Below, one piece after another: positions 1-47,296 of a stretch of DNA of 47,296 nucleotides (its first letter is position 1; each line of letters begins with the position of its first letter). The position numbers and the translations under genes were made by a program. Origin of the DNA: an uncultured Candidatus Saccharibacteria bacterium (GTDB lineage Bacteria; Patescibacteriota; Minisyncoccia; UBA6257; UBA11618); the NCBI GenBank assembly GCA_964363475.1, contig CAYIII010000003.1, positions 1-47,296 of the forward strand. Reading direction: 5' to 3'. The notes under the pieces are model-generated. The model worked only from the letters and a program-made list of their open reading frames with translations. It was not told the DNA's origin and did not search any database.

Positions 1-38
1 TATTGGGATTTGGTCATTGAGATTTGAGATTTTACAGG

Positions 39-1835
39 TTAATTCAATCTATGGTCATAATACCATTTCAAAACATCTTTCGCGATTGGAACCGCGTTTA
101 AACTTCCGCCCTTGGCGTCCTCCACTAAAATTAAAATCGCTATTTGCGGGTCGCTTACTGGTCCGTATCCCGTAAAAAAAGCGTTGGTTTTGGTATTGTT
201 GGCTATTTGAGCGCTACCGGTTTTGCCGGCTGTTTTATAAGGCAAATCATATAAAAAATTAGCCGTGCCGTATGATTTTGCCACAGCATCCCTCATGCCT
301 TGTTGGACTTCTTTTATTAAATCGCCCCAATCGGAATAATCAAATAAAACATCGGGCGATTCATTCAGCAGAAAATGGGGTTTCATCATTTTTCCATTAT
401 TGGCAATAGAGGCAATCATGCTTAAAAGGCGGATGGGGGTAATAATTAAATCCCCTTGGCCAATGCTAACGTTGTACGTGTCTCCGATGCGCCACGGCTG
501 TTTGGTTCTTTTTTCTTTTTCTTCGGGATTAGGCAAAAAACCAACCGCTTCATTTGGTAAATCAATATTAGTTTTTTTATCAAGTCCAAATTTTTTCCAG
601 TATTCATTTAATTTATTGATTCTTAAGCCCTTAATGTTTTTATACCCGCCTCCGATAACATAAAAATAAACGTTGCTGGAACGAGCCAGGGCAGAATGTA
701 AATTAACCAAACCATTCACTCTCCAATCCAAAAATCGGCTGGGATTTTCAGGGTCGTAAGGGTTTGGAATTTCCAAGTATCCGGGAGAATAAACTTCGAA
801 GTTTGTATCCATTATTTTCTCTTTTAATCCGGCTAAAGCCACCAACGGCTTTATAGTGGAGCCGGGGCTGTAAGTGCCTGAAACTGCCCTGTTAAAAAGT
901 GGCTGATTGGGAGCGCGCAGATATTTAACCGGATTGTTATTATCAAAACTGGGAAAGCTGACTAGCGCCAAAATCTCCCCCGTCTTGGGATTCATCGCTA
1001 TGCCAGTACCGGCATGACGCTCCAATTCTTGCAAGCTCTGCCGAAATCTTTCGTAAAAATATTTTTGAAATTCTAAATCCACGGTAATGAGCAGTTGAGA
1101 GCCGGGCTTATTCTCCCTTATAATTTTTTTCTGCAGAGCATTGCCCTTGGCATCGCGAGAAATAATATAGGCGCCGTCTTCGCCCCGAAGAGTGTCATTA
1201 TAAAAATCTTCCAGCCCTGTTTTTCCTTCAATATTTTTTGACCAATCAATAAGCCCCGTATATCCCAATATATGAGAAAGAACCAATGGCTCCACATAAT
1301 CTCTTTTATAGTCATCCTCAATTACCAGCGCGTCATTTCTCAATCCCTGCAAATCAATTGCCTGCTCTAAAGTAATATTACGAGCCAATAATATTTTAAC
1401 GCTTTCTTCTAAATCCGTATCTTTAATTATTTTCTTTAAATCATCTTCGGGAATTTCTAAAACAAGCGATAATTTTTTTAATAATTTATTTTGCTCTGAA
1501 CGGTTTTTAATAAACTCGGACTTATTAATACTAACGCTGAAACTTGGAATATTTTTAACCAATTGATTGCCGAAGCGGTCGCTGATAATCCCTCTATGAG
1601 CCGGAATGATAAATTCTTGATTGACGTTAATATAAGACCTTTTTTTATAAAAATCTCCAAAAAACCAGTTTAAGGCCAAAATTCTAAAAACCACCAGCAA
1701 TATTATCAGCGCACTAAAAACGATTACCAACCAAAAAACATTTGATACCAGGGGCCTTTCCAAGCGTTTTAAATCGCTGTCAGACCACTGGTCTAATATG
1801 GCGTCTTCAAAATTTAATTCTGGTTTTCTCGCCAT
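39..1835 (-). CDS. mrdA: Penicillin-binding protein 2 (class B transpeptidase)
   Basis: N-terminal TM anchor. Transpeptidase motifs are visible: S-T-I-K (SxxK) in GSTIKP, S-S-N in ARSSNVYF, K-T-G in AGKTGSA. Lies directly downstream of mreC/mreD. Confidence 0.85.
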   Translation of the reverse strand: MARKPELNFEDAILDQWSDSDLKRLERPLVSNVFWLVIVFSALIILLVVFRILALNWFFGDFYKKRSYINVNQEFIIPAHRGIISDRFGNQLVKNIPSFSVSINKSEFIKNRSEQNKLLKKLSLVLEIPEDDLKKIIKDTDLEESVKILLARNITLEQAIDLQGLRNDALVIEDDYKRDYVEPLVLSHILGYTGLIDWSKNIEGKTGLEDFYNDTLRGEDGAYIISRDAKGNALQKKIIRENKPGSQLLITVDLEFQKYFYERFRQSLQELERHAGTGIAMNPKTGEILALVSFPSFDNNNPVKYLRAPNQPLFNRAVSGTYSPGSTIKPLVALAGLKEKIMDTNFEVYSPGYLEIPNPYDPENPSRFLDWRVNGLVNLHSALARSSNVYFYVIGGGYKNIKGLRINKLNEYWKKFGLDKKTNIDLPNEAVGFLPNPEEKEKRTKQPWRIGDTYNVSIGQGDLIITPIRLLSMIASIANNGKMMKPHFLLNESPDVLFDYSDWGDLIKEVQQGMRDAVAKSYGTANFLYDLPYKTAGKTGSAQIANNTKTNAFFTGYGPVSDPQIAILILVEDAKGGSLNAVPIAKDVLKWYYDHRLN

Positions 1836-2271
1836 AAAATCTCGCTAAAATAAGATATAGTAACGCTCCAAATATCATATTGTATGTTAATTCTTTAAAG
1901 AAAATAATGAAATTGTTTTGTATAAAATGCCAATCCAACAATAAATAAAGAACCAGCGTTGACAGAAAAACAGAAAACAAATAATTCAATAATATTTGCC
2001 ACGGTAAAAACTTTTTTAAAAAATAAACTCCCAAAATCACCAGAATAAATACAATAACATTCCAATCCCATCCGGCTTCCACCTTCAACAGAATAGAAAC
2101 TAAAATTATCAGACACGAATACTCCATCCAATTACGAACTATAAAGGCGAGGGCCAAAAGCAATATCAGCGCCAAATTAATTTTTATGCCGCCCAGAGAT
2201 AAAAAATTGGTATTTTGCAGTAAAGCAAATAAAACCGCCAAAAAAATTTGAGAAGCTAATCTGCGGTCCAT
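1807..2271 (-). CDS. mreD: Rod shape-determining protein MreD-like polytopic membrane protein
   Basis: 154 aa, almost entirely hydrophobic helices. Sits between mreC and PBP2 with overlapping ends. Assignment rests on position and size, not on motifs. Confidence 0.55.
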   Translation of the reverse strand: MDRRLASQIFLAVLFALLQNTNFLSLGGIKINLALILLLALAFIVRNWMEYSCLIILVSILLKVEAGWDWNVIVFILVILGVYFLKKFLPWQILLNYLFSVFLSTLVLYLLLDWHFIQNNFIIFFKELTYNMIFGALLYLILARFYGEKTRIKF

Positions 2272-2939
2272 AGTAAAACAGACAATTCGGTAAGATTGTC
2301 AAAATCATAATCTAAATCAATATTGGCTTCCTGGAAAACTCCCGTGTCGGAATTATTCTGAACATCGGTTACTGCGCCGATGTTTAATCCGTAAGGCAAG
2401 TCCTGCGATGCCGCAAAAATCGGCTGATTTTCAAAAATGGGCTTGTCATTTACAATCATTGTTAATTTTAAATTGGGCCCGCCGACTAAAAGAGCGGGAA
2501 TTTTCTTTTCCCCGATTCTTACCGGTATTTGCCAGTCCGGACTAAAAATCGTCTTTACTAAGCTATAATTTTTGAAAACCTTGCTGATTTGCCCCACCAG
2601 AGTATATCCCTCCAAAGTTACCGGCATTAATTCTTTTATGCCCTGATTCTCTCCCACATTAATGCTTAATAAATTTTTATTGTTAAAGGGGTAAGAAGAA
2701 AAAACTTGTCCGATTACCGCATCTGATTTAAGAGGAATAACTTTATTATTTAATTCTAAAATTTGAGCTTTAAGGGCTTGATTTTCTGACTTCAAAGCAT
2801 TTAGTTCGTCGTTAAAAAAATTGCCCGATAAAAAAATATTCACCGACCTGACGATTTTATTTTTCCAACTGATATTGCCGAAAATAAAAAATAATATCAG
2901 AAAAAATAAAATACCAAAAAAAATATAACGGCGATTCAT
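2256..2939 (-). CDS. mreC: Rod shape-determining protein MreC
   Basis: N-terminal TM segment, coiled-coil (NALKSENQALKAQILELNNK), then a beta-rich domain of MreC type (GxxVxG, LVGG segments). mreD and PBP2 lie downstream. Confidence 0.8.
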   Translation of the reverse strand: MNRRYIFFGILFFLILFFIFGNISWKNKIVRSVNIFLSGNFFNDELNALKSENQALKAQILELNNKVIPLKSDAVIGQVFSSYPFNNKNLLSINVGENQGIKELMPVTLEGYTLVGQISKVFKNYSLVKTIFSPDWQIPVRIGEKKIPALLVGGPNLKLTMIVNDKPIFENQPIFAASQDLPYGLNIGAVTDVQNNSDTGVFQEANIDLDYDFDNLTELSVLLWTAD

Positions 2940-3025
2940 TACTGATATTTTTCCTTATATAAATTTTAAAAGCAAGCAAAAAACAACCAATATCAGACAT
3001 TTCAAAAACCTCTTGTCATTAGGTT

Positions 3026-3034
3026 TGCTATAAT
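3026..3034 (+). promoter_or_regulatory. Extended -10 element (TGcTATAAT) about 6 nt upstream of the GTG start at 3041
   Basis: tgctataat read directly in the sequence. No good -35 at proper spacing. Would give a leaderless or near-leaderless transcript. Confidence 0.35.
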
Positions 3035-3040
3035 TAGTTA

Positions 3041-4399
3041 GTGAAACAATCCCCAAGATTATTGCTTCTTCTATTAATGGCGCTATCATTTGGCTTTTTA
3101 ATTGCATCTGTCTTTACAAGACCATCGGTAAATAAATCGGAATATTCTTTCGCCCCCCTTTTATCGCAACTAACTACCGGGGACACTAAGCGGTTGCCTT
3201 TATGGATTCAAACAGGAGTTAATTGCAATGATGATCCCGAAACGGCCGAAACAATAATTGACGTCATGAGATTTTGGAACTCAACAAAAAATTGGCCTAA
3301 ATTAAATCGCCTAACTTTAGAAAAATATACGAGAAGCGAAGGAAAATATCTAGAAGAAAGCCCCGAGTATTATATGGCTGCTTCTTTAACGCATTATCTC
3401 CTAACTATAAAAGACGAAGAAACTTTAAGAAATTTTGGATTGGATATTAAGAATAGCACGAAGGGATGGGATAGGGCCCTAAAAAAACACTACGACATAA
3501 CAGACATGCGACAACTACAAGAAAACTGGCAAAATTTCGTTGCTGAAGATTTGAGGTTCAAATTAATCAGAATCATTGTTAATACCAAAACTGATATACA
3601 AGATCAGCAAGAACGATATGTATCACGAGAAGAGACGAGAAAATTATTTAACAAATTAACATTGGATTTAGATGAGAACACAGGCGCAAACATTTCTTAT
3701 AATAGTAATTTTATTATTTCGGTGAAGGGTACACAAGAACTTAGCGACGAGTTGCTACGCGCAGCGGAATATTGGCGTGAGAAAGTCGCGCAAGACGTAT
3801 TTGGGGAACAATTGGCAAAAATGGGGCTAGAGAAATTTCCTCCCGGCATTGGCCAGTGCATTGTTCATGTAGATTTTCTTGGCAACGAAAATCTTGGCCT
3901 TACAATATCTTTAGATATAAATAGTGAGGAGAGGACTAGACATAAAATGTGGATATCTTGCGGTAAAAAACCTGCCGTAGCAGACAGCACGCTAGCACAT
4001 GAAATGGTTCATGCTCTACTTAACACTTTATATCCTGGCAGAGTGCCTTCGTGGGCAGAAGAGGGTATTGCCAGCCATTATGATGACCCCTCAAGACAGC
4101 AAACTAGAAACCAAATAGCAAAAGATTGGATAGATAACAGAAATTGGCCTCAACTAAAACGGATTTTGGATAATAAAGAAAATATAATTGCTAGCGATGC
4201 ATACGCATACATTATGGCTATTTATCTAAATGATTATCTTTTGACTAAAGACGATATGGAAACTTTTTTAAATTTCTCAATAGAAGGAAAGAAAATCGGG
4301 TGGGATAAAGCGCTTAAAAAATATTATGAGATAAAAAACACGGACGAGTTGCAACAAAAATGGCAAAGATACATGCTCAACCTCGAACTCAAACCTTAA
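3041..4399 (+). CDS. Secreted peptidase-MA-like zinc metalloprotease (HExxH) with an internally duplicated helical module
   Basis: Signal-peptide-like N-terminus (MKQSPRLLLLLLMALSFGFLIAS). HEMVH followed by SWAEEGIASHY (HExxH...EG, peptidase MA-type pattern). The segment NWPKLNRL...GWDRALKKHYDI...LQENWQNF recurs as NWPQLKRI...GWDKALKKYYEI...LQQKWQRY. Confidence 0.6.
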   Translation: MKQSPRLLLLLLMALSFGFLIASVFTRPSVNKSEYSFAPLLSQLTTGDTKRLPLWIQTGVNCNDDPETAETIIDVMRFWNSTKNWPKLNRLTLEKYTRSEGKYLEESPEYYMAASLTHYLLTIKDEETLRNFGLDIKNSTKGWDRALKKHYDITDMRQLQENWQNFVAEDLRFKLIRIIVNTKTDIQDQQERYVSREETRKLFNKLTLDLDENTGANISYNSNFIISVKGTQELSDELLRAAEYWREKVAQDVFGEQLAKMGLEKFPPGIGQCIVHVDFLGNENLGLTISLDINSEERTRHKMWISCGKKPAVADSTLAHEMVHALLNTLYPGRVPSWAEEGIASHYDDPSRQQTRNQIAKDWIDNRNWPQLKRILDNKENIIASDAYAYIMAIYLNDYLLTKDDMETFLNFSIEGKKIGWDKALKKYYEIKNTDELQQKWQRYMLNLELKP

Positions 4400-5438
4400 T
4401 ATCTCTTGGAATCATTGGATAATTTAGAATAGCGGAATACTGGCCAAAATTTTCTACTACCACGCCCGCGCCACGCGCCACGCATGTCAAGGGGTCGTCA
4501 ACTAATGTGGTTTGAATTGATAATTCTTTGGCAATCAGCTGGTCAAGACCGCGCAACAAACTGCTACCGCCGCAAATAAATATGCCACGCCTCAAAATAT
4601 CCCCCGTAAGCTCCGGCGGCGCCGTTTCTATAACCTCTCTCACCGCCTCAACTATGGTTTTAATGGAACGAATAATAGCCGCTCTTATTTGAAAATCCTT
4701 AACCATTGCCTCCCTCGGCAAACCGACGGTTAAATCGCGGCCGCGAATCGTCATTTCAAGTTTTTCATCAAGCTGTATAGCCGACCCAATGTTAATCTTT
4801 AAATCTTCGGCGGTTGGCTCTCCTATAACTAAACGAAATTCGTCGCGAATAAACCTAATAATGTCTTCGGTTAATTTATCTCCAGCAATTTTTAAACTTT
4901 TTGACGTCACAGTTCCTCCCATAGAAATTATGGCGATTTCGGTAGTTCCCCCGCCGATATCCACAATCATATTTGCCGTTGGTTCGTGAATGGGCAAACG
5001 AGCTCCAATCGCCGCCGCCAAGGGCTCTTCAATAAGATAGGCCTTGTTCACGCCCGCGCCAATCACCGCGTCTTCAACCGACTTTCTCTCAACCTCTGTC
5101 AAGTTGCTTGGGATGCCAACCACAGCTCTTTGATAATTAAAAGCAAGAGGACCGGTTTTTATTCTCTTTAAAAAATTTCTTAGAACTTCTTGAGTCATAT
5201 CAAAGTCCGATATGACTCCGTTAATTAGCGGCCTAATTACGTGAATATGGCTAGGAGTCCTCCCCAACATTTTTCTGGCCTCGTTGCCAATGGCCAAAAC
5301 ATGGCCAGTTTTATTGTTGACGGCAATAATGGAGGGCTCGTTAACTACAATCCCCCTGCCCGCCAGATAAATAAGAGTGTTAGCCGTACCCAAATCAATT
5401 CCTATATCTTTAGCGAAATAATTTAAGCGCATCGTCAA
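4389..5438 (-). CDS. mreB: Rod shape-determining actin homologue MreB (copy 1)
   Basis: IGIDLGTANT phosphate-1 motif, DIGGGTTE phosphate-2, GGSSLLRGL adenosine motif. Full-length alignment-like similarity to MreB. Confidence 0.9.
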   Translation of the reverse strand: MTMRLNYFAKDIGIDLGTANTLIYLAGRGIVVNEPSIIAVNNKTGHVLAIGNEARKMLGRTPSHIHVIRPLINGVISDFDMTQEVLRNFLKRIKTGPLAFNYQRAVVGIPSNLTEVERKSVEDAVIGAGVNKAYLIEEPLAAAIGARLPIHEPTANMIVDIGGGTTEIAIISMGGTVTSKSLKIAGDKLTEDIIRFIRDEFRLVIGEPTAEDLKINIGSAIQLDEKLEMTIRGRDLTVGLPREAMVKDFQIRAAIIRSIKTIVEAVREVIETAPPELTGDILRRGIFICGGSSLLRGLDQLIAKELSIQTTLVDDPLTCVARGAGVVVENFGQYSAILNYPMIPRDIKV

Positions 5439-6627
5439 GAGAAATCAGTTGGGATTCTTTTTTATTTCTTTTTTTCATTTCTATCTTGTCTCCGGTCTTC
5501 TCGCTCACCACCATCCTCCAAGGAATGCCCAGTAAATCCGCGTCCACTAATTTTTCACCAGCCGATATTCTTCTGTCATCATATAGTACTTCAATATTTT
5601 GTTTTTGTAAATCTTTATAAGTTTTTTCCGCCAACCCCTCTCCGATTTCAACTAAATGAACCTGAAACGGGGCAACGGAGTCCGGCCAGATTATGCCCTT
5701 TTCATCGTGATGGGTCTCAATAATAGTTCCCATCGCCCTGCTTAATCCTATCCCATAAGAACCCATTATCACCGGAGTTCTCAAATTAAATGATTGGGAG
5801 TATTTATTTCCCAGAGGAAAAATATTGCCCACTTCAATAGCATTTTCTGTTTTTATTTTTCCTTCGCATTTAGGACATAAATCCCCATCGTTTAATTTGC
5901 TGATTTCCTTATTCTCCGCATATCCGCAACCGGAACAAACAGCGATAATGTCCTCGCCGACAGATGAAACAACCTGGAATTCGTGGGTATGAGTCGCGGT
6001 AAAATCACCGCCTCCCGCCAATACATACAAAGCATTCAAGTCCAGACGCCTGAAAATTTTTTCATAGGCCTCTTTAACTTTTTGATAATAACTTTCAAAG
6101 TCCTCTTGCGTGGCGTGAAAGCTATATAAATCTTTCATAATAAATTCCTTGCCCCTTAAAAGCCCCGATTTTACTCTGGCCTCATTTCTAAATTTGGTCT
6201 GAATTTGATAGGCCGCAAACGGCAAGTCTTTGGGAGAATTAATAAAGTGAGAAACTATTTCGGTAATGACCTCTTCGTGAGTCCAGCCGAGCGCAAATTT
6301 AAATTTGCGCTCGTCCTGAGCTTGTCGAAGGACCTCATCGTCACAAACCTTAAAAGCTATCCCCACATTCCAGCGTCCGGTCGTTTCCCAATATTTTTTT
6401 TCCACTAAAGCAGGCATAAACATTTCTTGAGCCCCGATCGCGTTCATTTCTTCTTTTACAATCGCCGCTATTTTTTGCAGAACCCTCCATCCTAACGGCA
6501 AAAAAGAGTAGACGCCCGCAGAATTTTTATAAACAAAACCGCCGCGCTCTAATAATTGAGCGTTAACGCTTACCGCGTCTTTAGGGGACTCTCTGATAGT
6601 CTTAGTAAATAATTGGGATTGTTTCAT
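5410..6627 (-). CDS. proS: Prolyl-tRNA synthetase, short form without INS editing domain
   Basis: N-terminus MKQSQLFTKTIRESPKD...LLERGGFV is typical of ProRS. Class II motif 2 (FRNEARVKSGLLRGKEFIMKDLYSF) and motif 3 (GSYGIGLSRAMG). Only about 110 aa lie between the motifs, including CSGC...CPKC. Confidence 0.9.
   Translation of the reverse strand: MKQSQLFTKTIRESPKDAVSVNAQLLERGGFVYKNSAGVYSFLPLGWRVLQKIAAIVKEEMNAIGAQEMFMPALVEKKYWETTGRWNVGIAFKVCDDEVLRQAQDERKFKFALGWTHEEVITEIVSHFINSPKDLPFAAYQIQTKFRNEARVKSGLLRGKEFIMKDLYSFHATQEDFESYYQKVKEAYEKIFRRLDLNALYVLAGGGDFTATHTHEFQVVSSVGEDIIAVCSGCGYAENKEISKLNDGDLCPKCEGKIKTENAIEVGNIFPLGNKYSQSFNLRTPVIMGSYGIGLSRAMGTIIETHHDEKGIIWPDSVAPFQVHLVEIGEGLAEKTYKDLQKQNIEVLYDDRRISAGEKLVDADLLGIPWRMVVSEKTGDKIEMKKRNKKESQLISLDDALKLFR
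6288..6313. repeat. 26-bp perfect palindrome CGAGCGCAAATTT/AAATTTGCGCTCG inside proS, adjoining a GC-rich segment (to about 6336)
   Basis: Read directly from the sequence. Reverse complement of the left half equals the right half. On the coding strand it encodes ERKFKFAL in frame. Confidence 0.85.
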
Positions 6628-6650
6628 ATATGTTTATATACACTTATATA

Positions 6651-7658
6651 TTATAGTAAAGCGTTTATATCCTTAAAAGTCACTAAAATAATAAGAATTA
6701 TTAAAAATATAAAACTAATGGCATTGGCTCTTATTTCTATCTTTTTAGAAAAAGGTTTGCCACGCAATTTTTCAATTACTATGAATAATAATCTCCCGCC
6801 GTCAAGAACCGGTATCGGTAGAATATTTAAAACCGCCAAATTAATGGAAATTAATCCTAAAAGTTGCAAAACATAAATAAGGCCGACTTTCCCCGTATTA
6901 ACGGCAATGTTAAATATGCCAACCGGACCAACCACATTTTGCGGCGATAAAAATAATTGGTAAATTCCCAAAACAACGCTTACCGCTATTTTCCAAGACA
7001 TTATCCAGCCGTTATATAATCCTGAAAAAAAACCCTGGCGTGGCAATCCTCCGCCATGTAAAGCAATTCCCAAAGCACCCTCACCCACGGGAACCTCTGT
7101 TCTGGGAGTAACTTTAATGTCTAAATTATTCCCGTCCCTATTAATATTCAAAACCACCTCATTGCCTCTGTTATCATTAATAAATTTCACCAATTCGGCA
7201 ACTTCTTGCCAATCGTTTATTAAGTCCCCCGCCCGCAAACCGGCCAACTCCGCAGAACTGTTTTTAGAAACCGAGTCAATAAATATTAAGGGCGGCATGC
7301 CTATCCAAAAAACCGCCGATACTATTATCCAACCGACTAAAAAATTCATTACAACGCCGGCGATAATCACAATGACTTTTTTCCACGGTTTTTGGCAAAA
7401 GAAAGAACGGCTGTCAAATTCCCCATTGGCATCCGCCGGCAAATCCATTTCACCACGCAACTTTACGAACCCGCCGAAAGGCAACCAATTAAAGCTGTAA
7501 ATTGTTTCGCCGATTTTCTTTTTTAAAATCCGCGGAGGAAAGCCGAAGCCAAACTCCTCCACCCAAACACCAAAGTATTTAGCGGCCCAAAAGTGCCCCA
7601 ATTCATGAATAATTATAAGAAAAAAAAGGCCGAAGAAAACTATTAAAGCGCTAATCAT
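6651..7658 (-). CDS. rseP: Site-2 protease, M50 family zinc metalloprotease (RseP-like) with PDZ domain
   Basis: HELGH in the first TM helix. PDZ-like segment (SSAELAGLRAGDLI). C-terminal LNILPIPVLDGG motif. Confidence 0.85.
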   Translation of the reverse strand: MISALIVFFGLFFLIIIHELGHFWAAKYFGVWVEEFGFGFPPRILKKKIGETIYSFNWLPFGGFVKLRGEMDLPADANGEFDSRSFFCQKPWKKVIVIIAGVVMNFLVGWIIVSAVFWIGMPPLIFIDSVSKNSSAELAGLRAGDLINDWQEVAELVKFINDNRGNEVVLNINRDGNNLDIKVTPRTEVPVGEGALGIALHGGGLPRQGFFSGLYNGWIMSWKIAVSVVLGIYQLFLSPQNVVGPVGIFNIAVNTGKVGLIYVLQLLGLISINLAVLNILPIPVLDGGRLLFIVIEKLRGKPFSKKIEIRANAISFIFLIILIILVTFKDINALL

Positions 7659-8193
7659 TAATCTCCTTAACTTTATTTTCCATCAAATCCTCAATGCTCT
7701 TATTGGTTTTATCAACTGATTCCTGAATTTTTTTTTGCAAAAAATGTCTCAAGTCCTCATCAACGCTAGTTTTTACTTTTTTATTAACTTCATCTCTTAA
7801 TAAACGGATGCTAACTTTTTCTTTTTCCGCCATCCCCTTGGTAATTTTAATGAATTCCTTTCTTCTTTCATCGGTTAAGGGCGGGAGATTAATTCTAATT
7901 AAACTGCCATTGACGGCGATATTCAATCCCAAATGAACTCCTTCAATCGCTTTAGCCACCGCCGAAACCGCATTTTTATCCCAAACGCTTAAAACAATTT
8001 CTCTGGGAGGAACAATGGACAAAGAGCAAAGCTGTTTGACGGTAAGCCGCTGTTCAAAATAATCAACTTTAATATCTTCAACCAACTTGGTAGTGGGACG
8101 ATTGGTGCGAATACCAGATAATTCATCCTTGAACCTGCTTACGATGCCGTTTAATTTTTGCTCCAATTGCTTTAATTCTTTTTCTTGCTCCAT
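7651..8193 (-). CDS. frr: Ribosome recycling factor
   Basis: 180 aa. ELSGIRTNRPTTKLVEDIKVDYF and LPPLTDERRKE motifs are typical of RRF. Confidence 0.9.
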   Translation of the reverse strand: MEQEKELKQLEQKLNGIVSRFKDELSGIRTNRPTTKLVEDIKVDYFEQRLTVKQLCSLSIVPPREIVLSVWDKNAVSAVAKAIEGVHLGLNIAVNGSLIRINLPPLTDERRKEFIKITKGMAEKEKVSIRLLRDEVNKKVKTSVDEDLRHFLQKKIQESVDKTNKSIEDLMENKVKEIND

Positions 8194-8291
8194 AATTTTT
8201 AATTTTTATTTTATTTTTAATCTTTTAATTTATTTGATAGCGCACGCCAGTGGCAGGAAGTATACCAGAATACCGCCAAAAATTAAAATTG

Positions 8292-9002
8292 TTATGATTG
8301 GTACGATCTTATCCATGCTTCAAGCTGTAATTTTTTATTAGTATTATATTTATTGATATTAACCCAACGATATATCAGTTCTTTTAAGGAATGGAAATTT
8401 TTTATGGGGTCTTTGTCTAATTCGGAGAAAACGGCCGTTATAAAATCGCTTAGAATATCATCCTCAATAACTTTTTTTATTATGTTAATTTTCTCTCTTT
8501 CCGAACCCTTCAAAAAATTTTTCACCCCAATTAGTAAACTACTTTCAATTTTACCATTGGCCGGGGAAGAAGCAATATAAACTTTTTGAAAACGAGACAA
8601 CAGTGTCGGAATTAAACTGTTTTGATTTTTGGTAATCAAAATAATTAAACCGGACGGAGGTGGCTCTTCAATGATTTTTAAAAGAGCGTTTTGCCCTATC
8701 GCGGTCAGCCGGTCGGCGTTTTTTATAATTAAAGTTTTCCGCGAAGAAATAAAGGGTTTTTGCCACAAAAAACTTTTTATATTTCTTACTTCGTCAATTC
8801 CAATGGACTCTTCTTTTCCAAATTTAATTAACAAACAATCAATTAACGGTTTTATGGGGATGCGCCAGTCGTTATTCTCTAAAAAATTAGCCAAACACAA
8901 AACAAAATCTAATTGCCGGTCAATGTCATTGCCAAAAAAAATATAACCGTGAAAGATATTATTGTCGCCGGCTAATTTTTTGTAAGCGGATTTTAAATCC
9001 AT
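8292..9002 (-). CDS. holB: DNA polymerase III delta-prime-like clamp-loader subunit (short, degenerate Walker A)
   Basis: NALLKIIEEPPPSGLIILIT and TLLSRFQ (sensor) motifs. No GxxGxGK P-loop at the N-terminus. 236 aa. Confidence 0.6.
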   Translation of the reverse strand: MDLKSAYKKLAGDNNIFHGYIFFGNDIDRQLDFVLCLANFLENNDWRIPIKPLIDCLLIKFGKEESIGIDEVRNIKSFLWQKPFISSRKTLIIKNADRLTAIGQNALLKIIEEPPPSGLIILITKNQNSLIPTLLSRFQKVYIASSPANGKIESSLLIGVKNFLKGSEREKINIIKKVIEDDILSDFITAVFSELDKDPIKNFHSLKELIYRWVNINKYNTNKKLQLEAWIRSYQS

Positions 9003-9005
9003 AAA

Positions 9006-10013
9006 CTATCGTTTATGAGTCAAGGTTCTCTTATAAACTTCTAAGTGATTAAGAATCAATCCCGTTCCCTTTGCCACGCAGAAAAGCGGGTCTTCCGCAA
9101 CATACACCGCGACTCCCAGCGTTCTTTTGAAAAACTCGTCGCAATGGCGCAATTGAGCTCCCCCGCCGGAAAGCATTATTCCTTTATCCATAATATCTGC
9201 GACCAATTCCGGAGGGGTCTCGCTAAAAACAGTTTGCACGGAAGCCGCGATATCAATTAAATGCGGGTGAAGCGCTTCGGCAATCTCATTGGAATTAATC
9301 ACTATGTCTTTTGGTAATCCTGAAATTAAGTCACGTCCCCTCAATTGAAATTCTAATTTCTCTTTAGTGGGCAATGTTGAACCTATTTCTATTTTTACCG
9401 TTTCCGCCGTTTGTTCTCCAATATACAAAGAATATTTTTTCTTAATCATTTCAATAATAGCTTGGTCAAATTTATTTCCGGCAACTCTTAAACTGTGCCA
9501 AGCCACAATTCCTCCAAGAGAAACTACCGCTACTTCAGCGGTGCCGCCGCCGATATTAATAATCATATTGCCCTCATGATTATTAATGGGAATACCCGCT
9601 CCCAAAGCCGCTAAAATCGGTTCTTTAACTATATAAACTTCTTTAGCGCCGGACTCCCTTACCGTATTCATAATCGCCCTCCTTTCTATTTGCGTGATGC
9701 CAGCCGGAGCCGATATGACAATTTCCGGCCTAAAAACATTAAATGAACCAACTGCTTTTGCAATAAAATATTGCAACATGGCACGTGTTATATAATAGTC
9801 GGCGATAACGCCATCTTTTAAGGGCTTGTAAGCGATAATATCATCGGGAGTGCGGCCTATCATCTCTTTAGCTTCTTTGCCCACGGCTAAAACAGTGTTG
9901 TCGGGAACGCTTAAAGCAACGATTGTCGGTTCGTTAATTATAAAACCGCTGCCCGGAACATAAACAATCGTGTTGGCGGTCCCTAAATCTATTCCAATTT
10001 TACGAATGAACAT
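9006..10013 (-). CDS. Actin homologue MreB (copy 2, paralogue)
   Basis: IGIDLGTANT, NIGGGTAE and SGGGAQLRH motifs. Clearly distinct in sequence from copy 1. Confidence 0.88.
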   Translation of the reverse strand: MFIRKIGIDLGTANTIVYVPGSGFIINEPTIVALSVPDNTVLAVGKEAKEMIGRTPDDIIAYKPLKDGVIADYYITRAMLQYFIAKAVGSFNVFRPEIVISAPAGITQIERRAIMNTVRESGAKEVYIVKEPILAALGAGIPINNHEGNMIINIGGGTAEVAVVSLGGIVAWHSLRVAGNKFDQAIIEMIKKKYSLYIGEQTAETVKIEIGSTLPTKEKLEFQLRGRDLISGLPKDIVINSNEIAEALHPHLIDIAASVQTVFSETPPELVADIMDKGIMLSGGGAQLRHCDEFFKRTLGVAVYVAEDPLFCVAKGTGLILNHLEVYKRTLTHKR

Positions 10014-10019
10014 AAAAAA

Positions 10020-11327
10020 TTACTTTGCTTTTACTCTTTTAATATCCGCGCCTAAACTCTTTAACCTAGTATCAATATTCTCATAACCCCTGTCAATTTC
10101 TTCTATGCCCAAAATAGAGGACTCTCCCTTAGCTATCAGAGCGGCAATAATATTTAACATTCCCGCGCGAAGATCGCGCACTGTTACCTTGTGCCCCTTT
10201 AGTCGTGTGGGACCGTTGATAATGGCGCTGTGATAACAACCCATTCCATTAAAACGACAAGGCAGTTCGCCTAAGCATTTTGAAAAAACTTTAATATTTG
10301 CGCCAAGCGCGTTTAAGTCCTGAACATACCCCAGACGATCATCATAAATAGTCTCATGCAGAACGGACACGCCCCTGGCTTGAGTTAATAACGCCACAAA
10401 GGGCTGTTGCCAATCCGTCATAAAACCGGGATGAGTGTCTGTTTCTAATTCAACTCCGCCCAGCTCTCTTTCTTTCCAAAAAACTATTCCTTTTTTTGTA
10501 ATTTCATATTCGCCGCCAATTCGTCTCACAGCATTTAAAAAAGTTATGAGATGTTCTTGCCGCGCGTCTTCAACTAAAACCTTGCTGTCTGTCGCCAAAG
10601 CCAAACAAGCCCAAGAAACCGCTTCATTGCGGTCAGGTAAAACCGAATGGGTTGTTCCGCGCAATTTTTTAACTCCGTCAATATAAACAGTGCGGTTAGC
10701 GCCCAATTCAATAATCGCCCCCATTTTTTGTAAAAGTTTTATCAGATCCATAATCTCCGGCTCAACGGCGGCATTATAAATAATGGTTCGGCCCTTAGCC
10801 GTAACTCCCGCCAATATCACATTTTCAGTGGCTCCCACACTGGGAAAGGGGAAAGAAATTCTGGCGCCTCTTAAGCCATTAGGGGCCTCTGCTTGATAAC
10901 TATTTTCCGTGGTAATTATTTTCGCGCCCATGCTAGTTAAAGCGTCTATGTGCAAATTAACGGGACGAGGCCCAATTTTGTCGCCCCCCAAAACCGGAAC
11001 TTCGGCTTTGCCGTAACGAGATAAAAGAGGTCCTAGAGTCAATATAGGAATGCGATTTTTTCTGCTTAAAGATAAGACCTGATAGTTCTTGATGGAAGCG
11101 GTTTTAATGGAAAGTTTTTGTCCCTGCAATTTAATTTTGCTTCCTATGGAATGGCAAAGTTCTGCAGTGATTTCGGTGTCGCCGATTCGTGGAAAATTTT
11201 CTAAAATTATTTCTTCATCGGTTAATAAAGAAGCCGCCATCATTTTTGTGGCAGCGTTTTTGGAACCAGCCAAACGAATTTGTCCCTTTAATTTTTTTCC
11301 CCCATTAATGACAAAAGCTTCTTCCAT
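10020..11327 (-). CDS. murA: UDP-N-acetylglucosamine 1-carboxyvinyltransferase
   Basis: N-terminus [21 protein letters not shown]. 435 aa. Inside-out alpha/beta pattern repeated throughout. Confidence 0.92.
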   Translation of the reverse strand: MEEAFVINGGKKLKGQIRLAGSKNAATKMMAASLLTDEEIILENFPRIGDTEITAELCHSIGSKIKLQGQKLSIKTASIKNYQVLSLSRKNRIPILTLGPLLSRYGKAEVPVLGGDKIGPRPVNLHIDALTSMGAKIITTENSYQAEAPNGLRGARISFPFPSVGATENVILAGVTAKGRTIIYNAAVEPEIMDLIKLLQKMGAIIELGANRTVYIDGVKKLRGTTHSVLPDRNEAVSWACLALATDSKVLVEDARQEHLITFLNAVRRIGGEYEITKKGIVFWKERELGGVELETDTHPGFMTDWQQPFVALLTQARGVSVLHETIYDDRLGYVQDLNALGANIKVFSKCLGELPCRFNGMGCYHSAIINGPTRLKGHKVTVRDLRAGMLNIIAALIAKGESSILGIEEIDRGYENIDTRLKSLGADIKRVKAK

Positions 11328-11692
11328 ACGAGAAAGATACTAGCACCCAATAAACCGAAAAACAAATCTCCCGTAGTATCGGACGCGCTGATTTGCATCT
11401 TAAAATTTTTACTTTTTATAAAAATATCCGCTACAAATTCGTGAAATTCCCAAAAAATAGCAAATAAAGCAACCCATCCCAAAATCGTAAAAAATGACTG
11501 GCTTGGCCAATCTAATCTAATAATTAAATAGGAAAAAAACACTGCCAGCCAAAATCCTCCCAAAAGATGGGAAATCTTATCTAATCCGTCATAACGCGAA
11601 TACAAATCGCTGAAAAAAATAATTAAATGAAAAGCCACCAGCACCCATAAAAATACGGCGACCGAATAAACAGATGCTATCTTTTTGCCCAT
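11288..11692 (-). CDS. Small polytopic membrane protein, unknown function
   Basis: 134 aa with about 4 hydrophobic helices. Conserved-looking HLLGG and WEFHEF strings. Overlaps rpsI and murA ends, consistent with co-translation. No family recognised. Confidence 0.4.
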
Positions 11693-12066
11693 TGCGGCGC
11701 GCGACGAGCTTTTTTAAGTCCGTATTTTTTGCGCTCCACCATTCTCGGGTCTCTAGTCAAAAATCCCGCCTGTTTCAACTTTTTCCTAAATTCAATATTT
11801 AAACTTATCAATGCCCTAGCTATTCCATGACGCACCGCTTCCGCTTGCCCCGTCACTCCGCCGCCCCTGACTTTAACTGAAAAACCCATCTTTCTATCTA
11901 AATCAACTAATAATAACGGCGCCTCAACTGACAAGCGATATCTTGGCGCTTTAAAATATTCTTTATAATCCAAACCATTAACAGTAATGCCGGGCTGTTT
12001 AACTAATCTAACGCGAGCTATCGCCGTCTTTCTCGCCCCCTTTGACTCTATATAATCTTTTATCAT
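11677..12066 (-). CDS. rpsI: 30S ribosomal protein S9
   Basis: [19 protein letters not shown] and a C-terminal [12 protein letters not shown]-type tail. Confidence 0.93.
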
Positions 12067-12070
12067 AAAT

Positions 12071-12412
12071 TTATTTTTTAATTATCAAACGATTCATTCT
12101 TTTTTGTCTTAACCAATTTTTAGGCAACATATTATAAACTGCCCATTCCAAAACTCGTTCTGGATGTTTAGTCATCATGTCTTTAAAAGGAATGGTGCGT
12201 AAATGCCCCATATAACCGGTATGATAGTGGTACACTTTTTGTTTTGCTTTTTTACCCGTTAAAACTACTTTAGAGGCGTTCATAACCGTAATTTTATCCT
12301 TGCCTTCTAATCGAGGATTATAATCGGCCCTATGTTTGCCCTGTAAAATCACGGCGATTTTTGAAGCCAATCTGCCTAATTTTTGATTTGTCGCATCTAG
12401 AATGTGTTCCAT
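12071..12412 (-). CDS. rplM: 50S ribosomal protein L13 (short)
   Basis: [22 protein letters not shown] and YHYHTGYMG motifs. 113 aa. Confidence 0.9.
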
Positions 12413-12424
12413 TTTAGTTCGCTT

Positions 12425-12760
12425 TTATACAAATTCTATAATTGCCGTTTTTGCTCCGTCTCTTTTTCTATTTTTGCCTTGCTTGATAATTCTTAAATAA
12501 CCGCCGGCCCTCTCTTTATATTTAGGAGCAATAGTATAAAACAACTTCTGCGCAGTATCTTTATTGGACAAACGAGATATTAGTATTCTTAAATTATGCA
12601 ACTGTTGTTTTTTTGCAATCGTAACCAAGCGCTCCACGAAAGGACGAATTCCTTTGGCTCGAGTCTCCGTAGTCAAAATCTTTTCTCGGACTATCAGATT
12701 GTTTGCTAAATTTTTTAAAAAAGAGCGGCGAGGCCCCTTTTTTCTGTGAAACTTACGCAT
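12425..12760 (-). CDS. rplQ: 50S ribosomal protein L17
   Basis: LANNLIVREKILTTETRAKGIRPFVERL. Follows rpoA as in the canonical alpha operon. Confidence 0.9.
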   Translation of the reverse strand: MRKFHRKKGPRRSFLKNLANNLIVREKILTTETRAKGIRPFVERLVTIAKKQQLHNLRILISRLSNKDTAQKLFYTIAPKYKERAGGYLRIIKQGKNRKRDGAKTAIIEFV

Positions 12761-13518
12761 TATTTTTTCTTGCTTTTACTCTTTTTTCCGCCTTCCTTGC
12801 CTTCTTTGCTAAAATCAATTTCTTTTACTTCTATCTGAGATATTTTAGTAAAATGGTCTTGTAAAATATTACTGGCTTTCCTCAAGGCTGCTGACGGCGA
12901 AATATTGCCGTTGGTCTGAATAATTAATCTTAATTTATTATAATCGGTACGGTCGCCGACACGCATATTTTCCACTTCAAAATTTACTTTAACAACAGGA
13001 GAAAAAATAGCGTCAAGAGCGATAACTCCTATCGGTAACTTTTCCGACTTCACTGATTCCGTCGCCACATAACCCAAGCCGCGTTCAACGGTTAACTCCA
13101 TATCCAACTCCGAATCCTTGGCAGTCAAGGTCGCGATATGCGCGTCCGAGTTTATAACTTCAACTTGAGAATTGGTTTCAATATCGCCCGCCGTCACCTC
13201 TTTTTCGCCTTTTACTTTTAATCTTAATACCTGGGGCTCATCGGTATACGCCCTAAAACAAATCGCCTTTAAATTTAATGATATTTCCACAACATCTTCG
13301 GCAACGCCCGGAACAGTGGTAAATTCATGGTTTGTTCCTTTAATTTTTACTCTGGTGATAGCGGCTCCCGGCAAAGAGGACAATAAGACGCGGCGCAAGG
13401 AATTTCCCAAAGTTAAACCGTATCCCGTATATAAACCCTCAATCTCAAAGACACCGTCCTTGTTGTCTTCCGATATGGTCTTAATAGCTACCGTTTCACT
13501 TAAATAAGCAAATTTCAT
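12760..13518 (-). CDS. rpoA: DNA-directed RNA polymerase alpha subunit, N-terminal domain only (no alpha-CTD)
   Basis: GYGLTLGNSLRRVLLSSLPGAAI is typical of the alpha-NTD. The ORF stops at 252 aa with a Lys/Glu-rich tail, and its stop abuts the rplQ start. Confidence 0.9.
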   Translation of the reverse strand: MKFAYLSETVAIKTISEDNKDGVFEIEGLYTGYGLTLGNSLRRVLLSSLPGAAITRVKIKGTNHEFTTVPGVAEDVVEISLNLKAICFRAYTDEPQVLRLKVKGEKEVTAGDIETNSQVEVINSDAHIATLTAKDSELDMELTVERGLGYVATESVKSEKLPIGVIALDAIFSPVVKVNFEVENMRVGDRTDYNKLRLIIQTNGNISPSAALRKASNILQDHFTKISQIEVKEIDFSKEGKEGGKKSKSKKK

Positions 13519-13536
13519 AGTTTTTAATCTCTACCA

Positions 13537-14151
13537 TTACTTGGAATAGTAGTCAATAACCAGATTGACGTCAAAAAACGCCTCCACGTCTTTGGGTAGA
13601 GAAATAACTTTCCCCTCCAGCTTCTCTCCGTCTAAATATAACCAAACCGGCGGTTCTGTTTTTTTTATATTCACAGCCAAATCCTTCAACACAATATGGT
13701 CTTTTGATTGGGGTCTGATAGTAATAATATCGCCTACCTTAACTCTATACGATGGAATGGTCACTTTTTTATTATTTACTAAAAAATGGCCGTGGCCCAC
13801 CATCTGCCTACCCACTGACCGAGAGGGAACAAAGCCCAATCGATAAACTAAATTGTCCAATCGCATTTCTAAATAATTTAAAATCATTGGTCCGGTAATT
13901 CCCGGATTTTTAGCGGCCTCTGAAACAATTCTTTGCATTTGGGATTCTCTTAAACCATAAATGGCTTTTATTTTTTGTTTCTCCTGTAATTGCTGTTTAA
14001 ATTCGGAAGGAGCGCCGGAACGCCTTTTTCCATGAGCGCCCGGACGATACGGCTTTCTCATCATCGCGCATTTAATAGAATTACAACGCTCGCCCTTAAG
14101 AAAAAGTTTTACTCCCAACGCTCTTTCTTTTTTTTCCTTTGTATTGAACAT
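13537..14151 (-). CDS. rpsD: 30S ribosomal protein S4
   Basis: YGLRESQ, RLDNLVYRLGF and the S4 RNA-binding domain (GHFLVNNKKVTIPSYRVKVGD). Confidence 0.93.
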   Translation of the reverse strand: MFNTKEKKERALGVKLFLKGERCNSIKCAMMRKPYRPGAHGKRRSGAPSEFKQQLQEKQKIKAIYGLRESQMQRIVSEAAKNPGITGPMILNYLEMRLDNLVYRLGFVPSRSVGRQMVGHGHFLVNNKKVTIPSYRVKVGDIITIRPQSKDHIVLKDLAVNIKKTEPPVWLYLDGEKLEGKVISLPKDVEAFFDVNLVIDYYSK

Positions 14152-14153
14152 AT

Positions 14154-14621
14154 TTAAACTCTTCTAATTTTTGGCGGCCGGGGGCCGTTATGCGGAATAG
14201 GGGTCATGTCAGTAATAGATAGCACATTAAATCCTTGATTGATTAAAGAACGCACGGCGGAATCGCGACCGCCGCCGACGCCGCTAATTAAAACGGACAC
14301 ATCGGTCAGACCGGATTTTTTCAATTTTTCCGTTAGCGTGGCTATTATTTTAGAAGCGGCAAAGGGAGTGGCCTTTTTAGGCCCAGAAAAACCCAAAGCG
14401 CCGGCTGAAGCCCAGGCCATAACATTCCCCTTATCATCGGTAATTGTAACGATTGTATTGTTATAAGTGGCTTTAATATACACCCTGCCCCTTCCTATTT
14501 TTTTACTTCTTGAAGAAGCGCCCTCTCCTCCTGCCTTAACAACCGCGTTTTCAACCGCTTCATTTTCTTTAATAGATTGTTGGGCGGTTTTTTCAACTTG
14601 AATAATTTTTTTCTTTCCCAT
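14154..14621 (-). CDS. rpsK: 30S ribosomal protein S11 (with N-terminal extension)
   Basis: VYIKATYNNTIVTITDDKGNV...SAGALGFSGPKKATPFAA motif. Confidence 0.93.
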   Translation of the reverse strand: MGKKKIIQVEKTAQQSIKENEAVENAVVKAGGEGASSRSKKIGRGRVYIKATYNNTIVTITDDKGNVMAWASAGALGFSGPKKATPFAASKIIATLTEKLKKSGLTDVSVLISGVGGGRDSAVRSLINQGFNVLSITDMTPIPHNGPRPPKIRRV

Positions 14622-14628
14622 ATAGATT

Positions 14629-15012
14629 CTATCTTAATTCAACTTTTCTTTTACCACTGCCGGCAGTTTTACGAACATTGCCCCTGATAGTTCTGGAATT
14701 GGTTTTAGTCCTTTGACCGCGCGCCGGCAGATGCCTCATATGCCGAGTTCCTTTATAGGACTGCATTTCTTTCATTAAATTAATATTCTGTTTTATAATC
14801 TGCCTCAATTCCCCCTCAACTTTATAATGTTTTTCTATAAAACTTTTAATCATATTTATTTCTTGGGCATTTAAATCCTTGACGCGTTTATCTGGACTTA
14901 TTTTAACGGCCTCAAGAATTTTCTTGGAAAGACCGTGACCAATGCCATAAAAATATGTTAAAGCAATTTCTGTTCGTTTATTGTCCGGCACATTAATACC
15001 CAATAATCTCAT
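14629..15012 (-). CDS. rpsM: 30S ribosomal protein S13
   Basis: MRLLGINVPDNKRTEIALTYFYGIG and a basic C-terminal tail. Confidence 0.93.
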   Translation of the reverse strand: MRLLGINVPDNKRTEIALTYFYGIGHGLSKKILEAVKISPDKRVKDLNAQEINMIKSFIEKHYKVEGELRQIIKQNINLMKEMQSYKGTRHMRHLPARGQRTKTNSRTIRGNVRKTAGSGKRKVELR

Positions 15013-15015
15013 AAA

Positions 15016-15129
15016 TTAACCTTGTCTTTGTTTATGTTTGGCAATTTTGCAAATAACATAAACCCGCCCCTGACGACGGACTGTTTTGCAACTATTACAA
15101 ATTTTTTTGACAGACGACCTAACTTTCAT
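15016..15129 (-). CDS. rpmJ: 50S ribosomal protein L36 (not in the supplied ORF track because it is under 60 aa)
   Basis: Hand translation of the minus strand gives [37 protein letters not shown] (37 aa), the L36 C-x2-C...C zinc-ribbon pattern. Canonical position between infA and rpsM. Confidence 0.85.
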
Positions 15130-15137
15130 AAATAAAA

Positions 15138-15368
15138 TTAAATTCTCCGAATGATTCTTCCTCGAGTCGCGTCGTAAGGACTCATCTCAACAATTACTCT
15201 GTCGCCGGGTAAAATTTTAATGTGGTTTAATCTCATCTTTCCTGATAAATACCCCAATATTTCTACGCCGTCTTGCAATTCAATTCTAAAAGTGGTTGCC
15301 GGCAATGCCTCCACTACCACTCCCTCAATCTTCTTGCCCGAGTTATTAACACTCATCGAGTATTGCAA
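15138..15368 (-). CDS. infA: Translation initiation factor IF-1
   Basis: S1-like OB fold string [19 protein letters not shown]...[24 protein letters not shown]. Confidence 0.9.
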
Positions 15369-15403
15369 GATGCTAGCATATTAACAATATAAAGACAAGG
15401 CCA

Positions 15404-16897
15404 TTATTTAACCTCAATTTTAACCCTAGCGGAATTAGCGTCTTCAGGAACGGACTTCACGTAAAACGGCCAAAGAGTTACCGAAGCGCTTGCCAAGCCC
15501 GGCAGAGTGGAAATTGTGGTTTTTAAATCAATTTCCGATTTACCCGCTATTTTTCTACGAAAATCATTTACATCAATTGGCCTCTCAACCACCGCCTTAA
15601 AATCAATTGGCAAGCTGATTGCGTCATTTTTAAAATCGGCATTAGCAATACCATACTTTAAATCATTATTCTTGAATATGAAGTCCTGACCCTTGTCTGA
15701 TTTCATTTTATCAGTCATAAAAACTAAAACATCTTTTTCTTTAAAGCCGATGACTTTCATTTCGCCCTCAGCTATGATGGAAAATTCGTTATTTTGATTT
15801 ACATTCGGGTCGGCTTCAGTTTTTAAAAGAGTGAATTTTTTGGAGCCTTCAACCATCTTAAAATTAGGCGGTAGTTGAGAGGCCAGCTGACTGTTAATTG
15901 AATCCTCTAAAACTTCGGCAATTTTATTTTTTGCGGTCTTAATATCAGCGTCATTTGGATAAGCCATTGCTCCGGAATATCCTCCTTTTAACGGTTCTTT
16001 GATTTCTCCATAAAAAGCCGCGTATTTAGGCGTCCCCTTAAATCCAGGAATTTTCAAATCAGACGCGGAAGCAATATTGAATTCAGCGCCGGGTTTATCA
16101 GCGACAATATCGGCTTCAATGGAAGAAGAAGTAATTTTGCCGTCAACAATTTTAGCTCCCGGCACCACTATGTCTTTCACCAAACGCAAAATTTTATCAT
16201 CATTGGTAATAAATCTTGTGGTAGCCACTAGCTTTTGCGGTTCGGAACTGTAACCATTATAAACAATTAATTTCCCGCTGGCTTTTTTATTGACAACTTT
16301 TTTCCCAGTAGCCGGAAAAGCCATTTGAGCATTTTTCTTTTGAGAAAAAGTCTCCGAAGGAATATCGCCGTCTTTTTTTACGGAAACCAAATCGTTAAAA
16401 GACCAATCAGATTTTTGAGTAATAATTTGAATCGTGGCGCTCGGTAAAACATTGGTAGCCACCCAAAAAGATGGAACCCCGAATAAGAATAAAAAGAGCG
16501 CGCTGATGAAGTATTTTTTTCTAAAAAAGAATCTTCTTTTCTTTTTTTCACTGACCAAAACCGCATTATTTTCACCGTCGCCGCCATCCAACTCCGGAAA
16601 TATTCTTTCTTCGGTATCTTGCCATTTTTTAGGCCTATTTTGAGCAAAAAATGGATTTGATGCTTCTAAATCAACGGCCTTAGCTAGCTTAACCACTCTC
16701 TCGTCAACCGATTCAACGGCTACTTTTTTATCAGTGGCCTCGCTTAATTTTTTCAAAACCTTAAAATTACTTTCCACTTCAGCTAATTTTGAAAAATTGG
16801 GGACAATCAAGGTTATAATATCAGATTCGCTATTAACAATTTGGTCAACAATATCTTTTAAAGAATCACTTTTGTTGAGATGAATTTTTTTGGACAT
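15404..16897 (-). CDS. Single-pass membrane protein with a large extracytoplasmic domain, unknown function
   Basis: 497 aa. Cytoplasmic N-domain, one TM (FISALFLFLFGVPSFWVATNVL), then a beta-rich region. Occupies the slot upstream of infA. No confident family; it weakly resembles proteins I recall labelled baseplate-J-like in small-genome bacteria, from memory only. Confidence 0.45.
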   Translation of the reverse strand: MSKKIHLNKSDSLKDIVDQIVNSESDIITLIVPNFSKLAEVESNFKVLKKLSEATDKKVAVESVDERVVKLAKAVDLEASNPFFAQNRPKKWQDTEERIFPELDGGDGENNAVLVSEKKKRRFFFRKKYFISALFLFLFGVPSFWVATNVLPSATIQIITQKSDWSFNDLVSVKKDGDIPSETFSQKKNAQMAFPATGKKVVNKKASGKLIVYNGYSSEPQKLVATTRFITNDDKILRLVKDIVVPGAKIVDGKITSSSIEADIVADKPGAEFNIASASDLKIPGFKGTPKYAAFYGEIKEPLKGGYSGAMAYPNDADIKTAKNKIAEVLEDSINSQLASQLPPNFKMVEGSKKFTLLKTEADPNVNQNNEFSIIAEGEMKVIGFKEKDVLVFMTDKMKSDKGQDFIFKNNDLKYGIANADFKNDAISLPIDFKAVVERPIDVNDFRRKIAGKSEIDLKTTISTLPGLASASVTLWPFYVKSVPEDANSARVKIEVK

Positions 16898-16900
16898 AGC

Positions 16901-17905
16901 TTACGCAATTATTTTAACACGAGAAATATTTTTTTTCACGGCATCTATTATGGATTTCTTTCCCATTCCATATTTTTCTATCAACTCTTCCGGTTTTCCC
17001 GATTCACCAAAAGTATCTTGCATACCAACAAACTCCATCGGCACCGGATGATGTTTTGTTAAAAATTCTGCCACAGCTCCGCCCAATCCCCCGACCACCT
17101 GATGTTCTTCAACCGTAATGACAGCTCCGCATTTTTTGCTTAAATTTAAAATTAATTTTTCATCAAGCGGTTTGATTGTGTGGCAATTCAAAACAATCGT
17201 TCCGATTTTATTCTTTTCTAAATCCAAAGCGGCTATCAAGCAGTTGTGCAATAACGGACCGCATCCAATTATTAAAACTCTTGGTTTATCCGATTCCCAT
17301 AGTATTTCGGCTTTTCCCGGAATAAAAGGCGTTTCTTCCGTCGTAAAAACGGGACTTTTTTCCCGAGCCAAACGAATGTAACATGGTCCCCAAATTTTGG
17401 CGGCTGCAACCGTGGCTTTTTTTGCCTCAATAGCGTCGCAAGGCACAAAAACTTTCATATTGGGCATAACTCTCATAATAGCTATGTCTTCGGTCATTTG
17501 ATGAGTGGCGCCGTCGGGACCAACGGAGACCCCCGCGTGCGAGCCAATAATTTTTACATTAGAATCATTATAAGCAATAGTGGTGCGAATCTGTTCCCAA
17601 TTTCTTCCGGGAGAAAAAGTCGCGTAAGAAGAAATAAAAGGAATTTTTCCGTTAACGCCTAAACCCGCAGCCACTGCCGCCATGTTTTGTTCGGCCACCC
17701 CTATTTCAAAAAATCTTTCGGGAAATTTTTCCTGAAATTTATAAGAGCGGGTTGATTCGCTTAAATCGGCGCACAAAACCACAACATTGGAGTCCCTTTC
17801 TCCGGCGATAACTAAACCGTCGCCGTAACCGTCGCGGGTCGGCTTCTGTTCTAATTGGCCATTAAATAATTTTGACTCTAATTTTGCCGATAAATTTAAT
17901 GACAT
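16901..17905 (-). CDS. Transketolase, C-terminal (pyrimidine-binding) subunit
   Basis: EIGVAEQNMAAVAAGL and GPDGATHQMTEDIAIMR motifs. Paired with the N-terminal subunit gene immediately upstream. Confidence 0.9.
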   Translation of the reverse strand: MSLNLSAKLESKLFNGQLEQKPTRDGYGDGLVIAGERDSNVVVLCADLSESTRSYKFQEKFPERFFEIGVAEQNMAAVAAGLGVNGKIPFISSYATFSPGRNWEQIRTTIAYNDSNVKIIGSHAGVSVGPDGATHQMTEDIAIMRVMPNMKVFVPCDAIEAKKATVAAAKIWGPCYIRLAREKSPVFTTEETPFIPGKAEILWESDKPRVLIIGCGPLLHNCLIAALDLEKNKIGTIVLNCHTIKPLDEKLILNLSKKCGAVITVEEHQVVGGLGGAVAEFLTKHHPVPMEFVGMQDTFGESGKPEELIEKYGMGKKSIIDAVKKNISRVKIIA

Positions 17906-17907
17906 TT

Positions 17908-18768
17908 TTATTGATGCTCGCTTTTTATTTTACCCCTCAAGGTTCTTAGTTCGTTTAATGACTTTTTGGCTTCTTCTTTATTAAAGGACTTGCTATGCCA
18001 CAAATAATCAAACTCCATAAAGTCCACTCCCTTGCCCGGTATCGTATGGGCAATAATCACAGTTGGTTTTTCATAAATTGCCTTGGCCTCAAAAACAGCG
18101 TCCACAAATTGTTGTATGTTATGACCGTCAACTTCAATCACATGCCAATTAAACGATTCATATTTATCTCTTAAGGACTCCAACGGCATAATATTTTCCG
18201 TCATACCGTCAATTTGAATATTATTTCTATCAATAATCGCGGTTAGATTATTTAATTTATATTTAGCGGCAAACATCACCGCCTCCCATGTATTGCCGGC
18301 GTCCTGCTCGCCATCGGACATAATACAATATATTTGGTATTTTTTATTATCTAATCTTCCCGCTAAAGATATGCCGCAGGCCTGAGACAAACCAGACCCC
18401 AACGGGCCGGATGTTGTTTCGCTACCAGGCAAAACCGTCCGATGAGGATGGCCCTGCAAACGCGTTCCCAGTTTTCTTAAAGTTTTTAATTCTTCTTTTG
18501 AAAAATAACCGGCATGAGCCATAGTCGCGTAACGAATGGGGCAAATATGACCATTAGACAAAACAAGACGGTCGCGATCAAGCCAATCGGGCTTTTTAGG
18601 ATTATGATTTAAAATATGGAAATAGAGGGCGGTAAAAATATCAGCCATCCCAAGAGGCCCGGCCACATGACCAGAACCGGCATTAATGACCATTTCAATG
18701 GTGTCATATCTGATTTCCGCCGCTTTTTCTTCTAATTGTTTTAATTTTTTTTCGTGAAGTCTTTCCAT
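17908..18768 (-). CDS. Transketolase, N-terminal (ThDP-binding) subunit
   Basis: GSGHVAGPLGMADI, LSNGH and CIMSDGEQDAGNTWEA (GDG-type ThDP motif variant). Confidence 0.9.
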   Translation of the reverse strand: MERLHEKKLKQLEEKAAEIRYDTIEMVINAGSGHVAGPLGMADIFTALYFHILNHNPKKPDWLDRDRLVLSNGHICPIRYATMAHAGYFSKEELKTLRKLGTRLQGHPHRTVLPGSETTSGPLGSGLSQACGISLAGRLDNKKYQIYCIMSDGEQDAGNTWEAVMFAAKYKLNNLTAIIDRNNIQIDGMTENIMPLESLRDKYESFNWHVIEVDGHNIQQFVDAVFEAKAIYEKPTVIIAHTIPGKGVDFMEFDYLWHSKSFNKEEAKKSLNELRTLRGKIKSEHQ

Positions 18769-18779
18769 TACCTATATTT

Positions 18780-19430
18780 TTATACTTGAACCAAGTTCGT
18801 AAAGGCCTCTTTCGGGTCTTTACTATTATATATATAGGAAGCCGAAACAATGATATCCGCCCCAGCATCCTTAACCATCCTGGCGGTTTCTAAATTGATG
18901 CCGCCATCTATTTCTATTTTAGCATCTGGCCGCCTTTCCCGTAAGTAAACGATTTTCTTTAATGTTGAGTCCTGAAATGCCTGCCCCGCCTTGCCCGGCA
19001 TTACGGACAAAATTTGGAAGAAATTTACTTTGTTAAGATAGGGGTTTAATTTTTCCACAGAAGCCACGGGATTGACGGACAACATTAAGTCCGCACCGTA
19101 TTTGCCACAAACATTTAATAAAGTATCAACATCCAAACTGCCTATAGTTTCTAAATGAACTATTAATCTTTTTACTCCGGCCGCAAGCCAACGTTCGGCG
19201 TAATTAAAAGGGTCAATAATCATAAGGTGAACTTCGGTCTTAATCCGCCAGCTGGCGGAAGAAAGTTGCAGTTTTTGAAATTCTTCCGAGTTGCCCCAAG
19301 TTTCTATGGAGGAAAAAATCCCGTCTCCTACATCAAGATGAATCCACTCGCTTCCGAATTCTTTGGCTTTATCTATTGAATTTTTAGCCGCGTTAAAATC
19401 CGAAGCGTTGATGGCGGGAATAACTTGCAT
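18780..19430 (-). CDS. rpe: Ribulose-phosphate 3-epimerase-like protein
   Basis: IPAINASDF...IHLDVGDGIF, HLM and IEIDGGIN strings match the Rpe TIM-barrel pattern. Pentose-phosphate neighbours. Confidence 0.75.
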   Translation of the reverse strand: MQVIPAINASDFNAAKNSIDKAKEFGSEWIHLDVGDGIFSSIETWGNSEEFQKLQLSSASWRIKTEVHLMIIDPFNYAERWLAAGVKRLIVHLETIGSLDVDTLLNVCGKYGADLMLSVNPVASVEKLNPYLNKVNFFQILSVMPGKAGQAFQDSTLKKIVYLRERRPDAKIEIDGGINLETARMVKDAGADIIVSASYIYNSKDPKEAFTNLVQV

Positions 19431-19433
19431 TTC

Positions 19434-19880
19434 TTATTTATCAATTTCCCTTATTTTGTCCACTCTGCGACGATGTCTTTCTTCCAAAGAGAATGGCGTA
19501 GTCAAAAAAGCGTCAACAATATCCCGCGCGGCATCCAAATTTACAAAATCCGCGGATATTCCGATAACATTTACATCTTCGTCATTACGCGCCATTTGCG
19601 CATGTTGCGTGGCATTCACGGTGCCGGCGCGCACTCCTTTAAATTTATTTGCCGCAATAACCATGCCGATTCCCGAACCGCAAACAAGAATCCCCCGGTC
19701 AATATCAGAATTAACGCTAATCTTCTCTCCGACTAACTTGGCAAAATCCGGATAATCATCGCCGGCATCGTATTGATTATTGCCCAAATCAATAACTTGA
19801 TAATTTTTATCAAGCAAATACTGTTTAATTTTTTCTTTTAATTCGTAACCGCGATGGTCGGCTCCCAAATAAATCGTCAT
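19434..19880 (-). CDS. rpiB: Ribose-5-phosphate isomerase B
   Basis: IYLGADHRGYELKEKI and VCGSGIGMVIAANKFKGVRA are RpiB/LacAB motifs. Confidence 0.9.
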   Translation of the reverse strand: MTIYLGADHRGYELKEKIKQYLLDKNYQVIDLGNNQYDAGDDYPDFAKLVGEKISVNSDIDRGILVCGSGIGMVIAANKFKGVRAGTVNATQHAQMARNDEDVNVIGISADFVNLDAARDIVDAFLTTPFSLEERHRRRVDKIREIDK

Positions 19881-20911
19881 AATGCTTCTCCCGCTTTCTC
19901 TATATGCCTAATTAAAGTTGTCACGTAACCCCATTCGTTGTCATACCAAGAAAATACTTTGACTAAATCGCCGTCAACCACTTTGGTAAAAGACAAATCA
20001 ATTATCGCTCCATAAGGCATGCCAATCACATCAGAGGAAACTACAGGGTCTTCAACGACTGTTAAAATATCTTTCCAACGCTGGTCTAACGCCGCTTTGC
20101 GAAATATGTCATTAACCTCCTCAACGCTGGTCGGTCTTGCCGAAACAAAAGTAAAATCTGCCAGCGAAACAGTTATTGAAGGCACCCTAATCGCCATGCC
20201 GTCAAATTTTCCCTCTAAATTTTTTAACACCCTTGTGACCGAGACCGTAACACCACTAGCGGCTGGAATGATATTTGTAGCCGCCGCTCTGCCACGGCGA
20301 AAATCTTTGCTTTTGCCGGCCAAGCTGTCAACTAAACTTTGAGTGGCGGTATAAGCGTGAACGGAACTTAAGAATGCCTTTTTTACCCCAACAGTTTCTG
20401 ACATAATAGCCGCTACCGGATGAGTAGCGTTGGTAGTGCATGAGCCGTTAGAAGTAATAAGACAATTTTTAAATTGCTCTTCATTAAGTCCCAGTAAAAC
20501 TGTTTTTGCTTTTTCTTGCTCCGCGTCTTTTGCGGGAGAGGAAATAACAACTTTTTTGGCGCCCGCTTTTAAATGCGCTGAAGATTTTTCAAAGGACTCA
20601 AAAATTCCGGTCGCCTCCAAAGCAACATCAATATCTAAGTCCTTCCAAGGCAGTAGGGAAGGGTCTTTTTCTTGTAAAACCAAAGTTTTCTTTCCGTCCA
20701 CAACTAAATAACTTTTACCGCTTTCAGTCGTTGTTTGAATATTTCTGTCATAAGTTCTATAAACAGTGTCGTATTTTAAAAGATAAGCCAGATTATCAAC
20801 ATCACTAAGGTCGTTGACGGCTACAATGTCAAATTTTTCGAAAGCTTGGCGAAAAAATAATCGCCCAATACGACCAAAACCATTAATGGCAATTTTCATT
20901 TTTCTGTTCAT
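19877..20911 (-). CDS. gap: Glyceraldehyde-3-phosphate dehydrogenase
   Basis: KIAINGFGRIGR, active-site SNGSCTTN and WYDNEWGY. Start moved from 20998 to the internal Met (MNRKMKIAING), which removes the overlap with the upstream DUF192 gene. Confidence 0.9.
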   Translation of the reverse strand: MNRKMKIAINGFGRIGRLFFRQAFEKFDIVAVNDLSDVDNLAYLLKYDTVYRTYDRNIQTTTESGKSYLVVDGKKTLVLQEKDPSLLPWKDLDIDVALEATGIFESFEKSSAHLKAGAKKVVISSPAKDAEQEKAKTVLLGLNEEQFKNCLITSNGSCTTNATHPVAAIMSETVGVKKAFLSSVHAYTATQSLVDSLAGKSKDFRRGRAAATNIIPAASGVTVSVTRVLKNLEGKFDGMAIRVPSITVSLADFTFVSARPTSVEEVNDIFRKAALDQRWKDILTVVEDPVVSSDVIGMPYGAIIDLSFTKVVDGDLVKVFSWYDNEWGYVTTLIRHIEKAGEAL

Positions 20912-20915
20912 TGTA

Positions 20916-21401
20916 TCAGTATAAGACAAGTTTGCCCCCCGAGTAAATAAAAACTTCGCTTCCTTCGCGGATTCCCCATTTTTTGGCGGAACCGGCATTA
21001 ATTTCTAAAACAAGATTAACCGGTTCGGGAGAGGAGCGTAACTCAAGGTTACTGATTGTGGCCGGAGAAACATTCTCTGCTAAACCGACTACTTTATTAT
21101 TTTTAATCCAAATAATATCTAAAGGGAATTTCATGCCACGCATCCAAAATTTTTGAATAGCAGGTTCATTAAAAATAAAAAGCATGCCGTCATTCTCTCC
21201 TATAAATTTTCTACCAGACAACCCTTTTGCTCTACTCCAATCATTTTGGGCAACTTCTACTCGCCACTCTTGAGAATTGATTTTGACTTTTACATTCCCA
21301 CTTAACAAAATTTTCGGATACAAAAGATAAATTAATGCCGTAACTACAACAATTATAAAAACTATGGCCGCTATAATAGGAATCATTTTATTTTTATTCA
21401 T
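20916..21401 (-). CDS. DUF192-family protein with N-terminal membrane anchor
   Basis: GLSGRKFIGENDGMLFIF...MRGMKFPLDIIWI pattern is typical of DUF192 (COG1430). Confidence 0.7.
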   Translation of the reverse strand: MNKNKMIPIIAAIVFIIVVVTALIYLLYPKILLSGNVKVKINSQEWRVEVAQNDWSRAKGLSGRKFIGENDGMLFIFNEPAIQKFWMRGMKFPLDIIWIKNNKVVGLAENVSPATISNLELRSSPEPVNLVLEINAGSAKKWGIREGSEVFIYSGGKLVLY

Positions 21402-21885
21402 CGTTATTTTTAATTATAAAATAAAAACTGACGATGCCAAAGGCCACCGCGACATTTAACGATTCTTTTTTGCCGTACATTGGGATTTCTAAAATTGTAT
21501 CAGATTTTTTTAAAATTGAAGACGGCAATCCCCTTACCTCGTTGCCTAAAACTAAAACTGTTTTTTTAAGTTTTTGTCCGCCAGCTAGTGGATTGAATTT
21601 GTAATAAGGCGTTGATTTTTTTGATTGCTCAATAGCTACAATTTTATATCCTCCTTCTTTTAATCTATTAATAACAGCGCTTGTCCTTTTTATAAATTCC
21701 CACTGAACTGTTTTTTCCGCCCCTAAAGAAACTTTAGTAAATTTTTGAATGGGAGCATTAAAACGATCTAATGGAGACGGAGTAATTCCGCAGAGGTAGA
21801 TTTTTTCTATACCCACCGCATCAGCAGTTCTAAAAATAGAACCGACATTATAAATGCTACGAATATTGTGCAGAATAACTATCAT
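21394..21885 (-). CDS. SpoU/TrmH-family RNA 2'-O-methyltransferase
   Basis: NVGSIFRTADAVG, VLGNEVRGL and SLNVAVAFGI are the three SpoU motifs. Confidence 0.8.
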   Translation of the reverse strand: MIVILHNIRSIYNVGSIFRTADAVGIEKIYLCGITPSPLDRFNAPIQKFTKVSLGAEKTVQWEFIKRTSAVINRLKEGGYKIVAIEQSKKSTPYYKFNPLAGGQKLKKTVLVLGNEVRGLPSSILKKSDTILEIPMYGKKESLNVAVAFGIVSFYFIIKNNDE

Positions 21886-21906
21886 CAGAGAAATAATTTA
21901 CACTAT

Positions 21907-21935
21907 TTGACTAAATATTACAAACGTTTTAGTAT
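21907..21935 (+). promoter_or_regulatory. Sigma-70-like promoter for csrA (TTGACT-17-TAGTAT)
   Basis: Hexamers and 17-nt spacer read directly. Predicted leader of about 38 nt carries catGGAaagGGAg overlapping the Shine-Dalgarno. Confidence 0.5.
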
Positions 21936-21979
21936 ACAGAAAGTTCGTCTTTCAATCCCCCATGGAAAGGGAGTCCGCA

Positions 21980-22159
21980 ATGTTGGTTCTTTCCCGCAAA
22001 GTAAATGAATGGATAATGATTGGCAATGACATTAAAATTATTGTTGTTGATATTAGAGGGGACAAGGTACGATTGGGAATAGAAGCGCCCGCAGAAGTGC
22101 CCGTACACCGAAGAGAAGTGTACGATGCAATTCAAGGAGAAGAGCCACAAACTGACTGA
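21980..22159 (+). CDS. csrA: Carbon storage regulator / translational repressor CsrA
   Basis: [48 protein letters not shown] is a near-canonical CsrA sequence. Start set at the Met preceded by GGGAG rather than the track start at 21962. Confidence 0.88.
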
Positions 22160-22165
22160 ATACGA

Positions 22166-22198
22166 AATCCGCCTTACGATGGGCGGATTGTTTTTTTT
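22166..22198 (+). terminator. Rho-independent terminator after csrA
   Basis: AATCCGCC / GGCGGATT 8-bp stem with an 8-nt loop, followed by G plus a T8 run. Confidence 0.8.
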
Positions 22199-24848
22199 AA
22201 TTTTGAAAGTAATATTTTGCGGGGTTAGCTGATTTTAATTTAAAATTCTGACTGCCGCCGCCAGAACTTTCAAAATCATAATAGGCAATGGTTATATAAT
22301 CGGTGCTAGTGGCATTATGCGGCGTTTTTATTTTTAATTTGTCTTGCCCTATAAGACCATAATTATAAGCAATATTACTTACACCACCACCACTGCCAAA
22401 TCCTTCTGGGGTATCAGGTAAAATCGCAGAATAACGAGGCGCGCCTTCACCAAAATACATTGGATATATTAATGACAAAAGACTGTCGCTTTTAGGAGTC
22501 CAATTATCATCAGTGACAATTGATTCTTGGGCCAATGGCTCTGCATTTAAATAAAATGCTAAAATTTTCCAAGAATCTTTTCTTTCGGGAACAAACGGAT
22601 ACTGGTCAAAAATTAAGTCAATATAATTATTGCCGTCACTATGATTTTTATAAAAAGAGACCTCTCTTAAAAAACCGGCCCCCGTTATGGGAACCACAAC
22701 ATCTGCGATCGTGGACGATCCATTAACTTGAAAATCGCCGATATTGTCTTTTCTTTTTAAACTTTTTCCCGGAGCAAAATCTAAAAATGCGTCTTTACTA
22801 TAATTGAAACTGTCAACCATATCTAAATCACTGCCTCCATCAACTTTATCTTGATTGCGAACCAGATAAATGGCTCCGGCTGTATTATTTAAACTGCCGC
22901 TTGCCCATTTCATATCAGCTATTTTTCCCGTCGGAGAATCTCCAAACCAAATCAAGAAAAATCCTTTAGAATTTATTTTATTGCCGGCTTCAAAGTTCTT
23001 TTTAGATATCACGCCAGAACTAGAAGCTACTTGGATAGACCATTCGGATATATCAACCGCTTGGTCATTAGGATTATATAATTCTATAAATTCTTTACCA
23101 TCATCCGAACCCTCCGCATCAAAAAGAAATTCGCTTATGAAAATTTTTGAAACAGCGGGCGGTGTGGTTGTATTTGTGACCGTATTTGTATTCGTGTCTG
23201 TAACTACTGTTGTATTTGTAACAACGCCACCAGCGCTCTCTCCGCTACCGTTAATAACAATAACAGATTGGCTATTATTTTCTGCCCTCGGGGTGCCGCC
23301 CACCGAACTGCTATGCCAGTTCAAATTTGATTCTCTTTCCATTGTCTTTCTTTCTGAACTAATGCCAGCTGGCCAATTAGGTTGGGCAAAAACTTCGTCA
23401 ACTAGAATACAATTATTATCAAAAAGTCTAAGCCCTTCATTTTCATTGCTTATTGAGCCCTTAAAAATAAAATCCGCCGCGACAGACGGTACCGACTGGT
23501 CGTCTGTTCTTTCTAATAGGTAAAATCCATTTCTGGAAACCATTGATTCTTTGGGAAAATTAAATTTGATTTGTTCGTCCTTGTCTATTAGCCACCAGCC
23601 GGAAATATTAAAAGTATCGTTGCTGATATTTTTCAATTCTACCCATTCGTCGTTGCTGTCGTTTTCAGAACCCATCCATGCCACCTCATTTATCAAAATG
23701 TTTTGGTGAGTGGGAATTGAAGAAGAATTATAAGAACAAGCGGGAGGTTGCGATTCTTTAATTTCTATTACATTTGGAACCGTGTCGTAAATTTTTTGTT
23801 CTTGATTATTTTTTTTAAGAGATATTACAGCTCTTTCTTTTAAATTACTTTCGTCACCGCCTTGCGCTTTTGACAGAACCGCATCAGCCAAACTAGCCAA
23901 CAAGGGCTTGGAACCAGCTAAATCTTTTTTATTTGCTTCTTCAAAAAATAAACTTAACATCCCAGCGCCGTGTTGAATGGCTTTTATAGAAAGACGATCC
24001 CAGTAATCTTGGAGGATTAAATTATAATTTATATTACCAATACCTTCTCTAATCCAAGAAAATTTTTTATTTCTACGAATCAAATTGTAATCACCAAATT
24101 CTTTGTCTATTTTGACACCATACAATCCACCATCCTTTCTAACTTTCCAATAATCTGCCTTTGGATTGTCATAATCATTCACACTATCAGAGCTGTAAAA
24201 ACCGTTATTGGAATATTTAGCAATACTGTCAAAATATTCATCAACGGATTTTAAACTAATAGGATTTTTAGAAAACAAAATTCCGGTATTAATTTTTTTT
24301 CTTTTAGTAAAAATCTCATAAGAACTGCCATCTAAATGCTGGTCATTGCGCGTGTGCTCAGGCACAGCCATATCTTCCAATAAATGCAAGGTATGGCCGA
24401 GCGCGTACATGGCCATTTCTTTTTCTCCATCGCGCCAATATTTTATAGCTCTTTCCCAGGTAAAATCTTTATCAAAAAGGTTATTTTCTATTTTTTTCTT
24501 TTCCACGGATGACAAAATACTTGCTTCCAGCGGCGAATAATTAAAAGCCAACTGCGATTTGGAATCTTGAGCCCAATTTTTGGCGCTTTCCCAATTTATT
24601 CGTCCAATAGTTAGCCCCTTATTGTTAACAGGGTCATAAAAATGGTTCAGGTAACGAGGCGGATCGTCTTCCTTGCGAACTCCGTCAATTAAAAAATTGA
24701 CTAAATCATTATTTATTTTACTTGCCGAATAGTATTCGTTATAAAAGTTTATTATTTCTTTGGTAAGAGTGACGTGGGCATCCAAAGAATAAGCATTGCT
24801 CAAAAACGGCATTAATAAAAAAAATAAAAACAAAAAGCGCCAAGCCAT
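22197..24848 (-). CDS. Large secreted protein: zinc-dependent phospholipase-C-like N-domain plus two lamin-tail domains plus an unknown C-terminal domain
   Basis: Signal peptide (MAWRFLFLFFLLMPFLSNAYS). PLC-like His/Asp pattern (LDAH..., HFYDP, LGHTLHLLEDMAVPEH). Two LTD signatures (ILINEVAWMGS...DEWVELKN...ISGWWL and IFISEFLFDAEGSDDGKEFIELYNPNDQAVDISEWSI). Thr/Asn-rich linker. Confidence 0.7.
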   Translation of the reverse strand: MAWRFLFLFFLLMPFLSNAYSLDAHVTLTKEIINFYNEYYSASKINNDLVNFLIDGVRKEDDPPRYLNHFYDPVNNKGLTIGRINWESAKNWAQDSKSQLAFNYSPLEASILSSVEKKKIENNLFDKDFTWERAIKYWRDGEKEMAMYALGHTLHLLEDMAVPEHTRNDQHLDGSSYEIFTKRKKINTGILFSKNPISLKSVDEYFDSIAKYSNNGFYSSDSVNDYDNPKADYWKVRKDGGLYGVKIDKEFGDYNLIRRNKKFSWIREGIGNINYNLILQDYWDRLSIKAIQHGAGMLSLFFEEANKKDLAGSKPLLASLADAVLSKAQGGDESNLKERAVISLKKNNQEQKIYDTVPNVIEIKESQPPACSYNSSSIPTHQNILINEVAWMGSENDSNDEWVELKNISNDTFNISGWWLIDKDEQIKFNFPKESMVSRNGFYLLERTDDQSVPSVAADFIFKGSISNENEGLRLFDNNCILVDEVFAQPNWPAGISSERKTMERESNLNWHSSSVGGTPRAENNSQSVIVINGSGESAGGVVTNTTVVTDTNTNTVTNTTTPPAVSKIFISEFLFDAEGSDDGKEFIELYNPNDQAVDISEWSIQVASSSGVISKKNFEAGNKINSKGFFLIWFGDSPTGKIADMKWASGSLNNTAGAIYLVRNQDKVDGGSDLDMVDSFNYSKDAFLDFAPGKSLKRKDNIGDFQVNGSSTIADVVVPITGAGFLREVSFYKNHSDGNNYIDLIFDQYPFVPERKDSWKILAFYLNAEPLAQESIVTDDNWTPKSDSLLSLIYPMYFGEGAPRYSAILPDTPEGFGSGGGVSNIAYNYGLIGQDKLKIKTPHNATSTDYITIAYYDFESSGGGSQNFKLKSANPAKYYFQN

Positions 24849-24854
24849 TTTTGT

Positions 24855-25337
24855 TTATAAATTTTCTATTTTCCAAAGATCAGTAAAACTATTTTTTTCC
24901 ATATCAATATCAGCCCCAATAGATCCATCTTCTTCCGTGCGGACGATAAATTTATAATCGTCCTCATTCAAACGATTTTCCAAATCCGCCTCAGCTGTGC
25001 CCAAATCCTCTGCCATCTTTTGCATAAGCCCCTTGTCCTTAATATTTTGCAAATATTCCACCCACTTATCTCTTTTTCCTAAATCATCAACCATAAAATA
25101 TTTGCCTGCCAAATCCACATCTTCCTTTTTCAAAGCGTCAATAAACAAACTCAAAGTTTCTTCCGGCGTTTTCCCGCCGTAAGTATCAGCCGTCATCACT
25201 TCTTCATAATTTTTAATAAACTCTTCCCCGGTATCTATGCCCGAATCTCTATTTTGCCAAACGGTCTTCCAATAAAAAACCCCCAAAACGACAGTCACTA
25301 AAACTAATCCTGCTGATAACCAATATTTAAATTTCAT
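24855..25337 (-). CDS. Small membrane-anchored acidic protein, unknown function
   Basis: 160 aa with an N-terminal TM. Ends 6 nt upstream of the 883-aa gene start, so probably co-transcribed. Confidence 0.45.
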   Translation of the reverse strand: MKFKYWLSAGLVLVTVVLGVFYWKTVWQNRDSGIDTGEEFIKNYEEVMTADTYGGKTPEETLSLFIDALKKEDVDLAGKYFMVDDLGKRDKWVEYLQNIKDKGLMQKMAEDLGTAEADLENRLNEDDYKFIVRTEEDGSIGADIDMEKNSFTDLWKIENL

Positions 25338-25426
25338 AATCCATCAAATGTAACACGCCCCTCAAAAAAATCCACAAAAGTTATCAATAATTTCTACCAA
25401 AAAAGAAACTAAAATTTCTATTTAGT

Positions 25427-25470
25427 AAAATACACCACTTTCATACGATCGTATGAAAGTGGTGTATTTT
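25427..25470. repeat. 44-bp perfect palindrome (AAAATACACCACTTTCATACGA/TCGTATGAAAGTGGTGTATTTT)
   Basis: Verified base by base. Centre is CGATCG, flanked by A4/T4. Intergenic, between the GNAT gene and the 160-aa gene. Confidence 0.9.
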
Positions 25471-25471
25471 T

Positions 25472-25509
25472 GGCAAAAAAATAATTTCCGCCATTAAATG
25501 GCGGAAATT
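25472..25509 (-). terminator. Rho-independent terminator downstream of the GNAT gene
   Basis: AATTTCCGCC / GGCGGAAATT 10-bp stem with a 7-nt loop. Followed on the minus strand by a T7 run. Confidence 0.75.
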
Positions 25510-25584
25510 GGCAAGCCCTCCTTTGCCACCTCCTTCGTTAAAACTTCGAAGGTCAAGAAGGCTACGGATGGGCAAGCAACAAAA

Positions 25585-26079
25585 CTAAACTCCCACAGAT
25601 TGTAAATAAACAACCGGATCCCTGAAATAAACGAATCGATACGCGTCTTCATCACCATAGAATCCTCTTAAGACATTAGCAGCTTCAAATTCCATGGCCT
25701 TGCAAAAAAGCTGACCGCCAAGATTGGAGCTTTTGATGTTTAAGGTAATCGTTACGCACTCATCATCGCAAAAATTTGCCGCAAGCAACGAGCTGATTAA
25801 TTGAGTACCGATGCCTTTGCGACGGCAAGCCGAAGCTACAACAAGATTAAATAAATGAAGTCTTTTTGCGTATCTTCGATAAATCGCATACCCAACAACC
25901 TTATCGCCTATCATGACAATCCTTCCAAGACAACTATTCGATCGCAAAAAACGCACAAAATCTTTCTCTTTCCAAAAATGCTCGGAATCTTCTCTTTCGA
26001 TACTTAGTATTTCCGGCATATGTCTTTTAAACATGCATTCAGTATGAATTTTCAAAAAGGTCTTTTCTCTTGCAACCAT
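25585..26079 (-). CDS. GNAT-family N-acetyltransferase (RimI-like)
   Basis: Acetyl-CoA-binding motif A (VVASACRRKGIGTQLISSLL). Canonical AAGGAG Shine-Dalgarno 7 nt upstream of the ATG. By eye, GC is slightly higher than in the neighbours. Confidence 0.8.
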   Translation of the reverse strand: MVAREKTFLKIHTECMFKRHMPEILSIEREDSEHFWKEKDFVRFLRSNSCLGRIVMIGDKVVGYAIYRRYAKRLHLFNLVVASACRRKGIGTQLISSLLAANFCDDECVTITLNIKSSNLGGQLFCKAMEFEAANVLRGFYGDEDAYRFVYFRDPVVYLQSVGV

Positions 26080-26135
26080 TTGTGACTCCTTTCAAAGAAA
26101 GCGGGGGTTATTGCGGACCGCGTGAACTAGCTGGC

Positions 26136-26164
26136 ATCTTAAGATAAAAAATCATAAATGTCAA
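26136..26164 (-). promoter_or_regulatory. Sigma-70-like promoter for the GNAT gene (TTGACA-17-TAAGAT on the minus strand)
   Basis: Hexamers read directly. Its -35 lies 2 bp from the -35 of the divergent promoter, within the palindrome TCAATATTGA. Confidence 0.5.
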
Positions 26165-26166
26165 TA

Positions 26167-26194
26167 TTGAAATTTTCCGGAAATGTTTTATAAT
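26167..26194 (+). promoter_or_regulatory. Sigma-70-like promoter for the PaaX-like gene (TTGAAA-16-TATAAT) with palindrome TTTCCGGAAA in the spacer
   Basis: Read directly. The -10 ends about 10 nt before the ATG at 26205 and there is no Shine-Dalgarno, so the mRNA would be near-leaderless. Confidence 0.5.
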
Positions 26195-26204
26195 ATAGCC
26201 ACTT

Positions 26205-26789
26205 ATGGCAAGTCATGTCCGACTTTGGAAAAAAGAAACTTTAACCCGGGATACAATATTAAGATTAGCTGTGAGCCCTTTTACTTTGGTTGCGGCTCAT
26301 TCTTCTCCGTACTTTTTGCACAGATTAGTAAAATTATTTTTTAAAGACCGGTCTGTAAAAATTATTAGGCAGAGAACTAAAAAGTTGAGGGAGTTGGAAA
26401 GTAAAAAAATAGTTCGTTTCCAAAAATTAGCCAACGATAGCTTAAGACTTGCGCTAACCCCGATGGGCGAAGCTCTGGCCGATAATTTTTTTAAACAGAC
26501 GGAACTTGAAAATATAAGGGTGAGCAATAAAAGATGGACGGGGTTATGGTATTTATTGATTTACGACCTGGCGGGTTGCGAAAAAAAGACCAAAGATATT
26601 TTCAGGAAAACAATAAAAAAATTGGGATTATACCCGATGAAAAGAACTGTTTGGGTTTCGCCATTTGACTGTGAAAGAGAAATTAAAAAGCTCTGCAACG
26701 CTCTGGATATAAATCAGGAAAAGATAATTTACACCACCACTAAAAAATTATCCGGAGAAAATAAAGTAAAGGCGCATTTCAAAATTTAA
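26205..26789 (+). CDS. PaaX-like transcriptional regulator (wHTH plus Cas2/VapD-like ferredoxin-fold C-domain)
   Basis: C-terminal pattern WTGLWYLLIYDL...KTKDIFRKTIKKLGLYPMKRTVWVSP matches the PaaX C-domain pattern as I remember it. N-terminal region is HTH-like. Confidence 0.55.
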   Translation: MASHVRLWKKETLTRDTILRLAVSPFTLVAAHSSPYFLHRLVKLFFKDRSVKIIRQRTKKLRELESKKIVRFQKLANDSLRLALTPMGEALADNFFKQTELENIRVSNKRWTGLWYLLIYDLAGCEKKTKDIFRKTIKKLGLYPMKRTVWVSPFDCEREIKKLCNALDINQEKIIYTTTKKLSGENKVKAHFKI

Positions 26790-27715
26790 GAATTGTTTTG
26801 ACGGTGCAGATAGTCAAAAATATTGAGCACCGCTAAAATTGCATCACCAACAGAAATATTATTTTGTTTGTATTTAACGTCACTTACATCCCCCGCCGCC
26901 CAAATGCCAGCCGCTGAAGACTGTTGAGTTCTGGCATCCGCTATTATTTCTCCAAAATCATTGGTCTTCACTAAATCTTTAATAAAAGCGCTGTTAGGAA
27001 CATTGCCTACTTCTATAAAAACACCGCCCACCTCCAAAGTCCTTTCTTCTCCAGTAATAATATCTTTATATCTTAAGCCGGTAACAAGTTTATCTCCCAA
27101 AATTTCTTGCACAACAGCATTGTAAATAACAGTTATTTTAGACATCGCCAAAATTTTTTCTTGAGTAATCAGATCACCCTTTAATTTATCACCGCGATGC
27201 AAGAGATATAATTTATCCGCATAAGAGTTAAGGTCTATCGCAGATTCCAATCCCGAATTACCACCTCCCACCACAGCCACCGTCTTCCCCCCAAACAGGG
27301 GCGCGTCACAAGTCGCGCACCACGCCACACCCTTACCATCTAATTTGTCTTCTCCCGGAACACCTAAGCGACGGCGAGAACCGCCAGAACAAACCAAAAT
27401 TGTCTTGGTTTCTGCTGTTTTACCATTTTTTGTGCTGACAATAAAACCGTTGCCTGCTTTTTCAATCTTGACCACTAAATCATTATCCCAAATATCTAAA
27501 CCGGATTGATAACTACGCAAATGCTCTTCCAACATTTTAGCTAATTCCAAACCAGTTACAGACTTCATGCCAATCCAGTTTTGGACATCATTTGAAACAA
27601 TTGATTGACCACCAAAAGAATCGGCTATTAAAACGGTCTTTATTTTTTTTCTAGCGGCATAAACGCCAGCCCCAACGCCGGCTGGACCGCCACCGATAAT
27701 TACTAAATCATACAT
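26786..27715 (-). CDS. trxB: Thioredoxin-disulfide reductase
   Basis: FAD motif VIIGGGPAG, redox-active CATC, NADPH motif VVGGGNSGLESA and the C-terminal GD motif (AAGDV). Confidence 0.88.
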   Translation of the reverse strand: MYDLVIIGGGPAGVGAGVYAARKKIKTVLIADSFGGQSIVSNDVQNWIGMKSVTGLELAKMLEEHLRSYQSGLDIWDNDLVVKIEKAGNGFIVSTKNGKTAETKTILVCSGGSRRRLGVPGEDKLDGKGVAWCATCDAPLFGGKTVAVVGGGNSGLESAIDLNSYADKLYLLHRGDKLKGDLITQEKILAMSKITVIYNAVVQEILGDKLVTGLRYKDIITGEERTLEVGGVFIEVGNVPNSAFIKDLVKTNDFGEIIADARTQQSSAAGIWAAGDVSDVKYKQNNISVGDAILAVLNIFDYLHRQNNS

Positions 27716-27719
27716 AGAA

Positions 27720-27953
27720 TTAAATACCTAATGCCTTGGAAAGAGCGGGGCGATCAAAGCCAACAAAAATTTCACCATCAACATCAATAACAGGCACGCC
27801 AAGCTGATGAGACCTATCAATCATGTCCTGACGAGCCTTCAAATCTTCCGCCACATTATGCTCTTCATATTGAATTCCGTTTTTATTAAAAAATTCCTTT
27901 GCCATTTTACAATAAACACAGGTCGGAGTTGTATAAATTTTTACCGTTTTCAT
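27720..27953 (-). CDS. Glutaredoxin-like small redox protein (NrdH/YruB type)
   Basis: 77 aa. CVYC redox motif after beta-1, and GVPVI...G in the thioredoxin fold. Confidence 0.8.
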   Translation of the reverse strand: MKTVKIYTTPTCVYCKMAKEFFNKNGIQYEEHNVAEDLKARQDMIDRSHQLGVPVIDVDGEIFVGFDRPALSKALGI

Positions 27954-27967
27954 TTTCTTATTATAAT

Positions 27968-28003
27968 AAAAAGAATCCCCGCCATCAAGCGGGGATTCTT
28001 TTT
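27968..28003 (-). terminator. Rho-independent terminator after the zinc-ribbon gene (symmetric, possibly bidirectional)
   Basis: AAAAAGAATCCCCGC / GCGGGGATTCTTTTT arms with a 6-nt loop, 4 nt after the stop of the 58-aa ORF. Confidence 0.75.
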
Positions 28004-28006
28004 ACT

Positions 28007-28183
28007 TTATCTGAAAGAAGGTCTGCGAAAGTTTTTAGTTCTTTCACGATGACATTCTCTGCAAAGCAACTGTTGCAAACGAGCTGGGTCTGGTTGAAAC
28101 GGCAACTCTTTTATGTCGCCATTGCACTTAGAACATTTCCAGTCGCCTTGATACATTTGCCTCTGTTCTTTATTAAATTCCAT
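28007..28183 (-). CDS. 58-aa zinc-ribbon protein (CxxC...CxxC), not in the supplied ORF track
   Basis: Hand translation gives MEFNKEQRQMYQGDWKCSKCNGDIKELPFQPDPARLQQLLCRECHRERTKNFRRPSFR. The W-C-x2-C...LPF-P...C-x2-C layout resembles the CxxC-x17-CxxC small-protein family (recollection). Followed at once by a strong terminator. Confidence 0.6.
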   Translation of the reverse strand: MEFNKEQRQMYQGDWKCSKCNGDIKELPFQPDPARLQQLLCRECHRERTKNFRRPSFR

Positions 28184-28317
28184 TGAATTATTTTTGATTT
28201 ATACGCCCTTTCGTTAGTTTGCGAACTCCTTGATAAACTCTTAGAGCAAGGCCGATGGGCGCTTGCCGCGCACGATTGCAAGGCAATCAAGCGGGGTTCT
28301 ATAACTAAACTCCCCTC

Positions 28318-28346
28318 ATCGTAATCCAAACAGATATAAAAGTCAA
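28318..28346 (-). promoter_or_regulatory. Sigma-70-like promoter (TTGACT-17-TACGAT on the minus strand) giving a structured leader of about 125 nt for the zinc-ribbon gene
   Basis: Hexamers and spacer read directly. Three consecutive GC-rich hairpins lie downstream (see findings). Confidence 0.4.
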
Positions 28347-28362
28347 CCCCACCCCCCCTCCC

Positions 28363-28391
28363 TTCCAAAAACGGTCCATTTTAGCTACAAT
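28363..28391 (+). promoter_or_regulatory. Candidate promoter for the glycan operon (TTCCAA-17-TACAAT); ATG at 28400 lies about 8 nt past the -10
   Basis: Read directly. No Shine-Dalgarno. Implies a near-leaderless mRNA. Confidence 0.35.
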
Positions 28392-28399
28392 GGGATGAA

Positions 28400-29716
28400 A
28401 TGACGTCCACCCTTAAGTTAAAACAGCTTATCTTGATTATTGGCGACATTTTAACCCTTTATTTGGCGCTGGCAATAACCTTATTTATTCGTTACCGAGA
28501 GCCATTTTCTAATGAAACCCTGAGCACCCACCTAAAGCCCTTCAGCGTTATTTTTGTCCTTTGGATTTTGATTTTTTATATAATTGGCCTTTATGAAATC
28601 GGGTCGCTAAAAAACACCATCAATTTTATAAAAAAATTATCTACAGCCCTGATTATAAGCGCTGTCACAACAATATTCTTTTTCTACTTTATAACTTATT
28701 ACAACATTGCGCCAAAAACCAATCTGTTCATATTTTTGTCCTTGTTATTTTTATTAGAATACGGCTGGCGCGCAAACTACAACAACTTTTTAACAAAAGG
28801 GGCTCCTACAACCAAGGTATTGATAATTGGCTCAGGCCAAACCATTCAGCAATTAGCAGTATCTGTCCATAACAATCCTCAATTGGGCTATGAGTTATTC
28901 TTTTTGGAAAATCCTGAAGATATTTCGCAAACAATAATTTCTAAAAGAATTGATTTAGTAGTTGTCCCCACTCACGTAAAAAAAGAAGCGAAAGTAGCCC
29001 AAGTTATATATAAAAATCTTGTTACAGGCACCAACATAATTGACCTATCTTCTTTCTACGAAATGGTTTTTAATAAGGTGCCGATTACCGAATTAGAAGA
29101 GTTTTGGTTTCTGGAAAATTTAATCAATCGGCAAAATATTTATGATTTTTTCAGAATATCGCTAGAGATACTATTAGCCCTGATTTTGGCGATAGTATTA
29201 TTTCCCTTAGCCATAATAATATCCGCGCTGATTAAATTAACGTCCAGAGGACCCGTTATTTTTAAACAGACCAGAGTCGGAGAACTAGGTAAAAATTTTA
29301 CACTGTATAAATTTCGCAGTATGAAAAAAAACGCGGAAGTTCAGGGAGCGCAATGGGCCAAAACCAATGATCCCAGAGTTACATTCTTGGGAAAAATATT
29401 AAGATTCAGCCATCTCGATGAAATGCCCCAACTAATTAACATTATTAAGGGAAATTTATCTTTTGTCGGGCCGAGACCAGAAAGACCGGAGTTTACAGAA
29501 GATTTAAAAAAAGTGATTCCCTATTATGAATTAAGGCACATAGTTAAACCGGGCATTACAGGATGGGCGCAATTAAATTATCGTTATGGAGCGTCGGTAG
29601 AGGATGCTTATGAAAAGCTTCAATACGACCTTTATTATATTAAGAACAGGTCATTCTGGTTGGATATAAGCATTGTGATTAAAACTATCAAACTTTTTTT
29701 CACTAATAATTCCTAG
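28400..29716 (+). CDS. Polyprenyl-phosphate glycosyl-1-phosphate transferase (WbaP/bacterial sugar transferase family, initiating enzyme)
   Basis: N-terminal TM bundle, central Rossmann-like region (KVLIIGSG), and a C-terminal catalytic domain (RGPVIFKQTRVG...YKFRSM...DEMPQLINIIKGNLSFVGPRPERPEF). Confidence 0.88.
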   Translation: MTSTLKLKQLILIIGDILTLYLALAITLFIRYREPFSNETLSTHLKPFSVIFVLWILIFYIIGLYEIGSLKNTINFIKKLSTALIISAVTTIFFFYFITYYNIAPKTNLFIFLSLLFLLEYGWRANYNNFLTKGAPTTKVLIIGSGQTIQQLAVSVHNNPQLGYELFFLENPEDISQTIISKRIDLVVVPTHVKKEAKVAQVIYKNLVTGTNIIDLSSFYEMVFNKVPITELEEFWFLENLINRQNIYDFFRISLEILLALILAIVLFPLAIIISALIKLTSRGPVIFKQTRVGELGKNFTLYKFRSMKKNAEVQGAQWAKTNDPRVTFLGKILRFSHLDEMPQLINIIKGNLSFVGPRPERPEFTEDLKKVIPYYELRHIVKPGITGWAQLNYRYGASVEDAYEKLQYDLYYIKNRSFWLDISIVIKTIKLFFTNNS

Positions 29717-29723
29717 CTTTTTT

Positions 29724-31148
29724 ATGTGGAATAAATTTTTCAAAAATACTTTTTGGTTGACCGCCGGAGAAATCGGCGGCCGTTTATTAAGAATCGTTTT
29801 GGTTCTCTATGCGGCCAGAGTTTTGGGAGTAGCTAATTGGGGAATTTTTTCCTACGCGCTAAGTTTAGCGGCGCTATTTACAATAATCGCGGATATTGGA
29901 TTGGGAGCGGTGATGACAAGAGAAATAGTAAGAGATCCCGAAAATAAAACTCAATATTTATCTAATTCTCTTATTATTAAAACGGCGCTTATAATTTTAA
30001 CTTCGATAGCAATAATTTTCGTCACCCCCCTAATAACTAATTTAACTCTTTCAAGTACGCTATTAATTTTTATAGCCCTGCTGGTTATAACGGATAACAT
30101 CCGCTTATTCACCTCATCTTTGAATCGAGCTCTGGAAAAAATGCACTGGGAAGCAATTGCAAATATTATTACACAGCTTTCAATAATGATACTGGGGGTG
30201 TGGATTCTTATAAAAAATCCTACCGCCGAAGGATTAGGAATCAGTTATCTAGCGGGAAGCGCCATAGGAGCAATATTTTCCCTATGGACCGTAAAGGAAT
30301 ATATTAAAAATTTTTTTGGACGCCTTGATAAAATCTTAATTAAAAGATTATTAGAATCTTCATGGTCAATAGCTCTATTAGGAGTACTGGGAAGCATAAT
30401 GCTTAACACAGACATAATAATGTTGGGTTGGTTAAGAGGCGCAGAGGATGTTGGATACTATTCTTCAGCTCAAAAAATTATTTTTACTCTTTATGTTCTG
30501 CCGTCACTAATAGGCACCGCCGCCTTTCCCAGTCTAGTTAAATTGGCTAATAAAAATAAAGAAGGATTTAGAGAACTTTTAGAAAAATCACTTAAAATAG
30601 CTTTCCTTATTGCCATACCAATAACTATCGGGGGCTTAGTAATCGGATCTGAACTAATGAGTATATTTTTTGGCAAAGAATATCTGATTGCCTCTACAAC
30701 ATTTAAAATATTACTTTTAAGCTTGGTACTTGCTTATCCCACCACGATATTGGGCAACGCTCTTCTCGCTTATGACCAAGAAAAACAATTTTTGAAATAT
30801 GCCGGAGTAGCGACTTTAGGCAATATAATTCTTAATTCTATGTTAATTCCTTTTTGGGGCGCTGAAGGAGCCGCCATTGCAACTGTAGCAACGCAAATTA
30901 TCAGCAACGGTCTTATTTGGTGGAAATTAAAGAAATTTAATCAATTTACCATCGTGAACAAACTTTCAAAAATTTTTATATCCAGCGCAATAATGGGGGC
31001 GGTAACTATATTAATGTATTACTGGCAAATTAATTTCTTCCTTATTATTTTTACATCAATTGCCGTTTATCTTGGAACATTGTACTTAATAAAAGAGTCA
31101 ATTATATTTGAACTAAAAAATTTTATATATGCTAGACCATCTAATTAA
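29724..31148 (+). CDS. Wzx-type oligosaccharide flippase (MOP superfamily)
   Basis: 474 aa with about 12-14 TM helices. Polysaccharide-biosynthesis-protein-like N-terminus (FKNTFWLTAGEIGGRLLR). Confidence 0.8.
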   Translation: MWNKFFKNTFWLTAGEIGGRLLRIVLVLYAARVLGVANWGIFSYALSLAALFTIIADIGLGAVMTREIVRDPENKTQYLSNSLIIKTALIILTSIAIIFVTPLITNLTLSSTLLIFIALLVITDNIRLFTSSLNRALEKMHWEAIANIITQLSIMILGVWILIKNPTAEGLGISYLAGSAIGAIFSLWTVKEYIKNFFGRLDKILIKRLLESSWSIALLGVLGSIMLNTDIIMLGWLRGAEDVGYYSSAQKIIFTLYVLPSLIGTAAFPSLVKLANKNKEGFRELLEKSLKIAFLIAIPITIGGLVIGSELMSIFFGKEYLIASTTFKILLLSLVLAYPTTILGNALLAYDQEKQFLKYAGVATLGNIILNSMLIPFWGAEGAAIATVATQIISNGLIWWKLKKFNQFTIVNKLSKIFISSAIMGAVTILMYYWQINFFLIIFTSIAVYLGTLYLIKESIIFELKNFIYARPSN

Positions 31149-32385
31149 AGAAAAAAAGGCTCGGGTGGCCGTGGTTGGATTAGGATATGTTGGGCTTCCA
31201 ACAGCGATTGCTATAGCCGAAGCCGGATTTAAGACCGTGGGAATTGATATTAATGAACAAAGAGTAAAACAACTTAATAACAATCGCAGTTTTATAGCCG
31301 AAATTTCAAATGAATCAATTAAAAAGGTTAGTGGTAATTTTTACGCAAGCACTGACTGGAATGAAATAAAAAAATGCAATGTGATTATCGTTGCCGTGCC
31401 CACTCCTCTGACTAAAAATAAAGCTCCGGACACTTCGTTCATAGAAAATGCCGCTAAAAATATTGCCTCCAATTTAAAACCAGAAACATTGGTAATTTTG
31501 GAAAGCACCACTTATCCGGGAACAACAGAAGAATTAGTAAGACCAATTCTGCCAAAATGTTACTTGGCTTTTGCTCCTGAAAGAATTGATCCCGGTAATA
31601 AACAATATAAATTGCAAAATGTGCCAAAAGTGGTTGGTGGTATAGACAAACAATCAACAGAGCTGGCCTGCAGCTTCTACAGTAATTTTGTTGAAAAAGT
31701 TATACCAGTTTCATCGCCCGCGACAGCTGAAATGGTAAAACTATTGGAAAATGTTTTCCGTTTGGTAAACATATCCATGATTAATGAATTAAAAATGCTG
31801 GCCGACAAAATGCATATTGATATGTACGAAGTGATTGAAGCCGCCAAAACCAAACCTTACGGCTTTATGGCCTTTTACCCCGGACCTGGAGCCGGCGGTC
31901 ATTGTATTCCTTTAGACCCGTTTTATTTATCCTGGAAGGCTCGGGAGTTGGGATTCTTTGCTAGATTCATTGAACTGGCTGGAGAAATTAACGAATTGAT
32001 GCCTCATTACGTCGTAACAAAAATTATTTCCGCTCTTAATCACAAAAGGAAGGCCATTAATGGATCAAAAATATTAGTGTTGGGCGTTGCTTATAAAAAA
32101 GATATTGACGATTCCAGAGAATCCCCATCATTAGAAGTTATTAAAGATTTAATGGGAAAAAAGGCGCAAGTAATTTACAATGACCCCCATATTCCACAAA
32201 TAGAAATTGATGGGGGTAAAATTTACTCAACCCCGCTAACCACAGAAATTTTAAAGAAGGTGGATTGCGTTGCCATACTAACCGACCACTCTTCTTATGA
32301 TTATCCAACCATAATTAAGAAAGCCAAGCTAATAGTTGACATTAGAAATGCTACCAAGATAAGCCGTGATAATATTATTAAGTAA
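31129..32385 (+). CDS. Nucleotide-sugar 6-dehydrogenase (UDP-N-acetyl-hexosamine dehydrogenase type)
   Basis: NAD motif VAVVGLGYVGLP and catalytic Cys motif GGHCIPLDPFYL, typical of the WbpA/TviB/WecC branch. Confidence 0.88.
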   Translation: MLDHLIKEKKARVAVVGLGYVGLPTAIAIAEAGFKTVGIDINEQRVKQLNNNRSFIAEISNESIKKVSGNFYASTDWNEIKKCNVIIVAVPTPLTKNKAPDTSFIENAAKNIASNLKPETLVILESTTYPGTTEELVRPILPKCYLAFAPERIDPGNKQYKLQNVPKVVGGIDKQSTELACSFYSNFVEKVIPVSSPATAEMVKLLENVFRLVNISMINELKMLADKMHIDMYEVIEAAKTKPYGFMAFYPGPGAGGHCIPLDPFYLSWKARELGFFARFIELAGEINELMPHYVVTKIISALNHKRKAINGSKILVLGVAYKKDIDDSRESPSLEVIKDLMGKKAQVIYNDPHIPQIEIDGGKIYSTPLTTEILKKVDCVAILTDHSSYDYPTIIKKAKLIVDIRNATKISRDNIIK

Positions 32386-34211
32386 TGTGTGGGATATCGG
32401 GAAAATTTTATTTTGACAAACGATCGGTTTCAGAAGCCGAGTTAAAAATAATGGCGGATGCCATCAGTCATCGCGGCCCAGACCAGTTGGGCATTTTTAA
32501 TAAAAACAATATTGGCTTTGGCTTTAGACGATTATCTATTATTGACCTGTCCCCCGCCGGCAATCAGCCGATGTCTGACGCGGAAGGTTTGGTTTGGATT
32601 GTTTTTAATGGAGAAATCTATAATTTTGTTGCTTTAAGGGAGGGATTAGAAAGAGATGGGGTTCAATTTAAATCAAAAACCGACACCGAAGTTATTATCC
32701 ATCTCTATAAAAAATACGGGGTTGATTGCTTAAAAAAGTTAAGGGGGATGTTTGCTTTTGCAATTTGGGACGAAAATAAACGGCAATTATTTTTAGCCAG
32801 AGATAGATTGGGAAAAAAGCCCCTTAAATATTATGTAGATAAAAATGTTTTTATTTTTGCTTCCGAACTTAAATCAATTCTTAAAAATCCGGAAGTCAAA
32901 AAAGAGCCGGATCAAACCGCTATCGCAAATTATTTAAGCTTTCAATATACCCCTTCTTCAAGCACCGGCTTTAACGGCATTAAAAAATTGCCGCCAGCCC
33001 ATTATTGTTTAGTAAAAGAAAATGGGGAATTAGAAACTCATCGCTATTGGAATTTAGATTATCGAGAAAAATGGCAATTATCCGAAGAAGAATGGGTTGA
33101 TAAAATTACTGATAAGTTGGGGGAATCGGTAAAATTACGAATGATGTCCGATGTGCCGCTCGGAGCTTTTTTGTCGGGAGGAGTGGACTCATCTGCCATC
33201 GTTGCTCTAATGAGCAAGTACTCAAACAGCCCAGTTAAAACATTTTCAATTGGCTTTAATGAAGCAACGCATAATGAACTGCCATACGCAAAAACAACGG
33301 CAATAAAATTTAATACTGAGCACAGGGAATTTATAGTAACTCCAAATATATTAGAAATAATTCCAAAAATTGCTTATTACTATGAGGAACCGTACGCCGA
33401 TTCTTCCGCCATACCAAGTTGGTATTTAGCCGAAACAACAAAAAAATATGTAACCGTTGCTTTAAATGGCGATGGCGGCGATGAAAATTTCGCCGGATAT
33501 TTGCGTTATAATTTTTATCAAATAGTTAATAAGCATCCGGTGCTTGCGACTATTTTTGGTCCATTAGCAGTCCGGCTCTTTCTAAAACCAAAATGGCGCC
33601 AAGAAAAAGCGATAAAATTAATTAGGGAACTTAAAAAGGGTTCGTCAGCCGCAGAAAAATATTTTCCTCTCATTGCTTATATAGATAATTATCCAAATCA
33701 TGCCATTGAAATTCTTAAAGAGAAGTTTAATGAGGCCTTAAGCAATGATTCTTTAGACCAATTATTGTGGGTGGATATTAATTCGTATTTGCCAAATGAT
33801 TTATTAGTGAAGATGGATATTGCTACCATGGCACACTCACTAGAAGCTCGCTCCCCTCTTTTAGATCACGAATTTATGGAATTAACCGCTAAAATACCAA
33901 GTTCTCTTAAATTAAGGGGAGACACTAATAAATATATTTTTAAAAAAGCGCTGGAAAAAATATTGCCGGCAGAAATATTAAACAGGCCCAAAATGGGTTT
34001 TGCAATGCCGGTGGAAAGTTGGTTCAAGAAAGAATTATTACCACATTTAAAAGCGACTATTTTATCATCAAAAGCCATTAGTCGTAGTCCACTACCGAAA
34101 ATTGAAATAGAAAGATTAATAGAAAATCATGTATCGGGAAAAAATAATTACGCCAATCAATTGTGGACACTATTAATGCTTGAGGAGTGGTATAAACAAT
34201 ATTTTGATTAA
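32385..34211 (+). CDS. Asparagine synthase (glutamine-hydrolysing)-family amidotransferase
   Basis: N-terminal nucleophile MCGI, and the PP-loop SGGVDSS in AFLSGGVDSSAIVALM. 608 aa. Embedded in a glycan operon. Confidence 0.88.
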   Translation: MCGISGKFYFDKRSVSEAELKIMADAISHRGPDQLGIFNKNNIGFGFRRLSIIDLSPAGNQPMSDAEGLVWIVFNGEIYNFVALREGLERDGVQFKSKTDTEVIIHLYKKYGVDCLKKLRGMFAFAIWDENKRQLFLARDRLGKKPLKYYVDKNVFIFASELKSILKNPEVKKEPDQTAIANYLSFQYTPSSSTGFNGIKKLPPAHYCLVKENGELETHRYWNLDYREKWQLSEEEWVDKITDKLGESVKLRMMSDVPLGAFLSGGVDSSAIVALMSKYSNSPVKTFSIGFNEATHNELPYAKTTAIKFNTEHREFIVTPNILEIIPKIAYYYEEPYADSSAIPSWYLAETTKKYVTVALNGDGGDENFAGYLRYNFYQIVNKHPVLATIFGPLAVRLFLKPKWRQEKAIKLIRELKKGSSAAEKYFPLIAYIDNYPNHAIEILKEKFNEALSNDSLDQLLWVDINSYLPNDLLVKMDIATMAHSLEARSPLLDHEFMELTAKIPSSLKLRGDTNKYIFKKALEKILPAEILNRPKMGFAMPVESWFKKELLPHLKATILSSKAISRSPLPKIEIERLIENHVSGKNNYANQLWTLLMLEEWYKQYFD

Positions 34212-34212
34212 T

Positions 34213-35283
34213 ATGAAGATACTGCACCTAATCACAGACCTCAAAATGGGTGGTACAGAAGTTTTTTTAAGCAAAATTCTGCCGAAAATAAAAAACCACA
34301 GTCATATCGCGGTCTCTCTTACCAAAAAGAGAGATATTGGGTTGGATATAGAAAAAAATGGCATTAAGGTCTATGAATTACATTCGGGCAAATGGTTTAG
34401 CCCCATTTCTATAATAAGGTTTAAAAAAATTATCTCCACGGAAAAACCAGATGTTTTAATAACTTATTTAATTCATGCGGCTATTTTTGGAAGAATTTTT
34501 GGGAAGGTATTTGGAATTCCTAAAATTATTTGCATGATAAGGTCACAACTAAGAAAAAAAAGGCACGGCTTTTATTTTTTAATAGAAAAATCCACTCAAA
34601 GTTTAGTGGATTATTTTATAAGCAATTCCGTATCATTAAAAAACTTTTATAAAGAAAAGTTGGGAATTCCCGAAAAAAAATTAAGAGTCGTTTATTCTCC
34701 AATAGATACAGACGATAATTCTTCCCTAGCTCAATTTAATAAAGAAGATTATTTTATTGTGGGAACGGTGGGAAGGATTGCTAAAGAAAAAAGACAGCAA
34801 GATATTATTCGGGCCATTAAACTTTTAAGGGATGGGGGATGTAAAATTAAACTTATCGTCATCGGAGATGGGCCAGAAAAGAAACATCTTCAAGATTTAA
34901 CTAAAAAATTAGAACTTAATAATGAAATTATATTTAAGGGAGAACAAAAAGAAGTTTATTTTTGGTACAAAACTTTTGATGTTTTTGTTTTAGCAAGTAA
35001 TTACGAAGGAATGTCTAACGCTCTTTTAGAAGCAATGTCTATAGGATTACCGGTAATCACCACCGATATTCCCGAAAATCAAGAAATTATTAAAGATGGT
35101 GAGACGGGACTTCTTGTTCCAGTACATAATCCAAAAATAATAGCTGAAAAAATAAAATTAATTATGGAAAATCAAGAATTAAGAAATAGGTTATCCGTAA
35201 ATTCCAAGAAATTTATTTCTGATAATTTTTCTTTGGCAAGTTTTCTTGAAAAAATCTCTCAAATAATAGAATTAAATAATTAA
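34213..35283 (+). CDS. GT4-family (GT-B) glycosyltransferase
   Basis: E-x7-E-type C-terminal motif (NYEGMSNALLEAMSIGLPVITTD). Start set at MKILHLITD (ATG 1 nt after the asnB-like stop) instead of the track start at 34180. Confidence 0.85.
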   Translation: MKILHLITDLKMGGTEVFLSKILPKIKNHSHIAVSLTKKRDIGLDIEKNGIKVYELHSGKWFSPISIIRFKKIISTEKPDVLITYLIHAAIFGRIFGKVFGIPKIICMIRSQLRKKRHGFYFLIEKSTQSLVDYFISNSVSLKNFYKEKLGIPEKKLRVVYSPIDTDDNSSLAQFNKEDYFIVGTVGRIAKEKRQQDIIRAIKLLRDGGCKIKLIVIGDGPEKKHLQDLTKKLELNNEIIFKGEQKEVYFWYKTFDVFVLASNYEGMSNALLEAMSIGLPVITTDIPENQEIIKDGETGLLVPVHNPKIIAEKIKLIMENQELRNRLSVNSKKFISDNFSLASFLEKISQIIELNN

Positions 35284-36427
35284 CATGTTCTTTAGTCATG
35301 CCATGATGGCATCCTATAAGAAAACTTCTTTCCATGATAAAATCGGCTACTGAATAATTTTTTTGACTTGTCTTGTGATTAATATTTTTGAAGCCCGGCT
35401 GTTTTAAAATATTGCCCGTAAATACTGGACGCGTCTGAACATTATTTTTTTCTAAAAAGGTTACCAAGCCCAATCTAGAAAATGGAGCGTCATTCTTTAT
35501 AGTTAATGGGAAGGCCAACCAATTTGTAGCAACTTTATCGTTTTGTTTTGGCAATTCAAACCAATTTTTGTACTTCTCAAAAAATTTATGAAGATAAGTA
35601 AAATTTTTATGACGAATATTAGAAAACTTTTTTAATTTTTTTAGTTGTTCTAAAGCAAAAGCGGAGCTAATTTCTAAAGGCAGAAAATTATAGCCAATTT
35701 TATTAAAAATAAATTTTGAATCGTACGCAAAATTGTCTATTTTATAACCAAATCTTTTTTCTATATCTTCCGACTCGTCTGCTATAGAAGACATTCTTCC
35801 CCATCCCCTTAAAACTTTAAGGTCAGTAACCCATTCCTTATTATTAACACAAATCATGCCGCCGCCGCCTGCGCCGCTAATAATATGCGACCCATAAAAA
35901 CTGGTAGTAGAAATATCAGAATAAAAGCCGGTGGGTTTTCCCTTGAAAGTAGCGCCTAAAGTATCACAAGAGTCTTCAATAAAAACTAATTTATATTTAT
36001 CCGCTATTTTTCTTAATCTTTGCATGTCAGGCACATTACCCAACAACAGCGGTATAAATAGGGCTTTGGTATTTTTGGTTATATGCTTTTCTATATCATC
36101 AACATTAATAATATAAGTTCCCGGCTCCACATCAATAAAAACAGGATTTAATTTTTTTTGAACAATGGGGGCGATAGTGGTGCTGAAAGTTAAAATTGGC
36201 GTAATAATTTCTGAACCTTCCGGCAGCTGTAAAATTTCTAAAGCCAACAAATTAGCAGAGGAACCAGAATTAACCATTATTCCAAATTTTTTTCCAAACA
36301 AAGAGGCGATTTTATTTTCAAATAATTTGGTTTTCTCTCCCATTAAAGATTTTCTGTCCCTTAAAACCCTGGAAACCGCGTCTATTTCTTTGTCGTCATA
36401 AATAAAACCCGCGTAACTTACTCTCAT
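35213..36427 (-). CDS. PLP/PMP-dependent sugar 3-dehydratase of the DegT family (ColD/E1-like; catalytic Lys replaced by His)
   Basis: VNSGSSANLLALE motif. The active-site string SFYGSHIISGAGGGG aligns with SFQGAKIAVMGEGG of the neighbouring aminotransferase, giving K to H. Only three Cys, so no obvious Fe-S motif. Confidence 0.7.
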   Translation of the reverse strand: MRVSYAGFIYDDKEIDAVSRVLRDRKSLMGEKTKLFENKIASLFGKKFGIMVNSGSSANLLALEILQLPEGSEIITPILTFSTTIAPIVQKKLNPVFIDVEPGTYIINVDDIEKHITKNTKALFIPLLLGNVPDMQRLRKIADKYKLVFIEDSCDTLGATFKGKPTGFYSDISTTSFYGSHIISGAGGGGMICVNNKEWVTDLKVLRGWGRMSSIADESEDIEKRFGYKIDNFAYDSKFIFNKIGYNFLPLEISSAFALEQLKKLKKFSNIRHKNFTYLHKFFEKYKNWFELPKQNDKVATNWLAFPLTIKNDAPFSRLGLVTFLEKNNVQTRPVFTGNILKQPGFKNINHKTSQKNYSVADFIMERSFLIGCHHGMTKEHVNYLILLFERFFQENLPKKNYQK

Positions 36428-36428
36428 A

Positions 36429-37103
36429 TTAATTGGGGGCGTCTAACCGCATTTGGAGAAAATAACGCTCGGCCTTTTCTAAAGTTAAATCTTCTTCCCA
36501 CTGAACCATATTGGGTTTTTCTTCACGACGCAAAGGAATCAACTTAAACTTTTTAAAACCGCAGCGTTCATACAATTTTATTGCTCTCTCGTTATCAGCC
36601 AAAACTTTTAAATAAAGAATTTTTACTCCCAATTTATTAAAAGCCCAGCCGTCTAATGATTCTATCGCTAATTTCATTACTCCCGGAAATAAATTATCTT
36701 GCCCCCTTACAATATTATCAATCTCACAAGACTCTTCTTCCCAATTAAAACGATAAAGACCGACATGACCAATGGGCGCATTAGTGCGCCCAACATCCCT
36801 TACAAAAAACAAAATCCTATCAAAAAGTTTAATAACTTGATTTTCCAGCCACCCCCGCGTTCCTTCCAAAGTAACTTGAAACTGCGACGGAAAATAGGGT
36901 TGAACTTTTTCACGCCATTCAGCCAGAGTTTTGATTACTTCAGGGTCAAAAACATTAAAAGCTGTTATAGGATCTAACATTATCACAGGAGCATCCGGTA
37001 TATAAATAAACTGCGGTTTTTCAGTGGACGAGCCCAATCCATACTTTAACTTTGCTAATTTCTGAATAACACCTTGACGAAAACGTTGAGAATTTTGATC
37101 CAT
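36429..37103 (-). CDS. GNAT-family N-acyltransferase (probable amino-sugar N-acetyltransferase)
   Basis: C-terminal GNAT core (NERAIKLYERCGFKK). Sits 2 nt from the aminotransferase stop and 1 nt from the dehydratase start. Confidence 0.6.
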   Translation of the reverse strand: MDQNSQRFRQGVIQKLAKLKYGLGSSTEKPQFIYIPDAPVIMLDPITAFNVFDPEVIKTLAEWREKVQPYFPSQFQVTLEGTRGWLENQVIKLFDRILFFVRDVGRTNAPIGHVGLYRFNWEEESCEIDNIVRGQDNLFPGVMKLAIESLDGWAFNKLGVKILYLKVLADNERAIKLYERCGFKKFKLIPLRREEKPNMVQWEEDLTLEKAERYFLQMRLDAPN

Positions 37104-37105
37104 TT

Positions 37106-38275
37106 TTAGCCCGCCTTTCTTGTTAATAGTTCTTTAACATTACGGGCAATATAATCCACTTGTTCCTCGGTTAGCATTACACCGCTTGGCAGGTTAATGC
37201 CATTTAAACTGACATAATAAGCATTAGGATTATTTACTTTAATTTTTCCGGCATACATCGGCAACATGCTAATAGGATAAAAAAATTGGCGAGTGTCAAT
37301 ATTGCGTTCTTTTAGAGCCCTGCGCAGTTCATCGCGTTGAAGTGGAGATTTTTTTCCTAAAATAATAGAAGTCATCCAGCAATTAACTCTGGAGTTTTTA
37401 TGCTCATAATTCATTGTGATTAAGTTGCGCGGAAGATCGCTTAATCTTTGCCAATACCATTGAAAAATTTGCCGTTTCTTAGCCACTAACTCTTCAATTC
37501 TTTCAACTTGAGCCAAGCCAAGAGCTGCTTGCAAATTAGAGAGCTCGTACATAAAACCAATCTCGTTGTGCCAAAACTGTTTTTTAGAATCTTTGCCGTG
37601 GTCATAAAGACTGCGGGCGCGCTCATCCCATTCTTGAGAATTAGTCACCAAAGCGCCCCCCTCGCCCATAACAGCAATTTTAGCGCCCTGAAAGCTGAAT
37701 GTTCCAATGTGCCCCCAAGTTCCGGCTTTTTTATTTTTATAAATAGTGCCTAATGCCGGACAAGAATCTTCCACAACAAGCAAATTATGCTTATTAGCAA
37801 TGTCCATGATTTCTTCCATGCGCGGAGAAGAACCGTACATCCAAACAGGCATAATAGCTCTTGTCTTTGGCGTAATAGCTTTCTTGATGGCATCGGGGTC
37901 AATACACCAAGTCACGGGATCAATATCAACAAAAACGGGCTTAGCGCCGGTATATTCAACAACATTAGAACAAGCCACATAAGTCATATCAGGAATAATC
38001 ACCTCATCACCCGGCTTAATATTAAAAAGAGCTAAAGCCAAATGCAAAGCATGCGTCCCCTTAGTCAAGCCAAGGCAATGTTTAACGCCTACATAATTCG
38101 CTAATGTTTTTTCAAACTTAACCACATAATCATCCATATTAAAATTCCAGCCATTCAAAACAGCATCTTCAACATAAGTTCTTTCCCGTTCAGTAATAGA
38201 AGGGCCGGCAGTTAAGACGAGTTTGTCGGGCTTATCTATTGGTTTTACTTTTTTTGATTTTGTTTTTTTTATCAT
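37106..38275 (-). CDS. DegT/DnrJ/EryC1/StrS-family sugar aminotransferase (catalytic Lys present)
   Basis: TKGTHALHLAL, VEDSCPALG and FSFQGAKIAVMGEGGALV (Schiff-base Lys). Confidence 0.85.
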   Translation of the reverse strand: MIKKTKSKKVKPIDKPDKLVLTAGPSITERERTYVEDAVLNGWNFNMDDYVVKFEKTLANYVGVKHCLGLTKGTHALHLALALFNIKPGDEVIIPDMTYVACSNVVEYTGAKPVFVDIDPVTWCIDPDAIKKAITPKTRAIMPVWMYGSSPRMEEIMDIANKHNLLVVEDSCPALGTIYKNKKAGTWGHIGTFSFQGAKIAVMGEGGALVTNSQEWDERARSLYDHGKDSKKQFWHNEIGFMYELSNLQAALGLAQVERIEELVAKKRQIFQWYWQRLSDLPRNLITMNYEHKNSRVNCWMTSIILGKKSPLQRDELRRALKERNIDTRQFFYPISMLPMYAGKIKVNNPNAYYVSLNGINLPSGVMLTEEQVDYIARNVKELLTRKAG

Positions 38276-38330
38276 TTTGCCAAAAGATTAACTAACAAGA
38301 TAATGAAAATTCAATTAAATAGCAAGCATA

Positions 38331-39266
38331 TTAAATTACTTTTTCCCCAATAATTTCTCTAATAATATATCTCGGCCGATGTTTAATTTCAATAAAAATT
38401 TTGGCCAGATATTCACCAATAATACCAATACCTAAAAGCTGAACACCGCCTAAAAATAATATTAAAATTACAATTGTGGGAATACCGCGCGGAGCGCCCG
38501 GAATTATAAAATAAAGCGATAAATTAATAATTACACCCAAAGAAGACATCACCACCACAACAAAAGCCAACTTAGAAACCCATTCTAATGGTTTAAAGGA
38601 GAAATTAATAATAATAGTTTTTGCCCACCACAAAGCCACTAGAAAACTTGTATTAGATTCTCCCGCCTGACGTTTGTCTCTAATAAATTCCACGCCTGTT
38701 TGTTTAAAACCAACGAAAGCTCTAACGCCACGCAAATAAAAATCTCTTTCATCAAATTTGATGATTTCATTTATCGCTTGCCTGTCCATCAAACTAAAAT
38801 CGCCAGCATTAAGAGGAATATTAATATAGGCCATTTTTTTTAAAAGCCGATAAAAAATTGTCGCTAAAATATTACGCAACGGCGCTTGTTTCATTCCCCC
38901 TCTTATTCCATAAACAATTTGATAACCAATCCGCCACTTGTCTATAAATAAGGAGATAATTTCCGGCGGATCTTCCATGTCGCCAGCCAATAAAACTGCG
39001 GCATCGCCAGAACAATTTTTGAGTCCTGCCAAATAACTTGGTTGAGGAGAGCCAAAATTACGGCTCATTAATAAAACTTTTACCCTTGAATCCTGTCGGC
39101 AAAGTTGCCTATAAATTTTTTCCGAATCATCTACGGAAGCATTATCAACATAAATAATTTCCAATTCATATTCTAAATTTTTAAACACTTCAATAAGCCG
39201 TTTGTACATTAACAAAATATTTTCTTCTTCGTTATAACAGGCAATAATAACAGAAACCTTGTTCAT
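38331..39266 (-). CDS. GT2 polyprenyl-phosphate glycosyltransferase (ArnC/GtrB/DPM1-like)
   Basis: [22 protein letters not shown] and the D-x-D region, plus two C-terminal TM helices, which is typical of lipid-phosphate-sugar synthases. ATGA overlap with the rfbG stop. Confidence 0.8.
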
Positions 39267-40237
39267 GCTGAAAATTCTTTATACCAGTTAATGGTTTTGA
39301 TTAGGGCCTCCTCTAAAGAAAATTGCGACTTCCATCCTAATATTTCTTTTGCCTTTTTAGCTGACAGATACTGATGAGGAATTTCGTTTTTTGCCTCATT
39401 CATAATTTTAGGACGAAATTTGCTGTTCATTAACTTTATAATAATTTTTACCAAATCAATAACAGTCACTTGTATTTCGTTGCTAAAATTAAACGCATGG
39501 CCATGAATTTTTTTATCATCCATTTTTTCTGCCAGTTTCATATAAGCCATAACCGCATCTTCAACATAAAAATAATCACGAATAAATTTTCCGTTACTGC
39601 GAATAATTGGCGACTCATTCATTAATAATGACTTGATTGTTCCGGGAACAATTCTATTAAAATTTAAGTCGCCTCCGCCAAAAAGATTACCGCAACGAGT
39701 AATGGCAACCGGTAATTTATAAGTTTCATAATAAGAGCGCGCAATTAAATCAGCCGCGCTTTTAGAAACATCATAAGGAAATCGGCCCTCTAAAGAGGTC
39801 TCTTCGTTATAAGGTAATTTCTCGTGAATCCCATATGCCTTATCTGAAGATGCCACTACGACTCTTTTAATTAAAGGCGAACGGCGACAGGCCTCTAAAA
39901 CATGCCAAGTTCCGCGGATATTGGATTCAAAAGTGGACAAAGGGTTACGATTGGCAACAGTTACTATAGTTTGAGCGCCAACATGAAAAACTGTGTCAAT
40001 TTCATATTCGCCCAAAGACCTCTCCAATAAAAAATAATCATTTAAATCTCCGTGAACGGCAACAATTTTATTAAAATAGTCGTTCTTTGATAAGTTAGAA
40101 TGTGGAACATTGTCACGCACCAAACAAATCACATGAGCGCCTGCCTCAACTAAATGCTTTACCAACCAAGACCCCAAAAGACCGGTAGCTCCTGTCACAA
40201 AGACATTTTTATTTTTCCAAAAATTTAATTTACTCAT
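39263..40237 (-). CDS. rfbG: CDP-glucose 4,6-dehydratase
   Basis: [21 protein letters not shown]-terminus is typical of RfbG. SDR catalytic YDVSK. Start set at MSKLNFW, whose ATG overlaps the upstream stop (ATGAGTAA), instead of 40255. Confidence 0.82.
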
Positions 40238-42035
40238 TTTTTTCTTGAACGGCAATCATATTAGCCGCAACTTCTTCGGGGGGTAAAAATGGATACATAT
40301 TTTCTAAAGGATTGCCAAATTGAGTTTTGGGATGAAGAGGCTGGTCGGAATTAATCTTCACGACACAAACAATAGGTCCCGGCTTCAATAAAACATCTTT
40401 AATTTTTTGCTTTAAATTATTGTGGGTTTTAATTTCAACTACCGGCAAGCCATAAGATTTAATCACCTTACAAAAATCGGGACAACTATAACCAGATTTT
40501 TTATCAACGCCATAATAGCGCCCCTCAAATACTTCTTTTTGAAAACCAATAATAATGGCGTAGCTATCGCTATTTAACAAAAATACTTTAACCGGAATTT
40601 TATAATGAGCCATAGTTTGTAATTCCTGAATATTTATCTGCATTCCACCATCGCCAATAATGCAAATCACTGGCTTTTTATTCCCTGCCGCGATAGCCGC
40701 GCCTAATGAAGCCGCGAAAGAATATCCCATTGGCGAATTGCCCATTGCCGAAAATACAAATTGATTTTTTTTAGGCGCGAATCCTTGAATTGTCCAGGTT
40801 AGGTTTCCGCCGCAATCAGGAATTAAAATACAATTATCCGGCGCAACTTTAGATAAGGCGTCTATAAAGAAATAAGCATTAATATTATTTTTCTGCTTTT
40901 GATATTCTGGCAAACAAATCGGATAGCGTTTTTTCCATTCTATAATTTTTGCTATCCAATTATTTATTGCGACTGCGTCGTTTGTTAGTTTAATTTTGGC
41001 CTTATTCCAAGCTGAAAAAAAATCCCGTAAATCAGCATTGATAGGTAAATCAATTTTCATGTCCCGCCTCTTATTTAATTCATAAGGATCAATGTCTATA
41101 ACAATTTTTTTGGCGTGAGGAGCAAATTCATTTCTCTTGCCGCCAGTTTGGCGGGTATCCAATCTTGAACCCAACGCAATCAACAAATCACAGTTTTGAA
41201 CCGCAAAATTAGCCGCCCTGTGGCCATAAACACCAAAAGGGCCGATGTAAAGAGGATTGCTATCGGGAATAATGCTGAAACCGCTCCAAGATGTAACTAC
41301 CGGAATATTTAATTGCTCAACTAATTGTCTGGTTTCTTCTACTAAATTAGCGTAACGCAAACCACCGCCAACAAGAATCAATGGCCGTTTAGATTGATTT
41401 AATAAATTTAAAATGACCGCAATATTAATATTGGATTTATTTTTTTTATTCTGTTTAGGAATAAAGCCAACTAATTTCTTCGGGTCAATTTCTACCCTTT
41501 GGATATCCATAGGAATATCCAACCAGACCGGTCCCGGCCTGCCCTCAAACGCATAATAAAGCGCTTTATCTAAATGATATTTAATTTCTTCGGGCTTTTT
41601 TATTAAAACAGCATACTTAGTAATCCCCTTGACCATACTAATAATATCTGTTTCCTGAAAACCGACTTGTCTTACTTTAGAACAATGAGGTGATTGCGTT
41701 GACTCCCAACTGTTAACCTGTCCGGAAATATTGATAACGGGAATGGAATCAAACCACGCGCAACAGGTGCCGGTAATTAAATTAGTAGCCCCGGGACCGC
41801 TGGTTGCCATAGTGACGCAAATATTTTTTTTAACGCGAGTATAGGCCTCCGCCGCCATGGCCGCCGCCTGCTCATGCTGAAAACATATAAATTTTATATC
41901 ATCCCTTCGCCCAACGGCATCCACCATAAAAGCGCAAGCGCCGCCAATAATTCCAAAAACATGCTCCACGCCCTTATCAGCCAGGTAAGAAGCGATATAA
42001 TCACAGACCTTCATAAAACCTAAATAAATTAACAA
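40230..42035 (-). CDS. Thiamine-diphosphate-dependent enzyme of the acetolactate synthase large-subunit family (candidate YerE-like sugar carboligase)
   Basis: About 600 aa with a three-domain layout. ThDP motif [14 protein letters not shown]...LNSDSY. N-terminal Pyr domain ([13 protein letters not shown]...[12 protein letters not shown]). The true start may be the internal Met ([11 protein letters not shown], about 42014). No ilvN, ilvC or ilvD nearby. Confidence 0.8.
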
Positions 42036-42073
42036 AAAATTGCTGTTTTGTCAAAAAAGGGGGGCTTGCGGGA

Positions 42074-42775
42074 CTAACTGGACCAAACTCGCCACGGACT
42101 GCTTTCTGCCCAAATCTTATTGGCATCTAATAAGTCACGGTAAGTATCAACAGCAAACCAAAAGCCGGAATGCAAATAAAGAGCGAGTTGCTTATCTTTT
42201 GCCAGAGGGTCAAAAACATCTTCAATCATAGAATCTTTTTTTATGTAATCAAAAATCTTTTTAGAAAAAACCATAAAACCGCCATTAACCATATCTGATA
42301 ATATCGGCTTCTGCTGAAAGCTCGTAACTAAATTATTTGAATTAACCGCCACCAAACCAAAACGATGACGCGGATGAACGCCTGTTATGGTAGCAAGAAC
42401 ATTTTTTTTCTGATGAAATTCTAGAAGAGAACTAATATGAACATTCGCCATCCCATCCCCATAAGTAAGCATAAAATTATCGCTCTTTATAAGAGATTTT
42501 ATCCTTCTTACCCGCTCTCCCGTAAGAGATGTCAAACCCGTATCCACTATTCTAATATTGAATCCGTCTTTTTTGTTTTTACTAAAATAATTTTTAATGA
42601 AATCCATTTTATAGCCAGCGGCTAAAATAAAGTCATTATATCCATAGTGAGCGTAAGTTTTCATAATATGCCACAGGAGGGGCTTGCTACCGACTTCTAC
42701 CATCGGTTTTGGCCGATATTGAGTTTTGGGCATCAAACGAGTCCCCTCGCCTCCGCATAAAATTACTGTTTGCAT
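42074..42775 (-). CDS. rfbF: Glucose-1-phosphate cytidylyltransferase
   Basis: MQTVILCGGEGTRL...RPKPMVEVGSKPLLWHIMKTYAHYGYNDFILAAGYK closely follows the RfbF/DdhA pattern. Confidence 0.88.
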   Translation of the reverse strand: MQTVILCGGEGTRLMPKTQYRPKPMVEVGSKPLLWHIMKTYAHYGYNDFILAAGYKMDFIKNYFSKNKKDGFNIRIVDTGLTSLTGERVRRIKSLIKSDNFMLTYGDGMANVHISSLLEFHQKKNVLATITGVHPRHRFGLVAVNSNNLVTSFQQKPILSDMVNGGFMVFSKKIFDYIKKDSMIEDVFDPLAKDKQLALYLHSGFWFAVDTYRDLLDANKIWAESSPWRVWSS

Positions 42776-42866
42776 ATATCTGGCAATACTATAATCTATT
42801 ATAAATTATGGCAACTCAATAGCGTTGCCCTCTATTGTTAGCTGTGCTAAAAAACAAGAAAGACAT

Positions 42867-44690
42867 ATGAACATCTTAAGAATCCATTGGTTGGGAATAC
42901 TTTTATCGCTAGTTGTAAGTTTAATCGCTTTTTTACCCAACGCCATAATTTATTACCAATTACAAAAAGATGGATTACCTTATCATCCGTTAACCGCCGC
43001 CGGCTATTTTGATGAGATGATTTTTTATGGCCCCCACATCAAAGAAGTCATAGAAGGTAATTGGATAAATGACGATACCGATTTAGTTGAGTATCTCGAC
43101 CATCCCAGTATTTTGCCTTTACTGCCGCCGATAATTTTAAGATTGATTTTCTTTTTCACCGATTCAGTCTCCACTATATTTGCTTGGAATGACCTCATAC
43201 TGCCCCCCATTTCTTTTTTAATAATTTACCTTCTTGGCTATCAAATCAGCCGAGACAAAATTTTCAGCAGTTTTTTTGCTTTTTCAATAGTGGGGATTTC
43301 TATCATTGGCGATGTCTTGCCCTTAGAAAAACTTTGGATAAGTGGCTGGGACGAATTTATAAAATTCGCCCAGCCAATGTATATCGCCCGCACCTATAAT
43401 TACGCTCTTACTTTTATTTTCTTTGCTCTAGCCGTATTTTTCACCCACAGACTTCTTTCTGCCGACAAATTTTGGGACAAAATTGTGGCCGCCGTCATAT
43501 CAGGACTTCTGATTCACATGCATTATTTTTACGGAGCTTATTTTGGCATGGGTTTAATTTTTTTAACAATCCTTCTTTTTTTAAAAAAAGATTTTCTTAA
43601 GGCAAAAAATATTTTATTTGTCTTAATTATTATGGAGCTAATGGCCGCTCCCTATTTATTTCAAATGGCTGCTTATAGAATTGCCAATCCCCATTGGTTT
43701 GAAACATTAGTAAGATTAGAAACTGACGTGGGAAGACATATTTATTTAAATATCTATAAACATTATATCCTTTATGCGGTTTTGGTCGCTTTATTAATTT
43801 TTGTTGGAAAAAAAGTTAACAAAACAAACACGGCGCTTCTTTTTTCAAGTTTGATTATCGCCGGCTTTGTCGGTCTTAATCTTCAAGTAATTTTAGGGTA
43901 CTCTTTAATGCCCAATCATTGGCTAAGAACTAATGTGTTCGGCTTAAAATTTGCCGCCTTAACTCTGTTTTGGTGGTTAAAAGATTTTTGGTGGTTCAGT
44001 AAAAAATACTTTTATCATCTGACTGTCTTTGGATTGACAAGTTTTATAATACTTTCAATTATTAATCAGGCGGCTTACGGCTTTAACAATTACAAATTAT
44101 TTACTATCCCCAGTTACGCAATAAATTCTTTTAATTGGCTTAAAGAAAACACCCCAACTAATTCCGTAGTAATGACCCCCTCTACCGTTACCAATAACTA
44201 TTTGCCTGTTTACACTAATAATAAGATTTTTATGGGCTCCGGCTATAGATCAATAGCTGAAAGCTCCGAATTGGAGGAAAGATTACTGTCAACTTATAAC
44301 ATTTTTGGAGTTGATTCTAAAATTTTATCAGATGCCTTTAACCCCAAAGAGCTTAGCGAGCATAAAGATAATAAAAAAATCCCCTACGAAGCGGGCTTTC
44401 AATACTCGCCTTCACTGATTGAATATATATACAATAATTTATATATCAATATTTCAATTGATCCCCGGTATAATAAACCGCCTATGCCCACATCAGTTGG
44501 TGAAAAACTTGTAGAAAGATACGAAGAGCTAAAGACCGATTTGGCAACTATTGAATCAAAATATGAAGTTGATTATATCTATATCGGTCCTTTAGAAAAG
44601 GAAATTGCTCGAGCTAATTTTAATGAAATGCCCGATTTGACTAAAGTTTACGATCAAGATGAAGTGCAAATTTATAAAATTAATAAGTAA
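42867..44690 (+). CDS. Large polytopic membrane protein, GT-C-like glycosyltransferase candidate (ArnT/PMT-like)
   Basis: About 607 aa from ATG 42867 (track start 42825 is a TTG). At least 10 hydrophobic helices plus a soluble C-terminal domain of about 170 aa. An acidic FDE motif lies in the first extracytoplasmic loop (AAGYFDEMIFYGP), as in GT-C enzymes. Confidence 0.5.
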   Translation: MNILRIHWLGILLSLVVSLIAFLPNAIIYYQLQKDGLPYHPLTAAGYFDEMIFYGPHIKEVIEGNWINDDTDLVEYLDHPSILPLLPPIILRLIFFFTDSVSTIFAWNDLILPPISFLIIYLLGYQISRDKIFSSFFAFSIVGISIIGDVLPLEKLWISGWDEFIKFAQPMYIARTYNYALTFIFFALAVFFTHRLLSADKFWDKIVAAVISGLLIHMHYFYGAYFGMGLIFLTILLFLKKDFLKAKNILFVLIIMELMAAPYLFQMAAYRIANPHWFETLVRLETDVGRHIYLNIYKHYILYAVLVALLIFVGKKVNKTNTALLFSSLIIAGFVGLNLQVILGYSLMPNHWLRTNVFGLKFAALTLFWWLKDFWWFSKKYFYHLTVFGLTSFIILSIINQAAYGFNNYKLFTIPSYAINSFNWLKENTPTNSVVMTPSTVTNNYLPVYTNNKIFMGSGYRSIAESSELEERLLSTYNIFGVDSKILSDAFNPKELSEHKDNKKIPYEAGFQYSPSLIEYIYNNLYINISIDPRYNKPPMPTSVGEKLVERYEELKTDLATIESKYEVDYIYIGPLEKEIARANFNEMPDLTKVYDQDEVQIYKINK

Positions 44691-45831
44691 TGAATTTCTG
44701 GTGGAATATTTTAACGGAAGCCAGAACATTAACAATCTTTGAAACAGCTTGACCGTTGCCATAAAGATAATCGCGCTGATAACGGCCGCGCTTAATCTGT
44801 TTTAGAATAGCTTCGCTTATTTGTTGCTTATTAAAATCAACATCAAGAATATTTTTAGCGCGCTCTCTTGCCATCTGCCGATTTCCAACAATCACTGCCG
44901 GCACCCCCAAAAATGAGCCTTCGCGAATAAAACTGCTGGAATTGCCCACGCAACAGATCGCGTTATTAACTAATAGTAAATAATTTTCCGGCGACAGATT
45001 TTTTACAAAAAAAATGTTTGATTTTTCTTTTTCTCGAAAAACTCTAATAATTTTAGAAATCTCATCTGAACCTGCATCAACGTTAGGCCAAAACCAAATA
45101 GCAGGCACCTGCAAATCATTTATAGTCTCTAAAAGCAATTGCGTTCTTTTGCGGCCTTCTCCATAATCTGTAGTCACGGGATGAAAAGAAACTACTAAAT
45201 AGGACTTGGTTAAATCAATTGGTTGGCCAACCCCTTTAGGCAATATTTTTTTGGCTAAAGAAGCGGTTATTTTTAAATTAAGGCCTTTAATTAAGTCAAG
45301 CGACGGGCAACCCGTTGCATAAACCATTTTAGGATCTTCTCCCATTTTAATAATTCTTTCAGCGGTATTCTTATTAGTAGTGAAATGCACATGAGCTAAT
45401 TTTGTAACCGCGTGACGAACATGTTCGTCAATTGTGCCACTAACTTCTCCTCCCTGATTATGCGCCACCATGATATTTAAATAACTGGCGGCAATCGCGC
45501 CCGCCAACACTTCATAACGATCAGCATGTAAAAATACAATGTCGGGTTTTAGATTGCTGAATATTGTGGTTAATTCCAGTATTATCAAACCAGTCGTTTT
45601 GGCCATAGCGATTGGATTTTCTCCCTCAATAACAGAATAAAAAACAGAATTAATTTTAAATCCGTCTTTGATTAATAAACCAGATATTTCACCATAATTG
45701 CGTAAAACAGCCGAAGCTCCAACTACTAATTGCAACTCTAACTGCGGATGCTTTTTAATAGCCAATAAAACTGATTTTAATCTTCCATAATGAGCGCGGC
45801 TTGTGATAACTACACAAATCTTTCTTTTCAT
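44680..45831 (-). CDS. neuC: UDP-N-acetylglucosamine 2-epimerase (hydrolysing), NeuC family
   Basis: KICVVITSRAHYGRL, HADRYEVLAGAIAA, HNQGGEVSGTIDEHVRHAVTKLAHVHF. Confidence 0.85.
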   Translation of the reverse strand: MKRKICVVITSRAHYGRLKSVLLAIKKHPQLELQLVVGASAVLRNYGEISGLLIKDGFKINSVFYSVIEGENPIAMAKTTGLIILELTTIFSNLKPDIVFLHADRYEVLAGAIAASYLNIMVAHNQGGEVSGTIDEHVRHAVTKLAHVHFTTNKNTAERIIKMGEDPKMVYATGCPSLDLIKGLNLKITASLAKKILPKGVGQPIDLTKSYLVVSFHPVTTDYGEGRKRTQLLLETINDLQVPAIWFWPNVDAGSDEISKIIRVFREKEKSNIFFVKNLSPENYLLLVNNAICCVGNSSSFIREGSFLGVPAVIVGNRQMARERAKNILDVDFNKQQISEAILKQIKRGRYQRDYLYGNGQAVSKIVNVLASVKIFHQKFITY

Positions 45832-45832
45832 A

Positions 45833-46666
45833 TTAATTTCCTAAACGATTTGTGTATTTTTTTCTTACTGATAATTCTTCTTTAAACATACCCCTATTGC
45901 CATCGCCCATCATCTCCGCAACCAAATCACGCCAATCACAAATTTCCTTGAATACTCCCGGCTCGTCGGCTATTAAATGAGTCGTAATGGGTTTTGCTTT
46001 TTTATCATCAGAGGTCTTATGAAATGCCTGCGGCAAATGCCTGCTTAAAGTAAAATGTTTTTCTATAAAATCGGCCCCCATAGCTATAGCGATTTTAGAG
46101 GCCTCACTTCCCTGATAGTGGTCCGACAATCCCCATTTTGGCGCCAACGACTGCAACCATATCATTCTTTTTAAATTAACTTTATTTTTGGGCAACGGAT
46201 AAATAGAGACGCAATGCAAAAGAGCGTAATCGTGTCCTTTTAATACTTTTGTGGCCAGCTCAACTTCTTCCGGATGCGACATGCCGGTGGAAACAATAAC
46301 GGTCTTAAAATTCTTTCCGCATTCTTTTAACATCTCCTCCGATTTGCAATAAGTGCTGGGAATTTTGATGGTGTCCAAACCCAGTCCTTTCAGGAATGGA
46401 ATCCGCCCTCTATCAAAAATACTGGTTAAAAACTTGACTCCATATTTTTTACATTCATTGATTAATTCCCTATGAGCCAAATCTGACAACTCTAATTTTT
46501 TATAGCGCGCCTTGTCCGGGTCATTGTCTTTGACATTTTTTGCCTGCCACGACTGAAATTTAACATAATCAACGCCCGCCTCGGCGGCGGCTTTAATCAT
46601 TGCTTTGGCTAATTCCAAATCGCCATTATGACTGGAAGCTATCTCGGCGATAATTTTGGTTTTCAT
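45833..46666 (-). CDS. neuB: NeuB-family nonulosonic-acid (sialic-acid-type) synthase, TIM-barrel only
   Basis: IIAEIASSHNGDLELAKAMIKAAAEAGVDYVKFQ, STGMS, LHCVSIYP, SDHYQG and EKHFTL. Start set at MKTKIIAEI (46666) rather than 46711. No room for a C-terminal SAF domain. Confidence 0.78.
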   Translation of the reverse strand: MKTKIIAEIASSHNGDLELAKAMIKAAAEAGVDYVKFQSWQAKNVKDNDPDKARYKKLELSDLAHRELINECKKYGVKFLTSIFDRGRIPFLKGLGLDTIKIPSTYCKSEEMLKECGKNFKTVIVSTGMSHPEEVELATKVLKGHDYALLHCVSIYPLPKNKVNLKRMIWLQSLAPKWGLSDHYQGSEASKIAIAMGADFIEKHFTLSRHLPQAFHKTSDDKKAKPITTHLIADEPGVFKEICDWRDLVAEMMGDGNRGMFKEELSVRKKYTNRLGN

Positions 46667-46691
46667 GAAGAGTGATAATACAATAAAAAAT

Positions 46692-47276
46692 TTATAATGT
46701 ACAGCTGGCAATCAGCCAAATGCCGTCTTGCGGCCTTTTATCGTTTGGAAGCGTATAAAATTTAATTTTTCTAAAATAACAAGAAAGCAACGCTTGGAAA
46801 CTTAACTTGCTAAAGTGAGCTCTGTGAGCCGGCGCGTCCCAGCGCTGTCTCCCTTCGTCTTCATAATGTTTGGCGGGATAACGATTGGGAATAGAAATTA
46901 TTAAATTGCCCTTGAAATTCATTAAAGTTATTAATTCTTTTAGAACTTTGTCGTGTTCAGTATAGTCAATGTGCTCTAAGACCTCGGTAAAAAAAACGGT
47001 GTCAAATTTTATTTTTTGTTTTATAAGCTCATTCGGCATTGCCTTTAAAAAATTAATTTTCTGGCGCAGATTTTTTGGTAATTTTTTTAAGAATAAATTA
47101 GCTTGCTTAATCGCTTCAGAACGAATATCAATGCCTGTAACCAGATTCTTGTGATTTTTAGCGATTTCTAAAGTGATTAAGCCGTCACTGCAACCGACAT
47201 CAAGACAAGTAGCGCCGCAAGGCAGGCCAGCCAAAATCCTAACTCTCTCCGGATTATCCCTCAACTTTTTATACAA
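46692..47276 (-). CDS. Class I SAM-dependent methyltransferase
   Basis: Motif I CLDVGCSDG. Post-I acidic residue (GIDI). Motif II/III region (VFFTEVLEHI). Confidence 0.75.
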   Translation of the reverse strand: MYKKLRDNPERVRILAGLPCGATCLDVGCSDGLITLEIAKNHKNLVTGIDIRSEAIKQANLFLKKLPKNLRQKINFLKAMPNELIKQKIKFDTVFFTEVLEHIDYTEHDKVLKELITLMNFKGNLIISIPNRYPAKHYEDEGRQRWDAPAHRAHFSKLSFQALLSCYFRKIKFYTLPNDKRPQDGIWLIASCTL

Positions 47277-47296
47277 ATCCTCATCTTTTTTTCTTA

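Follow-up and report, generated by a model that had tools for sequence, protein, structure and literature searches.

A candidate branched deoxy-sugar pathway of the yersiniose type, linked to export on a lipid carrier, in a Saccharibacteria contig

The yersiniose A pathway of Yersinia comprises DdhD, DdhA, DdhB and DdhC (E3, Ep, Eod and E1, respectively) together with the ThDP enzyme YerE and the reductase YerF, and is represented in our comparisons by a locus of Y. vastinensis (L055). Among sugar 3-dehydratases, a dichotomy has been drawn between E1/E3 electron transfer and a ColD-type mechanism (PMC8987622), and no ketone acceptance was seen in vitro for some YerE-like enzymes (PMC12247030). 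Here we analyze 47,296 nucleotides of contig CAYIII010000003.1 from an uncultured Candidatus Saccharibacteria bacterium (the window), in which an operon at 35213-42775 probably specifies a branched deoxy-sugar pathway of the yersiniose type that is tied to export on a lipid carrier, a reading to which we assign a probability of about 0.65. All chemical steps of this pathway are inferred from homology and gene context.

Gene order, conservation and the CDP-glucose enzymes

The seven co-directional minus-strand ORFs described in a sequence-only reading of the region are present at 35213-42775 in the order and with the motifs given there, and its family assignments were upheld by Pfam and NCBIfam. 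The junctions of 1-8 nt that it reported were recovered at four of six positions: the ThDP and SDR genes overlap by 8 nt (ATGAGTAA), the SDR and GT2 genes overlap by 4 nt (ATGA), and gaps of 2 nt and 1 nt separate the aminotransferase from the GNAT gene and the GNAT gene from the E1-like gene. The other two are wider, at 59 nt between the NTP transferase and ThDP genes and 55 nt between the GT2 and aminotransferase genes; in relatives, a PhyH gene and a NUDIX gene occupy these gaps. The system also reaches past the operon, to a divergent gene at 42825-44690.

The neighborhood is conserved, with synteny in three related genomes (L089/L090, L007 and L006). The ThDP/SDR/GT2/3-dehydratase module recurs across many CPR contigs, and the ThDP and 404-aa 3-dehydratase families each have hundreds of close homologues. 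Because the module is common in CPR, its occurrence in a reduced genome, which had been called unexpected, is no surprise.

The first gene (42074..42775, minus strand) encodes a 233-aa RfbF/DdhA-like NTP transferase (Pfam NTP_transferase) resembling glucose-1-phosphate cytidylyltransferase, with orthologues at 75-76% in L089 and L007. Its top NCBIfam match is G1P_cyt_trans (233.5 bits, below the cut-off of 300.25) and its top PDB match the Salmonella glucose-1-phosphate cytidylyltransferase 1tzf (181 bits vs 72 for the runner-up); relative to RfbF it carries a deletion of about 22 residues. The third gene (39263..40237, minus strand), most likely starting at ATG 40237, encodes an RfbG/DdhB-like SDR resembling CDP-glucose 4,6-dehydratase. 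Its top NCBIfam match is CDP_4_6_dhtase (220 bits, below the cut-off of 278) and its top PDB matches are 1wvg and 1rkx, with SSDKAYG/PYDVSK aligning to TSDKCYD/PYSNSK; the GATGLLGSW and YDVSK motifs are seen and the SDK/YxxxK signature is kept. These two proteins, whose genes flank the ThDP gene, are nearest to solved CDP-glucose enzymes. Because all NCBIfam equivalog scores of the operon enzymes fall below their cut-offs, their nucleotide and sugar specificity is given here as the probable one, by sequence similarity.

The ThDP carboligase and the His-type 3-dehydratase

The second gene (40230..42014, minus strand) encodes a ThDP-dependent enzyme with TPP_enzyme_N/M/C domains. Its ORF extends back to TTG 42035, and ATG 42014 is the most likely start codon, giving a protein of 594 aa, the length seen in homologues, and not of the roughly 600 (601) aa first estimated. 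Several sources label homologues 'acetolactate synthase', and the top NCBIfam matches are AHAS large-subunit models, as would be expected of a true acetolactate synthase, whether anabolic or catabolic, lying by chance in a sugar operon. We consider this highly improbable: the score of 420.6 against 538 misses the AHAS equivalog cut-off, as it does every other such cut-off; JanthE (8rph, 374 bits) and PpYerE (5ahk, 345 bits) outscore any AHAS in the PDB (E. coli AHAS I, 270 bits); and 100/100 bootstraps split a YerE clade containing the protein, JanthE, PpYerE and the enzyme of the Yersinia yersiniose locus L055 from that of AHAS. No ilvN, ilvC or ilvD was found on the 47-kb contig, and the ThDP gene is constantly associated with sugar genes. 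By tblastn, sugar-gene neighbors occur at 25 of the 33 YerE-clade loci scanned (28 of 33 with weaker thresholds); among 53 AHAS-clade loci, a weak, isolated SDR match alone was found in two.

JanthE and PpYerE, YerE-like carboligases of known structure that accept ketones, are also the best solved-structure matches across the full length of the protein, at an identity of about one third of aligned residues. The loop insertion after the GQVN motif that is common to YerE-like enzymes is present, as are the catalytic Glu and a PpYerE-like RxDxRQTG motif. The protein differs in having the canonical GDG motif where JanthE has CDG, and in reading LNS where JanthE/PpYerE-type enzymes read NN. As the sequence-only reading had proposed, then, the protein is by its sequence a member of the YerE-like sugar carboligase clade and not an acetolactate synthase. 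In related loci, the neighbors of the ThDP gene include an Asp/Ala-type aminotransferase, an HpcH aldolase or a PanB-like gene, which hints at donors other than pyruvate.

The last gene (35213..36427, minus strand) encodes a 404-aa DegT-family protein, a putative His-type sugar 3-dehydratase lacking [2Fe-2S] ligands. Its SFYGSH aligns with SFYPAH of E1, so that His occupies the catalytic Lys position (H220 of E1), as had been claimed. It has exactly the three cysteines counted before (154, 193 and 373), and three of the four [2Fe-2S] cysteines of E1 (C251, C253 and C261) are absent. Among its best 120 homologues, His is found in 120 and C251/C253/C261 in none. With ColD and E1 the protein shares the DegT fold and a His replacing the Schiff-base Lys (PDB matches of 196 bits to ColD and 258 bits to E1, 3bcx), with ColD the lack of the four-Cys [2Fe-2S] motif, and with E1 the CDP-glucose gene context. 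It is an orthologue of neither of these two, which had been named as the His-bearing DegT members: its clade is separate in 98/100 bootstraps, sister to ColD alone in 0/100 and linked to E1 in 45/100, and represents a large third lineage beside them.

Because the [2Fe-2S] ligands are missing, the protein cannot use E1/E3 electron transfer, and the missing cysteines are the one feature that points to a ColD-type, glutamate-driven mechanism. The combination of a CDP context with such presumed chemistry is absent from the three characterized 3-dehydratases listed in PMC8987622. A tblastn search of the window with Yersinia E3 gave no E3/AscD-type match, and Fer2, FAD_binding_6 and NAD_binding_1 were absent from all 37 scanned ORFs of at least 150 aa, the few remaining ORFs being too short for E3. 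The earlier observation that no such reductase gene is present thus stands for the window, but it is a weak argument, because most YerE-clade loci in which E1 bears the Fe-S cysteines likewise have no detectable E3 nearby; what carries weight is that those cysteines have been lost.

Lipid-carrier export and the aminotransferase/GNAT pair

The fourth gene (38331..39266, minus strand) encodes a GtrB/ArnC-type polyprenyl-phosphate GT2 (Pfam Glycos_transf_2; NCBIfam PgfS and ArnC) with PDB matches to GtrB sll0501 (202 bits) and ArnC (110 bits) and two C-terminal TM helices (233-251 and 265-283). The divergent gene (42825..44690, plus strand) encodes a 621-aa protein for which Pfam and NCBIfam searches gave no match. 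It has about 11 TM helices and a C-terminal domain, and all 16 significant Foldseek matches to its AF2 model (pLDDT 92.6) are GT-C enzymes (STT3, PglB, AftA, DPY19, ArnT). GT2 fusions occur in 7/10 N-terminally extended members of this family, and the gene keeps its divergent position in L007 and L089. On the predicted structure, we propose that it is a GT-C-fold membrane glycosyltransferase that uses the lipid-linked sugar.

The fifth gene (37106..38275, minus strand) encodes a 389-aa perosamine-synthase/LegC-like aminotransferase of the DegT family (Pfam DegT, 376 bits; top PDB match GDP-perosamine synthase 3bn1, 290 bits) with its catalytic Lys in SFQGAK. Orthologues were found at 64-93% in L089, L007 and L006, and a 51% homologue in L091, a cluster of aminotransferase, GNAT, NTP transferase, RfbG-like SDR, GT2 and E1 genes that has no ThDP gene. 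The GNAT N-acetyltransferase (36429..37103, minus strand; 224 aa; Pfam Acetyltransf_3 and Acetyltransf_1) has a weak NCBIfam match to PseH, and the PDB gives only diamine acetyltransferases at 37 bits; its gene always follows that of the aminotransferase (L089 80%, L007 49%, L091 40%).

The window also encodes NeuC (44680-45831, above its equivalog cut-off) and NeuB (45833-46711), which accompany the ThDP gene in L007, L001, L004, L010 and L011 as well. Since LegC is the top NCBIfam family for the aminotransferase, with a weak PseH match for the GNAT and a LegB match as well for the SDR, these proteins (the SDR perhaps among them) might serve a legionaminic/pseudaminic-type nonulosonic acid pathway with NeuC and NeuB and not the CDP-sugar pathway. 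We regard this as unlikely, as the scores lie far below cut-offs (LegC 315 vs 420, PseH 34 vs 93, LegB 159 vs 475), the SDR resembles CDP-glucose 4,6-dehydratase more closely, and a Neu5Ac-type pathway needs just NeuC and NeuB, which belong to another transcription unit past the divergent GT-C gene. In L091, the aminotransferase and GNAT genes directly follow the NTP transferase and RfbG-like SDR genes and NeuB/NeuC are absent; a CMP-sugar synthetase was not found in the window.

Within a CDP-sugar pathway, our tentative first choice is that the aminotransferase and GNAT draw off some of the 4-keto intermediate and turn it into a second sugar, a 4-acetamido-3,4,6-trideoxyhexose. The nearest relatives of the aminotransferase are ring C-4 aminotransferases, both genes have homologues in ThDP-less L091, where they must make a separate 4-acetamido sugar, and an adjacent Bac_transf/Wzx/GT1 operon could use a second sugar; on this reading, however, one intermediate would be contested by ThDP enzyme and aminotransferase, yet there is a single GT2. 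Slightly behind we place a linear route, possible but doubtful, in which the aminotransferase would act on the C-1' ketone of the branch after YerE-type branching and the GNAT would acetylate it, the two replacing the missing YerF reductase and yielding CDP-4-C-(1-acetamidoethyl)-3,6-dideoxyhexose as the sole sugar loaded by the GT2. The order E1-like protein, ThDP enzyme, aminotransferase would be the only one to let three carbonyl-dependent enzymes share one molecule, and this route is consistent with the single GT2, the single SDR, the lack of a detected YerF homologue in the window subclade and the tight or translational coupling of the aminotransferase, GNAT and 3-dehydratase genes. Precedents exist in amycolose, an N-acylated alpha-aminoethyl-branched sugar built with a ThDP enzyme, and in 'transaminases' modifying acetyl branches. 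Against it, the nearest characterized relatives of the aminotransferase act on ring C-4, homologues of the pair function in L091, and the analysis identified no DegT enzyme that works on a branch ketone of this kind. The cautious initial formulation, a CDP-linked 3,6-dideoxy sugar modified by C-branching and/or by amination and N-acylation, still describes the likely product.

Proposed pathway and comparison with known systems

In the yersiniose-type pathway that we favor, the RfbF-like enzyme would make CDP-glucose and the RfbG-like SDR would convert it to CDP-4-keto-6-deoxyglucose. The His-type DegT protein would then remove the 3-OH to give CDP-4-keto-3,6-dideoxyglucose, in ColD-like fashion through a PMP Schiff base, His-mediated elimination and enamine hydrolysis, with glutamate serving to regenerate PMP. 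The YerE-like enzyme would decarboxylate a 2-oxo acid, by default pyruvate, and add the acyl anion to C-4, which would thereby become a tertiary alcohol bearing an acyl branch. A finished sugar would be loaded onto polyprenyl phosphate by the GT2 and, after flipping, passed by the divergent GT-C enzyme to a surface acceptor.

The export half resembles two-step surface glycosylation of the GtrB/GtrC, ArnC/ArnT and DPMS/PMT type, in that a GT2 with C-terminal TM helices, nearest to GtrB and ArnC, adjoins a GT-C-fold membrane enzyme; it differs in that the window GT-C belongs to a family without a Pfam or NCBIfam model and in that the donor would be a CDP-sugar and not a UDP-sugar. The amycolose branch of kibdelomycin and amycolamicin, an acetyl group installed by a ThDP enzyme, transaminated and N-acylated, matches the chemistry of the linear route. 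Its ThDP enzyme, however, belongs to another superfamily (alpha-keto acid dehydrogenase type), its branch is at C-3, and it is part of an actinomycete secondary metabolite and not of a surface glycan.

The closest comparison is with yersiniose. Both clusters combine RfbF-like and RfbG-like enzymes, a His-type 3-dehydratase and a YerE-like ThDP enzyme of the same clade. The window lacks E3 and a YerF-type reductase, its 3-dehydratase is without Fe-S cysteines and 33% identical to Yersinia E1, and a Lys aminotransferase and a GNAT are added. Because the host is an ultrasmall bacterium of the CPR/Patescibacteria type, unlike Yersinia, an LPS O-antigen acceptor cannot be assumed. The joining of YerE to a lipid-phosphate GT2, at first taken as new, is already seen in Y. 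vastinensis, where a GT2 (sharing 37% identity with that of the window) and a large membrane protein come after yerE/yerF. The system is a variation on the known yersiniose pathway and is not new in kind.

Gene content of the operon and the assignment of its ThDP enzyme

Seven minus-strand open reading frames fill positions 35213-42775, in the order and with all of the motifs quoted in the sequence-only reading: an RfbF-like nucleotidyltransferase, a ThDP enzyme, an RfbG-like short-chain dehydrogenase/reductase (SDR), a GT2 glycosyltransferase, a lysine-type aminotransferase, a GNAT acyltransferase and a 404-aa 3-dehydratase. The tight spacing described for these genes holds at four of the six junctions (overlaps or gaps of 1-2 nt), but not between the nucleotidyltransferase and ThDP genes (59 nt) or between the GT2 and aminotransferase genes (55 nt). 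For the ThDP gene the most likely start is ATG 42014 (594 aa), matching the starts of its homologues, and for the SDR gene it is ATG 40237. At its 3' end the 3-dehydratase gene (35213-36427, -) overlaps a convergent GT1 gene (34180-35283, +) by 71 nt, an overlap also present in the syntenic locus L089 (11145-11215).

Pfam assigned the seven proteins to NTP_transferase, TPP_enzyme_N/M/C, extended SDR, Glycos_transf_2, DegT, GNAT and DegT, and the best NCBIfam models were, in the same order, glucose-1-phosphate cytidylyltransferase, acetohydroxyacid synthase (AHAS) large subunit, CDP-glucose 4,6-dehydratase, PgfS/ArnC, LegC/PseC, PseH (weak) and RfbH, with none of these scores reaching a curated equivalog cut-off. 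The nucleotidyltransferase scored 233.5 bits against TIGR02623 (cut-off 300.25), in a match split by a deletion of ~22 residues; its top PDB match was the Salmonella glucose-1-phosphate cytidylyltransferase 1tzf (181 bits), with the runner-up at 72. The SDR scored 220 as a CDP-glucose 4,6-dehydratase, under the cut-off of 278; its top PDB matches were the CDP-glucose 4,6-dehydratases 1wvg and 1rkx, and it keeps the catalytic signature (SSDKAYG/PYDVSK, aligned to TSDKCYD/PYSNSK).

By its sequence, the ThDP enzyme is YerE-like and not an AHAS. It carries the Pfam N, M and C domains, the middle one intact (140 bits); its GDGGMQ...LLNS and HEQ motifs align to the reference proteins, and the family alignment shows no variation at E48 or at G454-D455-G456. 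A carboligase of this type would decarboxylate a 2-oxo acid, join it to a ketone to give a tertiary alcohol, and bind FAD. The best matches among solved structures were 8rph (374 bits) and 5ahk (345 bits), the latter deposited as 'acetolactate synthase II' and presumably the structure of PpYerE, compared with 270 bits for E. coli AHAS I and ~240 for the yeast and plant AHAS. The entry 8rph is JanthE; among YerE-like carboligases that accept ketones, JanthE and PpYerE are the two with known structures (PMC12188165, PMC12247030). The ThDP protein shares with both of these extra residues after GQVN that AHAS lacks, and has a PpYerE-like RLDTRQTG where AHAS reads RFDDR.

A neighbor-joining tree of 92 sequences placed the window protein, its CPR homologues, JanthE, PpYerE and the protein from the Yersinia vastinensis locus (L055) in one clade in 100/100 bootstraps, apart from the group that contains the AHAS of E. 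coli and yeast, which upholds the proposed kinship with YerE-like sugar carboligases. The genomic context of the two clades also differed. Among the tblastn matches listed, and counting YerE-clade loci as a sample rather than a census (the genome scan yielded at least 80 ThDP-enzyme loci), sugar-pathway neighbours occurred at 25 of 33 YerE-clade loci, or 28 of 33 at weaker thresholds; for the AHAS clade, a weak isolated SDR match in 2 of 53 loci was the only neighbour signal. In the window, the RfbF-like, RfbG-like and 3-dehydratase genes share the operon of the ThDP gene, an arrangement kept in the syntenic relatives L089, L007 and L006. Identification as an AHAS large subunit (IlvB/IlvG/IlvI) was rejected on the best model score (420.6 bits against a cut-off of 538.35) and the separate clade. 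A scan of the open reading frames of the 47-kb contig found no ilv genes.

A predicted 3-dehydratase lacking iron-sulfur ligands

The closest PDB matches of the 404-aa protein were the characterised 3-dehydratases E1 (258 bits) and ColD (196 bits). In the alignment with E1, SFYGSH pairs with SFYPAH, which puts a histidine at the H220 position, in agreement with the earlier claim that histidine replaces the Schiff-base lysine. The count of three cysteines was also correct: of the E1 [2Fe-2S] ligands C193, C251, C253 and C261, only the C193 equivalent is kept, and the E1 segment RDCYCAPGCDNTC corresponds in the alignment to RMSSIADESEDIE.

Every 3-dehydratase adjoining a YerE-clade gene has the histidine. 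All four cysteines are kept in those from outside CPR and in one Peregrinibacteria protein, and three are lost in those of the CPR loci (the window, L001, L003, L004, L008 and L009). Among the best 120 homologues of the 404-aa protein (60-89% identity, 395-455 aa), the histidine is present in 120 and C251/C253/C261 in none. Phylogenetically, the 3-dehydratases fall into three lineages, namely E1, ColD and a clade of ~400-aa window-type proteins (98/100 bootstraps).

Two assignments were tried and rejected. The protein is not E1 (RfbH/DdhC/AscC), since the four-cysteine motif is missing and the RfbH model score is below cut-off (335 bits against 423). Nor is it a ColD orthologue, since its clade is sister to ColD alone in 0/100 bootstraps and its context is of CDP-glucose rather than GDP-mannose type. 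Several sources label such ligand-free, histidine-type 3-dehydratases as E1.

E1 and SpnQ require the cluster and a reductase, and in ColD the intermediate is hydrolysed and PMP is regenerated from glutamate (PMC8987622). Given this dichotomy and the missing Fe-S ligands, we infer that the 404-aa protein works by a ColD-type mechanism; it has in common with ColD the histidine-type, cluster-free DegT state. The sequence-only reading had also invoked the lack of an E3-type reductase gene. A Yersinia E3 query indeed found none in the window, but outside Yersinia it matched at no comparison locus either, the loci with a cysteine-rich E1 included. Since most loci with a cysteine-retaining E1 also show no E3 nearby, its absence is weak evidence; whether an E3 gene is present says nothing about the state of the Fe-S cysteines, and we dropped the argument.

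A second kind of cluster-free 3-dehydratase, ~440 aa long and 47-48% identical to Yersinia E1, was found in three of the comparison loci (L003 11959-13290, L008 12926-14251 and L009 5839-7167), with C251/C253/C261 replaced by Y/F/R. These forms nest within the E1 lineage (100/100), so the Fe-S ligands have been lost at least twice.

A proposed aminated product and its possible export

The PDB protein nearest to the lysine-type aminotransferase is GDP-perosamine synthase, a ring C-4 aminotransferase. Outside its own subclade, its nearest relative (51%) lies in a cluster without a ThDP gene, L091, whose GNAT is 40% identical; the order there is nucleotidyltransferase, RfbG-like SDR, SDR, aminotransferase, GNAT, ..., GT2, a 664-aa protein and a cysteine-rich E1. 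Judged by gene content, the L091 aminotransferase/GNAT pair must act on a ring ketone. Both observations favor a reading in which a shared 4-keto intermediate yields two products in the window, to which we give a probability of roughly 0.4. The aminotransferase may instead have been re-targeted to the branch ketone, a less than even prospect, as suggested by the absence of a YerF candidate from the window and, by analogy, by precedent for branch transamination and N-acylation elsewhere. A Yersinia YerF query found no homologue at the other comparison loci, and the second SDR of type-A CPR loci may fill the YerF role. Identities of the GT2, nucleotidyltransferase and SDR to L091 and the CPR loci follow overall divergence and do not discriminate between the keto groups. 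A nonulosonic-acid (legionaminic/pseudaminic) role for the dehydratase, aminotransferase and GNAT is weak because all scores fall far under their cut-offs (LegC 315/420, PseC 250/423, PseH 34/93, LegB 159/475).

Tentatively, and with the odds against it, the product could be a sugar undescribed in any organism: a 4-C-(1-acetamidoethyl)-type 3,6-dideoxyhexose, made via a third-lineage cluster-free 3-dehydratase that would combine a CDP context with ColD-type chemistry, carried on polyprenyl phosphate, and transferred by an unclassified GT-C enzyme at the CPR surface. A bolder variant, in which the neighboring NeuB and NeuC supply a long alpha-keto-acid donor to the ThDP enzyme for a higher-carbon branched sugar, is very improbable. 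The NeuB homologue (45833-46711, 292 aa) aligns to the 329-position NeuB model over positions 2-241 and therefore lacks the C-terminal SAF domain; the adjoining NeuC (44680-45831) scores above its equivalog cut-off. The contig, whose end lies 20 nt beyond the adjacent methyltransferase gene, yielded no CMP-sugar synthetase.

The GT2 protein is nearest to GtrB (202 bits) and ArnC in the PDB, and its catalytic domain is followed by two C-terminal TM helices. The divergent 621-aa protein (42825-44690, +) has no Pfam or NCBIfam match; a profile search gathered 892 family representatives. Its AF2 model reached a pLDDT of 45 with a 5-sequence alignment and 92.6 with 93 sequences, and all 16 Foldseek matches at E<=0.001 were GT-C enzymes (TM-scores 0.38-0.49), among them STT3, PglB, AftA, DPY19 and ArnT. 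By this predicted structure, the protein has a GT-C membrane fold. A candidate for the acidic catalytic motif of GT-C enzymes, located in their first extracytoplasmic loop, is F62-D63-E64; it lies between TM1 and TM2, is invariant in the five closest homologues and may resemble the PMT 'DE' motif, but E89 alone is near-invariant in the 93-sequence alignment. An N-terminal GT2 fusion is present in 7 of the 10 N-terminally extended family members examined (P0273, P0281, P0299, P0300, P0304, P0330 and P0385); the others (P0274, P0283, P0269) carry a methyltransferase (2) or a GT1 (1).

A second, convergent glycan operon (28400-35283) encodes a Bac_transf initiating transferase, a Wzx-type flippase, an NDP-sugar (ManNAc-type) dehydrogenase, an AsnB-like amidotransferase nearest to the XrtA/PEP-CTERM-system amidotransferase, and the GT1; this operon could serve to assemble the acceptor glycan or to use up a second CDP-sugar.

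Elsewhere the 47-kb contig carries housekeeping genes (PBP2, MreB/C, RRF, MurA, RpoA, S4/S11, a split transketolase, GAPDH), and tRNA and Rfam searches of the window gave no matches. Two MreB paralogues (4389-5438 and 9006-10013), MreC (2256-2939) and a PBP2-type transpeptidase (39-1835) make up the machinery for a rod shape, although the bacterium is presumably ultrasmall. An 883-aa protein (22197-24848) has two lamin-tail domains (LTD) as its sole Pfam match, and its gene contains a 217-aa open reading frame on the opposite strand (22870-23523). For two other large open reading frames, 3041-4399 (+, 452 aa) and 15404-16897 (-, 497 aa), Pfam gave no family at E<=1e-5.

Related loci and known pathways

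The CPR assignment is based on named homologues with 50-62% identity from Yanofsky-, Ryan- and Levybacteria. The neighborhood is conserved: L089/L090 have the order NeuC, GT-C(-), nucleotidyltransferase, PhyH, ThDP, SDR, GT2, NUDIX, aminotransferase, GNAT and 3-dehydratase (89% identical to that of the window), followed, as in the window, by the convergent genes for GT1, the AsnB-like protein, the NDP-sugar dehydrogenase, Wzx and Bac_transf, and synteny extends to L007 and L006. The window gaps at 42015-42073 and 38276-38330 are the sites of a PhyH-family dioxygenase gene (L089 2928-3713; also in L007 and L006) and a NUDIX gene (L089 7513-8064), both of which the window appears to have lost. 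More distant CPR loci retain the ThDP enzyme, GT2 and histidine-type 3-dehydratase; the place of the aminotransferase/GNAT pair is taken there by a second SDR and a class I/II enzyme that resembles Asp/Ala aminotransferases. A YerE-like gene (44% identical) also occurs in a Pacearchaeota MAG, a DPANN archaeon (L012 7855-12832), accompanied by a short-chain dehydrogenase, a radical SAM/SPASM protein and, as in those CPR loci, the class I/II aminotransferase (42%); CDP-sugar genes were not detected on its contig, so horizontal transfer or a different acceptor may be involved.

CPR/Patescibacteria live attached to host cells and rely on surface contacts, and to our knowledge almost nothing is known experimentally of their cell-surface glycans. 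From the operon and the hundreds of CPR loci related to it, one would predict investment in C-branched deoxy sugars by many CPR bacteria. Synthesis of branched-chain amino acids is not expected of these genomes, and their genes labelled 'acetolactate synthase' should be annotated as sugar carboligases. Through the very large family of histidine-type 3-dehydratases that lack Fe-S ligands, chemistry of the ColD type would reach CDP-sugars as well. YerE-like enzymes are in demand as biocatalysts that make chiral tertiary alcohols, and the CPR clade, whose donor-supply partners vary (Asp/Ala-type aminotransferase, HpcH aldolase, PanB-like), would be an untapped pool of them. Among the papers listed by our search of the literature on CPR and 'acetolactate synthase', none discusses these genes; a published in-silico survey of >200 YerE-like clusters may include CPR loci.

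In outgroup loci, an HpcH aldolase or PanB-like gene stands beside the ThDP gene, echoing the donor-supply logic of ErwE (PMC9306805). An Elusimicrobiales locus (L014 9248-12855) has an HpcH/HpaI aldolase and an SDR flanking the YerE-like gene in an ErwE/ErwI/ErwF-type layout, and a Bacteriovoracales locus (L011 8889-11770) has a ketopantoate-hydroxymethyltransferase-like gene upstream of it; these layouts suggest non-pyruvate 2-oxo-acid donors.

The core of the sequence-only reading was right and the finding is real, but its view that such a combination would be unexpected in a reduced genome is not supported. Yersinia vastinensis has a textbook yersiniose cluster (E3, nucleotidyltransferase, 4,6-dehydratase, E1, YerE and a YerF-like SDR), after which come a GT2 and a 765-aa membrane protein. 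The system in the window is most likely a CPR variant of this yersiniose-type pathway, common in CPR and not a new category, distinguished by its third-lineage cluster-free 3-dehydratase, the aminotransferase/GNAT pair in place of YerF, and an unclassified GT-C partner.
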